DNA from: Candidatus Eiseniibacteriota bacterium
GTDB taxonomy: Bacteria; Eisenbacteria; RBG-16-71-46
NCBI GenBank assembly: GCA_963707915.1
Contig: OY970178.1
Coordinates: 1 to 64,000, forward strand
Length of the DNA: 64,000 nt
Direction: 5' to 3'
Positions 1 to 64,000 of this stretch are shown piece by piece; within the stretch, counting starts at the first letter, position 1, and each line of letters begins with the position of its first letter. Made by a program: the position numbers and the translations under genes. The notes under the pieces were generated by a model. The model did no database searches. It was not told the origin of the DNA and saw only the letters and a program-made list of their open reading frames with translations.

Positions 1-349
1 AGCCGGTGAAGCGGGCGCTGCCGCAGAGGTTCTCGCGCCCCGAGCGGCAGAAGGAGCATTCTCCGCAGGTCCAGCCCAGCCACGCGATGCCGACGCGCTC
101 GCCCGCGTGGAAGCGCATCGCGCCGGGGCCGAGGGCGTCCACCTCGCCGGCGATCTCGTGGCCGAGGATCAGCGGCAGCCTGGGGCCCGCGAGCTCGCCG
201 TCCACCACGTGCAGGTCGGTGCGGCACACCGCGCAGGCCCGCACCCGCACGCGCAACTGCCCGGGCCCGGGCGCGGGCACGGGCAGCGTGACCGCGCGCA
301 GCGGCGCGCCCGCCCGCTCGAGGATCATCGCCCGCATCGTCGCACTCAT
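1..349 (-). CDS. Zinc-dependent alcohol dehydrogenase family protein (partial, runs off the left edge)
   Basis: Not in the ORF track; translated by hand from ATG at 349 with an AGGAGG RBS: MSATMRAMILERAGAPL...ACAVCRTDLHVVDG...ILGHEIAGEV...GERVGIAWLGWTCGECSFCRSGRENLC. This has the GHE catalytic-Zn motif and the structural-Zn Cys cluster. Confidence 0.9.
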   Translation of the reverse strand, partial: MSATMRAMILERAGAPLRAVTLPVPAPGPGQLRVRVRACAVCRTDLHVVDGELAGPRLPLILGHEIAGEVDALGPGAMRFHAGERVGIAWLGWTCGECSFCRSGRENLCGSARFTG

Positions 350-369
350 GCCCGCCTCCTCGCTTCGAT

Positions 370-449
370 CGCCCGCGAGTCCCCCGCGCCCGCCCGTGCC
401 CGCACCGCGCGCACCGCCCGCGAGTCCCCCGCGCCCGCCCGTGCTCGCA
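370..449. repeat. Two-copy direct repeat, 35 bp, one mismatch, 45-bp period
   Basis: cgcccgcgagtcccccgcgcccgcccgtgcccgca (370-404) and cgcccgcgagtcccccgcgcccgcccgtgctcgca (415-449), in the divergent intergenic region. Confidence 0.85.
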
Positions 450-548
450 TCATCCTAGCCCCACCGCCCGCCCGGCGCCCGTCGTGCCAGGCCCGGCGCC
501 GGTGGTTTCCGTGGCAGCCGGGCGTGGCGCTCTGCTAGAGTCCGGCCC

Positions 549-1928
549 ATGAGACCCTACCCGCTTGCAGTCTCGTCGCTGCTGCTGGCCTGCGTGCTCG
601 CGGTCCCGAGCGCGGCCCCGGCCCGCGCGGCCGCCGGCTCGAAGCCGGCCCGGAAGACCGCTGCCGGACCCCGGATGGTGCTGCCCTTCATCCAGGACGA
701 CTACACCCGCGCGCTCGCCGAGGCGCGGGCCCGCAAGCTGCCGCTCTTCATCGAAGCCTGGGCGCCGTGGTGACACACCTGCCGGTCGATGAGGGCCTTC
801 GTCTTCACCGATAGGTCCCTCACGCGGCACGCCGGGCGGTTCGTCTGGCTCGAGATCGACACCGAGAAGCCGCAGAACGCGGCCCTGAAGAAGAAGCTCG
901 GGGTCCCCGCGCTTCCCACGTACTTCGTGCTGGACCCGGCCAGCGAGCGGGTGGTGCTGCGCTGGGTGGGCGGCTTCACCGTCTCGCAACTGGAGCGGAT
1001 CATCGAGGGCGGCGTCGCCGCGGTCGGCGACCAGGTGGACAGGACCGGCGCGGGGGCGGCGCTCGCGCGGGCCGACCGCGCCTACGGCGAGAGCCTGGAC
1101 AGCGTGGCGGTCGTGGCGTACCGCGAGGCGCTCGCCCAGGCCCCGCCCGGCTGGCCGCAGTACTCGCGGGCGGTCGAGGCGCTGTTGTTCGCGCTCGACC
1201 GCACCGGGGACTACGCGGCCGAGGCGGACCTGGCCCGCGAGGCCTACCCGCGGCTGCGGGGCACGGCATCGGCCGCGAACGTGGCGGGATGCGGGCTGGG
1301 TGCGGCGCTCGGGCTGCCCGATTCCGCTCCGCAGCGCGCGGCCCTGGTCGCCGGGTTCGAGACCGGCGTGCGCGAGGTGCTCGCCGACACCGCGCTGGGG
1401 ATCGCGGACGACGACCGTTCGGGGCTCTACCTCGGGCTGCTCGACGCCCGCCGGGACGCGAAGGACGAGGAGGGGGCGAAGCGTGCCGCGGCCGAGTGGT
1501 CCGCGTTCCTCGACGGCGCGGCGGCTCGCGCGAAGACCCCCGAGCAGCGCACGGTGTTCGATTCGCACCGGCTCTCGGCCTACCGGGAACTGGGGCAGGT
1601 CGAGCGCGCGATCCCGATGCTGGAGGCCGCCGAGCGCGACCTGCCGGAGGACTACAACCCGCCGGCCCGGCTCGCCACCGCCTACCTGTGGCTGAAGCGC
1701 TGGGACGAGGCACTGGCGCCGTCGAGCCGGGCGCTGGCGAAGGCGTACGGGCCGCGCAAGCTCGGCATCTACTCGACCCGCGCGGACATCTTCAGCGGCA
1801 AGGGGGACCGGGAGGCGGCGCGCAGGACGCTCGAGGAGGCGATCGCCTACGCGGATGCCCTGCCGCCAGGGCAACGCTCGGAGAACGCCATCCTGGGGCT
1901 GCGCAAGAAGCTCGAGGCGCTCAAGTAG
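549..1928 (+). CDS. Secreted thioredoxin-like + TPR protein, probable selenoprotein (in-frame TGA 771-773 in W-U-H-T-C), 459 aa
   Basis: ORFs 549..773 and 789..1928 are in the same frame and separated only by TGA CAC ACC TGC CGG TCG. Joined they read signal peptide...PLFIEAWAPW-U-HTCRSMRAFVFTD...FVWLEIDTEK...GVPALPTYFVLDP (Trx fold with cis-Pro loop), followed by TPR-like helices. Confidence 0.8.
780..829 (+). promoter_or_regulatory. Candidate bacterial SECIS-like stem-loop just 3' of the in-frame UGA
   Basis: Nested pairings tgccg/cggca, gagggcct/aggtccctc and tcgt-cttc-accga; the stem starts at 780, 6 nt past the UGA. Confidence 0.5.
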
Positions 1929-2099
1929 CGCGGCGGCGAGCGGCCGCGATGGAGGGGGCGGACGCGATGGCGTCCGCCCCATTCGTATTTCCGCTTGTCG
2001 GGCAACGGGATACGGCGCAAGCGGCCGGCGGTCGCCGGGCCGGCGGACCCGCCGCTGCTGCGGGAAGAGGCCCAGGCCGTCGACCGTCGAGCTCAGTGG

Positions 2100-2127
2100 T
2101 CAAGTCCCTGTTCCCCAAGGCCGATAC
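2100..2127 (+). promoter_or_regulatory. Putative sigma28 (FliA/SigD)-type promoter
   Basis: TCAAG-N15-GCCGATAC upstream of the HDOD gene; resembles the TAAA...GCCGATAA consensus, with spacing at the long end. Confidence 0.45.
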
Positions 2128-2204
2128 CGTGTTTCAAGGATCTTCCGCGGGCCCCCGTGGCTTCCTGCCTCGGGTGTGTCCATGTCTGGAAGGGCGAGGG
2201 CCCG

Positions 2205-3299
2205 ATGTCGTCCCAACTCTGGCAACGACTTGTCGTGGGGTTCCGGTCCGTGCTGGGGCCGAAGCCCGAGCGCGCCGAATCGTCGGTGACCGTGCTCGAC
2301 CCCGAGCCGGTCCCGGCGAGTCGCAGCCTGGCCGAGGACCTCGAGGAATCCGTCCCGCCACCCGGCCCGGCATACCCGGACGACGCGGACGGCGACCCGG
2401 CCGCGCAGATCGAGGCCGCCCAGGCCGCCCTCGACCGCAGTCTCACCTGGCGGGTCAAGGTCCTCCTCGAGCAACCGCTCGGCGTCACCGACTTCGGCGA
2501 CGGTCCCTCCGTCGCGATCTCGCTCTGGAAGGGGGAAGGCGTCGAGATCCGCCAGATCCCCTTCGCGGCCCAGCAGGCGCTCGCCGTGAGCCGCAATCCC
2601 CTGTGCAGCGTCGGGGACCTGGTGAAGCTCTTCGAGCGCGACCCCTCGCTCACGCAGTCGTTGCTCAGGACCGCGAACTCCTCCTGGTACCGGCGCGACG
2701 ACGACGCGGTCATCTCGATCGCCGCGGGGGTGCAGCGGATCGGCTTCCAGGCGGTCGAGAACGTCCTGCTCACGAGCATCGTGGCGGGGATGCTCTGCCG
2801 GCCCGGCGGGGCGTACGGCGTGCTGGTCGACAAGGTGTGGTCGCACATGCTGCGCACCGCGACCCTGGCGCAGCGGCTCGCGCCCGCCTTCCGTGTGGAC
2901 TCGGAGACGGCCTACACCCTCGCCCTGCTGCACGACGTCGGCAAGCTCGCCGTCTTCGACTACATCTCGGCCTGCCGGCGGGACCTGCATCGCGAGATCC
3001 GGATGCCCGAGCCGTTCCTGTACAACATGCTGAAGCGCCTGCACGAGCCCATCGGCGGCCGTGCGGCGCTGCGCTGGGGACTGGGCGCCCGGGCCGCACT
3101 GGCGCTGGCCGAGCACCACCGCCACCCGGCCCCGGACCGGCCCGATCCCCTGACCGAGCTGCTCTACGTCGCCGAGCGGCTCGATCTCGCCGCCCACGTC
3201 CGGTTCGACGAGCCCGACTGGGAGACGATGTGGGCGGATGGCAAGATCACGACGGACCGCGCGGCGGTGGAACGGCGCTACGCGGTGGACACGGAATAG
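2205..3299 (+). CDS. HDOD domain-containing signalling protein
   Basis: Motifs ERDPSLTQSLLRTANSSWY, ISIAAGVQRIG, VWSHMLRTA, ALLHDVGKL, HEPIGG...WGL...EHH. The ATG at 2205 is preferred over the ORF-track start at 1995. Confidence 0.85.
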   Translation: MSSQLWQRLVVGFRSVLGPKPERAESSVTVLDPEPVPASRSLAEDLEESVPPPGPAYPDDADGDPAAQIEAAQAALDRSLTWRVKVLLEQPLGVTDFGDGPSVAISLWKGEGVEIRQIPFAAQQALAVSRNPLCSVGDLVKLFERDPSLTQSLLRTANSSWYRRDDDAVISIAAGVQRIGFQAVENVLLTSIVAGMLCRPGGAYGVLVDKVWSHMLRTATLAQRLAPAFRVDSETAYTLALLHDVGKLAVFDYISACRRDLHREIRMPEPFLYNMLKRLHEPIGGRAALRWGLGARAALALAEHHRHPAPDRPDPLTELLYVAERLDLAAHVRFDEPDWETMWADGKITTDRAAVERRYAVDTE

Positions 3300-3378
3300 G
3301 AGCCTCGCAGGGCGGGCCCACGCGGGCCCGCGACCGAGGCCGCGCAGCCTGGCGGGACAAGGGCCAAGGAGGACCAGA

Positions 3379-4611
3379 GTGGACGCATTCATCGCCCGTC
3401 AGCCGATCTTCGACCGTCGCCTGGGGGTCTACGCCTACGAGCTGCTCTTCCGCTCGGGGTTCAAGGACTTCTTCGACCATCCCGATCCCGACCAGGCCAG
3501 CTCGAAGGTGATCGCGGACAGCCTCCTGCTGCCCGGCCTCGACTCGATGACCGGCGGCCGGCCGGCATTCATCAACGTCACCCGCGAGCTCCTGGTCGGT
3601 GGCGGGATCGGCCTGTTGCCCGCCTCGACGACGGTGGTGGAGATCCTCGAGACGGTCGAGCCGGACCGCGAGGTCCTGGACGCCTGCCGCACGCTCAAGG
3701 GCAAGGGCTACCTGCTGGCGCTCGACGACTTCGCCTGCGGTTCCCCGTGGGAGTCCTGGCTCGACCTGGCCGACATCATCAAGGTCGACGTGCTCGCCTC
3801 CGGCCCGGCGGACCGCGCGACGCTGGCGCGGCGCTTCAAGCAGGGCGGCCCGCGGCTGCTCGCGGAGAAGGTCGAGACCCAGGCCGTCCATCTCGAGACC
3901 AGCGGACTCGGCTACCAGTTCTTCCAGGGGTTCTTCTTCGAGCGGCCGACGACGCTCTCCGCCCGGGACATCCCGACCTCCAAGCTCCACGAGGTCCAGC
4001 TCCTGCGCGAGATCCACCGGCCGGGCCTCGACTTCGGCGCCCTCGAGGAGATCATCGAGCACGAGGTCGGGCTCTCCTACAAGCTGCTGCGCTACATCAA
4101 CGCCGCCTTCTTCGGCTGGCACGGCAACGTGGACTCGATCCGGCACGCGCTGATGCTGCTCGGGGAGCGCGAGATCCGGAACTGGGCGTCGGTGGTCATC
4201 CTGGCGGGCATGGCGAGCGACAAGCCCGACGAACTGGTGACGCAGGCGCTCACCCGCGGGCGGCACTGCGAACTGCTGTCCCCCGCGGCCGGGCTGGGGC
4301 CGCGCGCACATGACGTCTTCCTCATGGGCACGTTCTCGCTGATCGACGCGATCCTCGACTGCCCGATGGCGACCGTCCTGCGGGAGATCCCGATCGCGTC
4401 GGACATCAAGGACGCGCTGCTGGGACAGCCTGGGCCGCTGCGCGACCTCTTCACCGTGGTGGTGGCGTACTCCGGCGGCGACTGGGCGCTGGTGAGCGAG
4501 CGGGCGAAGCGGCTCGGGCTGGACGAGGAGGCGATCCCCGCCGCCTACCTCGAGGCCCTCCACTGGTGCGACGAGAGCCTCGAGCGCGCCGTGGGCAGCC
4601 GCGCCGCCTGA
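3379..4611 (+). CDS. EAL + HDOD domain protein (YuxH/PdeH-like putative c-di-GMP phosphodiesterase)
   Basis: GTG start after AGGAGG; FIARQPIFD...YELLFR, AFINVT, VVEILE, ALDDF, IIKVD, LAEKVET, FQGFFF, then HDOD (LSYKLLRYIN). Confidence 0.9.
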   Translation: MDAFIARQPIFDRRLGVYAYELLFRSGFKDFFDHPDPDQASSKVIADSLLLPGLDSMTGGRPAFINVTRELLVGGGIGLLPASTTVVEILETVEPDREVLDACRTLKGKGYLLALDDFACGSPWESWLDLADIIKVDVLASGPADRATLARRFKQGGPRLLAEKVETQAVHLETSGLGYQFFQGFFFERPTTLSARDIPTSKLHEVQLLREIHRPGLDFGALEEIIEHEVGLSYKLLRYINAAFFGWHGNVDSIRHALMLLGEREIRNWASVVILAGMASDKPDELVTQALTRGRHCELLSPAAGLGPRAHDVFLMGTFSLIDAILDCPMATVLREIPIASDIKDALLGQPGPLRDLFTVVVAYSGGDWALVSERAKRLGLDEEAIPAAYLEALHWCDESLERAVGSRAA

Positions 4612-4633
4612 CGGCGCGGCGCCGGGTCCTTTC

Positions 4634-4660
4634 GCGGGGGCGTCGTCCCGACGCCCCCGC
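4634..4660. terminator. 12-bp perfect hairpin between convergent genes (probable terminator)
   Basis: gcgggggcgtcg-tcc-cgacgcccccgc; no clear U-tract. Confidence 0.55.
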
Positions 4661-4663
4661 TCC

Positions 4664-5581
4664 TCATAGCTCGGCCTGGGCTGCGGCCGGCGCGGTCCCC
4701 AGCGCGCCGAGGGCGATGCCCGACAGGATGAGGGCCGCGCCGCCCAGCTCGAGCGGCGTGGGGACCTCATGGAGCAGCCCGAAGGCGAGCGCGCCGGACC
4801 CCACCGGCTCGCCCAGCAGCGCGATGGCCACGAACGACGCCGGCAGGTAGCGCAGCGCCCAGTTGAAGCTGGAGTGACCGAGCAACTGGGGCAGGAGGGC
4901 CAGCAGGACGAGCCAGAGGTAGGTGGCGGGCGCGAGGCCCAACAGGCTCCGCCCCGAGATCGTCATCGCGGTCGTGAGCACGACCGCCGCCATGCCGTAG
5001 ACCACGAAGATGTACGGCACGAGTGCGAGGTCCGAGCGCAGGCGGCGTCCGACCATGAGGTAACCGGCCATCATCCAGGCCCCCGCGAGCGCCATCAGGT
5101 CGCCGGTCAGCGCCCGGCCCGGCGGGCCCGTGACCGCGCGGGTCGCCCCGGCGCCGCCGAGCCCGACGATGACGCCGCCTGCCAGCGCCAGCGCGATGCC
5201 GAGCGCCAGCCGGCGCGTGAGCCGCTCGCGCAGCAGCAGGGGCGAGAGCAGTCCCACCCAGAGCGGCGTGGTCGTCACCAGCACCACGGAGCTGACCACC
5301 GTGGTGCGCTCGAGCGAAGCGATCCAGAGGGCGAAGTGGGCGGCGAGGAACAGGCCCGCCAGAGCGGCGAGCCGCAGCTCGCGGGCGGTCAGGCCGGCGA
5401 GGGCGCCGCGGTGGCGGCCGAGCGCGAACGGGGCGAGCGCCAGGGTCGCGAACACCAGGCGCCCGGCGGCGATGGTCAGCGACGAGGCGGCCGGCTGGGC
5501 ATAGCGGATGAAGATCGAGGCCGTCGAGACGGCGAGGATCCCCGCCGCGAGGACGAGCAGTTGGAGCGGCCGCGCGCGCAC
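4664..5581 (-). CDS. DMT/EamA family transporter
   Basis: About 10 hydrophobic segments in two repeats; AVSTASIFIR, LAAHFALWIASL, GDLMALAGA, LLGEPVGS. Confidence 0.9.
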   Translation of the reverse strand: MRARPLQLLVLAAGILAVSTASIFIRYAQPAASSLTIAAGRLVFATLALAPFALGRHRGALAGLTARELRLAALAGLFLAAHFALWIASLERTTVVSSVVLVTTTPLWVGLLSPLLLRERLTRRLALGIALALAGGVIVGLGGAGATRAVTGPPGRALTGDLMALAGAWMMAGYLMVGRRLRSDLALVPYIFVVYGMAAVVLTTAMTISGRSLLGLAPATYLWLVLLALLPQLLGHSSFNWALRYLPASFVAIALLGEPVGSGALAFGLLHEVPTPLELGGAALILSGIALGALGTAPAAAQAEL

Positions 5582-5681
5582 CGCGGGATTATCCGCGATT
5601 TCGCGCGGGGACGCGACCGGATGTAGGATACCCGGCCTTCGGTCGCCAGCGACTCACCCGTGAAACAAAGGACGGTTCCCG

Positions 5682-6380
5682 ATGAAGCGAGCCCTCGTAC
5701 TGTTGGTCGTCCTCGGCGTGGCCGCGTCGTGGCTCACCGGTTGCAGCAGCCCGAAGAAGCAGGCCGCGGGCCAGGCGGCGCCGCCCGCCGACATCGCCAT
5801 TGCGCACGGTGGCACGGAGGCCGGTGGAAGCGCGCCGCCCCCGGCCGAAGGGCAGCCTCCGCAGGGCGCGATGGGCGGCATGCCGCCGGGTGGCGTGGCC
5901 GAACCGCCGGCGAGCGGCTCGCCGACCGCGGCTGCAGGGCTCGCCTGGACGCTGCCCGCGGGCTGGAGCATCGAGGCTCCGCGCTCCATGCGGGTCGCGA
6001 CCTATGCCATCCCGGCCGCGCCGGGCGACGCCGAGGGCGGGGAGTGCGCCGTGTTCTACTTCGGCTCCGGCCAGGGCGGCGGCGTGGACGCCAACCTCCA
6101 GCGCTGGATCGCGCAGTTCCAGCCCGCGGCCAGGTCGAAGCGCTGGGCGAAGAAGGTCAACGGCCTGCCGGTGAGCCTCGCCGACGTGTCGGGCACCTAC
6201 ACCGCTCACGGCGGCTCGATGTCGCAGTCGTCGGGCGACAAGACCGGCTGGCGGCTGCTCGGTGCCATCGCCGAGGGCCCGCAAGGCGCGGTCTTCTTCA
6301 AGCTCACCGGTCCCGAGAAGACCGTGGCCGCCGCGAACCGGGGCTTCGACGCGCTGGTTGGCTCGCTGAAGGCGAAGTAG
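5682..6380 (+). CDS. Putative lipoprotein of unknown function
   Basis: Signal peptide with lipobox LTGC, Pro/Gly-rich linker, then a globular domain (MRVATYAIP...GGGVDANLQRWIAQF...VFFKLTGP). Confidence 0.7.
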   Translation: MKRALVLLVVLGVAASWLTGCSSPKKQAAGQAAPPADIAIAHGGTEAGGSAPPPAEGQPPQGAMGGMPPGGVAEPPASGSPTAAAGLAWTLPAGWSIEAPRSMRVATYAIPAAPGDAEGGECAVFYFGSGQGGGVDANLQRWIAQFQPAARSKRWAKKVNGLPVSLADVSGTYTAHGGSMSQSSGDKTGWRLLGAIAEGPQGAVFFKLTGPEKTVAAANRGFDALVGSLKAK

Positions 6381-6449
6381 CGGGGGCGTCGGCCCCTGGC
6401 GGCGCATCGGCATGACGACCGACCACCGGAGCGCGGGAGCTCCCACGGC

Positions 6450-8204
6450 GTGAGCCGTCGCGCGGACTCCCGCCGCTCGCTTCGGCCCGGTCGTGCGGCC
6501 GTGCCGTGGTTCGCGGTCCTCACCGGGGCAGCCGTGCTGTGGGGCGCGGTGACCGCCTGGCGGCAGGCCTGGCTCTCGGACGACGCGTACATCTCCTTCC
6601 GGTACGCCGAGAACCTGGTGAACGGGCTCGGCCTCGTGTTCAACCGCGGCGAGCGCGTCGAGGGCTACAGCAACTTCCTCTGGACGGTCTGGACCGCGGC
6701 CGGGATGAAGCTGGGCGCGGGACCCGAGGGCTGGTCGATCTTCTGGGGGATCGCCTGCTACGCGGCCAGCATCCTGCTGCTCGCGCTGCTCGCCCGCCGC
6801 TTCGCGGGCCGCGGTCCGGCGACCGCGGTGGTCCCGGCAGGCGCGTGGCTCGCCGCGCTCCACCCGGCGTGGGCCCGGTTCGCGACGAGCGGGCTCGAGA
6901 CCTCGCTCTTCACCTTCCTCGCGCTGCTCGGGTTCTTCGTGGTCACGTCGAGTGGCGCGCGCCGGGCGGCGATCGCCGGAGGGGTGTTCGGGTTGCTGGC
7001 CATGACGCGCCCGGACGGTCCGGTGCTCGCGCTCCCGGCCGGACTCTACCTGCTGTTCGCGCAGCGGCCGCGGGTGCGGACGGCGCTGGTATTCGGAGCC
7101 TGCTTCGCGGCGCTGTGGGTGCCGTACACCCTCTGGCGCGTCTCCTACTACGGCTCGTTCTTCCCCAACACCTACTACGCCAAGTCGGCCGGTCTCGCCT
7201 GGTGGAGCCAGGGGTTCCGCTACCTGGGGCTGTACGCGCTCAAGTACTGGCCGCTGCTCCTCGGCATCCCGCTCGGCGTGGCGGGGATCCTGCGGAGCGG
7301 CTCCTCCGCGGCGCGCCGGGAGAAGGACCGTGCGAGCGCGGGCGCGGGAGCGGGCCTGCTTGCGCTGGCGATGCTGGCGGCGTACACGCTCTACGTCGCG
7401 CGCGTCGGCGGGGACTTCATGTTCGCCCGCTTCCTCATCCCGGTGACCCCGTTCCTGCTGGTGCTGACCGACCTGGGCTGGCAGCGCCTGCCCGGACGCC
7501 GCCCGCTCGCGGTGGCGGGCACGACCGCCGCGATGGCGCTGTGCGTGCTGGTCACTCCCGACCCGATCGCCGGCACCGCGGTCCGGGCCGGCGTCACCAA
7601 CGAGTGGGCGCTCTACACCCCGGGATTCTCCGCCCGGGTGCGCGCCACCGGGGAGACGATCCGGCCGTACCTCGAGGGACTGCCGGCGCGGATGGCCTTC
7701 CTGGGAGCGGAGGCCCGCGCCATCTACTACTCGAAGGTCGCCACTGCGATCGAGTGCACCACGGGTCTGACCGACAGCGCGATCGCGCGCCAGCCGCTGG
7801 CGCAGCGGGGGCGCGTGGGTCACGAGAAGCGGGCCTCGGCCGATCTCCTGCTGGGACCGCGCGGGGCGAACCTGGTCATGTCGCTCACCGAGTTCAAGGC
7901 GCTCGGCCTGCAATCGCGGGTCTACGGGGTGCCCGTCGGGATGGGCACCCACTCGGCGATGCTCATCCGCTGGGAGCCGGCGCTGGTGGCCGGGCTGGTC
8001 GCCCGGGGGGCGAGCGTGTACGACCTCCCAGCGGCCCTGGACCGCTACCTGGCGACCCTCGACTTCCAGCCCGACTCCGCGGTGGCGCAGACCTACCGCC
8101 AGGTCAAGGCGGCCTACCTCGACCCGGCGGGCGACCGCGCCCGCGAAGCCGTGTTCCTGCGGCGCCTGGCCCGCGGCGGGTCCGCACCGCGAGGGCGGCG
8201 CTAG
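6450..8204 (+). CDS. Polytopic membrane GT-C-type glycosyltransferase-like protein
   Basis: First loop DDAYISFRYAENL..G.GLVFNRGERVEGYSNFLW, plus SGLETSLF, TRPDG, PNTYYAK and GGDFM..RFLIP; many TM segments. Confidence 0.7.
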   Translation: MSRRADSRRSLRPGRAAVPWFAVLTGAAVLWGAVTAWRQAWLSDDAYISFRYAENLVNGLGLVFNRGERVEGYSNFLWTVWTAAGMKLGAGPEGWSIFWGIACYAASILLLALLARRFAGRGPATAVVPAGAWLAALHPAWARFATSGLETSLFTFLALLGFFVVTSSGARRAAIAGGVFGLLAMTRPDGPVLALPAGLYLLFAQRPRVRTALVFGACFAALWVPYTLWRVSYYGSFFPNTYYAKSAGLAWWSQGFRYLGLYALKYWPLLLGIPLGVAGILRSGSSAARREKDRASAGAGAGLLALAMLAAYTLYVARVGGDFMFARFLIPVTPFLLVLTDLGWQRLPGRRPLAVAGTTAAMALCVLVTPDPIAGTAVRAGVTNEWALYTPGFSARVRATGETIRPYLEGLPARMAFLGAEARAIYYSKVATAIECTTGLTDSAIARQPLAQRGRVGHEKRASADLLLGPRGANLVMSLTEFKALGLQSRVYGVPVGMGTHSAMLIRWEPALVAGLVARGASVYDLPAALDRYLATLDFQPDSAVAQTYRQVKAAYLDPAGDRAREAVFLRRLARGGSAPRGRR

Positions 8205-8266
8205 CTCCGTCCACCTGTGGGGCGCCAGGTCCGCGCCGCGGCCTCCTGCGCTATCATCGCCCCGTC

Positions 8267-9322
8267 ATGGACACGCCCCCGGACGACCCCAGCCCCAGAC
8301 CGCCGCGCCGGCCGCGCTACCGTGGCACGCACCCGCGCCGCTTCGAGGAGCGGTACAAGGAGCTCGCGGCGGACCAGTACCCGGAGATCGTCCCGCACGT
8401 GCTCGCCAAGGGCCGCACGCCCGCCGGGCAGCACGTGCCGATCATGGTGGAGGAGATCCTCGAGGTGCTGGCGCCCGCGCCCGGCGAGCGCGGGGTGGAC
8501 GCCACGCTCGGCTGGGGCGGACACGCTCGGCGCCTGCTCGAGCGGCTCGCGCCCGGAGGCCGCCTGCTCGGGCTCGACGCCGATCCGGTCGAGCTGCCGC
8601 GCACCGAGGCGCGGCTGCGCGCCCTCGGCCACGACGAAGGCGCGCTCACCGTGCGGCGCACGAACTTCGCCGGCCTGCACGCCGCCGTCCTGGCCATGGG
8701 CTGGGACGACGGCGCGGACTTCGTGCTCGCCGACCTCGGCGTCTCCTCGATGCAGCTCGACAACCCCGCGCGCGGGTTCGGCTACGGCGCGGACGGGCCG
8801 CTCGACATGCGCATGAATCCCGGCCGCGGGCTGTCGGCTGCCGCGTGGCTCGAGCGCGCGACGCCGGCCGCGATCGCGCGCGTGCTGGCCGCGCACGCCG
8901 ACGAGCCGCAGGCCGCGCGCATCGCGGAGGCGCTGGCGGCGCGGCGCGGCCGGCTGGGCACCACGCAGGCGCTGGCCGCCGCGGTGCGCGAAGCGCTCGC
9001 TGGCCTGGCGCCCGACGACGAAGTCGACCTGAGCGTGCGCCGGGTCTTCCAGGCCCTGCGGATCGAGGTCAACGACGAGCTCGGCGCGCTCGACGCGCTG
9101 CTGCGCGGCCTGCCGGCCTGCCTGCGCCCCGGCGGGCGCGTCGCGGTGCTCACCTTCCACTCCGGCGAGGACCGCCGCGTGAAGCACGCCTTCGCCCGGG
9201 GCGAGCGCGAAGGCCTCTACGCCGGCGTCGCGCGCGAGGTGGTCCGCGCGTCGGCCCGGGAGCGGTTCGACAACCCGCGATCGCGATCCGCCAAGCTGCG
9301 CTGGGCGCGCCGGGCGGGATAG
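8267..9322 (+). CDS. rsmH: 16S rRNA (cytosine-1402-N4)-methyltransferase RsmH family, with N-terminal extension
   Basis: HVPIMVEE, DATLGWGGHA, DLGVSSMQLD, GPLDMRMN, FQALRIEVNDEL, FHSGEDRRVK, NPRSRSAKLR. True ATG is at 8267, inside ORF 6506..9322. Confidence 0.92.
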   Translation: MDTPPDDPSPRPPRRPRYRGTHPRRFEERYKELAADQYPEIVPHVLAKGRTPAGQHVPIMVEEILEVLAPAPGERGVDATLGWGGHARRLLERLAPGGRLLGLDADPVELPRTEARLRALGHDEGALTVRRTNFAGLHAAVLAMGWDDGADFVLADLGVSSMQLDNPARGFGYGADGPLDMRMNPGRGLSAAAWLERATPAAIARVLAAHADEPQAARIAEALAARRGRLGTTQALAAAVREALAGLAPDDEVDLSVRRVFQALRIEVNDELGALDALLRGLPACLRPGGRVAVLTFHSGEDRRVKHAFARGEREGLYAGVAREVVRASARERFDNPRSRSAKLRWARRAG

Positions 9323-9347
9323 CGGAGGCGCGGCCGCGCCGGCGCGC

Positions 9348-9731
9348 TCAGCCGACCATCGCCTCCGCCTCGATCTCCACCTTCCAGCGCGGGTCGAGCA
9401 GCCCGGCGACGACCACCATGGTGGCGGCGGGGCGCACCTCGCCGAAGACCTCGCCGTGGGCCCGGCCGATCGCCTCCCAGTCGGCGCCGTTCGCCATGTA
9501 CATGCGGGTTCGCACCACGTGCTGCGGCCCGGCGCCGGCCTCGCGCAACGCGGCCAGGATGATCTCGAGGCAGCGGCGCGTCTGCGCGGCGGGGTCGGCG
9601 TCGCACGAGCCGTCGGGCCAGACCGGGGCGGTGCCGGCGACCAGCACGCGGTGGCCGATGCGCACCGCGCGGCTGAAGCCGATGACGGGCTCGTAGGGCG
9701 AGCCGGAGGAGATGTTGCTGCGCTCGAGCAT
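9348..9731 (-). CDS. RidA/Rid family protein
   Basis: SSGSPYEPVIGFSRAVR, VVRTRMY, RPAATMVVV..L.DPRWKVEIEAEA. Confidence 0.9.
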   Translation of the reverse strand: MLERSNISSGSPYEPVIGFSRAVRIGHRVLVAGTAPVWPDGSCDADPAAQTRRCLEIILAALREAGAGPQHVVRTRMYMANGADWEAIGRAHGEVFGEVRPAATMVVVAGLLDPRWKVEIEAEAMVG

Positions 9732-9801
9732 GGGGTCTCCCTTCGCGGTCCGGCGCCGCGCCTCGGGGGAGGTGCGGCGCCGGGAACGGGTCGTTCGCGG
9801 G

Positions 9802-11067
9802 CTACAGGGTCTTCGGGATCGCCGCGGTGAGCACGTCGGGATCGCCGGTCGTGACCAGCACGTCGTCCTCGATGCGGATGCCGCCGAAGCCGAGCAGCGT
9901 GTCCACCTTCGCCCAGTTCACGGCGTCGCGGTAGCGCGCGCGGCGTGCGGGGTCGTTCAGCAGCGCGGGGATGAAGTAGAGCCCCGGCTCGACCGTGATG
10001 ACGTGGCCGGGCTGGAGCGGGAAGTCGCAGCGCAGGAACGCGAGCCCGAAGCGGGTGCTGCGCTTGCGCCCCGGCAGGTAGCCGCTCGCGTCGCGCACTC
10101 CGAGACCGACCAGGTGGCCGAGCCCGTGCGGGAAGAACAGCGCGTGCGCGTCCTGCTCGACCAGCGAATCCGGTGAGCCGCGCAGGATGCCGAGCCCGAC
10201 CAGGCCCTCGGCCAGGTCGCGCGCGACCGCGAGATGCACGTCGCGCCACTCGGCTCCGGCGCGGCAGCGCTGCACGCCCTTCACCTGGCCGTCGAGCACG
10301 GCCTGGTAGAGCTCGCGGAAGAAGCCCCCCGGCGTGCCGGCCTGGTAGGCACGCGTGACGTCGGCGGCGTAGCGATCGACCTCGGCGCCGGCGTCGATCA
10401 GCACGCAATCGCCGCCGGCCACCCGGCGCGCGCCGGGGCTGAAGTGCAGCACGCCGGAGTTCGAGCCGGCGCCGACGATGGTGCCGAACGCGGTGCGCGT
10501 GGCGCCGCGGCGCAGGAACTCCAGCTCCAGGTCGACCTGCAGCTCGCGCTCGGTCACCCCGGGGCGGATGAGCGTGCGCACCAGGGCGAAGCCCGCCGCG
10601 GTCGCGGCGGCCGCGCGGCGCATGCGCTCGAGTTCCACTTCGTCCTTCAGCCGGATGGTCTGCTGCAACCGCTCGCGCGTCTCGGCGGTGGCGGCCGCGT
10701 CGGCCGCGACGTCGTGCAGCGCCACGCCCAGCATCGCGACCTTGCGCCCGCGGCGCGCCGCGAGCCACGCGGCCAGGCCCGACAGCGGCGTGCCGTCGAC
10801 GTCGGTGCGGCCCTCCCAGACGCGTTCGTCCTCGGTCACGTCGGGCACGAAGTCGGTCCAGCCCGCCATGGGGTCGAAGGCGACGACGCCGCCCACGCAC
10901 TCGCGGTCCGCGAGGTAGATGTACTCGGAGTGCGAGAGGAACGGGTAGGTCTGGTCCTGTCCGCCCGGCATGGAGATGGGCTCGCCCGCACCGACCAGCA
11001 CGATCTCGTCGGTGAGGCCCCAGGCGGCGGCGACCCGGGCACGGCGGCGTTCGAGGTAGGCAGTCAT
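9802..11067 (-). CDS. Xaa-Pro aminopeptidase (M24B family)
   Basis: LIDAGAEVDRYAADVTR, FPHGLGHLVGL, TVEPGLYF, GGIRIEDDVLVT metal-ligand motifs. Confidence 0.9.
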   Translation of the reverse strand: MTAYLERRRARVAAAWGLTDEIVLVGAGEPISMPGGQDQTYPFLSHSEYIYLADRECVGGVVAFDPMAGWTDFVPDVTEDERVWEGRTDVDGTPLSGLAAWLAARRGRKVAMLGVALHDVAADAAATAETRERLQQTIRLKDEVELERMRRAAAATAAGFALVRTLIRPGVTERELQVDLELEFLRRGATRTAFGTIVGAGSNSGVLHFSPGARRVAGGDCVLIDAGAEVDRYAADVTRAYQAGTPGGFFRELYQAVLDGQVKGVQRCRAGAEWRDVHLAVARDLAEGLVGLGILRGSPDSLVEQDAHALFFPHGLGHLVGLGVRDASGYLPGRKRSTRFGLAFLRCDFPLQPGHVITVEPGLYFIPALLNDPARRARYRDAVNWAKVDTLLGFGGIRIEDDVLVTTGDPDVLTAAIPKTL

Positions 11068-11262
11068 CTGCGGTACTCCATCGGGGTCCGGGTGGAAGGG
11101 AGCGCGGGCCGGTCAGCCGCGCGACGCCTGCGAGCCTAATGCCATCCGGCCCGCGTGCGCCAGCCCGACCGGATGGGGCCCGAGCCGCGTCGGTCCGCCG
11201 CGTCCGCCCGCTGGCGCCGCCGCGTCCGGCGGGCGTAGGCTCGCCTCCGAAGGAGGGCCTCG

Positions 11263-12564
11263 ATGAGCATCCGCGAAGACGGTGCCGCCACGCTGGAGTG
11301 GGTCGCGCGCTATCTCGAGCGCGTGGGGGAACTGCCGGTGCTGGCGCAGGTCGAGCCCGGCGAGATCCGTGCGCGCCTGCCCGCCGCCCCGCCCGAGCGC
11401 GGCGAGCCGTTCGCCGCCGTGCTGCGCGACCTCGACGAGGTCCTGCTGCCCGGGGTGACCCACTGGCAGCACCCGCGCTATTTCGCCTACTTCGCCAACA
11501 CCGCGTCCGACCCGGGCATCCTCGCCGAGCTGCTCGCGGCGGCGCTCAACTCGGTGGGCTTCCTGTGGCGCACCGGGCCGGCGCTCACCGAGCTGGAGCT
11601 GGTGGTGCTCGACTGGCTCGCCCAGCTCCTCGGGCTGCCTTCGGGCTGGCACGGCCACATCGAGGACACGGCCTCGACCTCCACGTTCGCCGCGCTGGTC
11701 GCGGCGCGCGAGGCCGCACCCGGGCGCCGCGTGGTGGCCTGCTCGGAGCACGCGCACTCCTCGGTCGAGAAGGCCTGCCGCATGGCGGAGCTCGAGCTGC
11801 GCAAGGTCCCGGTGGACGCGGCCTACCGGATGCGGGCGGACGCGCTCGACCTCACCGGGGCCTGCGCGGTGGTGGCGACGGTCGGCACCACCTCGACGAC
11901 CTCGGTGGACCCGGTGCCGGCGATCGCCGACGCCTGCGAGCGCGCCGGGGTGTGGCTGCACGTGGACGCGGCGTACGCGGGCTCGGCCATGGTCTGCCCG
12001 GAGTTCCGCTGGGCCTTCGCCGGGGTCGAGCGCGCCGACTCGCTGGTGGTGAACGCGCACAAGTGGCTCTTCACGCCGATGGACTGCTCGTGCTTCTGGA
12101 GCCGGCGGCCGGAGGCGCTGCGCCACGCCTTCAGCCTGGTGCCCGAGTACCTGCGCACCACCGACAACGCCGAGGTGAACCTGATGGACTACAGCCCGGT
12201 GCTCGGGCGCCGCTTTCGCGCGCTCAAGCTCTGGGCGGTGCTGCGCTGCCACGGCCGCGAGGGCTTGCAGGCGCTCATCCGCGAGCACGTGCGGCTGGCC
12301 GCGCTCTTCGAGGGCTGGGTGCGCTCGACGCCGGGCTGGGAGGTCTGCGCCCCGCGGCCGTTCTCGGTGGTCTGCTTCCGGCGCGAGGGCGGCGACGCGG
12401 CGAACGCCGCCCTGCTCGAGCGGGTGAACCGCACCGGCGAGGTCTTCCTCTCCGCCACCAAGCTCGACGGGTGCACGGTGTTGCGGCTGGCGATCGGCAA
12501 CGCCCGCACCACCGAGGCGGACGTGCGGCAGGCCTGGGACGTCCTCCAACGGGAGGCGGGCTGA
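11263..12564 (+). CDS. PLP-dependent aromatic L-amino acid decarboxylase family (group II)
   Basis: PGVTHWQHPRYFAYF, AHSSVEKA, TVGTTST, WLHVDAAYAG, NAHKW (PLP lysine), GRRFRALKLW. Confidence 0.92.
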   Translation: MSIREDGAATLEWVARYLERVGELPVLAQVEPGEIRARLPAAPPERGEPFAAVLRDLDEVLLPGVTHWQHPRYFAYFANTASDPGILAELLAAALNSVGFLWRTGPALTELELVVLDWLAQLLGLPSGWHGHIEDTASTSTFAALVAAREAAPGRRVVACSEHAHSSVEKACRMAELELRKVPVDAAYRMRADALDLTGACAVVATVGTTSTTSVDPVPAIADACERAGVWLHVDAAYAGSAMVCPEFRWAFAGVERADSLVVNAHKWLFTPMDCSCFWSRRPEALRHAFSLVPEYLRTTDNAEVNLMDYSPVLGRRFRALKLWAVLRCHGREGLQALIREHVRLAALFEGWVRSTPGWEVCAPRPFSVVCFRREGGDAANAALLERVNRTGEVFLSATKLDGCTVLRLAIGNARTTEADVRQAWDVLQREAG

Positions 12565-12655
12565 TCCGGGCGGGGAGCGGGCGGGGGACCCGGTCGTGGC
12601 GGGAGTTCGCTCACGGGCCGGAGGCCGACTGCCGGCGTGCCGGGGAACTGAGGGC

Positions 12656-12691
12656 TTGACGAAAGCAGCACAGATATGTAAACGTTTTCAT
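12656..12691 (+). promoter_or_regulatory. sigma70-type promoter with overlapping LacI-family operator, heading the glycan operon
   Basis: TTGACG (12656-61)-N17-TAAACG (12679-84); near-palindrome ATGTAAACGTTTTCAT (12676-91); AT-rich island in GC-rich DNA; matching site at 36355. Confidence 0.75.
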
Positions 12692-13084
12692 GCAGCGAAT
12701 GGACCCGTCACGGACGACGGATGAGCCCGCAACGGATGGACCACGGCGGGCGCCGTCGGTGGAACGCGGGTCGAACCTGCGCCCTCCCGGCGGCGGCCGC
12801 AGGCAGCCGCCACGAAAGCGGCTCCCCGAAGGTCCGGCGGTGCGGCGCCGTGCCCGGTCGCGGCGGGGATCGACGTGCTCCGCGCCTCCGGGAACTGGGC
12901 GGGTCCGTGGCGTACGATCTTGCGGGGCATCTCCTTTCGCGCCGCCCCAACCAGGAGGTCGGATGGCAGGAACGACACTGCGGCCCGCGTCCGGCGTGAC
13001 ATCCATCGATCTGGCAGGCATCCCCACTTCCCGAGCATCCAGCCCGTTGGCCGACCCATCATCCGCATCGCAGGAGGTTGCACC

Positions 13085-15023
13085 ATGAGACGTTCGACTC
13101 ACCGCTCTGCTGCTTCTGGGCGCGGCGCTCGCGTGCGTGTCGCCCGCGCTCGGACAGGCGAAGCGCGAGGACGCCATCTGGGCGCGCTCGACCGGCGGCG
13201 CTCCCATCACCCTCGACGGCGTGCTGAGCGAGCCGGCCTGGGCCGCCGCCGAGTCCACGATCGTCCGCTATGGCTACGACAGCGGCATCCCGGGCAGCGG
13301 CTTCCAGTACGAGGGGGGCAAGATCGTCAAGGACAGCACGTACGCGACGCTCAAGTTCCTGGTCTCGGGCAACTACCTGTACGTGGCCGCGATCGTGCGG
13401 GACAGTTCGGTCGGCGGGGACGTCGACTTCAACCGCGTCGACGGCCTCCTCATGCAGATGAAGGACCACACCTCGCTGGCGCGCCCGGCGCCGGCCCGCG
13501 AGTACATGTACTCGTGGTGGTCCCCCACGGACACGCTGAACATGCACCAGGCGGGCAGGGGCCCGTGCCTCCGCGGCTTCTGGGCCCCCCCCGACACGAA
13601 CTACGTGAACGGCTGCGACCGTCCGCGCTCCGCGGCGCAGATCGACGCGTGGGACGCCGCGTGCGTCGTGAACGGCGTCGCGAACCAGGACTCCTCCGGC
13701 GGCGCCCCGACCTACGACCGGGGCTACACGATGGAGCTGAAGTTCGGCCTCACGTCGATGGGCTACGACGTGACCCGCCCCGAGGGTGACATCGTCGAGT
13801 GGGGCGTCTCGATCAAGGACGCCGACTGGGTCTGGCCGCTGAACCTCAAGCGGTTCGGCTCCAACCGGACCTGGTGGCAGAGCCCGTGGGGCCTGGATTC
13901 CTGGTACGGCGAGGTCAGGATCTACGCGCGTCCCGACGTGACCGTCAGCTCGGGCCCGGTGGCGAACATCCCGCCCGAGGTGCGCATCCCCAACGCGGGC
14001 TACTGGCCGGCTCCGATCATCGACGGCCACCTCAACGAGCCGGTCTGGAGCATGGCGCCGAGTTTCGACATCCGCTGGGGCGACGACGCCCTGCGGGACA
14101 GCTACCCCGGCGTCGGGCGGTGGCGGTCCGGCCAGTACCAGCCCACCGTGAACGGCGGGCAGGCCTACGTGTCCGATCCCGGCGACGCGACCGTGCGCTG
14201 GTTCTTCAAGGCCGACACGCTCTACTTCGGCGTCGACGTGCGCGACCAGTGGGTCCAGTACGTCCCGCTGCTCGAGCGCTACGACGGCATCTCGGTGAAC
14301 CTGAACGACCGCGTGGCCCGCTGGCGCGACGGCAACCTCGAGGCGCGCTGGCTGACGTACATCGTGGGGCCCACCGGCAACGGGCTGGCCCTCGACTACC
14401 TGCCGTTCCTGCGCGACACCGCCATGGGCGCGCGCGTGGCGCTCACGCTCAAGGGCAACACCTTCGTCGACACCATCGGCTTCGCGCCGGACTCCGGCTA
14501 CACCATCGAGATGGCGGTCGACCTGACCAAGCTCGGCTACCCGCACGGCCTCGGCGACGGCTCGCTGTTCGTGGGGCTCAACCTGATGGACGGCGACTCC
14601 TTCGGGTCGTCCTCGACCGACTCGTACGCGACGCGGCAGTGGTGGTTCTGGCAGCAGCAGCGCGACTGCTGCCCGGCCTGGGCCTACCTGGACCCGAACC
14701 TCTTCGTGACGACCGACGTGTCGGGTTCGCCGGGCGCGGAGCGCTTCCAGCTGCTGGGCAACTACCCGAACCCGTTCCGCTCCCTGACCACGATCCATTA
14801 CTCGCTGGCGGCGGCCAGCGACGTAACGCTGGAGGTCTTCGACCTCCAGGGCCGGCTGGTGGTGAAGCGCGCGCTCGGGACGCAGGCGCCGGGCAGGCAC
14901 CAGGCCACGTTCTCGAACCCCGGCCTGCGTGCCGGGATCTACCTGTACCGCATGCGGGCCGCCGACGTGCTCTCGGGGGCGCTGCGTGCGTCGCTGTCCG
15001 GGAAGATGCTGCTGGTGAAGTAG
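13085..15023 (+). CDS. Secreted protein with two CBM9/DOMON-like domains and a T9SS type-A-like C-terminal domain (one +1 frameshift near 13097)
   Basis: AGGAGG-N7-ATG at 13085; deleting one base gives the signal peptide MRRSLTALLLLGAALACVSPALG, in frame with ORF 13137..15023. Repeated ITLDGVLSEPAW / PIIDGHLNEPVW; tail NYPNPF...VFDLQGRLV...GIYLYR...KMLLVK. Confidence 0.75.
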
Positions 15024-15048
15024 CAGGGGCCGGGTGAGCGGTTCCCGA

Positions 15049-15075
15049 CGGGGCGGGCCCGAGCGGCCCGCCCCG
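15049..15075 (+). other. Intergenic 11-bp GC hairpin
   Basis: cggggcgggcc-cgagc-ggcccgccccg between the CBM9-like gene and the TonB-dependent receptor. Confidence 0.6.
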
Positions 15076-15118
15076 CGCGGGCTGCGACGGAAACGGGACC
15101 CACGAGGGGCTGCAGGCC

Positions 15119-17782
15119 ATGCGTCGCGAGTGGAACCAGGGAGCCGTACGGAGAGCGTCGCTGGTCGGCGTTCTGCTGTTGTCGCTGTTGGTCGTCCACG
15201 CCGCCTGGGCCGGCACCACCGGCAAGCTCTCGGGCCGGGTGCTGGACAAGAAGAAACAGCCCCTGGCCGGCGCCAACGTCGCCATCCCGGTCGCGCGGCT
15301 GGGAGCGCTGAGCGACGCGGAGGGCCGCTACTCCATCATCGGGGTCCCCGCCGGGACCTGCGTGGTGAAGGTCAACCTGCTCGGCTACGGCCCGGTCGCG
15401 GTGCAGGACGTGCGCATCTCCGCGGACAACACCACGGCGCTCGACGTCGAGCTGGCCGAGGCGCCGCTGCTGATGAAGGAGGTCGTGATCTCGGCGCAGC
15501 GTCCGGTCGTGGACCTCAAGCTCACCAGCACGATGGCCACCGTGAGCCGCGAGGACCTCAAGACCATGCCGGTGCAGGAGCTGCAGGACGTGGTGAACCT
15601 GCAGGCCGGCGTGGTGGACGGCCACTTCCGCGGCGGGCGCCTGGGCGAGGTCCAGTACCAGGTGGACGGCGTCTCGGTGAACAACGCCTACGACAACTCG
15701 TCGAGCCTGCGCATCGACCGCTCGCTGATCGAGGAGGTGCAGGTCATCAGCGGCACCTTCGACGCCGAGTACGGGCAGGCCATGAGCGGCGTCGTGAACG
15801 CGGTGCTGCGTCGCGGGACCGACCGGTTCCGCTGGGACGCCGAGGTGTTCTCCGGCGGCTTCGTCTACTCGGGCGGCCGGCGGGACGTGGCGCCCTACTT
15901 CCGCGAGTTCCGCCCGGCGGGCGTCCGGAACTACCAGGTCAGCGTCAGCGGTCCCACCGGGCTGCCCAGGACCTTCTTCCTGCTGAGCGGCCGGCACTAC
16001 GTCTCCGAGGACTACCTGACTGCGCGGCGCGACTTCATGCCTGCCGACCGCCCGGCCCTCACCGGGCGCGCCACGGGCGACAATGAGAAGATGCCCCTGG
16101 GGTACGGCCACGAATGGTCGGGCGTGGGCAAGCTCACGAACCGCTCGCTCAAGAACGTCGAGCTGAACTACCAGGGGATCTTCAACGTGGTGGACGCGCA
16201 GCGCGCGAACTACGCCTTCCGCTTCAATCCCGACGGCATGTCGAAGCAGCACACCTTCTCGCTCGTGCACGGCCTGGACTGGACGCACACCCTTTCGAAG
16301 ACCACCTTCTACAACGTCAGCCTGCGGCAGAACTACTTCGACTACAAGGACATGGTCTACGACGACGTCTACGACCCGCGCTACGATGCGGCCGGGCCTC
16401 CGGTCGGGTACCCGGACTATCAGTACGGCGCGTACGTGCAGGGCGTGGACTTCGCGCGCTTCAAGCAGAAGACCAGCACGATCGTCTGGAAGAGCTCCTT
16501 CGTCAGCCAGGTCACGCGCGACCAGCAGATCAAGGTCGGGGCCGAGTTCGAGTGGCCGCACGTCTACTTCGGCAACCCGGGCTTCCTGGAGTACACGCAG
16601 AAGGGCGGGCGGGACTCGCTCTTCCGGCACGTGAACGAGCCCCCGAAGTACCCGGGGGTCCAGGAGTACCGGCCGTACGCGGCCGCGGCGTTCGCCCAGG
16701 AGGACCTCGAGTGGAACGACCTGCGCGTCCGCGGCGGCCTGCGCTTCGAGTACTTCGACGCGCTGGCCACGCTGCCCAGCGACCTCGCGAACCCGGCGAG
16801 CGACCCGCGACTCGCGCTGGTCGTCCCGTACCGGGCCGCCACGCGGAAGATGTCGCTGGCCCCGCGGCTGGGCGTGTCCTACCCGATCACGCGGGACGCC
16901 GCGCTGTTCTTCGCCTACGGGCACTTCTACCAGATGCCGCCGCTGCGGGACATCTTCCAGAACGCCGACTACAACGTCCTCAAGGACCTCCAGGCGAGCT
17001 CGGTCAGCTACGCCGTGCTGGGGAACCCGGACATCCGCCCGGAGAAGACCGTGCAGTACGAGTTCGGCTACAAGCAGGCGGTCACCGAGTGGCTGGGGGT
17101 CGACCTGAACGTCTTCTACAAGGACATCCGCGACCTGCTCGGCGTGGAGTTCATCTCGACCTACAACGACGCCGAGTACGCGCGCCTGACCAACGTGGAC
17201 TTCGGCAACGTCATCGGCTTCACCGTGGCGCTGGAGCAGCGCCGCCGCGGCCTGCTCAGCACCGCGCTCGACTACACCTGGCAGGTGGCGCGCAGGGCAA
17301 CTCGAGCGACCCGCGCGAGACCGCCACGCGGGCCGCGGCGGGCGCAGGACCCGCGCCCGCGGCAGATCCCGTTCAACTGGGACCAGCGGCACACGCTCAA
17401 CCTGACCGTGATGGTCTCGCGCCCGGCCGACTTCTCGCTGAGCGGCATCGTGCGCGTGGCGAGCGGGCAGCCCTACACGCCGGCCATCTCGGCGGGCTTC
17501 GGCGGCGGCCTCGGGACGAACTCGGGGCACAAGCCGACGGGCATGCTGGTGGACCTGCGCGGGGACAAGCGCATGCGCCTGGGCGGAATGGGCGCGAGCC
17601 TGTTCGCGCGCGTCTTCAACCTGTTCGACTCGCGGTTCTTCAACGGCTTCGTCTTCGACAACTCCGGGAGCCCGGACTACTCGCGCTTCCCGGAGGCGGA
17701 CCGGGTCCAACTGGCGAACCCGACGCGCTTCTACGGACCGCGGCGCATCGAGGTCGGCCTCACCCTGAACGCGGGGCGCTGA
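15119..17782 (+). CDS. TonB-dependent receptor with N-terminal carboxypeptidase-regulatory-like domain
   Basis: Signal peptide, GTTGKLSGRV..D...PLAGANV, plug (HFRGGR..EV.YQVDG...ISGTFDAEYGQAMSGVVN), GNPDIRPEKTVQYEFG, NLFD, terminal PRRIEVGL strand. A compensated +2/+1 frameshift at about 17291-17344 hides QGNSSDPRETATRAAAG. Confidence 0.9.
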   Translation: MRREWNQGAVRRASLVGVLLLSLLVVHAAWAGTTGKLSGRVLDKKKQPLAGANVAIPVARLGALSDAEGRYSIIGVPAGTCVVKVNLLGYGPVAVQDVRISADNTTALDVELAEAPLLMKEVVISAQRPVVDLKLTSTMATVSREDLKTMPVQELQDVVNLQAGVVDGHFRGGRLGEVQYQVDGVSVNNAYDNSSSLRIDRSLIEEVQVISGTFDAEYGQAMSGVVNAVLRRGTDRFRWDAEVFSGGFVYSGGRRDVAPYFREFRPAGVRNYQVSVSGPTGLPRTFFLLSGRHYVSEDYLTARRDFMPADRPALTGRATGDNEKMPLGYGHEWSGVGKLTNRSLKNVELNYQGIFNVVDAQRANYAFRFNPDGMSKQHTFSLVHGLDWTHTLSKTTFYNVSLRQNYFDYKDMVYDDVYDPRYDAAGPPVGYPDYQYGAYVQGVDFARFKQKTSTIVWKSSFVSQVTRDQQIKVGAEFEWPHVYFGNPGFLEYTQKGGRDSLFRHVNEPPKYPGVQEYRPYAAAAFAQEDLEWNDLRVRGGLRFEYFDALATLPSDLANPASDPRLALVVPYRAATRKMSLAPRLGVSYPITRDAALFFAYGHFYQMPPLRDIFQNADYNVLKDLQASSVSYAVLGNPDIRPEKTVQYEFGYKQAVTEWLGVDLNVFYKDIRDLLGVEFISTYNDAEYARLTNVDFGNVIGFTVALEQRRRGLLSTALDYTWQVARRATRATRARPPRGPRRAQDPRPRQIPFNWDQRHTLNLTVMVSRPADFSLSGIVRVASGQPYTPAISAGFGGGLGTNSGHKPTGMLVDLRGDKRMRLGGMGASLFARVFNLFDSRFFNGFVFDNSGSPDYSRFPEADRVQLANPTRFYGPRRIEVGLTLNAGR

Positions 17783-17828
17783 CATGCGCGCGCGGAGAGC
17801 TTCGGGAAGGGGACATCGAGAGGTGCTC

Positions 17829-20800
17829 ATGAAGGGCCTGGGTCTCGGCATCTGGCTGGTCGCCCTGCTGGCGGCGGCACCCGCGCGGGCGGACCTCGCG
17901 CCCGTCGTCCCGTTCAGCCTGCGCGGGGACAGCGACTGGGAGCGCTCCGGCTCCCACGACGCGAACCGGATCCGCACGGTGTTCTGGAACTACGGAATGG
18001 TCGGCGACTACCCGCCCGATCCCGGCAACGTGGACCTGAGCGTCTTCCACTCCGTCGAGGTGCCCAAGGGCAGCGGGATGAACTACACGCGACGGCATCA
18101 CGCCCTTCGTGCTGGCCCGGATCGTCCAGACCACGGGCGACACCGCCATCATCATGGAGACCGGCTTCCGCGAGCGGCAGGGCATCAGCCCGGCCGGCAA
18201 CCGGATCATGCGCTTCGAGCCGCGGCCCGGGTTCTTCCAGGCCAGCGCGGACACCAACAAGGGGCGCTCGCCGGCCATCAGCACCGACCCGCGCACCTGG
18301 CCCAACCGGTGGCCGGACCGGCTGTCCGACCCCGACGACCCGGGCTGGACCGGGAGCTGGAACGGCTACTTCGGCAAGCGGCCGGCGGCCGACCAGGAGA
18401 GCTTCACGGTGATGGACGACAACTACTACGACGCCTGGGACTACGCGGCCGACTCCCGCGCCGCGGTGGGCGACACCACGCGCCACGGGCTCGGCCTGCG
18501 CGTCGAGGTGCGCGGGTTCCAGTGGGCCAACCCGCAGGCCGGCAACGTCATCTTCTGGCACTACGACATCACCAACGAGAGCACGACCGACTACGACGAC
18601 AACATCATCTTCGGCCTGTACATGGACTCCGGGCGTCGGCGGCTCGGCGCTCTCCTGCGACGGCATCTACGAGTCGGACGACGACAACGCGTACTTCGAC
18701 CGCTCCGCGGGGCCTCAACCTGGTCTACACCTGGGACAGCTACGGCCACGGCGTGGACCTGAGCGGCAACTGCGGGCCGACCGGCTACCTCGGCTACGCC
18801 TACCTGGAGACGCCCGGCAACCCGTACGACGGCATCGACAACGACGACGACGGCATCATCGACGAGCGCCGCGACGGCGGGCCCGGGCACGCGGATCGAC
18901 GGCCAGGACGCGATCCGCGCCTACGTCGACCGCGCACTACGACCTGGCGAAGTTCGAGGCCGTTCTACGGCCCGCTCGAGAAGCGCCCGGCCTACCGCGC
19001 CGGGACCTGGTGGACGGGCGACGAGGACATGGACTGGGTGGCGGAGTTCCACGACGTGGGCGCCGACGGCGTGGCCGGCACGCACGACACCGGCGAGGGC
19101 GACGGCATCCCGACCGAGGGCGAGCCCAACTTCGACCGCACCGACCAGGACGAGTCGGACCAGATCGGCCTGACCGGCTTCAAGATGAACCGCATCAAGG
19201 CCGGCGACGGCAACCCGAACCCGATCATCGACGACATCCTCTTCTACGAGCAGGCCAAGCACTGGCCGCACCCGGCTCTGGGAGCACTTCACCGACGCCA
19301 ACCCCGCCGCCCGCTTCGACTCGGCGGTGGCGGCCAACTACAACATCGGGTTCCTGTTCGCCTCGGGCCCGTTCAAGCTGCCGGCGGGGCAGCGCGAGCG
19401 CTTCAGCCTCGCGCTGGCCTACGGCGAGGACCTGACCGAGCTGCGCGAGACGGTGCAGACCGTCCAGTTGATCTACAACGCGAACTACCAGTTCGCGGTC
19501 CCGCCCCCGGCGCCGACCGTGACGGCGGAGGCCGGGGACGGGCACGTGCGGCTCTCGTGGGACGACGTCGCGGAGCGGGGCGTGGACCCGGTGACCAACG
19601 AGTTCGACTTCGAGGGCTACCGCATCTACCGCTCGACCGACCCCGAGTTCCGCGACCCGCAGATCGTGGCCACCGGCTCGAACGCCCTCTGGCTCCCGAA
19701 CGGGAAGCCCATCGCCCAGTTCGACCTCAAGGACGGCCGGACCGGCTACTCGCGCAAGGTCGATCGGCGGGATCGGCTACTACCTGGGCGACGACAGCGG
19801 CATCACGCACACCTGGACCGACACGCACGGTGACGAACGGCCAGCAGTACTACTACGCGGTGTGCGCCTACGACTACGGCTTCGATCCCGGCTCGGACTC
19901 GCTCGCGATCTTCCCCTCGGAGAACTCGATCACGGTCTCGCGCACGCCGCGCGGCGGACTGATCCTGCCGCGGAACGTGGTCGCGGTGCGGCCCAACCCG
20001 CGGGTGCCCGGCTACGTGCCGGCGAGCTCCGGCGAGGTGCGGAAGGTCGCGGGCGACGGCTCGGGCACGGTCCGGGTGGAGGTCGTCAATTCGGCGATCG
20101 TCCCGAACGGCAGCCTGTTCCGACTCGGCTTCCTGGCGGATTCCCCGGACAGCGTCCACGCGACCTGGTACGAGCTGCGGGACAGCACCGCGCACACCAC
20201 GCTTGTTCTCGCGCGGGGCGCGACTTCGACGGGCAGGGGATCGGCTCGACCGCCGCGGGCCTGCTTCCGCTCGTGACCACCCACCCGGTGGCCACCGTGG
20301 ACAGCCTCGCCTCCGGCTTCCGGGCCGGCAGCAACTCGAACGCCCGGCTCTATTCCTTCTACACCGGCGCGCTGCCGCAGAACCAGCGCCGCACCGGCTA
20401 CCCCGACGACATCTCGATCGTCTTCGCGGACGCGCTGGTCGACACCGGTCTCGCGTGGGGGCCGGTCCCGCGCGCGCCGGCCCGGTTCCGGGTCTACGCC
20501 CGCACCGACACGGGCGACGTGCGGCTCCCGTTCCGCTTCCGGGACTACAACCGCGACGGCACGCTCGACTCGCTGGGCGAGTTCATCGAGGTCGTCTCGC
20601 CCGGCCCGCTGGTGCGGATCGACTCGCTCGTCACCTGGCGCCTCCAGCTCGACCCGCGTGGTCCCACCGGGCTTCCCGGCATCGTGGCGCCCCGCGCGGG
20701 CGACGTCTACGACCTCAAGGTCGTCCGCCCGTTCAACGTGTCCGACGTCTTCGTCTTCAGCACCGCGGGCGAGACGGCGGGGCCCGCGGCGGCCCGCACG

Positions 20801-21106
20801 GAGCCCTACGTCGTGCCCAATCCGTACGTGGGATCCGCCAGCTTCGAACCGGCGCGCTACGCGATCTCGGGCCGCGGCGAGCGGCGCATGGAGTTCCGCA
20901 ACGTGCCGCGGGGCTGCACCATCCGCATCTACACGGTGCGCGGCGACCTGGTGCGCACGCTCCGGCACGACGGGTCGCTCGACGGCTATGTCGCCTGGGA
21001 CCTGCGCACCAAGGACAACCTCGACGTCGCGCCCGGGCTGTACATCTTCCACGTCGAAGCTCCCGGAGTGAGCGCGTACACCGGGAAGTTCGCGGTCATC
21101 AAGTGA
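17829..21106 (+). CDS. Large (~1090 aa) secreted Asp-rich protein with FN3-like domain and PNPY...GKFAVIK C-terminal domain; broken by about 11 single-base insertions
   Basis: Coherent peptide segments move between ORFs 17784, 18109, 19327 and 19862. Removing 11 bases gives 3267 nt = 1089 codons. Features: signal peptide, DGIDNDDDGIIDE and DVGADG..GT.DTGEGDG Ca-binding-like motifs, PPPAPTVTAEAGDGHVRLSWD...FEGYRIYRS, C-terminal RIYTVRGDLVRTL...WDLRTKDNLDVAPGLYIFHVE...GKFAVIK. Confidence 0.75.
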
Positions 21107-21120
21107 GCGCGGGGGCGGCC

Positions 21121-22131
21121 ATGACGCGGCGGATCCTGACCTGGACGATGGCGATGGTGCTCGCGGCGCTCCCGGCGTTCGGCCAGAGCAAGACCGGCAC
21201 GACGATCGGCCAGTTCTTGCTCATCGAGCCGAGCGCGCGCATCGCCGGCATGGGGAACGCCGGCGTGTCGGCGCGGGACGGTCTCGACGCGGTCTACTTC
21301 AACCCGGCGGTGATCGGGCTGCTGCACGGCCACAACCTGCAGTTCACCCACAGCGCCTGGCTGGCGGACATCACCTACGACTACGCCGCGGCGTCGATCC
21401 CGGTCGGCAAGTGGGGCAGCCTGGTCGCGAGCCTGACCGCGCTCAACTCCGGCGAGATCGCCGTGCGCACGGTGGCGCAGCCGCTCGGCACGGGGGAGCG
21501 CTACTCGGTCTCGGACGTGGCCATCGGCGTCGGGTACGGGCGCCAGGTCACCGACCGCTTCTCCGCGGGCGCGAAGGTCACCTACGTGCAGGAATCGATC
21601 TGGAACTCCTCGATGAGCACGGTGGTGTTCGACTTCGGGACGCTCTACCAGGTGTCGGAGCGCGGCCTCAGCATCGGGGCGAGCCTCTCGAACTTCGGCA
21701 CCAGCGGGCGCTTCAGCGGGCGCGACCTGAGCATCGTCTATGACGGCGACCCGACCCGGTACGGCGACAACGGCGCGCTGCCGGGCGAGGTCACCACCGA
21801 GGCCTTCGCCGTGCCCACGTTCTTCCGGGTGGGCGTCGGCTTGCCGGTCCGCCTGGGCCCGCAGGCGAAGCTCCAGCTCGCGGTGGACGCGTTCCACCCG
21901 AGCGACAACACCGAGGGGATGAGCGCGGGGGCGGAGCTGGAGGTCGCGCGGCGGCTCGCATTGCGCGCGGGCTGGCAGGACGCCTTCCAGCAGGACACCG
22001 AGTTCGGCCTGACGCTCGGGGTCGGGCTGTGGGGCAAGCTGGACGTCTACGGCTACAAGGTGGACTACGGCTGGGCGGACCACCGGCGGCTCGGGGGCAC
22101 GCACCGCGTGACCATCGGACTGTCGTTCTAG
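21121..22131 (+). CDS. PorV/PorQ family outer-membrane beta-barrel protein
   Basis: Signal peptide, then KTGTTIGQFLLIEPSARIAGMGNA, YFNPA, WLADITYDY; amphipathic strands; ends THRVTIGLSF. Confidence 0.85.
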   Translation: MTRRILTWTMAMVLAALPAFGQSKTGTTIGQFLLIEPSARIAGMGNAGVSARDGLDAVYFNPAVIGLLHGHNLQFTHSAWLADITYDYAAASIPVGKWGSLVASLTALNSGEIAVRTVAQPLGTGERYSVSDVAIGVGYGRQVTDRFSAGAKVTYVQESIWNSSMSTVVFDFGTLYQVSERGLSIGASLSNFGTSGRFSGRDLSIVYDGDPTRYGDNGALPGEVTTEAFAVPTFFRVGVGLPVRLGPQAKLQLAVDAFHPSDNTEGMSAGAELEVARRLALRAGWQDAFQQDTEFGLTLGVGLWGKLDVYGYKVDYGWADHRRLGGTHRVTIGLSF

Positions 22132-22182
22132 GCGGGACAAGCGATCGACCCAAGGCTGACCGAGGTCGGCAGGAAGGCTCAC

Positions 22183-23757
22183 ATGCGAAGGCTCATCCTG
22201 GCGCTGACGCTGCTCGCGATCGGCGCCGCCGACGTCCGGGCGCAGACCACCGCGGCCCTGCTGGACACCGTGCAGCACGCCTCGTTCCTGTACTTCTGGA
22301 GCGAGGCCAACCCGGCGAACGGCCTGATCAAGGACCGCAGCACGGCCACGTCGCCGGCCAGCATCGCGGCGGTCGGCTTCGGGCTCTCGTCCATCTGCGT
22401 GGGCATCGACCACGGCTGGGTCACCCGCGAGGCGGGCCGGGACCGCGTGCGGACGACCCTGCAGACCTTCTGGACCGAACCGCAGGGCAGCGGCGCGAAC
22501 GGCAACATCGGCTACAAGGGCCTCTTCTACCATTTCCTCGACATGACCACCGCGGTGCGGACGTGGAGCTGTGAGCTCTCCACGATCGACACGGCGCTGC
22601 TGTTCGCGGGGATCCTCGATGCGAAGCAGTACTTCACCGGGGGCGACCCGGTCGAGACCGAGATCCGGGCCCTGGCCGACTCGATCTACTACCGCGCCGA
22701 CTGGGAGTTCGCCCGCAACGGCGCGCAGGGGATCTACATGGGCTGGAAGCCGGGCACCGGCTACTCGGGCTTCGGCCTGTGGCAGGGCTACAACGAGGCC
22801 ATGATCCTCTACCTGCTGGCGCTCGGCTCCCCCACCCACCCGGTCCCCGCGAGCACGTGGAACTACTGGATGAGCGGCTACCAGTGGACGACCCAGTACG
22901 GCCAGACCTACGTCGTCTTCCCGCCGCTCTTCGGCCACCAGTACACGCACTGCTGGGTGGACTTCCGCCAGCGGCAGGACGCCTTCGGGCGGGCCCGCAA
23001 CATCACCTACTTCGAGAACTCGCGCCGGGCCACCCTGGCGCAGCGCGCCTACGCCACCGCGAACCCGGGTGGCTGGGTCGGCTACAGCGACAGCCTGTGG
23101 GGCCTGACCGCCTCGGACATCAAGGGCGGGTACAACGCCCGCGGGGCGCCGCCGGCGATGAACGACGACGGCACGATCACGCCCACGGCGCCGATCGGCT
23201 CCATCGCCTTCGCGCCGGACGAAGTCATCCCCGTCGTGCGGAACCTGTTCCAGAACTACCCGCTGCTGTGGGGGGCCTACGGCTTCCGGGACGCCTTCAA
23301 CCTGAGCACGGTCCCGGCCTGGTACGATACCGACTACCTGGGCATCGACCAGGGACCGATCGTGCTGATGATCGAGAACCACCTCACCAGCGCGGTGTGG
23401 AACCGGTTCATGCTCAACCCGGACATCCAGAACGGGCTCACGCGCGCCGGCTTCACCGGCATCCTGGGCGTCGAGGACGCGCCGGCGCTCGCGCCGCAGG
23501 AAGTGCTCGCCTGGAGCCAGCCGAACCCCTTCACCCGCTCGACCACGATCCGCTTCCGGCTGCCCGTCGCGGGCCCGGTCCGGCTGGGCGTGTACGACCT
23601 GGCCGGGCGGCTGGTGTCCCGCCTGCTGGAAGAGACGCGGCCGGCGGGAGAGAATGCGGTCGCGTGGGAGCCGGGGGGGGTGCCGAGCGGGGTCTATTAC
23701 GTGCGGCTCGAGTCCGCCGGGCGCACGGTGACGAAGCGCTGCGTGAAGCTCCAGTGA
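22183..23757 (+). CDS. Glucoamylase-family (GH144-like) endo-beta-1,2-glucanase candidate with T9SS-like C-terminal domain
   Basis: ASIAAVGFGL, YKGLFYHFLD, ELSTIDTALL, YNEAMILY, LFGHQY, YFENSRRAT, WGLTASD, YGFRDAFN, GIDQGPI..MIEN; tail QPNPF...YDLAGRLV...SGVYYVRL...KRCVKLQ. Confidence 0.85.
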   Translation: MRRLILALTLLAIGAADVRAQTTAALLDTVQHASFLYFWSEANPANGLIKDRSTATSPASIAAVGFGLSSICVGIDHGWVTREAGRDRVRTTLQTFWTEPQGSGANGNIGYKGLFYHFLDMTTAVRTWSCELSTIDTALLFAGILDAKQYFTGGDPVETEIRALADSIYYRADWEFARNGAQGIYMGWKPGTGYSGFGLWQGYNEAMILYLLALGSPTHPVPASTWNYWMSGYQWTTQYGQTYVVFPPLFGHQYTHCWVDFRQRQDAFGRARNITYFENSRRATLAQRAYATANPGGWVGYSDSLWGLTASDIKGGYNARGAPPAMNDDGTITPTAPIGSIAFAPDEVIPVVRNLFQNYPLLWGAYGFRDAFNLSTVPAWYDTDYLGIDQGPIVLMIENHLTSAVWNRFMLNPDIQNGLTRAGFTGILGVEDAPALAPQEVLAWSQPNPFTRSTTIRFRLPVAGPVRLGVYDLAGRLVSRLLEETRPAGENAVAWEPGGVPSGVYYVRLESAGRTVTKRCVKLQ

Positions 23758-23827
23758 GGTCCGGCACGCAGCTGGTAGGTGTCCAGGCGGCTTGCGATGT
23801 GGCGGCCCGCCCGTGAAAGTGACGGCC

Positions 23828-24886
23828 ATGGCGACCATCCGGGACGTGGCGCGCGCCAGCAACGTGTCGATCGCGACGGTTTCGCGCGTATTCAACAAGA
23901 GCCCGCTCGTGAGCGAGGAGACGCGGCAGCGCGTCGCCGCCGCCGCGAGCACGCTCGGCTACTGGCCCAACGAGATCGCCCGCAGCCTCATCACCAACCG
24001 GACGCACACGCTGGGTCTCCTGCTGCCCGACCTGCACGGCGAGTTCTTCTCCGAGGTCATCCACGGCGCGGACCTCACGGCGCGGGAGAAGGGCTTCCAC
24101 CTGCTGGTGTCGAGGTCCAGCTCGAGCGCGGCGGAGCTGACCGACGTGCTGCGCTCGATGCGCGGGCGGGTGGACGGCTTGGTGGTGATGGCCCCGGGAC
24201 TGGACGCCTCCCGCGCGCTGCGGCAGGCCGCGGGCAGCGTGCCGGTCGTCCTGCTGAACCCCGAGGTGGAGCTGTCGGGCTGCGACTCGGTGAGCATCGG
24301 CAACTTCCAGGGCGCGTACGGGATGGTGCGGCACCTCGCCGCCCTCGGGCACCGGCCGATCGCCACCATCACCGGGCCACCCCAGAACATCGACGCGCGC
24401 CAGCGGCTCGAGGGCTATCGCGCCGGGCTGCGCGACGCGGGGCTGGAGGTGCGCCCCGACCTCGAGTTCCACGGCGATTTCACCGAACGGTCCGGCTACG
24501 AGGCGGCGCGCGAGCTGGTGCGCCAGCAGGGCGGGCCGATGGCGGTCTTCGTCGCCAACGACCACATGGCCCTCGGCGTGATGGGCGCGCTGCAGGAGGC
24601 CGGCCGGAGTGTCCCCGAGGACGTCGCGCTCGCCGGGTTCGACGACATCGCGATGGCGCGCTACCTGACTCCCGCGCTGACCACGGTGCACGTCGACATG
24701 CTGCAGATGGGCGAGCGGGCGGTCGATCTGCTGCTCGACCCGGAGCGGGACGTGGCGTCGCGGGAGGGCCGGCACGAAGTGATGCCCACCCGGTTGCTGG
24801 TCCGCGCCTCGTGCGGGGCGAGCCGCCCGCACGGCGCGGGGCCCGCCTGGGACCGCGGCGGGCCGGTCTCCCTGCCGCCTCGATAG
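23828..24886 (+). CDS. LacI family transcriptional regulator
   Basis: HTH ATIRDVARASNVSIATVSRV, YWPNEIARSL hinge helix, ANDHMALG, VPEDVALAGFDD, PALTTV. Confidence 0.95.
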   Translation: MATIRDVARASNVSIATVSRVFNKSPLVSEETRQRVAAAASTLGYWPNEIARSLITNRTHTLGLLLPDLHGEFFSEVIHGADLTAREKGFHLLVSRSSSSAAELTDVLRSMRGRVDGLVVMAPGLDASRALRQAAGSVPVVLLNPEVELSGCDSVSIGNFQGAYGMVRHLAALGHRPIATITGPPQNIDARQRLEGYRAGLRDAGLEVRPDLEFHGDFTERSGYEAARELVRQQGGPMAVFVANDHMALGVMGALQEAGRSVPEDVALAGFDDIAMARYLTPALTTVHVDMLQMGERAVDLLLDPERDVASREGRHEVMPTRLLVRASCGASRPHGAGPAWDRGGPVSLPPR

Positions 24887-24893
24887 ACCGCCC

Positions 24894-26363
24894 ATGGAGC
24901 TCCGCTGGCGCGACGGGAAGGTCCTGCGGCGGCCGCTGCTGGTCGCCGCGCTGCTCACCGCGGCGTTGGCCGCGGGCTCCGGGGAGGTCCCTCCGGCGGG
25001 GCGCGCGCACCCGGTGTCCCGGGCGCGGCTGGCGCGCGAGGCGGCGTTCCTCGACACGCTCGAGCAGCGCACGTTCCGCTGGTTCTGGGACCTCACCGAT
25101 TCGTCCACCGGCCTCACGCCGGACCGCGCGCCCACGCCCTCGTTCGCGAGCGTGGCGGCGGTGGGTTTCGGGCTCACCGCGTACCCGATCGGCGCGGAGC
25201 GCGGCTGGGTGACGCGTCCGCAGGCGCGCGATCGCGCGCTCGCGACGCTGCGCTTCCTCTGGCGGGCGCCGCAGGGCGACGCGCCGCGGGGGTGCACCGG
25301 CTACCGCGGCTTCTTCTACCACTTCCTCGACCCGCGGACCGGGCACCGCTTCGAGGACGTGGAGCTCTCCACCATGGACACCGCGCTGCTGCTGGCCGGG
25401 GCGCTCTTCTGCCAGTCCTACTTCGACCGGGACGATCCGCGGGAGGCCGAGGTCCGCGCGCTGGCGGAGTCGCTGTACGCGCGCGTGGACTGGGGCTGGG
25501 CGCAGGTGCGCCCGCCGATGGTCGTGCACGGCTGGGACCCGGAGAGCGGCTTCCTGCCCTACGACTGGCGCGGCATGAACGAGTCCATGCTGGTCCCCAT
25601 CCTGGCGCTGGCCTCGCCCACGCACCCGCTCGGGCCGGAGGTCTGGGCCGACTGGCTGAGGGGCTGCCGCTGGGGTACGTTCCAGGGCATCGAGCACGTG
25701 GGCTTCGCGCCGCTCTTCGGCCACCAGTACTCGCAGGTCTGGCTCGACCTGCGCGGGCTCCAGGACAGCCTGATGCGCGCGCACGGCATCGACTGGTTCG
25801 AGAACTCGCGGCGCGCCACGCTGGCCCAGCGGGCCTACGCGCTCGCGAACCCGGGCGGCTTCAGGGGCTACGGCGAGCGCCTCTGGGGCCTCACGGCGTG
25901 CGACGGCCCGGTGAACGACACCGTCGCGGTGGGCGGCCGCCGGCTGAGGTTCACCAGCTACGAGGCGCGCGGGGCCTCGTTCCGGGAGGTCGTCGACGAC
26001 GGCACGGTCTCGCCGGCGGCCGCCGGCGGCTCGGTCGCCTTCGCGCCCGAGGTCGTGGTCCCCATGCTGATGGCGGTGCGCGACACCTACGGCGAGCAGG
26101 TGTTCGGCGCCTACGGATTCGTGGACGCGCTCAACCCCACGCTCGACGTCGCGACCAGGGTCCAGCACGGGCGCGTGGTCCCGGGGGTGGGCTGGTTCGA
26201 CATCGACCGCCTCGGCATCGACCAGGGACCGATCCTCGCCATGATCGAGAACCACCGCAGCGGACTGGTCTGGAGGACGCTGCGGAAGAACCCGCACGTC
26301 GTGCGCGGCCTTCGCGTCGCGGGGTTCACGGGCGGATGGCTGGACTCGACCCGGGTGAAGTGA
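24894..26363 (+). CDS. Second glucoamylase-family (GH144-like) beta-1,2-glucanase candidate, exported, no C-terminal sorting domain
   Basis: ASVAAVGFGLTAYPIG, YRGFFYHFLD, ELSTMDTALL, LFGHQYS, FENSRRAT, WGLTACDGP, DDGT, YGFVDALN, GIDQGPILAMIEN. Confidence 0.85.
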   Translation: MELRWRDGKVLRRPLLVAALLTAALAAGSGEVPPAGRAHPVSRARLAREAAFLDTLEQRTFRWFWDLTDSSTGLTPDRAPTPSFASVAAVGFGLTAYPIGAERGWVTRPQARDRALATLRFLWRAPQGDAPRGCTGYRGFFYHFLDPRTGHRFEDVELSTMDTALLLAGALFCQSYFDRDDPREAEVRALAESLYARVDWGWAQVRPPMVVHGWDPESGFLPYDWRGMNESMLVPILALASPTHPLGPEVWADWLRGCRWGTFQGIEHVGFAPLFGHQYSQVWLDLRGLQDSLMRAHGIDWFENSRRATLAQRAYALANPGGFRGYGERLWGLTACDGPVNDTVAVGGRRLRFTSYEARGASFREVVDDGTVSPAAAGGSVAFAPEVVVPMLMAVRDTYGEQVFGAYGFVDALNPTLDVATRVQHGRVVPGVGWFDIDRLGIDQGPILAMIENHRSGLVWRTLRKNPHVVRGLRVAGFTGGWLDSTRVK

Positions 26364-27734
26364 TGCGAGGGCCCGCGGGCTTCGACCGGAGGGCCCGAGG
26401 CTGGCCCGGCCATCCGGCGCAGGTGCTCGAGTGGGGGGCCCGAGGCGGGTCCGCGGGCCTGCTCGCGCTGTTCCTCGCCGTCGCCCTCGCCGGCTGCCGT
26501 GGCACTGGAGACGGGCGCACCACCATCCGCTTCTGGGCCATGGGGCGCGAAGGGCGAGGTCGTGCAGGAGCTGGTGCGCGACTTCGAGCGCGAGAACCCC
26601 ACGATCCGCGTCGTGGTCCAGCAGATCCCCTGGGGCGCGGCCCACGAGAAGCTGCTCACCGCGCACGTGGGGCGCTCCACGCCCGACGTGGCGCAGCTCG
26701 GCAACACCTGGATCGCGGAGTTCACCGCCCTGCGCGCGATCGAGCCGCTCGACGGCCGGATCGCCGCGTCGTCCGCCGTCCGCCCGGGCGACTACTTCCG
26801 GGGGATCTGGGACACGAACGTCATGGACGGCGTGGCCTACGGCGTTCCCTGGTACGTGGACACGCGCGTGCTCTTCTACCGGCGCGACCTGCTCGCGCGG
26901 GCGGGCTACGACTCCATGCCCGGCTCGTGGGACGAGTGGCGGCGCGCCATGGAGGCGGTCCAGCGCGTGGCGGGGAAGGACCGCTTCGCGATCTTCCTGC
27001 CGACCAACGAGTACACGCCCTGGATCGTCTTCGGGATGCAGGCGGGCTCCCCGTTGCTGAAGGACGGCGACACGCGCGGCGCGTTCAGCGGCCCGGCCTA
27101 CCGGCGCGCGGCGGCGTTCTACCTCGACCTCTTCGCGCGGGGCCTGGCCCCCGCCGTGCAGGGCGCCTCGATCGCGAACCGTTACCAGGAGTTCGAGCGC
27201 GGCACGATCAACATGTACATCAGCGGACCGTGGGACGTGGGGGAGTTCCGGCGCCGGATCGCCCCCGCGCTGCAGTCCGCGTGGGCCACCGCGCCGCTCC
27301 CCGGTCCCGGCGGCCCCGCCACCGGCGTCTCGACCGCGGGCGGCTCGAGCCTGGTCCTGTTCCGCGCCTCGCGCCACCCGGACGAGGCGTGGCGGCTGGT
27401 CGAGTTCCTCTCCCGGCCCGAGCAGCAGTTGCGCTTCTGGCGACTGACCGGCGACCTGCCGGCGCGGGTCGAGGCCTGGCGCGACACCGCCCTCACGAAC
27501 GACCCGAACGTGCGCACGTTCGGCCGGCAGCTCGAGCGGGTGGTGTCGACGCCCCAGATCCCGGAGTGGGAGCAGATCTCGCTGCGGCTGCAGGACAAGG
27601 TCGAGGCGATGGTGCTCGGGCACGCGCCGCCCGATTCGGCGCTCGCCGCGCTCGACCGCGACGTCGACCGCATCCTCGAGAAGCGCCGCTGGCTGGTGGA
27701 GCGCGGGCGCCAGCGTGCCGGGGGCGCGCCGTGA
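26363..27734 (+). CDS. Sugar ABC transporter substrate-binding lipoprotein (one +1 frameshift near 26552)
   Basis: ATG overlaps the upstream TGA; lipobox LAGC, then TIRFWAMGRE|GEVVQELVRDFE joins ORF 26499..27734 (PDVAQLGNTW, VPWYVDTRVLFYRRDL). Confidence 0.85.
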
Positions 27735-28621
27735 GGGGCGTGGTCGAGGCCCGGCAGAACCGCGCCGGCTGGGCGTTCGTCGCCCCGGCCCTGGCGCTCA
27801 TCGGGATCTTCTTCTTCGTGCCGGTGCTGGCCGGCCTGTTCCTGTCGTTCACCGACTTCGACATCTACGCCATCGGCCGGCCGGACACCGCGCGCTTCAT
27901 GGGCCTGGAGAACTACCGCCAGGTGCTCGCCAACCCGCTCTTCTGGCAGGCGCTCGGCAACACCTTCCTCTTCGTGCTGGTCGGCGGGCCGCTCTCGGTG
28001 TTCACCTCGCTCGTGGCCGCGCTGCTGGTCAGCGCGAAGCGGGTGCGCTATCCAGGTCTCTTCCGCTCGGTCTTCTTCATGCCGGTGGTCACCACGCTGG
28101 TGGCGGTGGCGATCGTCTGGCGCTACCTCTACCACCCGCAGTACGGCCTGCTGAACTGGGCGCTGGGCGCGGTCGGGATCCATCCGATCGACTGGCTCGG
28201 CGATCCCCACTGGGCCATGTTCGCCATCATCCTGATGGCGGTGTGGAAGAACTTCGGCTACAACATGCTCATCTTCATCGCCGGGCTGCAGAGCATCCCC
28301 GAGGACCTCTACGAGGCGGCCCACCTCGACGGCGCCGGGGGCTGGGCCCGGTTCCGCCACGTCACGCTGCCGAGCCTCGCGCCGACCTTCCTGTTCGTGG
28401 GCGTCATGACCATGCTCGGGAACTTCCAGTTCTTCGCCGAGCCCTACGTCATGACGCAGGGTGGCCCGCTCAAGGCCACCACCACGGTCGTGCTCCTGAT
28501 GTACGAGGAGGGCTTCCGCTGGTGGCGCATGGGGCTCGCCGCGTCGCTGGCCTTCGTGCTGTTCGTGATCATGTTCCTCGGCACCCTGATCCAGATGCGC
28601 CTGCAGGGGGAGCGTCGATGA
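27731..28621 (+). CDS. Carbohydrate ABC transporter permease
   Basis: GTGA overlap; FMGLENY, AGLQSIPEDLYEAAHLDGA (EAA motif), YVMTQGGP. Confidence 0.93.
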   Translation: MRGVVEARQNRAGWAFVAPALALIGIFFFVPVLAGLFLSFTDFDIYAIGRPDTARFMGLENYRQVLANPLFWQALGNTFLFVLVGGPLSVFTSLVAALLVSAKRVRYPGLFRSVFFMPVVTTLVAVAIVWRYLYHPQYGLLNWALGAVGIHPIDWLGDPHWAMFAIILMAVWKNFGYNMLIFIAGLQSIPEDLYEAAHLDGAGGWARFRHVTLPSLAPTFLFVGVMTMLGNFQFFAEPYVMTQGGPLKATTTVVLLMYEEGFRWWRMGLAASLAFVLFVIMFLGTLIQMRLQGERR

Positions 28622-29445
28622 GGCGCAGGGCGCCGTTCGCCACGCTCGCCCTGCACGCCGCGCTCGTGTTCGGGGCGCTGGTGACGCTCACACCGCTCCT
28701 GTGGATGGTCTCGGCCTCGTTCATGTCGCCGGGCGAGTCGAACAGCTTCCCGCCCCGGCTCCTGCCGCAGGTCCCCACGCTCCAGAACTACGTCGACCTG
28801 TTCACGCGCCTGAACCTGGCGCGCTACCTGCTGAACAGCAGCCTGGTCGCGGTCTCGGCGACGCTGATCTCGCTCGTCATCAACTCGATGGCGGGCTACG
28901 CCTTCGCCAAGCTGCGCTTCGCGGGCCGCGAGCGCGTCTTCCAGGTCCTGCTCGGCGCGCTCGTCATCCCGGGGCAGGTGGGCATGCTGCCGCTCTTCCT
29001 GCTGCTCAGGGCCATGGGGCTGGTGAACACCATGGCCGGCGTGGTGGTCCCGTTCATGGCGGGCATCTTCGGCATCTTCATGATCCGCCAGTACGCGCTG
29101 AGCATCCCCGACGACCTGCTCGACGCGGCGCGCGTGGACGGCGCGGGCGAGTACCGGATCTTCTGGAACATCGTGATCCCGGTCATCCAGCCCATCCTGG
29201 TGACGCTCGCGGTCTTCACCTTCCTCTCCGCCTGGAACGACTTCATGTGGCCGCTGATCGTGCTGAGCGACGACGCCAAGTACACGCTGCCGGTGGCGCT
29301 CGCGAGCCTCTCGGGCGAGCACGTGCAGGACACCGGGCTGATGATGGCGGGCTCGGTGCTCACCGTGCTGCCGGTCGTCGTGCTCTTCGTCGTGCTTCAG
29401 CGCGCGTACATCCGCGGCGTGATGATGGGGAGCGTGAAGGGATGA
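28618..29445 (+). CDS. Carbohydrate ABC transporter permease
   Basis: ATGA overlap; NSMAGYAFAKL, SIPDDLLDAARVDGA, AWNDFMWPLI, TLPVAL. Confidence 0.93.
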   Translation: MRRRAPFATLALHAALVFGALVTLTPLLWMVSASFMSPGESNSFPPRLLPQVPTLQNYVDLFTRLNLARYLLNSSLVAVSATLISLVINSMAGYAFAKLRFAGRERVFQVLLGALVIPGQVGMLPLFLLLRAMGLVNTMAGVVVPFMAGIFGIFMIRQYALSIPDDLLDAARVDGAGEYRIFWNIVIPVIQPILVTLAVFTFLSAWNDFMWPLIVLSDDAKYTLPVALASLSGEHVQDTGLMMAGSVLTVLPVVVLFVVLQRAYIRGVMMGSVKG

Positions 29446-32400
29446 GTGCCCGGCCGGTCGCGATGCGGCTCGCCGTGCTGGCGGCCGCGTGGGCCCTGCC
29501 GGTGGCGGCGGCCACGGCAGCCGCGGCGCCCGCCGGGACGCCCGTCGACGGCTTCGATTCCGCGGCGACGTGGACCGCTCAGCCCGCCGACGGCGTCGAG
29601 ATGAGGATCTCCGACGAGCCGGACGCGGGTCCGGCCGGCGGCCCCGGCCGCGCGCTGCGCGTGGACTTCCGCTTCGTGAAGGGGGGTGGCTACGCGGTGC
29701 TCCGCCGCAGGCTCGACCTGGCGCTGCCCGACAATTACCGCTTCACCTTCCGCGTGCGCGGCGACTGCCCGCCCGAGAACCTCGAGTTCAAGCTCGTCGA
29801 CTCGACCGGGGAGAACGTCTGGTGGCACAACGAGCGCGACTTCCGCTTCCCGCGCGACTGGCGGACGGTCGTGGTCCGCCGGCGCGAGATCTCCTTCGCG
29901 TGGGGGCCGGCGGGCGGCGGCGAGTTGCGCCGCGCGGCGGCCCTCGAGATCGCCATCACCGCGGGCAGCGGGGGCAGCGGCACCGTGTGGCTCGACGATC
30001 TCGTGCTGACGCCGCTGCCGCCCCCGGGCGCCGTGCCGCCGCTGGTCGTGGCCAGGGCCTCGTCGGCCCGCGCGGGACGCGCCGCGGGCCTGGCGGTGGA
30101 CGGCTCGGCGCGGAGCGCGTGGGTCAGCGCCCCGAGCGACCCCGCACCGTGGCTCGAGCTGGACCTGGGTGGGACGCGCGAGTTCGGCGGGCTGGTGGTG
30201 GACCGCGCGAAGGAGTGGCGATCCCCCGGGTACGTCGCCGAGGTCTCCGACGACCGCGTCACCTGGCGCGCGGTGCGGACGGTGGGGAACGTGAGGCGCG
30301 AGCGCGATCACCTCGACCTGCCCGAGACCGAGGCGCGCTACGTCCGCCTGCGGGCCCTCGGGAGCGGTGCGCTGGCGGTGAGCGAGGTGCGGGTCATGCC
30401 GCTCGAGTGGTCCTCCACCCCCGCGGCCTTCTACCGCGCCGTCGCGCTGGACGCTCCGCGCGGCACCTACCCGCGCGCGATCCTGGGCGAGCAGTCCTTC
30501 TGGTCCGTCGTGGGCGCGGACGGCGCCCGGCAGGAGGGCCTCCTCGGCCAGGACGGGATGCTGGAGACGGGGCAGGGGGCGTACTCGATCGAACCGTTCC
30601 TTTTCACCGGGGGGCGGCTGGTCGACTGGGCCGACGTGAAGCCCGAGGCGACGCTCGAGGACGGTTCGCTGCCCATCCCCTCGGTGCGCTGGCAGGGCGA
30701 CGACCTCGAGCTGACGGTCACCGCCTTCGCCGACGGCCCGGCGGACGCCTCGTCGCTGGTCGCCCGCTACCGGGTGCGGAACCTGGGCGCGGCGCCGGCG
30801 AGCGCCACGCTCTACCTGGCGCTGCGGCCCTTCCAGGTGAATCCCCCGGCGCAGTTCCTGGGGGTCCCGGGGGGTGTGGCGCCGTTGCGCTCGTTGTTCG
30901 CCGACGGCGGGGTCATCCGGGTGAACGGGGACCGCGGCGTGGTCTGCCTGGCCCCGCCCGATGGCTTCGGCGCGATCGGCTCGGCGGACGGCGACGTGGT
31001 GGGCGACTACCTGCGCGACGGCCGCCTGCCGCCGCGCACGCACGCCGTGGACACGCTCGAGCGCGCCTCGGGCGCGCTCGCGTACCGGCTGGAGCTGGCG
31101 GGCGGCGCCGAGGACGAGGTGGCCATCGAGGTCCCGCTCGCGACGCGGCCCGGGCCCCCGCCCGCGGGGAGCGACGATGCCTGGCGCTCCGCGGTGGAGG
31201 CCCGGCTCGGCGCCTGCCGCGCGGCCTGGCGCGCGCGGGCGGACCGCATGAGCCTGCGGCTCCCGGGGGCGGCGGCCGATGTCGCGCGGGCGCTCGAGGC
31301 CCAGCTGGGATGGATCCTGGTGAACCGCGACAGCGCCGGGATCCAGCCGGGCTCACGCTCCTACTCGCGATCGTGGATCCGGGACGGGGCGCTGACCTGC
31401 ACGGCGCTGCTGCGGCTCGGCCACCCGGAAGAGGTGCGCGAGTTCATCGAGTGGTTCGCGCCCTACCAGTACGCCGACGGCAAGGTGCCGTGCTGCGTGG
31501 ACGCGCGCGGCTCGGACCCGGTGCCCGAGCACGACGCGGCGGGCGAGTTCGTCTACCTCGTGGCCGAGTACTACCGCCACACCGGCGACCGCGCGCTGGT
31601 GGAACGGCAGTGGCCCGCGGTGACGCGGGCCACGGCGTACCTGGACTCGCTGCGGCAGCTGCGGCGTACCCCCGAGTGGCGCGTCGCGGGGAAGGAGGAG
31701 TTCTTCGGGCTCCTGCCGCCCTCGATCAGCCACGAGGGCTATTCGGCGAAGCCGATGCACTCCTACTGGGACGACCTCTTCGCCCTGCGCGGCTTCAAGG
31801 ACGCCGCGTTCCTGGCCGGGGCGCTCGGGCGCGAGGCCGACGCGCGGCGGTTCGCGGCGGCGCGGGACGAGTTCCAGCGGGAGCTGGCGGCCTCGGTCGG
31901 GGCCGCGATGCGGCGTCACCACATCGACTACGTCCCGGGGTGCGCCGACCTCGGCGACTTCGACGCCACCTCGACCACCATCGCGCTCGATCCGGTGCAG
32001 GCCGGGGACGTCCTGCCGCGCGCCGCGCTCGAGCGCACGTTCGAGCGCTACTGGGGGTTCTTCCGCGACCGCCGCGACGGGGTCGCGCCGTGGGAGGCCT
32101 TCACGCCCTACGAGATGCGCACCATCGGCGCCTTCGCGCGCCTGGGCTGGCGCGAGCGGGCCGACAGCCTGCTCGCCTACTTCATGGCGTTCCGGCGCCC
32201 GCCCGGCTGGCAGCAGTGGGCCGAGGTCGCCTGGCACGACGAGCGCACGCCGCACTTCATCGGCGACCTGCCCCACACCTGGGTGGGGTCGGACTTCGTG
32301 CGCTCCGTGCTGGACCTGTTCGCCTTCGAGCGCGAGTCCGACAGCACGTTGGTGCTCGCCGCGGGGGTGCCGCTCGACTGGGTCATGCAGGAGGGCGGCG

Positions 32401-32636
32401 TGGCGCTGCGCGGGCTCTCGACCTCCCTCGGGCCGCTGACCTGCACGCTGCGCGGACGCGGGCCGGGGATCGAGGTGCGCGTCGAGGCGGGACTGCAGGT
32501 GCCGCCCGGTGGCATCGTGCTGCGCGCCCCGGGGAACTTCCGCCGGGCCGAGGTGAACGGCGTGGCCACCCCGGTCGGACCTGCGGGCGAGGTGGTGCTG
32601 CGTCGGCTGCCGGCGACGGTGGTGCTCAGGCCCTGA
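29442..32636 (+). CDS. Secreted multidomain protein: CBM-like + discoidin (F5/8C, CBM32) + putative (alpha/alpha)6 glycoside hydrolase domain
   Basis: Signal peptide; galactose-binding-like domain ending GTVWLDDL; F5/8C (ASS...AVDG...W...WLELDLG...ARYVRL); C-terminal QPGSRSYSRSWIRDG, EHDAAGE, SISHEGYS, YWDDLF, PYEMR, QWAE, DLPHTW. Confidence 0.7.
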   Translation: MSARPVAMRLAVLAAAWALPVAAATAAAAPAGTPVDGFDSAATWTAQPADGVEMRISDEPDAGPAGGPGRALRVDFRFVKGGGYAVLRRRLDLALPDNYRFTFRVRGDCPPENLEFKLVDSTGENVWWHNERDFRFPRDWRTVVVRRREISFAWGPAGGGELRRAAALEIAITAGSGGSGTVWLDDLVLTPLPPPGAVPPLVVARASSARAGRAAGLAVDGSARSAWVSAPSDPAPWLELDLGGTREFGGLVVDRAKEWRSPGYVAEVSDDRVTWRAVRTVGNVRRERDHLDLPETEARYVRLRALGSGALAVSEVRVMPLEWSSTPAAFYRAVALDAPRGTYPRAILGEQSFWSVVGADGARQEGLLGQDGMLETGQGAYSIEPFLFTGGRLVDWADVKPEATLEDGSLPIPSVRWQGDDLELTVTAFADGPADASSLVARYRVRNLGAAPASATLYLALRPFQVNPPAQFLGVPGGVAPLRSLFADGGVIRVNGDRGVVCLAPPDGFGAIGSADGDVVGDYLRDGRLPPRTHAVDTLERASGALAYRLELAGGAEDEVAIEVPLATRPGPPPAGSDDAWRSAVEARLGACRAAWRARADRMSLRLPGAAADVARALEAQLGWILVNRDSAGIQPGSRSYSRSWIRDGALTCTALLRLGHPEEVREFIEWFAPYQYADGKVPCCVDARGSDPVPEHDAAGEFVYLVAEYYRHTGDRALVERQWPAVTRATAYLDSLRQLRRTPEWRVAGKEEFFGLLPPSISHEGYSAKPMHSYWDDLFALRGFKDAAFLAGALGREADARRFAAARDEFQRELAASVGAAMRRHHIDYVPGCADLGDFDATSTTIALDPVQAGDVLPRAALERTFERYWGFFRDRRDGVAPWEAFTPYEMRTIGAFARLGWRERADSLLAYFMAFRRPPGWQQWAEVAWHDERTPHFIGDLPHTWVGSDFVRSVLDLFAFERESDSTLVLAAGVPLDWVMQEGGVALRGLSTSLGPLTCTLRGRGPGIEVRVEAGLQVPPGGIVLRAPGNFRRAEVNGVATPVGPAGEVVLRRLPATVVLRP

Positions 32637-32714
32637 GCGCCGCCCGGCGACTCTGGCCGGACCCTGCGGCGGCCCGATGCCCGGGCGGACCGGGGCCGGG
32701 CCGCCCGGCCCGGA

Positions 32715-35141
32715 TCAGCGCCCGGCGGGCCCGGTCCGGGCCGGGCGCGGCAACCTCAGATCCACGGTGTGTTCGCGACCGTCGCCGAAGGCGGGGACGA
32801 GGTCCGTGGGTTGGAGCTTCCCATCCACGCGCAACTCCCGGCGCTCCCCGTGGGTGCGGACCGTGATGCGGTAGACGCTGCCGCGGAAGGTGCGCTTCAT
32901 GGTGAAGCCCTTCCAGCGCGGCGGCAGGCAGGGACGCACGAGCAGGCCTGCGTAGGTCGGCCGCACGCCCAGCAGCCACTCGGTGCTCACCCGGAACATC
33001 CACGCCGCGGAGCCGGTGTACCAGGTCCAGCCGCCGCGGCCGTAGTTGGGCGAGTCGGGGCCGTCCACGTTGCCGGGCGTGACGTAGGGCTCGACCTTGT
33101 AGAGGTCGGGCTTCATCCCGCGCAGGACGGGGCAGAACGAGCGGTAGAGCTTCCAGGCCGCCTCGCCGCGGCCGAGCAGGCACTCGGCCTGGAGGGCCCA
33201 CATCCCGGCGTGGGTGTAGAGGCCGCCGTTCTCGCGCGAGCCGGGGGCGTAGCGCGTGAGGTAGCCGATCTTCGCGTCGGGCTGGCGGTAGGCCGGCGCC
33301 AGCAGGAGCGGCCCGTAGTCGCGGTAGAGGTGGCGCTCCATGGCTCTCAGCATCCGCGGCAGGCGCTGCTTCGGCACCACGCCGCTCAGGATGGCCCAGG
33401 TCTGCGCGTTCAGGTAGATCCTGCCGTCGCGGCACTTCTTCGAGCCGATGACCTCGCCGCTGTCCTTGGTCGCCCGCACGTACCAGTCGCCGTCCCAGAA
33501 GTGCCGGTTGACCGCGGCGCCCATCTTCGCCGCCTCGCGCCGGTACTTCGCGATCATCCTCGCGTCGGGACGGGGGAGATGCTCCTCGAGCTCCGCCCAG
33601 TCCTCGAGGATGCCGACCAGGAAGTGGGCGAGCCAGACGCTCTCGGACTTGAGCTTCAGCCCGATGGCCGAGAGCCCGTCGTTCCAGTCGCCGGCGCCCA
33701 TCAGCGGCACGCCGCGCGGCGAGAGCCGGGTCCAGAACGTGTCGATGGCGCGCCGGCAGTGCTCGTAGAGCGTGCCCCGCTCGCGCGAGGGCCTGCCACC
33801 CGGGCCGAGGTAGAGGATGCGCTCGTCCAGCAGTCCGTAGTCCGCGGTCTCGCGCAGGTAGCGCAGCGTCACGAACGGCAGCCACAGCAGGTCGTCGTTG
33901 TACTTCTTCTTCGCGCCCTCTTCGGTGAGCGGGTGCCACCAGTGCCAGGTCGTGCCGTCCTGGAACTGGTGGGCGGCGCTCAGGCGGATCTGCTGCCGGG
34001 TCCGTCGCGGGTCGAGCGGCAGGAAGACCAGGCTGTCCTGGAGCTGGTCGCGGAATCCGTAGGCGCCGCCCGGCTGGAAGTAGCCGGTCCGGCCCCAGAG
34101 GCGGCTGGAAATGGTCTGGTACTTGAGCCAGACGTTGGTGAGCAGGTCGAAGGCCGGTTCCGGGGTCTTCACCTCGAGCGGGGCGAGGAGCGCCGCCCAG
34201 TGGCGCTCCATGCGCCGCCAGGCGGTCTCGACCGCGCGCGGCCGGTGGTACTTGCGGGCGAGGCGCAGGGCGGCCGCGCGGTCGTCGGCCAGGCCGAGGG
34301 TGAAGACGACCTCCTTCGTCTCGCCCGGCTGGATCGTCACCGCGACCTGCAGCGAGCCGATCGCGTCCAGGCAGTCGCCGGTGCTGTTCGAGAGGCGGGG
34401 CCGCCCGAGGGCCGCGGGGCTCCTGAGCGAGCCGTACTGGCCGACGAACCGTTCCTTGTCGCCCTCGTGCGCCACCGGCCTCGCGCTGGCGGCGTGGAAG
34501 GCCACGTGCGGCCACTCCGTGTTCCAGGGCTGGCCGCGGCCGTGTTCCGCGATGGTGCTCAGGCGCTTGGTGGCCACCAGCGCGTGGGCGGCGGGGACGT
34601 AGTCCGAGTCGATGAAGAGCTTGTGGAACTCGCGGTGGGTGTCGGGCGCCGGGCCCAGGTTCCACTCGAGGTAGGTGAACAGGTCGAGGTGCCGCGCCTG
34701 GCGCGAGCGGTTCGTGAGCCTCACGCGCCAGAGCTCGAGCGGCTCGCCCGGCGGCACGAAGATGGTGTATTCGCTCTCGACGCCCTGGTGGAGCGCGACG
34801 ATGGTGGTGTAGCCGATGCCGTGGCGGCACTCGAAGCGGTCGAACTTCGCCTTCACCGGCTGCCAGCCGAGCGACCAGTGCCGGCCCGAGTCCCGGTCCC
34901 GGCAGTAGATCCACTTGCCCCATTCGTCGCGGACCAGGTCCTGCTCCCAGCGAGTCAGGCGGTTGAACGTGGCGTGGGTCATCCACGAGTAGCCCGAGCC
35001 GGCCTGCGAGACGATGGTGCCGTACTCGCCCGGGCAGATGACGTTCACCCAGGGCCGCGGCGTGCCGGGGCGCGTGATGACGTACTCGCTCCCGTCGGCG
35101 CTGAAGTGCCCGTATCGGGTCTGGAACCGTTTCGGCATCAC
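32715..35141 (-). CDS. GH94 glycoside phosphorylase resembling the NdvB/Cgs C-terminal phosphorylase domain
   Basis: TPRPWVNVI, CRHGIGYT, QPGGAYGFRDQLQD, HWWHP, GDWNDGL, ESVWL, ENGGLYTHA, YKVEPYV, GRGGWTWYTGSAAW. Confidence 0.9.
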   Translation of the reverse strand: MMPKRFQTRYGHFSADGSEYVITRPGTPRPWVNVICPGEYGTIVSQAGSGYSWMTHATFNRLTRWEQDLVRDEWGKWIYCRDRDSGRHWSLGWQPVKAKFDRFECRHGIGYTTIVALHQGVESEYTIFVPPGEPLELWRVRLTNRSRQARHLDLFTYLEWNLGPAPDTHREFHKLFIDSDYVPAAHALVATKRLSTIAEHGRGQPWNTEWPHVAFHAASARPVAHEGDKERFVGQYGSLRSPAALGRPRLSNSTGDCLDAIGSLQVAVTIQPGETKEVVFTLGLADDRAAALRLARKYHRPRAVETAWRRMERHWAALLAPLEVKTPEPAFDLLTNVWLKYQTISSRLWGRTGYFQPGGAYGFRDQLQDSLVFLPLDPRRTRQQIRLSAAHQFQDGTTWHWWHPLTEEGAKKKYNDDLLWLPFVTLRYLRETADYGLLDERILYLGPGGRPSRERGTLYEHCRRAIDTFWTRLSPRGVPLMGAGDWNDGLSAIGLKLKSESVWLAHFLVGILEDWAELEEHLPRPDARMIAKYRREAAKMGAAVNRHFWDGDWYVRATKDSGEVIGSKKCRDGRIYLNAQTWAILSGVVPKQRLPRMLRAMERHLYRDYGPLLLAPAYRQPDAKIGYLTRYAPGSRENGGLYTHAGMWALQAECLLGRGEAAWKLYRSFCPVLRGMKPDLYKVEPYVTPGNVDGPDSPNYGRGGWTWYTGSAAWMFRVSTEWLLGVRPTYAGLLVRPCLPPRWKGFTMKRTFRGSVYRITVRTHGERRELRVDGKLQPTDLVPAFGDGREHTVDLRLPRPARTGPAGR

Positions 35142-35212
35142 GTCCGCTCCAAGGTGGCTGCGGGGAAGGCCGCGGGAGCGCCCGCGGCGAGGGCGTCAGA
35201 ATGTCGAACGTA

Positions 35213-35280
35213 CCGAAGCCCGCGTGCCTGCGCACGCGGGCTTCGGGTCCACGGAAGACGATCCGAGGGATGTTCTTCCG
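35213..35280 (-). other. Tandem hairpins between the 35285-36121 gene and GH94 (terminator or mRNA-stabilising element)
   Basis: Perfect 15-bp stem ccgaagcccgcgtgc-ctgc-gcacgcgggcttcgg (35213-35246) plus cggaaga...tcttccg (35252-35280). Confidence 0.6.
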
Positions 35281-35284
35281 GTGT

Positions 35285-36121
35285 CTACCGGTAGATGCTC
35301 TTCACCTGGCCCCAGGTCGAGCGGGTCGCCGGCGTGGCCGACGGGCCCTCGAAGTTGAGGTTCTTCCACTGCGCCGTGAAGTTGAACAGGGCGCCGCCGC
35401 TGCCGTTCGGCGCCTGGAGGAAGCCGCCGGCCTGCGCGGGGTAGAGCGCGCCGTACTCGCCGTGGCCCTCGGCCGGGGTCCCCTGGTCGAAGGGCAGGTA
35501 GGGGCTGTAGTAGGAGTTGCCCTGGTAGTAGATCTTGTACAGGATCGTGGCCGGGGCGGCGATGGTCAGGTCGTTCGGTGTGTAGACGATCTCCATCCAG
35601 ATGTCCGTGCCGGGGGTGTAGGTCACGCCCCAGCCCGCGGTGAAGCTGTAGAACGGCAGCCGCCCGCCGAAGCAGGCGATCTCGCCGTTGCCGCCGATGC
35701 GCACCATGAACCTGCCGTCGGCCTGCAGCGACCACCAGGGGGAGAGCCGGAGCCCGCCCTCGCCGACGCCGGCGCCGGAGTAGCTGCCGTTGAAGACGCC
35801 CGAGAACTTGTAGTGGCTGCAGTTCTCGAACACGGCCGGCGTGATGCCGTCCTCCGAGAAGGACCAGACGTGCAGGTTGGTCCAGCCCACGCAGCCTTCG
35901 TCCGTGTCGTTGATCGAGACCAGGGACGGGTAGTTATTGACGAGCGTGAGGGCGGAGGCGGGGCAATTGTCCCAGACGCGCGGCGTGATGACAACGCTGT
36001 TCGGGATGGGCGTGTTGCCCGGGCAGGTGAGACCGTTCTGAGCCACCGCGAGGCTGCTCGCGACCAGGCCCAGTGCCACCACTGCGGCGAACGCCAGACT
36101 GGAGTAGCTGTTCCGCTTCAT
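35285..36121 (-). CDS. Secreted hypothetical protein with short C-terminal tail TPATRSTWGQVKSIYR
   Basis: GGAGG RBS, signal peptide, beta-rich aromatic core with several Cys, coding-like codon usage. Confidence 0.8.
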   Translation of the reverse strand: MKRNSYSSLAFAAVVALGLVASSLAVAQNGLTCPGNTPIPNSVVITPRVWDNCPASALTLVNNYPSLVSINDTDEGCVGWTNLHVWSFSEDGITPAVFENCSHYKFSGVFNGSYSGAGVGEGGLRLSPWWSLQADGRFMVRIGGNGEIACFGGRLPFYSFTAGWGVTYTPGTDIWMEIVYTPNDLTIAAPATILYKIYYQGNSYYSPYLPFDQGTPAEGHGEYGALYPAQAGGFLQAPNGSGGALFNFTAQWKNLNFEGPSATPATRSTWGQVKSIYR

Positions 36122-36354
36122 GAGTTTGGTTCCTCCGTGCTGCGGGTGCGGGTACGGGGTGTGCGGATGCGAAACGTGATGAGGGCCTGCTGCCTCGTCG
36201 AAGCATGACAGCCTGCGTGCCCGAGCGGAAGGAGCCCCCGTGCGTTCGCACGCGATCTCACCGAACGAGCGCTACCCTGATGCGCGAATTGTAGCGCTTG
36301 TTCAGTGACGGCACACCCGGTCTTCCGTCGGGCTGAGCAGCTGTCTTGCCTGTA

Positions 36355-36389
36355 TGTAAACGTTTACACACCTGTTCTATCCATGTCAA
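36355..36389 (-). promoter_or_regulatory. sigma70-type promoter with overlapping perfect-palindrome LacI-family operator
   Basis: Minus strand TTGACA (36389-84)-N17-TAAACG (36366-61); TGTAAACGTTTACA at 36355-36368. Same geometry as 12656-12691. Confidence 0.8.
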
Positions 36390-36706
36390 CGACATTCTCG
36401 CCGCCTCGCCGCCACCCGGCTGCACGGGTGGCCGGCGCCACCTCCCTCGCGGGTGCGGTCTCGACCGCTCGCGCTCGCGAAGCGGCCAGGGCCGTGGCCC
36501 GGTCCGGAACTCTAACCCGTTGGCTGCCAATGAACAGCCGCCGGACCATGGGGGGAGCGCTTGGGCCGCCGGTCCGGGCGATGTAGTCTGCCGGGTCCAC
36601 GGACCCGGACCGGTCCAACGCCGGGGGGCGAAGGGGGAGGTCCGGGCCCGGCCAGGGACCGGCCCTGGCCCGTCTCGGGCCCGGCTGCGGAAGGGAGTCC
36701 ATCGTC

Positions 36707-39076
36707 GTGATCGAGCTCGCGCACGGCCAGTTCCTGGTGGATGGCAAGCCGCTCTTCATCTACTCGGGCGAGATCCACTACTTCCGGCTCCGGCCGCAGG
36801 AGTGGCCCGTCCACCTGCGCGCCGCCCGGAGCGCGGGACTCAACACGGTGAGCTCCTACATCCCGTGGATCTGGCACGAGGCGCAGGAGGGGAGCTTCGA
36901 TTTCGCCGGGCGGACCCATCCGCAGCGCGACCTGGTCCGCTACCTCGACCTGGTCGCCGCGCACGGCCTGCGCTTCATCGCGCGCGTGGGGCCGGTCTCG
37001 AACGCCGAGCTGGTCAACGAGGGCGTGCCGACCTGGCTCATCCGCGAGCACCCCGAGGTCTTCGTGCGCGGGCGCGAGATCACGAACCTGCCCCACACCA
37101 CCCTGCTCGCCTACCACGAGCCGGTCTTCCAGCGGCACGTCGGGCGCTGGTACGACGCCGTGCTGCCGGTCGTGGCCCGCCGCGCGCATCCCGGCGGACC
37201 CGTCGTCCTGGTCCAGCTCGACAACGAGATCGGCATGGTGCACTGGCTGCAGAAGGCGGCCGACTACGGGCCCGGCACCGAGCGCATGTACCGGGCGTTC
37301 CTGCGCGAGCGCCACGGGGACGACCTCGCCCAGCTCAATGCCGCCCACGGCAGCGCCTGGAGCACCTTCGACGAGATCGTGCAGCCCGCCTCGGGGGACG
37401 ACCGGCAGGACCCGCGGCTGCTGCGGGACTGGATGGCGTTCTACCAGAGCTACTACGCCGACTACTTCGGGACCCTGCATGCGCGCTACGCGGCGCACGG
37501 GCTCACCCTGCCGGTGATGGCGAACATCCCCCAGTTCTACGACTTCGACGTGCGGGGCCGCGGCGTGTTCGCCCCCATGACCTCGATGATGTTCCGCGAC
37601 TTCCCCGCGCGCGTGCCGGGCGTGATGTTCGGCGGCGCCTACCAGATGCGCCGCCTCGACCACGAGAACTTCCACGACATCGCCATCACCACCGAGGTGC
37701 TGCGCATGATCGGCGGCCCGGACGTGCCGGCGATGTGCGCCGAGCTGCAGAGCGGCATCATGCGCGACCGCCCGCGACTCTACGCGCAGGACGTGGAGCT
37801 CAACCTCAAGACCTCGACCGCCCACGGGCTGAACGCGCTGAACGCCTACATGTTCTCGGGCGGGCGCAACGAGGAGGGCATGGGCGCCTTCGGCGCCTAC
37901 CACGAGTGGCAGGCCGCGGTCACGCCCGCGGGCCGGAAGCGCACGCACTACGCGGCCCTGCGCGACTTCGGACGCCAGGTGCGCGCCTTCGGGCCGCTGC
38001 TCGCCGCGACGCGCAAGCGCGCGGACGTGACGCTGGGCTTCTACGCCCCGTACTGGACGACGGAGTACCTCACCGGTCCCGCCATCGAGACGTGGGAGTG
38101 GAAGAAGCAGCAGTTGTTCTACGACGGCCTGGCCCGGCTGCTCCAGCTCGCGCACCTGAACACCTCGTTCCTCGACCTCGAGAAGGCGACGCTCGACCAG
38201 TTGAAGCTCCTCCCCGCGCTGGTCGTGTTCACGCTCGACTCGATGGACGCCGGGACCCAGCAGAAGCTGGTCGAGTACGTGCGCGCCGGCGGCCGGCTCC
38301 TGCTGAACCCCGAACTGCCCCTGCGGGGCGCGGGCCGCGAGGCCTGCACGATCCTGGCGGACTTCCTCGGGGTGAAGGCGGGCGGCACGCTCGCCGGGAA
38401 CGTCCGCTACCGCGTGGACGGCCGCGAGATGCTGGCGCAGGGCGAGGTCACGTGGTTCGCGGCGCGGGAAGCGGAGGTCGTCGCCGAGACGCTGGACGGG
38501 AAGCCCTGCGGGCTCGACTTCCGCCGGGGAGCGGGACAGGTGCTCCTGCTCGGCTTCGGGCTCAACCACATGTTCGACTACCAGGTCGGGCTGGTGCGCG
38601 AATTCGCGGCGCGGCTCGGAGTCCGTCCCTGGATCGAGACCGATCCGGACCTGCAGGTCTGCCTGCGCGAGAACGACCGGTACGGCTTCCTGTTCGTCGC
38701 CAACTTCCACGACGAGCCGCATTCCGGCCGCGTCCGCATGGTGCTCCCGGGCGAGCGGCGCGTGACCGTCTTCCCGGCGCGCGGCCGCATGGTGCTCGGG
38801 AACCGCCGCAGCTACGTGCTGCCGCTCAACCTGCCGCTGCCGGGAGGGGACGTCCTGCGCTACTCGACGGCGGAGGTGCTCGACGTGCGGGCCCGGGGCG
38901 GCGGGCAGCACATGGTCGTGACCGGCGCGCCGGGCGCCGGGGCCGAGGTGGAATGGGTGACCGCCGCGACCCGCGTCACGCTCGACGACCGCCGGGTCGG
39001 GGCCCGGCGCAGCGGGCGCCGGCTGCGCGCGCGGTTCACCACCAGCGGGAAGCCGCAGACGCTGCGCGTGCACTGA
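36707..39076 (+). CDS. GH35 family protein (beta-galactosidase family; candidate beta-1,2-glucosyl transglycosylase)
   Basis: SGEIHYFR, GLNTVSSYIPWIWHE, FDF.G..HPQRDL, RVGP..NAE..NEG.P.WL, QLDNE (acid/base) and CAELQSG (nucleophile); trimerisation-like domain; no signal peptide. Confidence 0.85.
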   Translation: MIELAHGQFLVDGKPLFIYSGEIHYFRLRPQEWPVHLRAARSAGLNTVSSYIPWIWHEAQEGSFDFAGRTHPQRDLVRYLDLVAAHGLRFIARVGPVSNAELVNEGVPTWLIREHPEVFVRGREITNLPHTTLLAYHEPVFQRHVGRWYDAVLPVVARRAHPGGPVVLVQLDNEIGMVHWLQKAADYGPGTERMYRAFLRERHGDDLAQLNAAHGSAWSTFDEIVQPASGDDRQDPRLLRDWMAFYQSYYADYFGTLHARYAAHGLTLPVMANIPQFYDFDVRGRGVFAPMTSMMFRDFPARVPGVMFGGAYQMRRLDHENFHDIAITTEVLRMIGGPDVPAMCAELQSGIMRDRPRLYAQDVELNLKTSTAHGLNALNAYMFSGGRNEEGMGAFGAYHEWQAAVTPAGRKRTHYAALRDFGRQVRAFGPLLAATRKRADVTLGFYAPYWTTEYLTGPAIETWEWKKQQLFYDGLARLLQLAHLNTSFLDLEKATLDQLKLLPALVVFTLDSMDAGTQQKLVEYVRAGGRLLLNPELPLRGAGREACTILADFLGVKAGGTLAGNVRYRVDGREMLAQGEVTWFAAREAEVVAETLDGKPCGLDFRRGAGQVLLLGFGLNHMFDYQVGLVREFAARLGVRPWIETDPDLQVCLRENDRYGFLFVANFHDEPHSGRVRMVLPGERRVTVFPARGRMVLGNRRSYVLPLNLPLPGGDVLRYSTAEVLDVRARGGGQHMVVTGAPGAGAEVEWVTAATRVTLDDRRVGARRSGRRLRARFTTSGKPQTLRVH

Positions 39077-39121
39077 CCCCGGGAACGCCCGTCCCGGCGC
39101 GTCCGCGCGGCCGGGACGCCA

Positions 39122-39670
39122 CTACGAGGCCGCGCTGCTGTGGTCGTGGACGACGCGCCAGCCGGCGTCGGGGAACCAGCGCAGCCACAGCGTGAACAGC
39201 CCGCGCGGTTCGCCGTCCCGGGTCTTCAGGCTCCAGCCGCCGCGCACCAGCGCCTGGCCGCGCGCGGGGACCGTCACGTCGTGCAGGTCGAAGGCCAGCG
39301 TCCCCATCTCGCGCCCCTCGGACTGGTAGCGCCTGCGGTATCGTTCGAGCGTCGTCTGCCAGCCGTGGGTGACGCTTCCGCCGGAGTAGAAGGTGAGCGA
39401 ATCCGACTTCCAGTAGCCCTGCATGAAGCCCTCGAGGTCGCCGCGGTTCCAGGCGGCCACCTGGGCATCGAGCAGGCGTCGCACGGCCCCGGCGTCCTGG
39501 TCCTCGGGGACCACGCAGACCGTGGGCGCGAACGCGGACGGGACCGGCGAAACGAGGGCCCGCACGAGCGAGTCGCCCGCGGTGGCGTCCGAGGCGGCGG
39601 CCCCCGCCGGCCGGGCCGGCAGCAGCGCGAAGGCGATGAGGACGAGCGGCAGGCGGAACGGTCGGGACAT
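39122..39670 (-). CDS. Secreted NTF2-like (DUF4440/YybH-type) protein
   Basis: GGAG RBS and ATG at 39670; signal peptide; AWNRGDLEGFMQGYWKSDSL, YRRRY...MGTL.F, GLFTL, WRVVHDHSS. Confidence 0.85.
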   Translation of the reverse strand: MSRPFRLPLVLIAFALLPARPAGAAASDATAGDSLVRALVSPVPSAFAPTVCVVPEDQDAGAVRRLLDAQVAAWNRGDLEGFMQGYWKSDSLTFYSGGSVTHGWQTTLERYRRRYQSEGREMGTLAFDLHDVTVPARGQALVRGGWSLKTRDGEPRGLFTLWLRWFPDAGWRVVHDHSSAAS

Positions 39671-39897
39671 CGTCGGTCTCCTCCGGGTTCGGGTCAGGCG
39701 GGCCCCCAACCCTGCACCCGGCGGCCACCGCCAGGCAAGCCTGCGAAGCGCGGCCCGGGCTCGGCCGACGGCGAGGCGGCATGGGCGGGCGTCCCGCGAC
39801 GCGCGCACCGGCGGCCGCGCCCGGAGGCGGGACCTTGACTCGCGCGGGAACGGCGGGTTCTCATCCGTCCCGGCACCGACTCATGGAGGAACCCGGG

Positions 39898-40335
39898 ATG
39901 ACCGTTCGAACGCAGGATCTCAAGAACCACGTCCGCTTCGTGCCCCTGTACCACTTCGTGCTGTCGTTCCTGCTGCTCGTGAACCTCGGCTACTGGGTGC
40001 GCGCGTGCCTGCGGGGGCTCACCGGCCAGGGGCTGACGGGGCTGGGCACCGCCCTGGCGCTCCTGCTGCTGTTCTTCTTCGCCCGCCAGTTCGCGGTCAC
40101 CGTGCAGGATCGCGTCATCCGCCTCGAGATGCGCCTGCGCATGGAACGGCTGCTCCCCGCCGACCTGGTGAGCCGTTTCGCGGAGTTCGAGCCGCATCAG
40201 CTCGTGGCGCTGCGTTTCGCCGGTGACGCGGAGCTGCCCGTCCTGGCGCGACGGGTGCTCGCGGGCGAGCTGCGGACGAGTTCGCAGATCAAGCGGCAGG
40301 TCAAGGACTGGCAGGCCGACTGGCTGAGGGCCTGA
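39898..40335 (+). CDS. Small membrane protein (DUF6526-like)
   Basis: GGAGGA RBS; KNHVRFVPLYHFV, two TM helices, QDRVIRLEMRLR, QLVALRFA.D.EL, IK..VKDWQADWLR. Confidence 0.75.
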   Translation: MTVRTQDLKNHVRFVPLYHFVLSFLLLVNLGYWVRACLRGLTGQGLTGLGTALALLLLFFFARQFAVTVQDRVIRLEMRLRMERLLPADLVSRFAEFEPHQLVALRFAGDAELPVLARRVLAGELRTSSQIKRQVKDWQADWLRA

Positions 40336-40402
40336 GGTCCGCCCGGCCGGCCACCGCCCACCTCCGGGCCGTCCGCCCGGCGACCCCCACGAAAGGTCCG
40401 AC

Positions 40403-41503
40403 ATGAACGGCCCGGCGCCACTCCCCGCCTCCGCCTCGCTCTTCGAGCCCCTCGCGCTGCGCTCGGTGACGTTGCGCAACCGCATCGTGCTCTCGCCCAT
40501 GGCGCAGTATTCCGCGGCGGACGGCATGGCGAACGACTGGCACTTCGTCCACTATGCCAGCCGTGCCGCGGGCGGGCTGGGCGCGGTCCTCGTCGAGGTG
40601 ACGGCCGTGACCCCGGAGGGGCGGATCTGCCCCGGCGAACTGGGCCTGTGGAAGGACGAGCAGGTCGCCCCGCTCGCGCGCCTCGCTGCCCTCGTCGCGG
40701 CACAGGGCGCGGTGCCGGGCATCCAGATCGGTCACGCCGGCCGCAAGGCCTGCACGGCCGCGCCATGGGAGGGGGGCGCCGCGGTGCCGCTCGACCGCGG
40801 GGGCTGGACCCCGCTCGGGCCCGGCACGGAGCCGTTCGGCCCCGCCTACCACGCGCCCCGCGCCCTGGCGCAAGGCGAGCTCGAGGCGCTGCCCGCGACG
40901 TTCGCCGCGGCGGCGCGACGCGCGCACCAGGCCGGCTTCCGGCTGCTCGAGCTCCACGCCGCGCATGGCTACCTCGTCCACCAGTTCCTCTCGCCGCTCG
41001 TGAACCGGCGCGCCGACGGTTACGGGGGCTCCTTCGAGAACCGGGCCCGCCTGGCGCTCGAGGTCACGCGCGCGGTGCGCGCCGCGTGGCCCGCGGACCT
41101 GCCGCTCTGGCTGCGCCTCTCGGTGACCGACTGGGCCGATGGCGGCTGGGACGTCGACGAGGCGGTGCGGCTGGCGGCCCGGATGCGTGACGAAGGCGTC
41201 GACCTGGTGGACTCCTCGAGTGGCGGCGTCGTGGCGCACCAGCGCGTCCCTGCCGCGCCCGGGTTCCAGGTGCCGTTCGCCGAGCGGATCCGTCGCGAGA
41301 CGGGGGTACGGACCGGCGCGGTGGGGCTCATCACAGAGCCCGCGCAGGCCGACGCCATCCTGCGTGCGGGGCAGGCGGACGTCGTGCTGCTCGGCCGGGT
41401 GATGCTGCGCGAGCCCTACTGGCCGCTGCACGCCGCGCACGCGCTGGGCGTCGACGGACCGTGGCCGGTGCAGTACCTGCGGGGCGCTCCCGCCCGGGCG
41501 TGA
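40403..41503 (+). CDS. NADH:flavin oxidoreductase / Old Yellow Enzyme (YqjM/NamA-like)
   Basis: LRNRIVLSPMAQY, IQIGHAGRK, ELHAAHGYL.HQFLSP..N.R.D.YGGSFENR, LREPYWPL. Confidence 0.93.
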   Translation: MNGPAPLPASASLFEPLALRSVTLRNRIVLSPMAQYSAADGMANDWHFVHYASRAAGGLGAVLVEVTAVTPEGRICPGELGLWKDEQVAPLARLAALVAAQGAVPGIQIGHAGRKACTAAPWEGGAAVPLDRGGWTPLGPGTEPFGPAYHAPRALAQGELEALPATFAAAARRAHQAGFRLLELHAAHGYLVHQFLSPLVNRRADGYGGSFENRARLALEVTRAVRAAWPADLPLWLRLSVTDWADGGWDVDEAVRLAARMRDEGVDLVDSSSGGVVAHQRVPAAPGFQVPFAERIRRETGVRTGAVGLITEPAQADAILRAGQADVVLLGRVMLREPYWPLHAAHALGVDGPWPVQYLRGAPARA

Positions 41504-41635
41504 AGCGGGGACCGCGCCGCCGCGAAACCGTTGCGGTGGCCGACCGGGGCGCGTAGGCTGTCGGCGCGGGGTCGCGTCCCGGGCCATGGCGCACGTGGCG
41601 GGGACGTGAGCGTGCCTCACCAGCGGGGAGACGGT

Positions 41636-43201
41636 ATGCCCGATCGGACTCGTGAGGTTTCCGGTGGCGGGGACGATCCCGCCGCGCAGCGGGCCTTCCT
41701 GCGCCAGGTCATCGACCTGAATCCCTCCTTCATCTTCGCCAAGGACCGCGCCGGGCGCTTCACGCTCGTGAACCAGGCCGTGGCGGACAACTACGGCACC
41801 ACGGTGGAGGACCTGGTCGGGAAGACCGACGCGGACTTCAACGCCAGTCCCGAGCAGGTGGAGCACTTCCGGCGCGACGATCTCGAGGTGATGGACACCC
41901 GGTGCGAGAAGGTCATCACCGAGGAGGTCATCACCGACGCCGCGGGCCGGCAGCGCTACCTGCACACCATCAAGCGGCCGATCGTCGGCCCGGACGGCCT
42001 GGCCAACCAGGTCCTCGGGGTGGCCCTCGACATCACGACGCGCAAGCGGCTGGAGGAGCAGCTCGCACAGGCCCAGAAGATGGAGGCCGTCGGCCGCCTG
42101 GCGGGCGGGGTGGCCCACGACTTCAACAACCTGCTCACGGTCATCCTCGGCTCGGTCGAGCTGCTGCTCGACGGCCTGGAACCGGGGCATCCCGTGCAGC
42201 CCAACGCCGAGGAGATCCGCAAGGCCGCCGAGCGCGCGGCGCTGCTGACCCGCCAGCTGCTCGCCTTCAGCCGGAAGCAGGTCCTGCTGCCCGTGGTGCT
42301 CGACCTCAACCGCGTCGTGCAGGACAGCACGCGCATGCTGCGCCACCTGATCGGGGAGGACGTCGAGCTGCTGACCCTCCCGGACGCGCACGGCGCGAGC
42401 GTGAAGGCCGACCCGACGCAGCTCACCCAGGTGATCCTCAACCTGGCGATCAACGCCCGCGACGCCATGCCCCACGGCGGCACGCTCACCATCCGCACGG
42501 CCATCACCGCGTTCGACGGGGCCTACGCGTCGTCCCACCCCGGCGTCGCGCCGGGGGAGTACGTGACGATCGCGGTGAGCGACACGGGGCACGGGATCGC
42601 CCCCGAGGTGCTCCCGCACATCTTCGAGCCGTTCTTCACCACCAAGCCTCCCGGGCTCGGCACCGGGCTCGGGTTGGCGACCTCGTACGGGATCGTCGAG
42701 CAGAGCGGCGGCCACATCACGCTGGACAGCGAGCCCGGCAGCGGCACGACGTTCTTCGTCCATCTTCCCCGGGAAGGGGACGGGGGCGGGGAGTCGAGCG
42801 GGGGGGCGGCCGGATCGCGCGGCGGGCTGGAAACGATCCTGCTCGTGGAGGACGAGGAGATGGTCCGCCTGGTCGCCTCGAGCCGGCTGCGGGCGAACGG
42901 CTACCGCGTGCTCGAGGCGACGAACGGACCGGAGGCCCTGGCCCTGGCCGCGGACCACGCGGGCCCCATCCACCTGCTCTTCACCGACGTGGTCATGCCG
43001 CAGATGGGGGGCGTGGAGCTGGCCTCGCGCCTGGCGCAGACCCGGCCGGGGATCCGCGTGCTCTACACCTCCGGGTACACCCAGGACCCGGTGGTGCTCC
43101 ACGGGGCGGGCGGGAACGAGGACGCCTTCCTGCCCAAGCCCTACGTCGGGGATTCGCTCGCGCGCCGGGTGCGAGAAGTGCTGGACGGCCCACGGCAGTA
43201 G
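41636..43201 (+). CDS. Hybrid sensor histidine kinase (PAS-HisKA-HATPase-REC)
   Basis: PAS (IFAKDRAGRFTLVN...DIT.RK), GGVAHDFNNLL, NLAINARDAM, DTGHG, FEPFFTTK..G.GTGLGL, ILLVEDE...FTDVVMP...KP. Confidence 0.93.
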   Translation: MPDRTREVSGGGDDPAAQRAFLRQVIDLNPSFIFAKDRAGRFTLVNQAVADNYGTTVEDLVGKTDADFNASPEQVEHFRRDDLEVMDTRCEKVITEEVITDAAGRQRYLHTIKRPIVGPDGLANQVLGVALDITTRKRLEEQLAQAQKMEAVGRLAGGVAHDFNNLLTVILGSVELLLDGLEPGHPVQPNAEEIRKAAERAALLTRQLLAFSRKQVLLPVVLDLNRVVQDSTRMLRHLIGEDVELLTLPDAHGASVKADPTQLTQVILNLAINARDAMPHGGTLTIRTAITAFDGAYASSHPGVAPGEYVTIAVSDTGHGIAPEVLPHIFEPFFTTKPPGLGTGLGLATSYGIVEQSGGHITLDSEPGSGTTFFVHLPREGDGGGESSGGAAGSRGGLETILLVEDEEMVRLVASSRLRANGYRVLEATNGPEALALAADHAGPIHLLFTDVVMPQMGGVELASRLAQTRPGIRVLYTSGYTQDPVVLHGAGGNEDAFLPKPYVGDSLARRVREVLDGPRQ

Positions 43202-43301
43202 ACCGGGCGCCGATCCGCTGAAACCGTCCCGCCCTCCGGCTCATCCAATCCAGCCTGGGCACGGTCGCCGTTCCCCTGGGCCGCTTCGCACGAAGGAGCC
43301 C

Positions 43302-43988
43302 GTGAAGTTCTCCCTGGCCGGATCCACGAACCGGACGCGGGGGCGTCTCGCCGCCGCGGTGCTGCCCGTCCTCATGGTCATCGCTGCGGCGCCGTCGTGG
43401 CCTTCCGCCGCGAAGCTCCCGCGGGGAGGAGAACCCGTGACCGTGCATCGAACCGAGACCGCGACCCTGGCCGGGGGCTGCTTCTGGTGCCTCGAGGCCG
43501 TGTTCGAGCGGCTGAAGGGGGTCGAGCGCGTCGTCTCCGGGTACTCGGGAGGCAGCGTGCCGTCGCCCACCTACGAGCAGGTGTCCTCCGGCTCGACCGG
43601 GCACGCCGAGTGCGTGCAGATCACGTTCGACCCCGCGGTGCTCACCTACCGCGACCTGCTGCGCATCTTCTTCGCCTTTCACGATCCGACCACGCGGGAC
43701 CGCCAGGGCGCCGACGCGGGTACGCAGTACCGCTCCGCCATCTTCTGGCACGACGCCGGGCAACGGGCCGTCGCCACCGAGGTCATCGCGGAACTCACGA
43801 AGGACCAGGTCTTCGCCGCGCCGATCGTGACGGAAGTCGCGCCCTTCACCGCGTTCCATCCGGCCGAGGGCCGCCACCAGGGCTACTTCGACCGCAACCA
43901 GTCCCAGCCGTACTGCCAGGTCGTCATCGCTCCGAAGCTGGCGAAGCTGAGGAGGCTCTACGCCGGGCGGCTGAAGCCGCCCGGGTGA
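43302..43988 (+). CDS. msrA: Peptide-methionine (S)-S-oxide reductase, possibly exported; start uncertain
   Basis: AGGCFWCLE, SGYSGG, TGHAE, HDPTT..RQGAD.GTQYRSAIF, AE..HQ.Y, YC. Confidence 0.93.
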   Translation: MKFSLAGSTNRTRGRLAAAVLPVLMVIAAAPSWPSAAKLPRGGEPVTVHRTETATLAGGCFWCLEAVFERLKGVERVVSGYSGGSVPSPTYEQVSSGSTGHAECVQITFDPAVLTYRDLLRIFFAFHDPTTRDRQGADAGTQYRSAIFWHDAGQRAVATEVIAELTKDQVFAAPIVTEVAPFTAFHPAEGRHQGYFDRNQSQPYCQVVIAPKLAKLRRLYAGRLKPPG

Positions 43989-44096
43989 GCCGGGTCGCCG
44001 GTCCCGGTCGCCGCGGTGCCGTCGGGGATGGCGAAAGCGCCCGGGGCTCGTCGCCTCCGGGCGCTTCGATCACCGGCACGCTTCGCCGGGCGCGGC

Positions 44097-45431
44097 CTAC
44101 ATCTTCCGCCGGCTGCGGCGGTCCCCGTCGTTGATCTTCTTGCGCCGGCCGTGATCGAGGCCGGACGACGCCGCGCTCACCACCCGGGCGGCCGGGATGC
44201 GCACGGACGACGACCCGCCCCGATGCGGCCCCGAAGAGCGGCCGGAACCGTGGGGGCGCGAGCCGTGCGAGTGCGCGCCGCGATCGGCCGGCTCCACCAG
44301 CGACCGCCGCTTGTAGTCGAATCCGTCGAGCACCACGCGCGGCACGCGGATGCGGAGGAAGTGCTCGATATCGGTCACCTCCGCGTGCTCCTCGGGGCTC
44401 ACCAGCGTGAGCGCGTCCCCCGTCGCGTCCATGCGCCCGGTGCGGCCGATGCGGTGGACGTAGTCCTCGGGCGTGCGGGGCACGTCGTAATTGATGACGT
44501 GGGTGATGTCGTCCACGTCGATGCCGCGCGAGGCGATGTCGGTGGCGACCAGGACGCCGACCCGGCCGCGCTTGAAGTCGCTGAGCGCCCGCTCGCGCTG
44601 GCCCTGGCTGCGGTCGCCGTGGATGACCGCGACGTCGCGGCCGCGGTTGCGCAGCTGGCGCGTCAGCCGGTCGGCGCCGTGCTTGGTGCGGGTGAAGACC
44701 AGCACGCTGTGGTCGGGCGAGCGGCTCAGGATCTCCTCCAGCAGCGCCGGCTTGAGGTGCCGCGGCACGGGATAGAACGTCTGCTCGATGCCCGCGGCGG
44801 GACGCGAGGGCGGCGCCAGGTCGAGCCGCTTCGGGTCGCGGAGCGCCTCCCTGGCCACGCGGTTGAGCTCGGGCGGCATGGTGGCGGAGAACATCAGCGT
44901 CTGCCGGTCCCTGGGCAGGAGCGCGAGGATGCGCTGCAGGTCGGGCGCGAATCCCATGTCCACCATGCGGTCGGCCTCGTCCAGCACCAGCACCTCGACC
45001 TCCTCGAGGCTCACGCTGTGCCGGCCGTGCAGGTCGAGGAGCCTTCCGGGAGTGGCGACCAGGAGTTCCACGCCCTCGCGGCGCAGCAGGCGCTCCTGGG
45101 GGCCGATCGGCACGCCGCCGTAGACGGCGCCGACGCGCACCCCGGTGTAGCGGGCGTAGTCGCGGCCGCAGGCGTCGACCTGGGCGGCCAGTTCCCGGGT
45201 CGGGACGAGCACCAGCGCGCGCAGCGCGCGGGGCCCCTCGAGCAGGCGTACCAGGATGGGGAGCAGGAACGCGGCGGTCTTGCCGCTGCCGGTCTGCGCG
45301 GCGGCGACCAGGTCGTGTCCGGGGAGGATCAGGGGGATGGCCTGGCGCTGGATCGGGGTGGGCTCGGCATAGCCGGCCGCGCGCACGCTCCGGGTGATGG
45401 GCTCAGGCAGGCCCAGTGATGCGAATGGCAT
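44097..45431 (-). CDS. DEAD-box RNA helicase (RhlE-like)
   Basis: PTPIQ, AQTGSGKT, PTRELA, TPGRL, DEAD, SAT, RGID, HRIGRTGR; AAGGAG RBS. Confidence 0.95.
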   Translation of the reverse strand: MPFASLGLPEPITRSVRAAGYAEPTPIQRQAIPLILPGHDLVAAAQTGSGKTAAFLLPILVRLLEGPRALRALVLVPTRELAAQVDACGRDYARYTGVRVGAVYGGVPIGPQERLLRREGVELLVATPGRLLDLHGRHSVSLEEVEVLVLDEADRMVDMGFAPDLQRILALLPRDRQTLMFSATMPPELNRVAREALRDPKRLDLAPPSRPAAGIEQTFYPVPRHLKPALLEEILSRSPDHSVLVFTRTKHGADRLTRQLRNRGRDVAVIHGDRSQGQRERALSDFKRGRVGVLVATDIASRGIDVDDITHVINYDVPRTPEDYVHRIGRTGRMDATGDALTLVSPEEHAEVTDIEHFLRIRVPRVVLDGFDYKRRSLVEPADRGAHSHGSRPHGSGRSSGPHRGGSSSVRIPAARVVSAASSGLDHGRRKKINDGDRRSRRKM

Positions 45432-45674
45432 TCGGTCTCCTTGAAGCGGTGGTCAAACGAGTGTCTGCGGGACGGTGCGTCACGCGCGGCCCGTCGCTGA
45501 GCACTCGATGGCTCCAAGCGGGCCTGATGGCGGGCGAATCACGCCGGGGGGCGTATGGCCACGGTGGCCGGGCCCTCGAAGCAGGGGAGTGGGCCATAAG
45601 CGAAAACCGCCAAGAGATGTCCTTGGCGGAGTCGAACGCTGACGGCACATCCACAAGCAACCCAAGACGAGAGC

Positions 45675-45703
45675 AGTATCGGCACTCCCGGGACGAAACG
45701 CAA
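45675..45703 (-). promoter_or_regulatory. Putative sigma70 promoter for the DEAD-box helicase
   Basis: Minus strand TTGCGT-N17-GATACT, about 240 nt upstream of the start codon. Confidence 0.5.
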
Positions 45704-45856
45704 GCGGCTTCGGCGCGGGCTCCGTAACGTGTTGGGGCGCATGTCCCGGCGTGCGGTCCCCGGGAGGCTGGTAATCCCCGCCGCGAGTTGGCAAGATGCG
45801 ACCATGAACCTGCCGGAGACCGCTCCCGCACGTGAGCCCGCGGGCCGGGCCGCTCC

Positions 45857-46807
45857 ATGAGCGTCCCGGCGCTGGACCGCTCGAGACTCGCGCGCTTCGC
45901 CTGGCTCTCGATCGCCGCTGCGGTCGCGACCATCGGAATGAAGGCCGGCGCCTATCTGCTGACCGGGTCGGTCGGGTTGCTCTCCGACGCGCTCGAGTCC
46001 CTGGTGAACCTGGCCGGTGCGATCATGGCGCTGAGCATGCTGAACATCGCCGCCCGGCCGGCCGACGAGGACCACCCCTACGGCCACAGCAAGGCCGAGT
46101 ACTTCTCCAGCGGGGTCGAGGGCTCGCTCATCATGGTCGCCGCCACCATGATCGCGGTCGCGGCGGTCGACCGGCTGCTGCATCCGCGGGCCCTGGAGCA
46201 GCTCGGCCTGGGGCTCGGCATCTCGGTCCTCGCCTCGCTCGTGAACCTGGGCGTCGCGCGGGTCCTGCTCCGGGCCTCGAAACGCTACGACTCGATCACG
46301 CTCCAGGCCAACGCGCAGCACCTGATGACCGACGTCTGGACCTCGGGGGGCGTGCTGGCGGGCGTCGGCGCCGTGGCGCTGACCGGCTGGCAGTGGCTCG
46401 ATCCCGGGGTGGCGCTGCTGGTCGCCGCCAACATCGTCTGGACGGGCGTGAAGATCGTGCGCGAGTCCGTGCTCGGGCTGATGGACACCGCCATGGTGCC
46501 GGAGGAGCGTGCCGCGGTGCAGGCGGCGCTCGGTCCGCACCTGCGGGACGGCGTGGAGACCCACGCGCTGCTCACGCGCCAGGCCGGTTCCCAGCGCTTC
46601 GTCTCGCTGCACGTCCTGGTGCCGGGCGCCTGGTCGGTCCAGCAGGGACACGACCTGGTGGAGCGCATCGAGCGCGACATCCGCGGCGCCGTCCGCAACG
46701 TCACCGTGCTGACGCACCTCGAGTCGCTCGACGACCCGGCGTCCTGGGACGACGTGACGCTGGACCGGCAGTCCCGGGCGTCGACGGAGAAGTCCCCGGC
46801 GGGCTGA
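45857..46807 (+). CDS. Cation diffusion facilitator family transporter (FieF-like)
   Basis: [50 protein letters not shown]. Confidence 0.92.
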
Positions 46808-46843
46808 CCGCTGCCCGCGCACCCGCGCACCCGCAGGCGCGCC

Positions 46844-48354
46844 TCAGCGCCGCCGCCGTCCCACCTCGACGTGACGCGTGCGGGCGAAGTCGATGAAGCC
46901 CCGCTCCGGGTCGGTGTGGACGAGCTTCACCCGCACCTGGTCGCCGACGTCGAGCCCCGCCTGCGCCCTGCTCGATGCGGCCCTCGACCGGCGGGTCGAA
47001 GATGCGCGCCCAGGTCCCCTTGGGCGAGGCGCCGGTGACGATCCCGTCGAACTCCTCGCCGATGCGATCGCACAGCAGGCAGGCGGCCGCGGCCTTGCGC
47101 AGCAGCCGCTCGACCTTCTGGGCGCCGTCCTCCTTCAGCGTGCAGTGCGCGGCGAGCGCCTCGAGGGCGCCGCGGGCGTACGGGACCGTCGCGTCCCGCC
47201 AGCGCGGCCCGGAGCAGCCGCTGGGTGACGAGGTCCGGGTAGCGCCGGTTGGGCGCGGTCGAGTGCGTGTACTCGCTCACCGCCAGCCCGAAGTGGCCGG
47301 TGACGTCCTGGCCGGGGAAGCTGGCCACGTACTCGCCGCGGCCGAGCAGCTTGATGACCGCGAGCGAGAGGTCGGGGAAGCGCAGCGGGTCCGCCGCGCG
47401 GCGCTGGAGCAGGAAGTCGTTCAGCGCCTTCGCGTCGGGCTCGGGCGGCAGCTGGTCGCCCGTGCTCGAGCGCGATGTCCACGATGCGCTGCCAGCGCTC
47501 CGGCGAGCGCACGACGCGGCGCACGACCGGGAAACGGCGCGCCTCGAGGAAGCGCGCGATCGCGCCGTTGGCCGCGATCATGAAGTCCTCGATGAGGTCC
47601 CTCGCGCGGTTGCGCTCGTCCGCCGCCAGGCCGCTGACCGCGGTCCCCGTCGAAGCGGGCGTGGACCTCGATGGTGTCGAGCTCGAGGGCCCCGTGCTCG
47701 TGGCGGTACGCCTTGAGCCGCTGGGCGACCCGGTCCTGGAGCCGGAGGTTCTCGTCCAGCCCGGGACCGCGCCGGCGGCCGCCGGCAGCGGGCCGCGGCC
47801 CTCGAGCCAGGCGCCGACGCCCGCGTAGGCGAGCTTGGCCTGGTTGCGCACCACCGCGCGGTAGACGCTCGCGCCGGGCCGTTCCCGCCGTCGGCGTCCA
47901 CCGACCATCTCGACCACCACGGCCAGCCGGTCCTCGTCCTGGCCGAGCGAGGTGAGGTCGGTGCTGAGCCGCTCGGGCAGCATGGGGAAGTTCTGCGGCG
48001 GGGTGTAGACCGAGGTGGTGTTCGTCCCCGCGTGGCCGTCCAGCGCCGAGCCGGGCGCCACCGCGGCGCTGACGTCGGCCACCGCCACCCGGATGCGGAC
48101 CGCGCCGCCCGCGAGCGGCTCGGCCACCGTGAGCTGGTCCAGGTCGCGCGAGTCGTCGTTGTCGATCGAGCACCACGGCGAGCGCGGCGCAGGTCGCGCA
48201 CGTCGGCGTCCGCACGGCGGCGCGGGCTCGGCGAGGTCGCTGCGCCTCGGCGAGCGCCGCGGGCGGGAAGTCGGGCTCGAGGCCGTACTGCGATCATCGC
48301 CCGCCGCGCCACGCGCAGCAGCAGGGCGCGGTGCTGTTCCGCCGCGCGGCTCAT
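46844..48354 (-). CDS. RNB-domain exoribonuclease (RNase II/R family), multiply frameshifted as assembled
   Basis: Motifs spread over several frames: [78 protein letters not shown], and a C-terminal S1-like GDQVRVKL...GFIDF. Confidence 0.8.
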
Positions 48355-49193
48355 CGCGCGCCTCCGCCCGCGGCGGGAGGCGTGGGTCGTCGTGCCCGTG
48401 GCGCGCGACGGGCGTGACCGAGCGGGCGATGTCGGGCGTGACGCCCGCGGGCGCGGTGCTGAGGCTCTGCCGCAGGAGCGTCGAACGCCTCCGCCGGGCT
48501 GTCCACGAAGTGGAACGAGCTCCAGGTCCTCCGCGGCGATCATCGCCGTGCCGCACCAGTGCCGGGAAGTCCACGATCTCCCTCCAGTAGCCGGGTCCGT
48601 ACAGCAGGATGAGGATCCGCCGGTCGAGCTTGCGGGTCTGCGCGAGCGTCAGCATCTCGAAGAGCTCGTCCAGCGTGCCGAAGCCGCCCGGGAAGGCCAC
48701 GATGGCGCGCGCCAGGTGCGCGAACCAGAGCTTGCGCATGAAGAAGTAGTGGAACTCGAAGAGCAGCTCCGGCGTGATGTAGCGGGTTCGGGCGCTGCTC
48801 GTGGGGCAGGCCGATGTTGAGCCCGATCGTGCGCCCGCCCGCGTCGGCCGCGCCCCGGTTCGCCGCCTCCATGATGCCGCCGCCGCCGCCCGAGCAGACC
48901 AGGAAGCGCCGCGCCGGGCGTCTCCAGCCCCAGCGACCACGCGGTGACCAGGCGCGCGAGCTCCCGCGCCTCGGCGTAGTAGCGCCCGAGCGGGCCGTCC
49001 TCGCGCAGCCGCGCCGAGCCGAAGAAGACGATCGGTGTCGTGGACGTGCTGGCGCCGGAAGGCGTGCAGGGGCTGCGAGGTACTCGGCCAGGATGCGCAG
49101 CGGCCGGGCCTCGTCGCTCTCGAGGAACTCCTCGTTGCGGTAGGCCAGCGTCGGGTTCGCGCCCGCGGGGGGCGTGGCGTTCGATCGGCTCAT
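48351..49193 (-). CDS. LOG / lysine-decarboxylase-like Rossmann-fold protein, frameshifted as assembled; 3' end approximate
   Basis: [73 protein letters not shown]. Confidence 0.8.
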
Positions 49194-49371
49194 CGGTTCT
49201 CCTCCCTGCCGTGTGGGCGGGCTCGCAGGATCCCTGGCCGCCATCTTATCCGCTCGGCCGGCGGCCCGCATCCCCGGCGCACGAGTCCCGGCGGGTCCGC
49301 GGCGGCGACCCGGCTGTGCTAGCCTTGGCACGATCGGCGCGGGTTCTGACGAACGCGCCCGCGGAGGCGAT

Positions 49372-50478
49372 GTGAGAGGCTGGCCTGGCCGGTTCGCGGG
49401 GTTCTGGCGTCGACTCACCGAGGGCCTGACGCTCACGGAGATGTGGTTCCAGTTCCGCAAGGAGACCGGGACGAGCTACCGGCTCTACTCGCGGGAGCTG
49501 GAGGCGAAGCTCGGCGACCAGCCGCGGAGGCGCCGCCTCCCGCGCATCGTGGCGGCGCTGTTCTGGGCGATGGTCCTCAAGCTCTCGCCCACGCGGCGGT
49601 TGTTCCTGCTTGCGGCCCTGGCCCTGCTCGTGTCCCGCGCGCTGGGCGGGCCGGCCAGCCTCGAGCCGCTCGGTGCGCTGGTGCTGCTCGCGCTGCTCGC
49701 GCTCGAACTGGCGGACCGCGTGGCGCTGAAGCGCGACCTCGAGATCGCGCGCGAGATCCAGAAGTGGCTGGTCCCGCAGTCGCCGCCCGTGGTGCCGGGG
49801 GTGGACGTCGCGTTCACGACGTTGCCGGCGAACACCGTGGCCGGGGACTACTACGACGCCTTCCTCTGCCCCGGGTCGCTGGGCGAGGGCTCGCCGGCGC
49901 GGCTCGTGCTCGTGGTCGCCGACGTGGCGGGCAAGGGGATGCCGGCCGCGCTCATCATGGCCACGTTCCAGTCGAGCTTGAAGACCCTCGTGCAGAAGCC
50001 CATCCCGTTGCCGGAACTGGTCGACCGGCTGTGTCGCTATTCCTGCGAGCACAGCCTCCAGGGGTTGCGGTTCACGACCGCGGTGATCGCGGAACTGGAC
50101 CCGCTCACCGGCACGCTCTCCTACGTCAACGCCGGGCACAACCCGCCGGCGCTGCTGCGCGCCGACGGCGCCATCGAGTGGCTGACGACCGGCGGGCTGC
50201 CGCTGGGCGTGCCGGCCGGCATCGCCTACGACTCGGCGACGCTGACGCTGCGGCCCGGCGACCGCCTGGTCGTCTTCAGCGACGGGGTGGTGGAGGCGCA
50301 GGACCCGGGCGGGCAGGAGTACGGCGACGCCCGGTTGAGGCAGGTGCTGAACGACGCCCGCGGGGAGGACGCCGCGGGGACGCTGGGCCGTTTGATGTCC
50401 TCGGTGGACGCCTTCGTCGCGACGGCGCCGCGGTCGGACGACATCACCTGCCTGGTGATGCGCTTCCAGGGCCGATAG
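49372..50478 (+). CDS. Membrane-anchored PP2C/SpoIIE (RsbU-like) serine phosphatase
   Basis: GGAGG + GTG; TM hairpin, [45 protein letters not shown]. Confidence 0.9.
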
Positions 50479-50797
50479 GCGGCGGTGATCCCGCTATGCC
50501 GGCTCCGCGGCACGCCCGGATCCTGCCGAGGGCGGCACCCCGGTCCACCGCGGTGCCCCCGGGCGCCGGAATTCGCGACGGTGAACCGTGCATCCCGCAA
50601 TCGAGGATTGCAGGTCGCACGCGGGGACCCCATGGGCGCCGGTCGTCGGCGCGCGGTCGAGCCCGCTGCATTCTCTCCCTTCAGCTATCGGTGGCGGCTC
50701 CGAAACTCATGACAGGGGGCGCTGGGGAAGTGCCCCCGGCGCCCGAACGACGCCCGGCCGACACCCCTCGGACCGAACCGACCCTGCCGAAGGGCTC

Positions 50798-52843
50798 ATG
50801 ATGAGATCGCTGTCCGTCCGTGGCCTTCGCTGGCTGTGCCAGGCGAGCGTCCTGGTCGTCGTCGCGCTGCTGTTCGACGCAGGTACGGCGGCGCCGGCGG
50901 CCGCCCAGGCCCCCACGCCGTACTTCGCCCGGACCGGCGAGGAGAACGCGCTCGATCCGCGGCCCGGCGAGGCGTTCGAGCGCAGCCTGCGCCGCAGCGT
51001 CACCGCGGTCTCGGCGGAGGACCGCTGGCGCGACCTGCCCCAGTTCGGACGCTCCCTGTTCACCCCGGGCGGCGCCGGGTTCACGCCCCCCGAAGGCGGG
51101 ACGGTCGGTCCCGACTACGTGCTGGGCCCCGGTGACCAACTGCTGGTGTTCGTCTCGGGGTTCTCCGACACGAGCTACGCCCTTCCGCTCGACCGGGAGG
51201 GCAAGGTGTTCCTGCCGCGGGTCGGTACCGTCTTCCTCTGGGGGCTCTCCTTCGCGGAGGCCGAGCAACTGGTGCGGGCGCGCCTCGGGAGCGTGCTGCG
51301 AAACGCGAAGATCCACGTCTCGATGGGTCGCATGCGCACGATCGACGTCTACGTGCTGGGCGAGGCCCGCGAGCCGGGCCGCCGCAGTCTCACCGGGCTC
51401 GCCACGGCGTTCCACGCCCTGGTCGCCGCGGGGGGGCCGAACGACCGGGGCGGCCTGCGGGACGTCCGGGTGCTGCGGGCGAACCGCGAGGTCGGGAGCT
51501 TCGACCTCTACCCGTTCCTGCTCCGGGGCGAGCGTTCGCGCGACGTGCGTCTCGAGTCGGGCGACGTCGTGTTCGTGGGGCCGGCCCGCCCGCGCGCGGG
51601 GATCCAGGGCGCCGTCGTCCGCCCCGGCGTCTACGAGCTCGACACCCCGTGCTCGCTCCGCCAGTTGCTGGCGCTCGCCGGCGGCACGACGCCATTCGCG
51701 GACCTGGGGCGCGTGCAGATCGAGCGCGTGGACGCCAACGGCGGCTTCCGCGTCCAGGACCTGACGCTCGCGGACGGCACCGGTCCCGATTCGCTGCGGC
51801 TGTCCGACTACGACCTCGTGACGGTGCTGCCGCTGAACGAGCGCCTGCGGAACGTCGTGACCCTCGATGGCTACGTGCGGCACGCCGGGGCCTACGAGCT
51901 CGGCCGGGGCATGACGCTGGCGGCGCTGCTCACGCCGGACCGGCTGCAGCCGGAGGCCGCGCTGGATCACGCCGAATTCCGGCGCGTGGATCCCGCCACC
52001 TTCGAGGTGCAGGTCCGGGACTTCTCGCCCCGCGACGTGCTCGAGGGCCGCCTGGACTGGCCGCTGCAGCCGCTCGACGCCGTCACCCTCTTCTCGACCG
52101 CGCGCATGCCGAGGTCCGTCGCGCTCGACGGCGAGGTGGTGCGGCCCGGCACCTACGGGATCGCCTCCGGCGAGCGGTTGTCCTCGGTCCTGCGGCGCGC
52201 GGGCGGACTCACTCCGCGCGGCGCGCTGTCGGCGGCGGTCTTCACGCGCCGGAGCGCCGCCACCGCCGAGCGGCGGGCCCAGCGCGAGTTCCAGCAGCGG
52301 GAGCAGATCGACCTGGCCCGGCAGCGCGTGCGCATCGAGGCCGGTGGCGACTCGGCCAACGCCGAGGGGCTGGCGCGGGCGCAGGCGGACCTGCTGATCG
52401 CGATGGAGGGCGGCTCCCACCCGGGCCGCGTCGTGCTCGACCTCGACGAGGCCGGCCGGTGGCAGGACACGGAGCGGGACCCGGTGCTCGAGGACGGCGA
52501 CCGGCTGGCCGTGCCCGAGAAGCCCAACGCCGTGGCCGTGCTCGGCAGCGTGAAGAACCCGGGCACGATGCTGGCGCGCCCGGGCGCGCGGTCGGGCGAC
52601 TACGTGAGCCTGGCCGGCGGGCCGGCGCGCGATTCGGACCTCAAGCGCAGCTACCTGGTACGCGCCAACGGCTCGACGGTGAGCTACGGCGCGGGACTCC
52701 GGGTCGAGCCCGGGGACGCGGTGGTCATCGTCCCGCACGAGGCCGGCGGCCCCTCCTTCGCCCGCTCCGCCGTGAGCGGCGTGGACAAGGCCCTCGGTGC
52801 CGCGCTCACCGTGGCGCTGGTGGTGTTGGCGGCACGGCGATGA
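50798..52843 (+). CDS. Polysaccharide export protein with multiple SLBB domains (Wza/KpsD-like)
   Basis: DYVLGPGD, DREGKVFLPRVG, repeated V.GEV..PG.Y / L..AGG SLBB units, VEPGDAVVIVP. Confidence 0.88.
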   Translation: MMRSLSVRGLRWLCQASVLVVVALLFDAGTAAPAAAQAPTPYFARTGEENALDPRPGEAFERSLRRSVTAVSAEDRWRDLPQFGRSLFTPGGAGFTPPEGGTVGPDYVLGPGDQLLVFVSGFSDTSYALPLDREGKVFLPRVGTVFLWGLSFAEAEQLVRARLGSVLRNAKIHVSMGRMRTIDVYVLGEAREPGRRSLTGLATAFHALVAAGGPNDRGGLRDVRVLRANREVGSFDLYPFLLRGERSRDVRLESGDVVFVGPARPRAGIQGAVVRPGVYELDTPCSLRQLLALAGGTTPFADLGRVQIERVDANGGFRVQDLTLADGTGPDSLRLSDYDLVTVLPLNERLRNVVTLDGYVRHAGAYELGRGMTLAALLTPDRLQPEAALDHAEFRRVDPATFEVQVRDFSPRDVLEGRLDWPLQPLDAVTLFSTARMPRSVALDGEVVRPGTYGIASGERLSSVLRRAGGLTPRGALSAAVFTRRSAATAERRAQREFQQREQIDLARQRVRIEAGGDSANAEGLARAQADLLIAMEGGSHPGRVVLDLDEAGRWQDTERDPVLEDGDRLAVPEKPNAVAVLGSVKNPGTMLARPGARSGDYVSLAGGPARDSDLKRSYLVRANGSTVSYGAGLRVEPGDAVVIVPHEAGGPSFARSAVSGVDKALGAALTVALVVLAARR

Positions 52844-54024
52844 GCGCGGACCCGATGCCCCCGGCCTGGCGGTTCGACGTCGGACGCCTCGCGCGCCTCG
52901 CGCTGCGCCATCGTTCCTGGTTGCTCAAGGTCAACGGGGCCGCCGCGGTCCTGGTGGTGGTCGTCGTGCTGCTGCTGCCGCGCTGGTACACCTCGGGCGT
53001 CACGCTGATGCCCGGGCAGCGCGACGGACTGGCCCTCGACCTGGGCGGCACCGGCGTGGGGCTGGGCGCGGGCGCGATCCTGACCGGCCAGCAGTCCACG
53101 CCACAGGACCAGCTGCGGATCGTGCTCCAGAGCCGGGCCGTGGCCGATTCGCTGGTGCGCGCCTTCCACCTGCGCGAGCGCTGGGGCATCCCCTACATGG
53201 ACCGGGCGCGCAAGCGGCTGGCCGAGTGCACGACCATCACGACGCCCAAGGAGGGCCAGGTCGTGATCGAGGTCGAGGCCCGCACGCCGCGGCTCGCCTT
53301 CGAGCTCGCGGCGGCCTACGCCCGCTACGCGGCGCAGGAGAGCGGTCGCCTCAAACGGAGTCTCGCGGGCCAGCGGCGCGTGTACCTCGAGGCGCGGCTG
53401 GGCGAACTCGACCGCGAGCTGGCGCGCGCCGGCGGGCGGCTGCGGGCGTTCGAGGAGAGCCACCGTGCGGTCAGCCTGCCCGACCAGGCCCGTGCCACGC
53501 TGGAGGCCGACGGCGAGCTGCTCGGGCAGCTCGCCGTCCTCGAGACCGAGTTGGCCGCGACCCGGCGGTACTTCACGGAGTCCTCGCCCGAGGTGCTGGC
53601 CCTGCGCGACCGCGCCGGCGAGCTGCGCCGCCAGCTCCAGCGCCTGCAGCGCGACGGGGCGGACCTGCTGCCCGGTGGCGGCGCGCTGCCCGCGCTCAAG
53701 CAGGAGTACCTCGGACTGGCTCGCGAGCAGGCGAGCCTGCTCGCGGTGAGCGAGGCGCTGCGGCGGCTCTACGAGCAGGCCCGGGTGGAAGAGGCGAACC
53801 CGGTGCCGACGTTCTCCATCCTGGACGACGCCACGCTGCCGGAGCGCGCCTCGCGTCCGCCCCGGACACTCACCGTGCTGCTCTCGATGGCGCTGGTCCT
53901 GGCGGGCTCGCTGCTCCACCTGCAAGGCAGGGCGGGCGCGGCCGAACGGGCCGCGGCGGGCCGCGGCGCGGCCGCCGGGGCCCCGCCTTCCGAGCTCGAT
54001 CCGGCCCGCAGGGCGGCCGCATGA
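52840..54024 (+). CDS. Polysaccharide co-polymerase / chain-length determinant (Wzz or Wzc N-domain type)
   Basis: ATGA overlap; N- and C-terminal TM helices flanking a coiled coil; ILDDATLPERASRPPR; no Walker A kinase domain. Confidence 0.8.
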   Translation: MSADPMPPAWRFDVGRLARLALRHRSWLLKVNGAAAVLVVVVVLLLPRWYTSGVTLMPGQRDGLALDLGGTGVGLGAGAILTGQQSTPQDQLRIVLQSRAVADSLVRAFHLRERWGIPYMDRARKRLAECTTITTPKEGQVVIEVEARTPRLAFELAAAYARYAAQESGRLKRSLAGQRRVYLEARLGELDRELARAGGRLRAFEESHRAVSLPDQARATLEADGELLGQLAVLETELAATRRYFTESSPEVLALRDRAGELRRQLQRLQRDGADLLPGGGALPALKQEYLGLAREQASLLAVSEALRRLYEQARVEEANPVPTFSILDDATLPERASRPPRTLTVLLSMALVLAGSLLHLQGRAGAAERAAAGRGAAAGAPPSELDPARRAAA

Positions 54025-55196
54025 GACGGCGGATGCGTTCGCTGCTCGGCGCCGAGGAAGCGGGGCAGCCGCCCGCCACGCACACCGGCGAGGCGGTGGC
54101 GATGTGGCTCACCGGCGTGCTGTGGATGGGAGTGTGCGTCCTGGTGACGCGCCTGAACCTGACCGCGCTCCTGCCGGCCGTGCTGACCGGCGGGCTGGTC
54201 ATGGCCTGGGGCGGCCGCCGGCTCGCGAACTACCTCTGGTTCCCGCTCGTGGCGACGGCGGCCGTACTGGTCGAGCCGCTGGCCTCCGCCGAATCGGGAT
54301 GGCACGCGCCCCTGATCACCCACCTCGACCTGGTCGTGCTCGCCGTCGTGGTGATGGCGCCGATGCGCCTCGCCACGATCCGCCGGCATCGCGTCCCCTT
54401 CATGGCGCACCGGCCTTCGCTGCGACTCGTGGCGGTGCTGGTCGCCCTCGTCGGGCTGCAGGTCTTCGGCGCGGACGGCGTGGCGGCGGGACTGCGCTCG
54501 GGGGGCCGGGCCATGGCCGCGTTCGTCGTCTCGCTCGTGATCTGCAGCCGGCCGCAACGCGCGGAGGGGTTGTGGCGCGCGGTGGCGCTGCTGTCCGGCG
54601 CGCTCGTCGGGGCGGCGTTGCTCACGGCCGCGCACGGTGGTCTCCCGGCGATCGTGGCCTGGGTGAGGCGGGTGGAGAACGGCTGGCACGGTTCGCACGC
54701 GCTGCTCACCGCGCTGCTGTTCGCCGCTCCGGTCACGCTCGGCTACGCGCTCGACCGGGCCCATCGCGCCGCGCGCTGGGGGCTGGTGCTCGTGGCGCTG
54801 GGAGCGTTCGGCCTCGCCGCGACCCTTCTGGCGACGGGGGGAGGCTGGTGGAGCCTGAAGACCGGGTCGTCGTCGGCGGACGTCGTTCGCTTCATGGCGC
54901 TCGGCGTGCTGCTGGTGGCGGGGGTGGCCGGGGCGCTTCGCGTGGGCAGCGCGCGCCCGGCCGAGCGCGGGACCTGGACGGGGCTGGCGCTCGCCTTCGC
55001 CGCGCTCGCGCTCGGCAGCACCGAGACCGTGGGCCTGACGTCGACCCCGGTGGTGTTCTTCGGCGCGGCCGCGGCCGGGGCGGTCGTCAGCGCGCTCGAT
55101 CGCGCGGACCGTCGGCGGGCGCGGCTCGCGCGGCTCGGCGTGGTGCGCGCCGCTGCATGGCCGCTCGCGGACGGGGAGCTGGAGTCGGCGGCATGA
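54021..55196 (+). CDS. Polytopic membrane protein in polysaccharide locus (possible Wzy/ligase-like)
   Basis: ATGA overlaps at both ends; about 10 hydrophobic segments; no diagnostic motif recognised. Confidence 0.6.
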   Translation: MRRRMRSLLGAEEAGQPPATHTGEAVAMWLTGVLWMGVCVLVTRLNLTALLPAVLTGGLVMAWGGRRLANYLWFPLVATAAVLVEPLASAESGWHAPLITHLDLVVLAVVVMAPMRLATIRRHRVPFMAHRPSLRLVAVLVALVGLQVFGADGVAAGLRSGGRAMAAFVVSLVICSRPQRAEGLWRAVALLSGALVGAALLTAAHGGLPAIVAWVRRVENGWHGSHALLTALLFAAPVTLGYALDRAHRAARWGLVLVALGAFGLAATLLATGGGWWSLKTGSSSADVVRFMALGVLLVAGVAGALRVGSARPAERGTWTGLALAFAALALGSTETVGLTSTPVVFFGAAAAGAVVSALDRADRRRARLARLGVVRAAAWPLADGELESAA

Positions 55197-57169
55197 CACC
55201 CCGCGTGTCGGTCGTCATCGTGAGCTACCGTTCGCGCGGGCCGCTCGGGCCCTGCCTGGCCTCGCTCGACCGCTGTCGCGCGCGCGTTCCGCTCGAGGTC
55301 GTCGTCGTGGACAACGCCTCCGGGGACGGCACCGCGGAGTGGGTGCGAGAGCGGTACGGCTGGGTGGAACTCGTCGCCGGCGAGGTCAACGAAGGCTTTG
55401 CCCGGGGCGTGGCCCGCGGGACCCGGCGGGCGCGGGGCGACCTGCTGCTGGTGTTGAACCCGGACTGCGAAGTCCCGGCGGAAGGCCTCGAGCGCCTGCT
55501 GGCCGAGATCGAGCGGCACCCGCGCCTGGCGGCCGTCGCTCCCGCGCTGCGCGACGGGGACGGGCGCCCGACGCCCTCGTGCGGTCGCTTCCCGACGCTG
55601 TGGAGCCTGGTGTGCGACCACCTGGGCCTCGCGGGCTGGCTGCCCCGGACCCGGCTGTTCGGCGGCTACAAGTACGGCGAACGCCCGGCTGGCACCCTGG
55701 GCGCCGTCGACTGGGCGTCGGGCGCGGCCCTGCTCATCCCGCGGGCGGCCTGGGAGCGCGTCGGCGAATTCGACCGGGACATCTTCATGTACATGGAGGA
55801 CGTGGACTGGTGCCGCCGGGCCGCCGCGCTCGGGCTCGAGGTGCGCCACGTCCCCGAAGCGGTCTTCGTCCACCACGGGCAGCGTTCCTCCGCGCAGGTG
55901 CCGCACGAGACCTACCTGCACAACCTGCGGGCGCGCGTCCACTACTTCCGCAAGCACCACGGCTCGCGGGCCGCCGCCGTGGCCCGGGCGATCCTGCGGG
56001 CCAGCCTGGTCGCGAAGTGGACCGTGGCCGCGGTGCGCGGGGGACCGGGGCGGGCCCGCGTGTACGCGCTGGGGCTCGCCGCGCTGGAGCGGCGGGACGC
56101 GGCTCACCCGGCTGCGCGGCGGGCCGCCGTGGTCCTGGCGATCGCCACGCTCGCGGCGCTGGCCCCGTGGCCCCCCGGGGCGGGGCTCGCCCAGCGTCCG
56201 GGCGCCTCGCCGGTCCGGGCCGCGTACTTCTACTCCTACATGGGGGCCGACCATCTCGACTCGCTCGCCGCCCGCGGGTTCACCCGGGCGGTCGTGCACT
56301 GGATCACCGACTCGCTCGACGCGCGCGGCCGGAGCGAGCTGGCCGCGCTGACCGCGCGGACGTCGGCGCTCGGGATCGAGCTCTCCCCGGAGTGGCTGTT
56401 CCAGGCGCCCGCGCGTCTCGCCGGCCGGCCGGCCGGCCGCCGCTACACCTGGGGGACGGGCGTGGTGGAGCCGGGCGCGCCGTGCCCGCTGGACTCGGTC
56501 TACTGGGCGGACGCGCTCCTCGCCCGCGCCGAGGAGTACCTCGCGGCCGCCCCGTCGCTCGGGCGCGTCGCCGTGGACCTCGAGCTGCTGGGCGGCAGCC
56601 GCCATCACTACGACGCCGGCCCCTGTCGATGCGCTTCCTGTCTCCAGGAGTACCTCGGCCCCGTGCCGGGGCTGGGTGCGCGCGATCCGCTCCGGCTCGC
56701 GGGGCTGCACGGCTACCAGGAGGCCCGGCTCGCGGGCCTGCTGCGGCCGATGCTCGAGTCGTTCGCGCGGCGGCACCCCGGGGTGAGCCTCGAGGTGCTC
56801 GACCTGGACTTCGATTCCTTCGTCCATCGCGCGCTGGCCCGCGCGCTGGCCCGGGCCGGCGTTCCGACCGCGGACTACACCGAGTGCTCGTACACCGCGG
56901 GCGCCGCGGCGCTCCCGGCCGCGCGCGCGCGGTTGAGCGCCCTGGGCCAGGGCGCGGCGCCGCTGATCGGCGGTCTGTGGCTCAAGCGCTTCCCGCCGGC
57001 CGCCATCGTGCCGGCCGTGCGCGCGGTCGACGCGTGCGCCGAGGGCACGTTCGTCTTCACGACCTTCAGCCTGTGGCAGGACCCCGCCCGGCTCACGGGC
57101 TCCTACACGCTGGCGGGATCGGTCAGCGACTACTGGTCGGCGCTGGCCCAGGCGAACACCCGGCCATGA
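55193..57169 (+). CDS. GT2 glycosyltransferase fused to a C-terminal extracytoplasmic domain (658 aa)
   Basis: VSVVIVSY, VVDNASGDGT, N.GFA.G, LNPD, DWASGAALL, FMYMEDVDWC; then RRAAVVLAIATLAALAPW and a ~330-aa domain containing CRCASC. Confidence 0.75.
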   Translation: MTPRVSVVIVSYRSRGPLGPCLASLDRCRARVPLEVVVVDNASGDGTAEWVRERYGWVELVAGEVNEGFARGVARGTRRARGDLLLVLNPDCEVPAEGLERLLAEIERHPRLAAVAPALRDGDGRPTPSCGRFPTLWSLVCDHLGLAGWLPRTRLFGGYKYGERPAGTLGAVDWASGAALLIPRAAWERVGEFDRDIFMYMEDVDWCRRAAALGLEVRHVPEAVFVHHGQRSSAQVPHETYLHNLRARVHYFRKHHGSRAAAVARAILRASLVAKWTVAAVRGGPGRARVYALGLAALERRDAAHPAARRAAVVLAIATLAALAPWPPGAGLAQRPGASPVRAAYFYSYMGADHLDSLAARGFTRAVVHWITDSLDARGRSELAALTARTSALGIELSPEWLFQAPARLAGRPAGRRYTWGTGVVEPGAPCPLDSVYWADALLARAEEYLAAAPSLGRVAVDLELLGGSRHHYDAGPCRCASCLQEYLGPVPGLGARDPLRLAGLHGYQEARLAGLLRPMLESFARRHPGVSLEVLDLDFDSFVHRALARALARAGVPTADYTECSYTAGAAALPAARARLSALGQGAAPLIGGLWLKRFPPAAIVPAVRAVDACAEGTFVFTTFSLWQDPARLTGSYTLAGSVSDYWSALAQANTRP

Positions 57170-58413
57170 GTGCCCGGCCCGCGGCCCCAGAGTCCGTCCC
57201 GCTGCACCGTCCCGCCGTCCCGGTCGCCGACCGGCGGCGCGGGCTGCATCCGCCCGTACGGATGCTCCACGTCATCACGCGCCTCATCCGCGGGGGAGCC
57301 GACGAGAACACCCTCAGCACGGTGAGGGGACTCGATCCGCGGCGCTACCAGGTCGACCTGGTCGTGGGGCGGGGCTCCGACCTCGAGCTGCTGCGCGGAC
57401 TGGAAGGGGTGGGCATCCACTTCCTGGAGGACCTGACGCGGGACCCGCATCCGCTGCGCGATATCGCCGCGCTCGTCCGGCTGACCCGCATCATCCGGCG
57501 CGGCGGCTACCAGATCGTGCACACGCACACGGCCAAGGCAGGCTTCCTCGGGCGCCTCGCCGCAGCGCTCGCGGGCACGCCCATCATCGTGCACACCGTG
57601 CACGGGGTCACGTTCCCCCAGCACGTCCGGCAGCCCCTGCGCGCGTTCTACCTGCTGCTGGAGCGGGTCGCCGGGCGTTTCACCCACCAGTTCGTCACGG
57701 TGGGCGAGGACATGCGGTCCACGTACATCCGGGCCGGCATCGGCGACCCGCGGACGTACGAGACGATCTACTCGGGGATGCCGCTCGAGGACTTCGTCGC
57801 GGCGGGCCGACTGGCCGCACCGGAGCGCGACCGCCTGCGCGCCGCGCTCGGCTTCGGCCCGGACCACCAGCTGGTGGCCATGGCCGCCCGGCTCGAGGAG
57901 CGCAAGGGCCACGGATACCTGTTCGAGGCCGTGGCGCGCGTGTGGCGGCGGCATCCCGCGCTGCGCGTGCTCGTCCTCGGGGACGGGCCGTTGCGTGGCG
58001 CCCTCGAGCGCCGGACCCGCGAGCTCGGCATCGAGGACGTCGTGAGCTTCCTGGGGCACCGGACCGACATCGCCGGTGTGCTCGCGGCGGCGGACATCTC
58101 GGTGCTCACCTCCCTCTGGGAAGGGCTGCCGCGCGTGCTGGTGCAGTCGGCCGCCGCCGGCAAGCCGATCCTGACCTTCGATGTGGAGGGTGCCTGGGAG
58201 GTCGTGCGGGACGGCGAGAACGGGTTCATCGTGCCGTCGCGCGACGTCGATGCGCTGGCACGCAGGCTGGACGAGCTGCTGGCGGACCGCGACCGGGCTG
58301 CGGCCATGGGGGCCGCGGGCCCCGCCCGGGTGGGTTCGGAGTGGGCGGTCGAGACCATGGTCGACCGGCTCGACCGGATGTACCAGAGGCTGACCACCGG
58401 GCGTGCCGCATGA
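57166..58413 (+). CDS. GT4 glycosyltransferase
   Basis: HVITRLIRGGA, VHTHTAKAG, HTVHG, RLEERKG, SLWEGLPRVLVQ. Confidence 0.9.
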   Translation: MSARPAAPESVPLHRPAVPVADRRRGLHPPVRMLHVITRLIRGGADENTLSTVRGLDPRRYQVDLVVGRGSDLELLRGLEGVGIHFLEDLTRDPHPLRDIAALVRLTRIIRRGGYQIVHTHTAKAGFLGRLAAALAGTPIIVHTVHGVTFPQHVRQPLRAFYLLLERVAGRFTHQFVTVGEDMRSTYIRAGIGDPRTYETIYSGMPLEDFVAAGRLAAPERDRLRAALGFGPDHQLVAMAARLEERKGHGYLFEAVARVWRRHPALRVLVLGDGPLRGALERRTRELGIEDVVSFLGHRTDIAGVLAAADISVLTSLWEGLPRVLVQSAAAGKPILTFDVEGAWEVVRDGENGFIVPSRDVDALARRLDELLADRDRAAAMGAAGPARVGSEWAVETMVDRLDRMYQRLTTGRAA

Positions 58414-59632
58414 GCCGCGCTCGCGCGTGCCGTCCCGGGCTCCCCGGCCCGCCCACGCCCGGCATCGCCGCCGGCGATCGAAGGCGGTCCTGATGGACGT
58501 GTGGTCGGTGGCCTTCGCCGTGGCGCTCCTGGCGACGCTCAGCGGCACGCAGATGGTGCGCGTCACGGCCCTGCGTCTCCGCGCCGTGGATTCCCCGGGC
58601 GGGCGGCGCGTGCACCGCCGGACCACGCCCCGCCTGGGCGGGCTCGGCATCTTCTGGGGCTTCGCCGGCGCGCTGGTGCTGGTGGTCTATGGCAACGCCG
58701 AGTGGCGGCACGTGCTCGCCGGCAAGGAACTCGGCCTGCTCGGCATGCTGGGCGGGGCGTCCCTCATGCTGGTGGTGGGGCTGCTCGACGACCTCCACGG
58801 CCTGACGGCCGCGGTGAAGCTCTCGGCCCAGGCGGCGGCCGCGATCCTGCTGTGGACCTGCGGCTGGCGCGTCGAGTTCCTGGGCCTCCCGGGCATCGAG
58901 GCGTGGCCGGTGGGCGCGCTGAGCCTGCCGCTCACGGTGGGTTGGGTGGTGTTCGTGACGAACGCGCTCAACCTGATCGACGGGCTGGACGGCCTGGCAG
59001 TCGGCGTGGCGCTGATCGCGAGCGTCGCGACCTGCTTCATCCTCACGCCGGACGCGACGCTCGCCCGTGTCACCGCGCTCGCGCTCACCGGCGCGCTGCT
59101 CGCCTTCCTGTGGTTCAACCTCAACCCCGCGCTCATCTTCATGGGGGACGCGGGGAGCCTCTTCGTCGGGTTCGTGCTCTCCGCCATCACCCTGAGGATC
59201 GGGCAGGTCGCCGGCCGGGAGTCCTTCCCGATGGTGCCCGCGCTGCTGCTGGCGGTGCCGCTGACGGACACCACCTATGCCCTGGTGCGCCGCACGCTGC
59301 GCGCCGCGCGGCAGGCCCACACGCCGCGGCTGTTCCTGCGCGGGGTGCGGGCCGGGCTGTTCGCCCCCGACCGCGGCCACGTGCACCACCTGCTGATCGA
59401 GGCAGGGTTCTCGACCCGGCGCGCGGTCGCGCTGTTGTGGGGGACCGGGGCGCTGTTCGCCGTGTCCGGCTGGTTCTTCGCGCTCCACTCGCCGGCGGGC
59501 GTGCCGCTGATCGCGCTCCTGGTCGTGACCTGGGGACAGGGCTTCGCGCGGGTGAGGCGCCGCGCCGGAGCGCGGACGGAACGGGTCCGGGGGAGCGAAA
59601 CGGCCGCGGGGGAAGCCGATGCCGCGGCCTGA
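58403..59632 (+). CDS. wecA: WecA/TagO-like undecaprenyl-phosphate HexNAc-1-phosphate transferase (alternative start 58492)
   Basis: TPRLGGL, GLLDDL, NALNLIDGLDGL, FMGDAGS, DRGHVHHLL. Confidence 0.88.
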   Translation: MPHEPRSRVPSRAPRPAHARHRRRRSKAVLMDVWSVAFAVALLATLSGTQMVRVTALRLRAVDSPGGRRVHRRTTPRLGGLGIFWGFAGALVLVVYGNAEWRHVLAGKELGLLGMLGGASLMLVVGLLDDLHGLTAAVKLSAQAAAAILLWTCGWRVEFLGLPGIEAWPVGALSLPLTVGWVVFVTNALNLIDGLDGLAVGVALIASVATCFILTPDATLARVTALALTGALLAFLWFNLNPALIFMGDAGSLFVGFVLSAITLRIGQVAGRESFPMVPALLLAVPLTDTTYALVRRTLRAARQAHTPRLFLRGVRAGLFAPDRGHVHHLLIEAGFSTRRAVALLWGTGALFAVSGWFFALHSPAGVPLIALLVVTWGQGFARVRRRAGARTERVRGSETAAGEADAAA

Positions 59633-60839
59633 GCGCCGGCCGCCGCGCGCGGGGGCCGGGGCCGACGCGGGGCCCGCCGGGCGGGGAGCGCCACCGGTCG
59701 TGCTGGTGGTGGTGAACGACCTCGCCGTCGGAGGCGCCCAGCGGGTGGCCGTGGGCCAGGCCGCGGGACTGGCGGCGCGCGGGTTCGACGTGCAGGTGGC
59801 GAGCCTGGAGAGCGTCGCGAACGGCGCGCTCCAGGAGGAGTGCCGCGGCGCGGGCGTCCCGGTCCATGCCCTGCGCACGGCGGGCGAGCCCCGGGCGTGG
59901 GCGGTCGCGCGCCTCCCGGGGCTGCTCGCCCGGCTGCGGGCCGCGCTGGTGCACACGCATCTCGCCCGCGCCGGCGTGGTGGGGAGGACGTGCGCGCGCG
60001 TCGCGCGCGTGCCCCGGCTGGTGAGCACGCTGCACAACCTGAGCGACTGGGAGGAGCGGGCGGGGGAGCCGTTGCGCGCGCTCGACCGCGGCACGCTCCG
60101 GTGGTGCGACGCCATCGTGGCGGCGAGCGACGCGATCCGCCGGGCGGTCGTGCGGCGCGACCCGGCGCTGGTGGCCCGCACCTGCGTGATCCGCAACGGG
60201 GTGGACATCGAAGCGTTCGCCCCGCCCGATGCGGCGCACCGCGCGAGGGCGCGCGCCTCGTTCGGCTTCGGTCCGCGCCACTGCGTGATCGGGTCGCTGT
60301 GCCGGCTCGAGCCGAGGAAGGGGGTCGACACGCTGCTGCGCGCGTTCCCCGCCGTGGTCGCGGCGCACCCCGAGGCGAGGCTGCTGATCGTGGGCGACGG
60401 CCCGGAGCGTGGCGCGCTCGAGGCCGCCGTCGCCGCCGCCGGCCTGGGGACGGTGGTGCGCTTCGCCGGTGAGCGTCGCGACGTGGCGGGCTGTCTCGCG
60501 GCGATGGACGTGTTCGCCGCGCCCTCGCGCACCGAGGGGCTCGGCCTCGCGCTGATCGAGGCCCTGGCCGCGGGCCTGCCGGTCCTCGGCTCGCGCGTCG
60601 GCGGCATCCCCGAGGTGGTGGAGGACGGTCGCTGCGGCGTGCTGCTGCCGGCGGACGACGGCGCGGCCTGGCGCGCGGCGCTGCTGCGGATCGTCGCCGA
60701 TCCCGGCCTGCGCGCCGAGCAGGGCGCGCAGGCCCGGCAGCGCGCGTCGCGCTTCACGATGGCCGCGAGCCACGACGCGCTGGCCGGGCTCTACGAAGGG
60801 CTGCTCGGCGCCGGCCGCGCGGAGCGGATGGCAGCGTGA
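59619..60839 (+). CDS. GT4 glycosyltransferase
   Basis: GGAQR, VHTH, IRNGVD, RLEPRKG, EGLGLALIEA (EX7E), VGGIPEVV. Confidence 0.92.
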   Translation: MPRPERRPPRAGAGADAGPAGRGAPPVVLVVVNDLAVGGAQRVAVGQAAGLAARGFDVQVASLESVANGALQEECRGAGVPVHALRTAGEPRAWAVARLPGLLARLRAALVHTHLARAGVVGRTCARVARVPRLVSTLHNLSDWEERAGEPLRALDRGTLRWCDAIVAASDAIRRAVVRRDPALVARTCVIRNGVDIEAFAPPDAAHRARARASFGFGPRHCVIGSLCRLEPRKGVDTLLRAFPAVVAAHPEARLLIVGDGPERGALEAAVAAAGLGTVVRFAGERRDVAGCLAAMDVFAAPSRTEGLGLALIEALAAGLPVLGSRVGGIPEVVEDGRCGVLLPADDGAAWRAALLRIVADPGLRAEQGAQARQRASRFTMAASHDALAGLYEGLLGAGRAERMAA

Positions 60840-62305
60840 GGGTCCGGCACGCTCGCCGCCCGCTCGCCCGGGTCGGCACGGTGGACGCCTCCGCGGTCGC
60901 GCTGGTGACCCTTCCGGTCCTCGCCGTGACGGCCTGGGCGGCGCTGGGCCTGCCACCGGCCGCGCTCGCCGCGGGGCTGGCGGCGGCCATCGTGGCTACC
61001 TGCTGGCGCCTGCCGGTGCGTGCCGTCGGGATCGAGGGGCTGTGGCTCCTCCTGCTGTCCGGCGTCGTGCTGGCGGGCGAGCTCTCGGCCATCTCCCTCG
61101 GCGGGCAGAACGGCCGCATCCTGTGGGCCGACGCCTGGCTGGGCGCCGGCCTGCTCGTCCTGCTGCTCCGGGGGCGGCTGGCGCTCGCCGTGCCACGCGC
61201 GCCCTTCCTCGTCGTGCTGGTCCCGTTCCTCGCCTGGTGCGCGATCGGCCTGCCGTTCGCCCGCGACCCGCTCACCGCGATCGCCGAGTACAAGGAGTGG
61301 CTGGTGGCCGCGGCGGCCGGCCTGTGCGCGGTGCGCTGGGCGACGGACCGGCGGCGGGCGCGCCTGCTGCTGGCTTCGGTGGCGCTCACCGGCGCGGCGC
61401 TGGCCGCGCTCATGGTGGTCGTCGCCTGGCGCAGCCCGCTCGGCCTGGCGTTCGCCGTGCTGACCAAGACGGTGGACCTGCCGTGGGGCCGCTCGAACTA
61501 TCTCGCCGGCCTGCTGGCGCTCGCGTTCCCGGTGGCGCTGGGGCTCATGGGGGCCGCGGCGCGCGGGCGGGAACGCGCGCTCTGGCTGGCGGTCGTCCTC
61601 GCGACCGCGGCCGGACTCGCCGTCTCGGGGTCCAAGGGGGCCCTGCTGGCGGTGGGGCTCGCCACGGTCCCCGTCTTCCTCGGGCCGCTGGCGGCCGGCA
61701 CGTCCCGTGCGCTGCGCATCGCGGTCCTCGCCGTGATCGGCTCGGTCGTGGTGCTGTTCGTCGCGGGGCCGCTCCGCGTCGCCATGGACTACCGCCTGCA
61801 AGCCGGTGCGCTCGACTACTCGAGCGGTGAGCGTTTCGCCCTCTACCGACTGGCGCTGGACCTGGGGATGCAGCACCCGCTGCTGGGCGTCGGGTTGAAC
61901 AACTTCTCGGTGGCCGCGCACTCGCTGCACGGCGTGGACACGGTCCCGCACAACCTCGAGACCGGCCTGTTCGCCGAGCTCGGAGTCGTCGGGCTGGTGC
62001 TGGCGCTGGCCTGGGGCGGCACGCTGCTCGCCTCGGCGTGGCGCGCGGTGCGCGCCGGCCGCGTGCCGCGCGAGCGCGTCCTCGCGCTGGGGGCGGCGGC
62101 CGCCGTGCTCGGCGCCGCGATCCACAACCAGGTGGAGTCCACGCTCTACGGCGAGCAGTTCAAGATCCTCCTCTTCCTGGTCGCGGCGGCGCTCTGGAGG
62201 CTCGGACTGCCGGAGCGTGCATCCTGCAATCCGGCGCTGCCCCCGGACCCCCCGATCGCGTGCGCGACGCACGGCGTCCTGCCGTCGCCGGGCGCGCGGG
62301 ATTGA
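60836..62305 (+). CDS. O-antigen ligase / Wzy polymerase family protein
   Basis: Many TMs; SNYLAG, SGSKGA, S..ER...Y, HPLLGVGLNNF, PHN....LFAELGVVG. Confidence 0.85.
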   Translation: MRVRHARRPLARVGTVDASAVALVTLPVLAVTAWAALGLPPAALAAGLAAAIVATCWRLPVRAVGIEGLWLLLLSGVVLAGELSAISLGGQNGRILWADAWLGAGLLVLLLRGRLALAVPRAPFLVVLVPFLAWCAIGLPFARDPLTAIAEYKEWLVAAAAGLCAVRWATDRRRARLLLASVALTGAALAALMVVVAWRSPLGLAFAVLTKTVDLPWGRSNYLAGLLALAFPVALGLMGAAARGRERALWLAVVLATAAGLAVSGSKGALLAVGLATVPVFLGPLAAGTSRALRIAVLAVIGSVVVLFVAGPLRVAMDYRLQAGALDYSSGERFALYRLALDLGMQHPLLGVGLNNFSVAAHSLHGVDTVPHNLETGLFAELGVVGLVLALAWGGTLLASAWRAVRAGRVPRERVLALGAAAAVLGAAIHNQVESTLYGEQFKILLFLVAAALWRLGLPERASCNPALPPDPPIACATHGVLPSPGARD

Positions 62306-62478
62306 ACCCGGTCCCGGACGTTGCCTATCATCGAGGCATGGACGGGAGGCCGGCGAGCGCGCCGGCCGTGCCCCGCCCGCAGCGGGAATGAGCCCTCCTC
62401 GAGTCCCGGGAGGGAACGCCCAGGCAGGCCAACGTCGCAGCGCGCGGGGCCGACGCGCGCGAGTCCGCGGCCGCATGA

Positions 62479-63498
62479 TTGCCGGATCGCAGTCGCCAGC
62501 CTCGAACCTGCGGACTCGCCGGAGCCCTGGTGCTCGCCCTGCTGTGCGCGCATGACGCCGCCGCCTTCGGACCGGACGCGGCCGCCATCGTCGGCACGTG
62601 CGCGCTCCCGCCGGACGCCCGTGACGCGGGCTGGAGCGGGAGGGTGGCCGACGCGGTGACGCGGCAGTTCGAGGCCGAGCGCGCGGACCCCGAGCGCGCC
62701 GCGCCGCTTCACCGCTTCGACGGCCTGGCCGCGCCGGACGCGGCCGCGGCGGGGGCGGCCGCGACGCCGGACGCGCCCCGCGTCTTCGCCCGGCTCGCCG
62801 ATTCACTGCGCGTCGCCTTCGCGAGCGCCGATCCCGCCGACTGGTCCGGCCCGGTCGCGAGCCTGGCGCAGGCCGCCTGCGATCTCGCCGACCCGTTCCA
62901 GATGACCTCACCCGGGCTCGACGAGGTGCCCGGGGCGCGCGCGCGGTTCTGCGACGGCGCGACGGCCGCCACGCTGGAATGGCTCGCGACCGCCGGCGCG
63001 GGCGGGAGTGCGGGCGCCCAGGTCGCGACGGGGTACGACGCGCGCGGCGCGGCGCTGGCGCTCGCGCGTGCCAGTGCCACCCTTCGCGACAGCGTCGAGC
63101 GTCTCACGCTCGCCGCGGACGCCGGCGGGATCGAGGTGCTCCAGCGCGGGCGCTTGCTGGCCGCGGCGGGCGCGGCGCGGACGGCGACGGCCGTGGCCTG
63201 GCAGGCGACCGCGGCCCTTCGAAACCGGAGCGGCACGCTGCGGTTCCGGCCCAACCCGGTGCGCGACGTCGCCGTGCTCGCGTTCGTCCTGCCGGCCTCC
63301 GGGGCCGTCCGTCTCGAGTTGTTCGACGTGTCCGGCCGCCGCGTCGCGGTCTCGGACCTGGGCATCCTCCCGGCCGGACCCCACACCGCCGCGTTCGACC
63401 GCGATGCGGCGGGCCCGCTGGCCCCGGGCGTGTACCTCGCGCGGCTGGCATCGCCGGGCCGGGCCGCCACGGGCAGGATCGTCCTCGCCTCACGGTAG
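62479..63498 (+). CDS. Secreted protein with T9SS-like C-terminal domain; N-domain possibly a degenerate phospholipase C/P1-nuclease fold; start uncertain
   Basis: Signal-like GLAGALVLALLCAHDAAA; tail PNPVR...LELFDVSGRRV...PGVYLARL...GRIVLASR. Confidence 0.65.
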   Translation: MPDRSRQPRTCGLAGALVLALLCAHDAAAFGPDAAAIVGTCALPPDARDAGWSGRVADAVTRQFEAERADPERAAPLHRFDGLAAPDAAAAGAAATPDAPRVFARLADSLRVAFASADPADWSGPVASLAQAACDLADPFQMTSPGLDEVPGARARFCDGATAATLEWLATAGAGGSAGAQVATGYDARGAALALARASATLRDSVERLTLAADAGGIEVLQRGRLLAAAGAARTATAVAWQATAALRNRSGTLRFRPNPVRDVAVLAFVLPASGAVRLELFDVSGRRVAVSDLGILPAGPHTAAFDRDAAGPLAPGVYLARLASPGRAATGRIVLASR

Positions 63499-63547
63499 GC
63501 CCTCCGTCCCGGGGTGATGCCGGACAAGGACTTGGGCCCGGCAGCCG

Positions 63548-63563
63548 TGGCACGCGCGTTGCG
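63548..63563 (+). promoter_or_regulatory. Putative sigma54 (-24/-12) promoter
   Basis: TGGCACGCGCGTTGCG: TGGCAC-N5-TTGC with exact GG-N10-GC spacing, in an intergenic position. Confidence 0.65.
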
Positions 63564-63786
63564 TTTCCGAGCCGGCGCGACGGCATTCCCCGCGCGAGGA
63601 CCCTGGAACCATGCACGTTCAACGTCTTGGCCGTGTGGCCGGCGTTCGCGCCGGCGCGCGGACGACCGATTCCTGGCCTGCGCCCCGCTCGACCGGCCAA
63701 CTTCCGGACGGCGGGTGGGCGTCGGCACGGCCCGCCCGGAGGGGCTCGACCTGCCGCCGCCCCGGGCAACCGCCCCCGGACCGGTC

Positions 63787-64000
63787 ATGAGCGGGCTGCG
63801 CGCCGTCGCGCACGGCACCCTGCGGCTGCTCGCCGGCCTGGTGGCCGCCCGGGTCTTCGACTTCGCCCTGTACCTGCTGCTCGCGCGCAGCTTCGGCGTC
63901 GAGCACTTCGGTTCGTACACCTACGCGCTGTCGTTCGCCCTGCTGTTCAGCGTGCTCGCCGACTTCGGCGTCACCACCGTGCTGACGCGCGAGCTGGCGC
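63787..64000 (+). CDS. Wzx-like polysaccharide flippase (partial, runs off the right edge)
   Basis: Not in the ORF track; by hand: MSGLRAVAHGTLRLLAGLVAARVFDFALYLLLARSFGVEHFGSYTYALSFALLFSVLADFGVTTVLTRELA. Confidence 0.85.
   Translation, partial: MSGLRAVAHGTLRLLAGLVAARVFDFALYLLLARSFGVEHFGSYTYALSFALLFSVLADFGVTTVLTRELA

Follow-up and report, generated by a model that had tools for sequence, protein, structure and literature searches.

A three-gene unit in a glycan-type locus

The 64,000-nucleotide stretch of Candidatus Eiseniibacteriota DNA analyzed here (the window) carries, at positions 15119-22131, a trio of genes encoding a TonB-dependent transporter (TBDT), a large secreted protein (hereafter the partner) and an outer-membrane barrel of the PorV/PorQ family. 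As the original prediction stated, the three genes are adjacent and co-directional (Table 1). In gene content the locus resembles a cluster for beta-1,2-glucan, and its nearest named homologues come from Ca. Eisenbacteria. Of 47 trio loci evaluated, 45 contain GH144 and 36 contain GH94; both ABC permeases are kept in relatives, and the upstream secreted protein is the usual neighbor of the trio (present at 51 of the 52 loci whose upstream DNA reaches far enough). A promoter and terminator scan gave no signal above chance.

Table 1. Features of the trio locus, with positions in the window.
Feature	Position	Strand	Evidence
Upstream secreted protein, weak CBM9-like matches, type-A T9SS tail	13137..15023	+	TIGR04183 35 bits vs cut-off 23; PF06452 weak, E 0.0025
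TonB-dependent transporter, N-terminal extension, not SusC by model	15119..17782	+	PF13620/PF13715, PF07715, PF00593
Large secreted partner, ~1088 aa, 11 single-base insertions in assembly	17829..21106	+	Frames, insertion mapping, single ORF in relatives
Partner N-terminal domain, predicted galactose-mutarotase-like beta-supersandwich, best-conserved part	17930..19500 (approximate)	+	Model of intact relative L022
Asp-rich insertion inside N-terminal domain, near-invariant D/E	18807..19170	+	Residue conservation
FN3-like domain of partner	19501..19990 (approximate)	+	3mpc E 0.018; FN3 matches by Foldseek
All-beta middle region of partner, pLDDT 91.6	19991..20803	+	4ut1 Z 9.5, rmsd 2.2, 85/262 aligned
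C-terminal sorting-type domain (PNPY...GKFAVIK), like uncleaved PorZ/PorU tails	20804..21106	+	Profile 5m11 E 0.0032, 6za2 E 0.021
PorV/PorQ-family outer-membrane barrel, 336 aa	21121..22131	+	NF033709 182.9 bits; F. johnsoniae PorV 6h3i E 5e-17
PF10091 (GH144-type) glycoside hydrolase, type-A T9SS tail	22183..23757	+	8xul E 1e-107; endo-beta-1,2-glucanase 5gzh E 1e-51; TIGR04183 34.7 bits
LacI-family regulator	23792..24886	+	PF00356, PF13377
Second PF10091 (GH144-type) hydrolase, without tail	24894..26363	+	PF10091 E 2e-73
ABC sugar transporter: binding protein and two permease-like genes	26499..29445	+	PF01547, PF00528
F5/8-type C (CBM32-like) and six-hairpin glycosidase protein	29442..32636	+	PF00754, PF22633, PF17389

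In the assembly the partner gene is not a single open reading frame, and codon-position GC content and three-frame translation place its coding sequence in all three frames. DNA alignment to three intact relatives located 11 single-base insertions between ~18090 and ~20221, and correcting them yields a protein of ~1088 residues, in agreement with the ~1090-residue secreted protein expected. Translation could also start from an in-frame ATG at 17784. The gene is one intact ORF in same-genus relatives, and the insertions are probably assembly errors. A pseudogene is unlikely, given that all 11 breaks are +1 insertions and that segment identities to same-genus relatives are 65-91%. This interpretation is further weakened by the transporter gene, whose frame takes a similar short compensated detour (+2 near 17288, +1 near 17344), and by short-read contigs from relatives of this strain, which lack several of the extra bases (8 of the 11 visible among the rows listed).

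The transporter, the barrel and the secretion genes of the genome

The transporter combines an N-terminal extension (PF13620/PF13715), a plug (PF07715) and a beta-barrel (PF00593, 96.4 bits), and five TonB-type genes (PF03544) exceed the cut-off in the genome. Against the SusC/RagA model TIGR04056 it scores 52-55 bits (cut-off 368), with only the N-terminal extension matching, and SusC was not detected in the genome. The SusD model PF07980 found no match in this genome (94.8% complete), its control matching in Bacteroides thetaiotaomicron, which upholds the earlier observation that no SusD-like lipoprotein is present. Likewise, SusD models matched in none of 41 relatives (PF14322; controls matched). 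Five intact partner homologues lack Pfam matches to SusD families, and the partner model is all-beta. SusD models were found in 8 of 29 distant trio holders, so SusD coexists with the trio there.

Assignment of the third gene to the PorV/PorQ family is confirmed by its NF033709 score, about twice the cut-off of 90. The barrel falls below the equivalog cut-offs for PorV proper (NF033710, 56.4 vs 250) and PorQ proper (NF033711, 89.6 vs 220). Another family member adjoins porU in this genome; the possibility that the partner and its barrel constitute the porU-porV pair was rejected, as the real pair lies at C1:472003-476676.

Of the T9SS core genes that the original prediction calls for, the genome encodes some. 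The genes sprA, porU and porV are present, and sprA scores above its cut-off here as well as in each of the 29 other holders tested (29 of 29). The porM model found nothing in 41 plus 29 genomes and the porN model nothing in this genome, neither model having a positive control match, and porK appears only as a weak match below cut-off. The export route would thus be atypical or unrecognized. Many proteins with type-A tails are encoded in the genome without a neighboring transporter.

Architecture of the partner protein

The partner could not be placed in a known family: five intact homologues have no Pfam family except a weak FlgD_ig match, single-sequence searches returned no PDB match, and the Atlas neighbors are unnamed clusters. 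By Pfam, NCBIfam, PDB and fold searches it is neither a SusD homologue nor a member of a known enzyme family. The protein family comprises 3558 clusters at 50% identity (E up to 0.001), many of which probably match by one domain only.

In the model of the L022 partner (mean pLDDT 85.1), the N-terminal domain matches 9ju0 (Z 20.3, rmsd 3.0, 260 aligned) and 1lf6 (Z 19.7). Asp-rich motifs of the DxDxDG type are present, and in the Asp-rich insertion D311, D313, D315, E320, D371, D382, D386, D393, E405, D412, E415 and D417 (L022 numbering) are at least 96% conserved in near and distant members, a pattern suggesting that the insertion may bind calcium. Three other insertions (48-54, 122-126 and 247-252) are near-invariant in the trio's own clade and mostly missing from distant paralogues, and would suit substrate-specific loops. 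The proposed FN3-like domain is recovered by fold, its match in sequence being weak. Judging from the model, the all-beta region that follows is probably a stalk; it partially matches FlgK/FlgL beta domains, and no known carbohydrate-binding module is among its clear matches listed.

A signal peptide can be read by eye from the sequence, and in the model the C-terminus forms an Ig-like sandwich that matches the 5m11 structure (Z 12.5, rmsd 2.2, 94 aligned, 26% identity). This PorU/PorZ-like tail was correctly described as distinct from the type-A tails nearby. The models TIGR04183 and PF18962 have no match in three intact near homologues, and in only one of 16 distant homologues is there a match, below cut-off; both flanking secreted proteins exceed the TIGR04183 cut-off (Table 1). 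When the tail was used as a profile, four cassette partners and one solo protein topped its 21 matches in the genome. Of 120 close homologues, only 9 contain a loose lipobox pattern (regular expression), and its position is not constant.

Conservation and co-inheritance

Among 80 GTDB loci fetched, the TBDT gene immediately precedes the partner gene in 70 of 72 and the barrel gene immediately follows it in 63 of 64; both neighbors are in place in 55 of the 56 loci that could be evaluated. An initial count with stricter rules yielded 64/66, 59/64 and 47/52, respectively. These loci span several FCB-related lineages, and the triad is therefore conserved, as the original prediction required. Trees of 42 loci have 0-1 supported conflicts within the trio and 5-10 with the adjacent upstream gene, which supports co-inheritance; linkage and kinship would produce such agreement as well. 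A mirror-distance test gave rho values of 0.65-0.73 within the trio vs 0.17-0.39 with GH144 or LacI. It was set aside in favor of the tree comparison because the best-hit GH144 set contained non-orthologues and values for the upstream gene reached 0.59-0.71 as well.

The genome contains four such cassettes, each with its own barrel. The other three adjoin redox and glycolysis-type genes (read by eye), and none of 17 scanned neighbors of seven distant trios matches a glycoside hydrolase family, so that the module, taken as a class, is not specific to glycans. Furthermore, 13 of 20 hand-picked distant homologues of the partner lack the TBDT and barrel in trio arrangement, so a partner-type tail does not always need a neighboring barrel. 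Both results count against a glycan-only reading.

A predicted contact between transporter and partner

Complex prediction weakly favors contact between the transporter and the partner. A partial TBDT barrel paired with the partner N-domain scored 0.55, compared with 0.29 for the best of three controls; at least 69% of the contacts are shared between runs, with partner pLDDT of at least 72. The input consisted of proteins of a relative, with alignments that we built and a truncated TBDT barrel. Of 157 solved complexes 116 passed the mark used, as did 2 of 215 mismatches; scores of 0.60 or below account for only 18 of the 157 and for both mismatches.

A candidate mechanism and its alternatives

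We favor, with a probability of roughly 0.5, an arrangement in which a barrel-tethered surface partner caps the importer. The partner would be exported through the SprA pore by means of its PorZ/PorU-like tail and would stay uncut, held at the cell surface by the PorV-like barrel encoded next door. There it would sit as a lid on the outer loops of the transporter, catching fragments of beta-1,2-glucan to be imported. At this locus the polymer would be cleaved by the surface GH144 and oligomers taken in through the cassette, after which the second GH144 and the ABC system would complete uptake; other cassette copies would serve other substrates. T9SS-type export with tethering by the cognate barrel is likely, direct contact of partner and transporter is somewhat favored, and substrate capture by a lid has close to an even chance.

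The predicted N-terminal fold raises the question of whether the partner instead trims glucan at the transporter as a barrel-tethered enzyme of a new family, a hydrolase, lyase or mutarotase built on the beta-supersandwich. Aldose 1-epimerases and a GH174 endo-fucanase share this fold (Z 12-14.6), acids D167, E169, D176, D259, D260 and E301 are conserved in the partner, and its conservation across phyla is very high (mean pairwise distance 0.35 vs 0.45 for TBDT and barrel). The resemblance to these supersandwiches, which can be catalytic, is one of fold. The best matches (Z 16-20) are instead to GH15/GH94/GH65-type enzymes, mostly over their N-terminal parts, which are non-catalytic. The (alpha/alpha)6 catalytic barrel that follows in those enzymes is absent from the model, which has only short helices. 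The locus already has two GH144 enzymes, and transporters of non-glycan loci come with this architecture too. An enzyme is thus unlikely, and we consider it just as unlikely that the partner would be a tethered glycan-binding protein, co-regulated with the transporter without capping it. Non-capping surface proteins of this kind have an analogue in the SusE/F-type proteins. The homologues outside trios and the complex score, which falls in the weak range, would be consistent with that role; near-invariant adjacency, trees tighter within the trio than with the neighboring secreted protein, and a partner more conserved than its transporter speak against it.

Two further possibilities concern assembly and export. 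Barrel and partner could, with no part in substrate capture, be a private assembly or stabilizing unit for this class of large-loop transporters, like BamG/BamH, in which a FadL-family 14-stranded barrel binds the surface lipoprotein BamH (PMC12611786). The cassette occurs whatever the substrate context, and its barrel weakly matches BamG (NF053685 21.7 bits vs 250; 9n2d E 0.063). The barrel is much closer to PorV, the partner has a carbohydrate-enzyme-type fold and no conserved lipobox, and the presence of one specialized copy at each locus is better explained by specificity than by a general assembly role, leaving this explanation slightly less probable than the preceding two. Least probable of all is that the transporter serves export or energizing, helping to secrete or release the large protein in place of a PorL/M motor. 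The undetected porM and porN, the five TonB-type genes and the reported need for a TBDT in PopC secretion by Myxococcus (PMC6434023) lend it some plausibility. Against it stand the type-A-tail proteins that have no transporter next to them, sprA in all holders tested, and the LacI, GH144 and ABC importer genes, which point to uptake.

Comparison with known systems

Like the SusC/SusD (RagA/RagB) pairs of Bacteroidota polysaccharide utilization loci, the trio has a TBDT with an N-terminal extension, a dedicated secreted partner encoded immediately downstream, a setting among glycoside hydrolase and regulator genes, and several paralogous copies per genome. It differs in that its TBDT falls far below the SusC cut-off, a PorV-like barrel is the third gene of the unit, and the locus uses a LacI regulator and an ABC importer. 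SusD has a helical fold, whereas the trio partner is an all-beta protein of ~1090 residues with a T9SS-type tail and without a conserved lipobox. SusD is described as a surface lipoprotein (PMC12611786).

The original prediction cited type-B CTD cargo with its co-encoded PorP/SprF barrel, which is not the closest precedent. Cargo and cognate barrel genes are indeed clustered in SprB-SprF systems, where a role as cargo anchor has been proposed for the barrel (PMC10202324). The trio barrel, however, belongs to the PorV/PorQ family, type-B systems have no transporter, and the NCBIfam scan listed no type-B tail or PorP/SprF model for the trio proteins. Nearer are two pairs from the T9SS attachment complex of Porphyromonas gingivalis, PorZ-PorQ and PorU-PorV, which share with the trio a secreted protein with an uncleaved-type PorZ/PorU-like CTD beside a PorV/PorQ-family barrel. 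The PorZ and PorU CTDs are described as uncleaved and retained by PorQ and PorV (PMC10202324, PMC11285876), and the first of these papers, a review, proposes that cognate barrels shield such tails from cleavage. The trio partner is neither the sortase nor PorZ, since only its tail matches (12-19 bits vs cut-offs of 420 and 260), and the trio's pair is tied to a transporter while a separate porU-porV pair exists in the genome.

BamG/BamH of the Bacteroidota BAM complex likewise has a FadL/PorV-like barrel holding a surface protein; BamH, in contrast, is a lipoprotein acting together with BamA. The predicted partner N-domain shares its fold with the N-terminal beta-supersandwich of GH15/GH94/GH65 enzymes and with galactose mutarotases (Z up to 20.3), and differs in its 5-14% identity, the lack of a following catalytic helical barrel and its long Asp-rich insertion. 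The lipocone paper (PMC12419801) has no bearing on the trio. A literature search of main texts, mostly outside subscription journals, found no description of the trio.

Implications

More tentatively, and at somewhat less than even odds, deep-branching FCB-related phyla may use a second, independently built utilisome. It would consist of a TBDT with a T9SS-exported beta-supersandwich lid, a PorV-paralogue anchor instead of a lipid, specificity loops for each paralogous cassette and an SprA pore without a recognizable PorL/M motor. The search for polysaccharide utilization loci and their interpretation rely on SusC/SusD as the marker. If the cassette does the job of SusC/SusD, uptake loci of several abundant uncultured phyla, among them Eisenbacteria, Ignavibacteria, KSB1, Calditrichota, Krumholzibacteria and others, would have been missed or misread. 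The same arrangement would explain the abundance of PorV/PorQ paralogues, with 6-18 matches in each of the genomes sampled (61 of 61), and would provide the large unnamed family noted above, with its 3558 clusters, with a function. Protein secretion and nutrient import would then be joined in one machine.

Gene structure and conservation of the trio

The genome under study (a single contig of 3.62 Mb, 94.8% complete) starts with the window, in which G+C content is 68–77%. As the original prediction had it, ORF and reading-frame analysis together with Pfam and NCBIfam searches identify three adjacent genes for a TonB-dependent transporter (TBDT), a large secreted protein (the partner) and a PorV/PorQ-family barrel. 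In relatives the partner is a single ORF of about 1090–1220 aa. When aligned with three intact relatives of the same genus, the partner gene shows 11 one-base insertions, located between about 18090 and 20221, and the transporter gene a compensated +2/+1 frameshift pair. Several extra bases are missing from short-read contigs of related organisms. We read the partner-gene breaks as likely assembly errors, and the intact same-genus relative L022 was used throughout for structure work on the partner. An ABC binding protein of the window, whose N-terminus (lipoprotein-like signal) lies in a different frame from its body, probably carries one more assembly frameshift.

Features of the window and of the single contig of the genome under study (G000:C1)
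Feature	Coordinates	Remarks
Secreted two-lobed protein	13137-15023	upstream of trio; weak CBM9-like matches; type-A T9SS tail
TBDT	15119-17782	ORF listing, three-frame translation, codon-position G+C; plug and barrel by Pfam
Partner gene	17829-21106	spread across three frames (three-frame translation, codon-position G+C)
Barrel, 336 aa	21121-22131	PorV/PorQ family; NCBIfam 182.9 bits vs cut-off 90
ABC binding protein, frame switch	about 26360-26560	
Two putative ORFs between six-hairpin protein and GH35 gene	32769-36208	no Pfam match
porU and porV	G000:C1:470953-476679	porU above cut-off
sprA	G000:C1:3487918-3494967	above cut-off
Further cassettes	G000:C1:131301-138683; 1033965-1040863; 3070121-3077199	beside redox, glycolysis genes and other secreted proteins, not glycoside hydrolases (by eye)
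GWxTD-domain gene	G000:C1:1032470-1033999	by eye
Solo partner homologue	G000:C1:2946238-2950153	apparently split, two ORFs

The trio is real and conserved, and the proposed neighbourhood survey agreed with the original prediction. Named close homologues of the partner are mostly from Ca. Eisenbacteria, and 31 of 41 genomes, the genome under study included, hold a strong orthologue (E 1e-40 or better). All 20 orthologue loci fetched have the barrel and GH144 (to which we take PF10091 to correspond) downstream, and 19 have the transporter upstream; the contig of the remaining locus ends early. Scanning GTDB yielded 113 confirmed stretches; 80 of them, overlapping partly with the 20 fetched loci, were analysed. 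These derive from Eisenbacteria, Ignavibacteria, KSB1, Calditrichota, Krumholzibacteria, Gemmatimonadetes, Rhodothermales and others and, the query's own record aside, are 58–75% identical to the query. Among loci with sufficient flanking DNA, the partner is accompanied by the transporter in 70/72, the barrel in 63/64, both in 55/56 and GH144 in 45/47. A stricter initial tally (transporter 64/66, barrel 59/64, both 47/52) differs because some loci gave hits to a second paralogue and one has a longer gap. The final-count misses are L088, where a 2-kb gap separates transporter from partner, and L124 of the same genome, with a truncated partner copy lacking transporter and barrel (L124:10001-11662). 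Another locus may carry two cassettes in tandem, since its trio is preceded by a further PorV-like gene and GH144 (L074:261-3393).

Trees were built from 42 loci in which the trio and the adjacent upstream gene are complete. Supported-split conflicts number 0–1 among the three trio trees and 5–10 against the upstream gene, which has tandem copies in some loci; agreement within the trio is due in part to linkage and kinship.

Genomic settings and likely substrate

The CBM9-like protein precedes the trio in 51/52 loci. It occurs in tandem in several KSB1/Calditrichota-type loci (L050, L056, L062, L082, L093), with three copies in L122. Two PF10091 hydrolases follow the trio downstream; the first bears a type-A tail, and a LacI gene stands between them. 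After the second come an ABC sugar transporter and a CBM32-like six-hairpin protein, with a GH35 gene further on. Hits for the first hydrolase include 8xul (E 1e-107) and the endo-beta-1,2-glucanase 5gzh (E 1e-51), and GH94 was found in 36/47 evaluable related loci. These enzymes point to beta-1,2-glucan as the probable substrate. A secreted 277-aa protein with a WGxVKxLFR-type tail (L063:12095-12928), seen in 19/80 loci, gave no Pfam match.

Four cassettes (15k, the window trio, and 131k, 1034k and 3070k, labelled by position) are present in the genome, with one barrel each; in 3070k the barrel follows the transporter, and one further gene separates it from the partner. Of the eight PorV/PorQ-family genes, four lie inside cassettes and one adjoins porU. 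When proteins were ranked by a partner-tail profile, the partners of the four cassettes, together with a single solo protein, topped 21 hits, the 1034k partner as two short pieces barely above type-A tails. One conserved trio type adjoins a gene for a GWxTD domain, identified by Pfam at L128 and L130; these two loci also have mreB and a Glu/Leu/Phe/Val dehydrogenase nearby, a housekeeping-like setting.

Twenty distant loci were hand-picked among lower-ranking homologues. Seven are trios, and none of their 17 scanned neighbours matched a glycoside hydrolase, so the cassette is not confined to glycan loci. The other 13, some on short contigs and one with a divergently placed transporter, indicate that the partner family has a solo branch. 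Solo homologues (also L131, L133-L144) are 800–900 aa long, with the same tail, no adjoining barrel and weak N-domain/FN3 matches; L131 and L136 hold tandem pairs.

Predicted partner architecture and secretion genes

The partner was expected to be neither a known enzyme nor a SusD homologue, and its searches returned no Pfam family and, by single sequence, no PDB match. The predicted L022 model (1068 aa, 70 sequences; mean pLDDT 85.1, pTM 0.76) is almost all beta. Its N-domain resembles galactose-mutarotase-like supersandwiches (9ju0, Z 20.3, rmsd 3.0, 260 aligned). An Asp-rich insertion carries most acids invariant across the whole family; short inserts at 48–54, 122–126 and 247–252 are conserved in the near clade only. 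The predicted FN3-like domain follows the N-domain. The middle region has a confidently predicted fold (pLDDT 91.6) with partial matches to FlgK/FlgL (Z 8–9.5, about 85 residues). The modelled C-terminal tail resembles the PorZ CTD (Z 12.5, rmsd 2.2, 94 aligned, 26% identity), and its profile matches PorZ (E 0.0032) and PorU (E 0.021). No conserved lipobox was found in partner homologues.

Besides five TonB-type genes, the genome encodes part of the T9SS core anticipated for it: sprA (above cut-off also in 29/29 other cassette holders), porU and porV. The porK match is below cut-off only, and porM (0/41 genomes, 40 relatives included, and 0/29 other holders) and porN (0/1, the genome under study) went undetected in searches that matched no positive control.

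A proposed barrel-tethered lid for the transporter

The most likely reading, to which we assign a probability of about 0.5, is that the partner is a barrel-tethered surface protein that caps the transporter and captures oligomers. Its tail would direct export through SprA. PorZ is described as kept on PorQ, and PorU on PorV, with tails uncut (PMC10202324; PMC11285876); by analogy, the partner would stay uncut on its cognate barrel, a barrel–tail principle shared with the T9SS attachment complex. Stalk and FN3 domains would let it reach across to the transporter and cap it, and the supersandwich would capture oligomers.

We modelled transporter residues 394–886 (plug absent, first strands missing) with partner residues 18–524, using a relative's proteins and a 48-row alignment per chain from the same loci. 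The complex scored 0.55 (runs 0.55, 0.56, 0.50), against 0.29 for the best of three controls, with contact agreement between runs of at least 69% and partner pLDDT of at least 72. The score mark was passed by 116/157 solved complexes and 2/215 mismatches (18/157 and both mismatches at 0.60 or under), counts that apply only roughly to the alignments used here. No structure of a close relative has been solved for either protein, which makes a score from memorised structure less likely. For the TBDT–cargo part of the complex originally proposed, the model thus gives weak support to contact, a modest shift.

Other N-domain matches (1lf6, Z 19.7; GH94 enzymes, Z 16–17; mutarotases, Z 12–14) bear on whether the partner is a new enzyme; a helical catalytic barrel after the supersandwich is absent from the L022 model, and we consider an enzyme role improbable. 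Equally improbable is an independent surface binder, a role to be set beside both the solo homologues and the near-constant adjacency of transporter and barrel. Less probable again is that barrel and partner form an assembly aid like BamG/H (PMC12611786), and an export role for the transporter, along the lines of the TBDT reported to be needed for PopC secretion in Myxococcus (PMC6434023), is the least likely of all.

The capping lid would make the trio work like SusC/SusD, yet tests of transporter family, SusD family and lipobox all place it outside the SusC/SusD pairs. The transporter scored 55 bits against the SusC model (cut-off 368) and is not SusC. In line with the predicted lack of a SusD-like protein, searches that matched their positive controls detected no SusD in the genome or in the 41 genomes examined, relatives included. 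SusD is present alongside the cassette in 8/29 non-Eisenbacteria holders, so the two can co-occur. The main texts of freely accessible papers yielded no description of the trio, which is apparently undescribed. It would represent a new transporter-plus-lid arrangement, with lid and anchor unrelated to their SusC/SusD counterparts.
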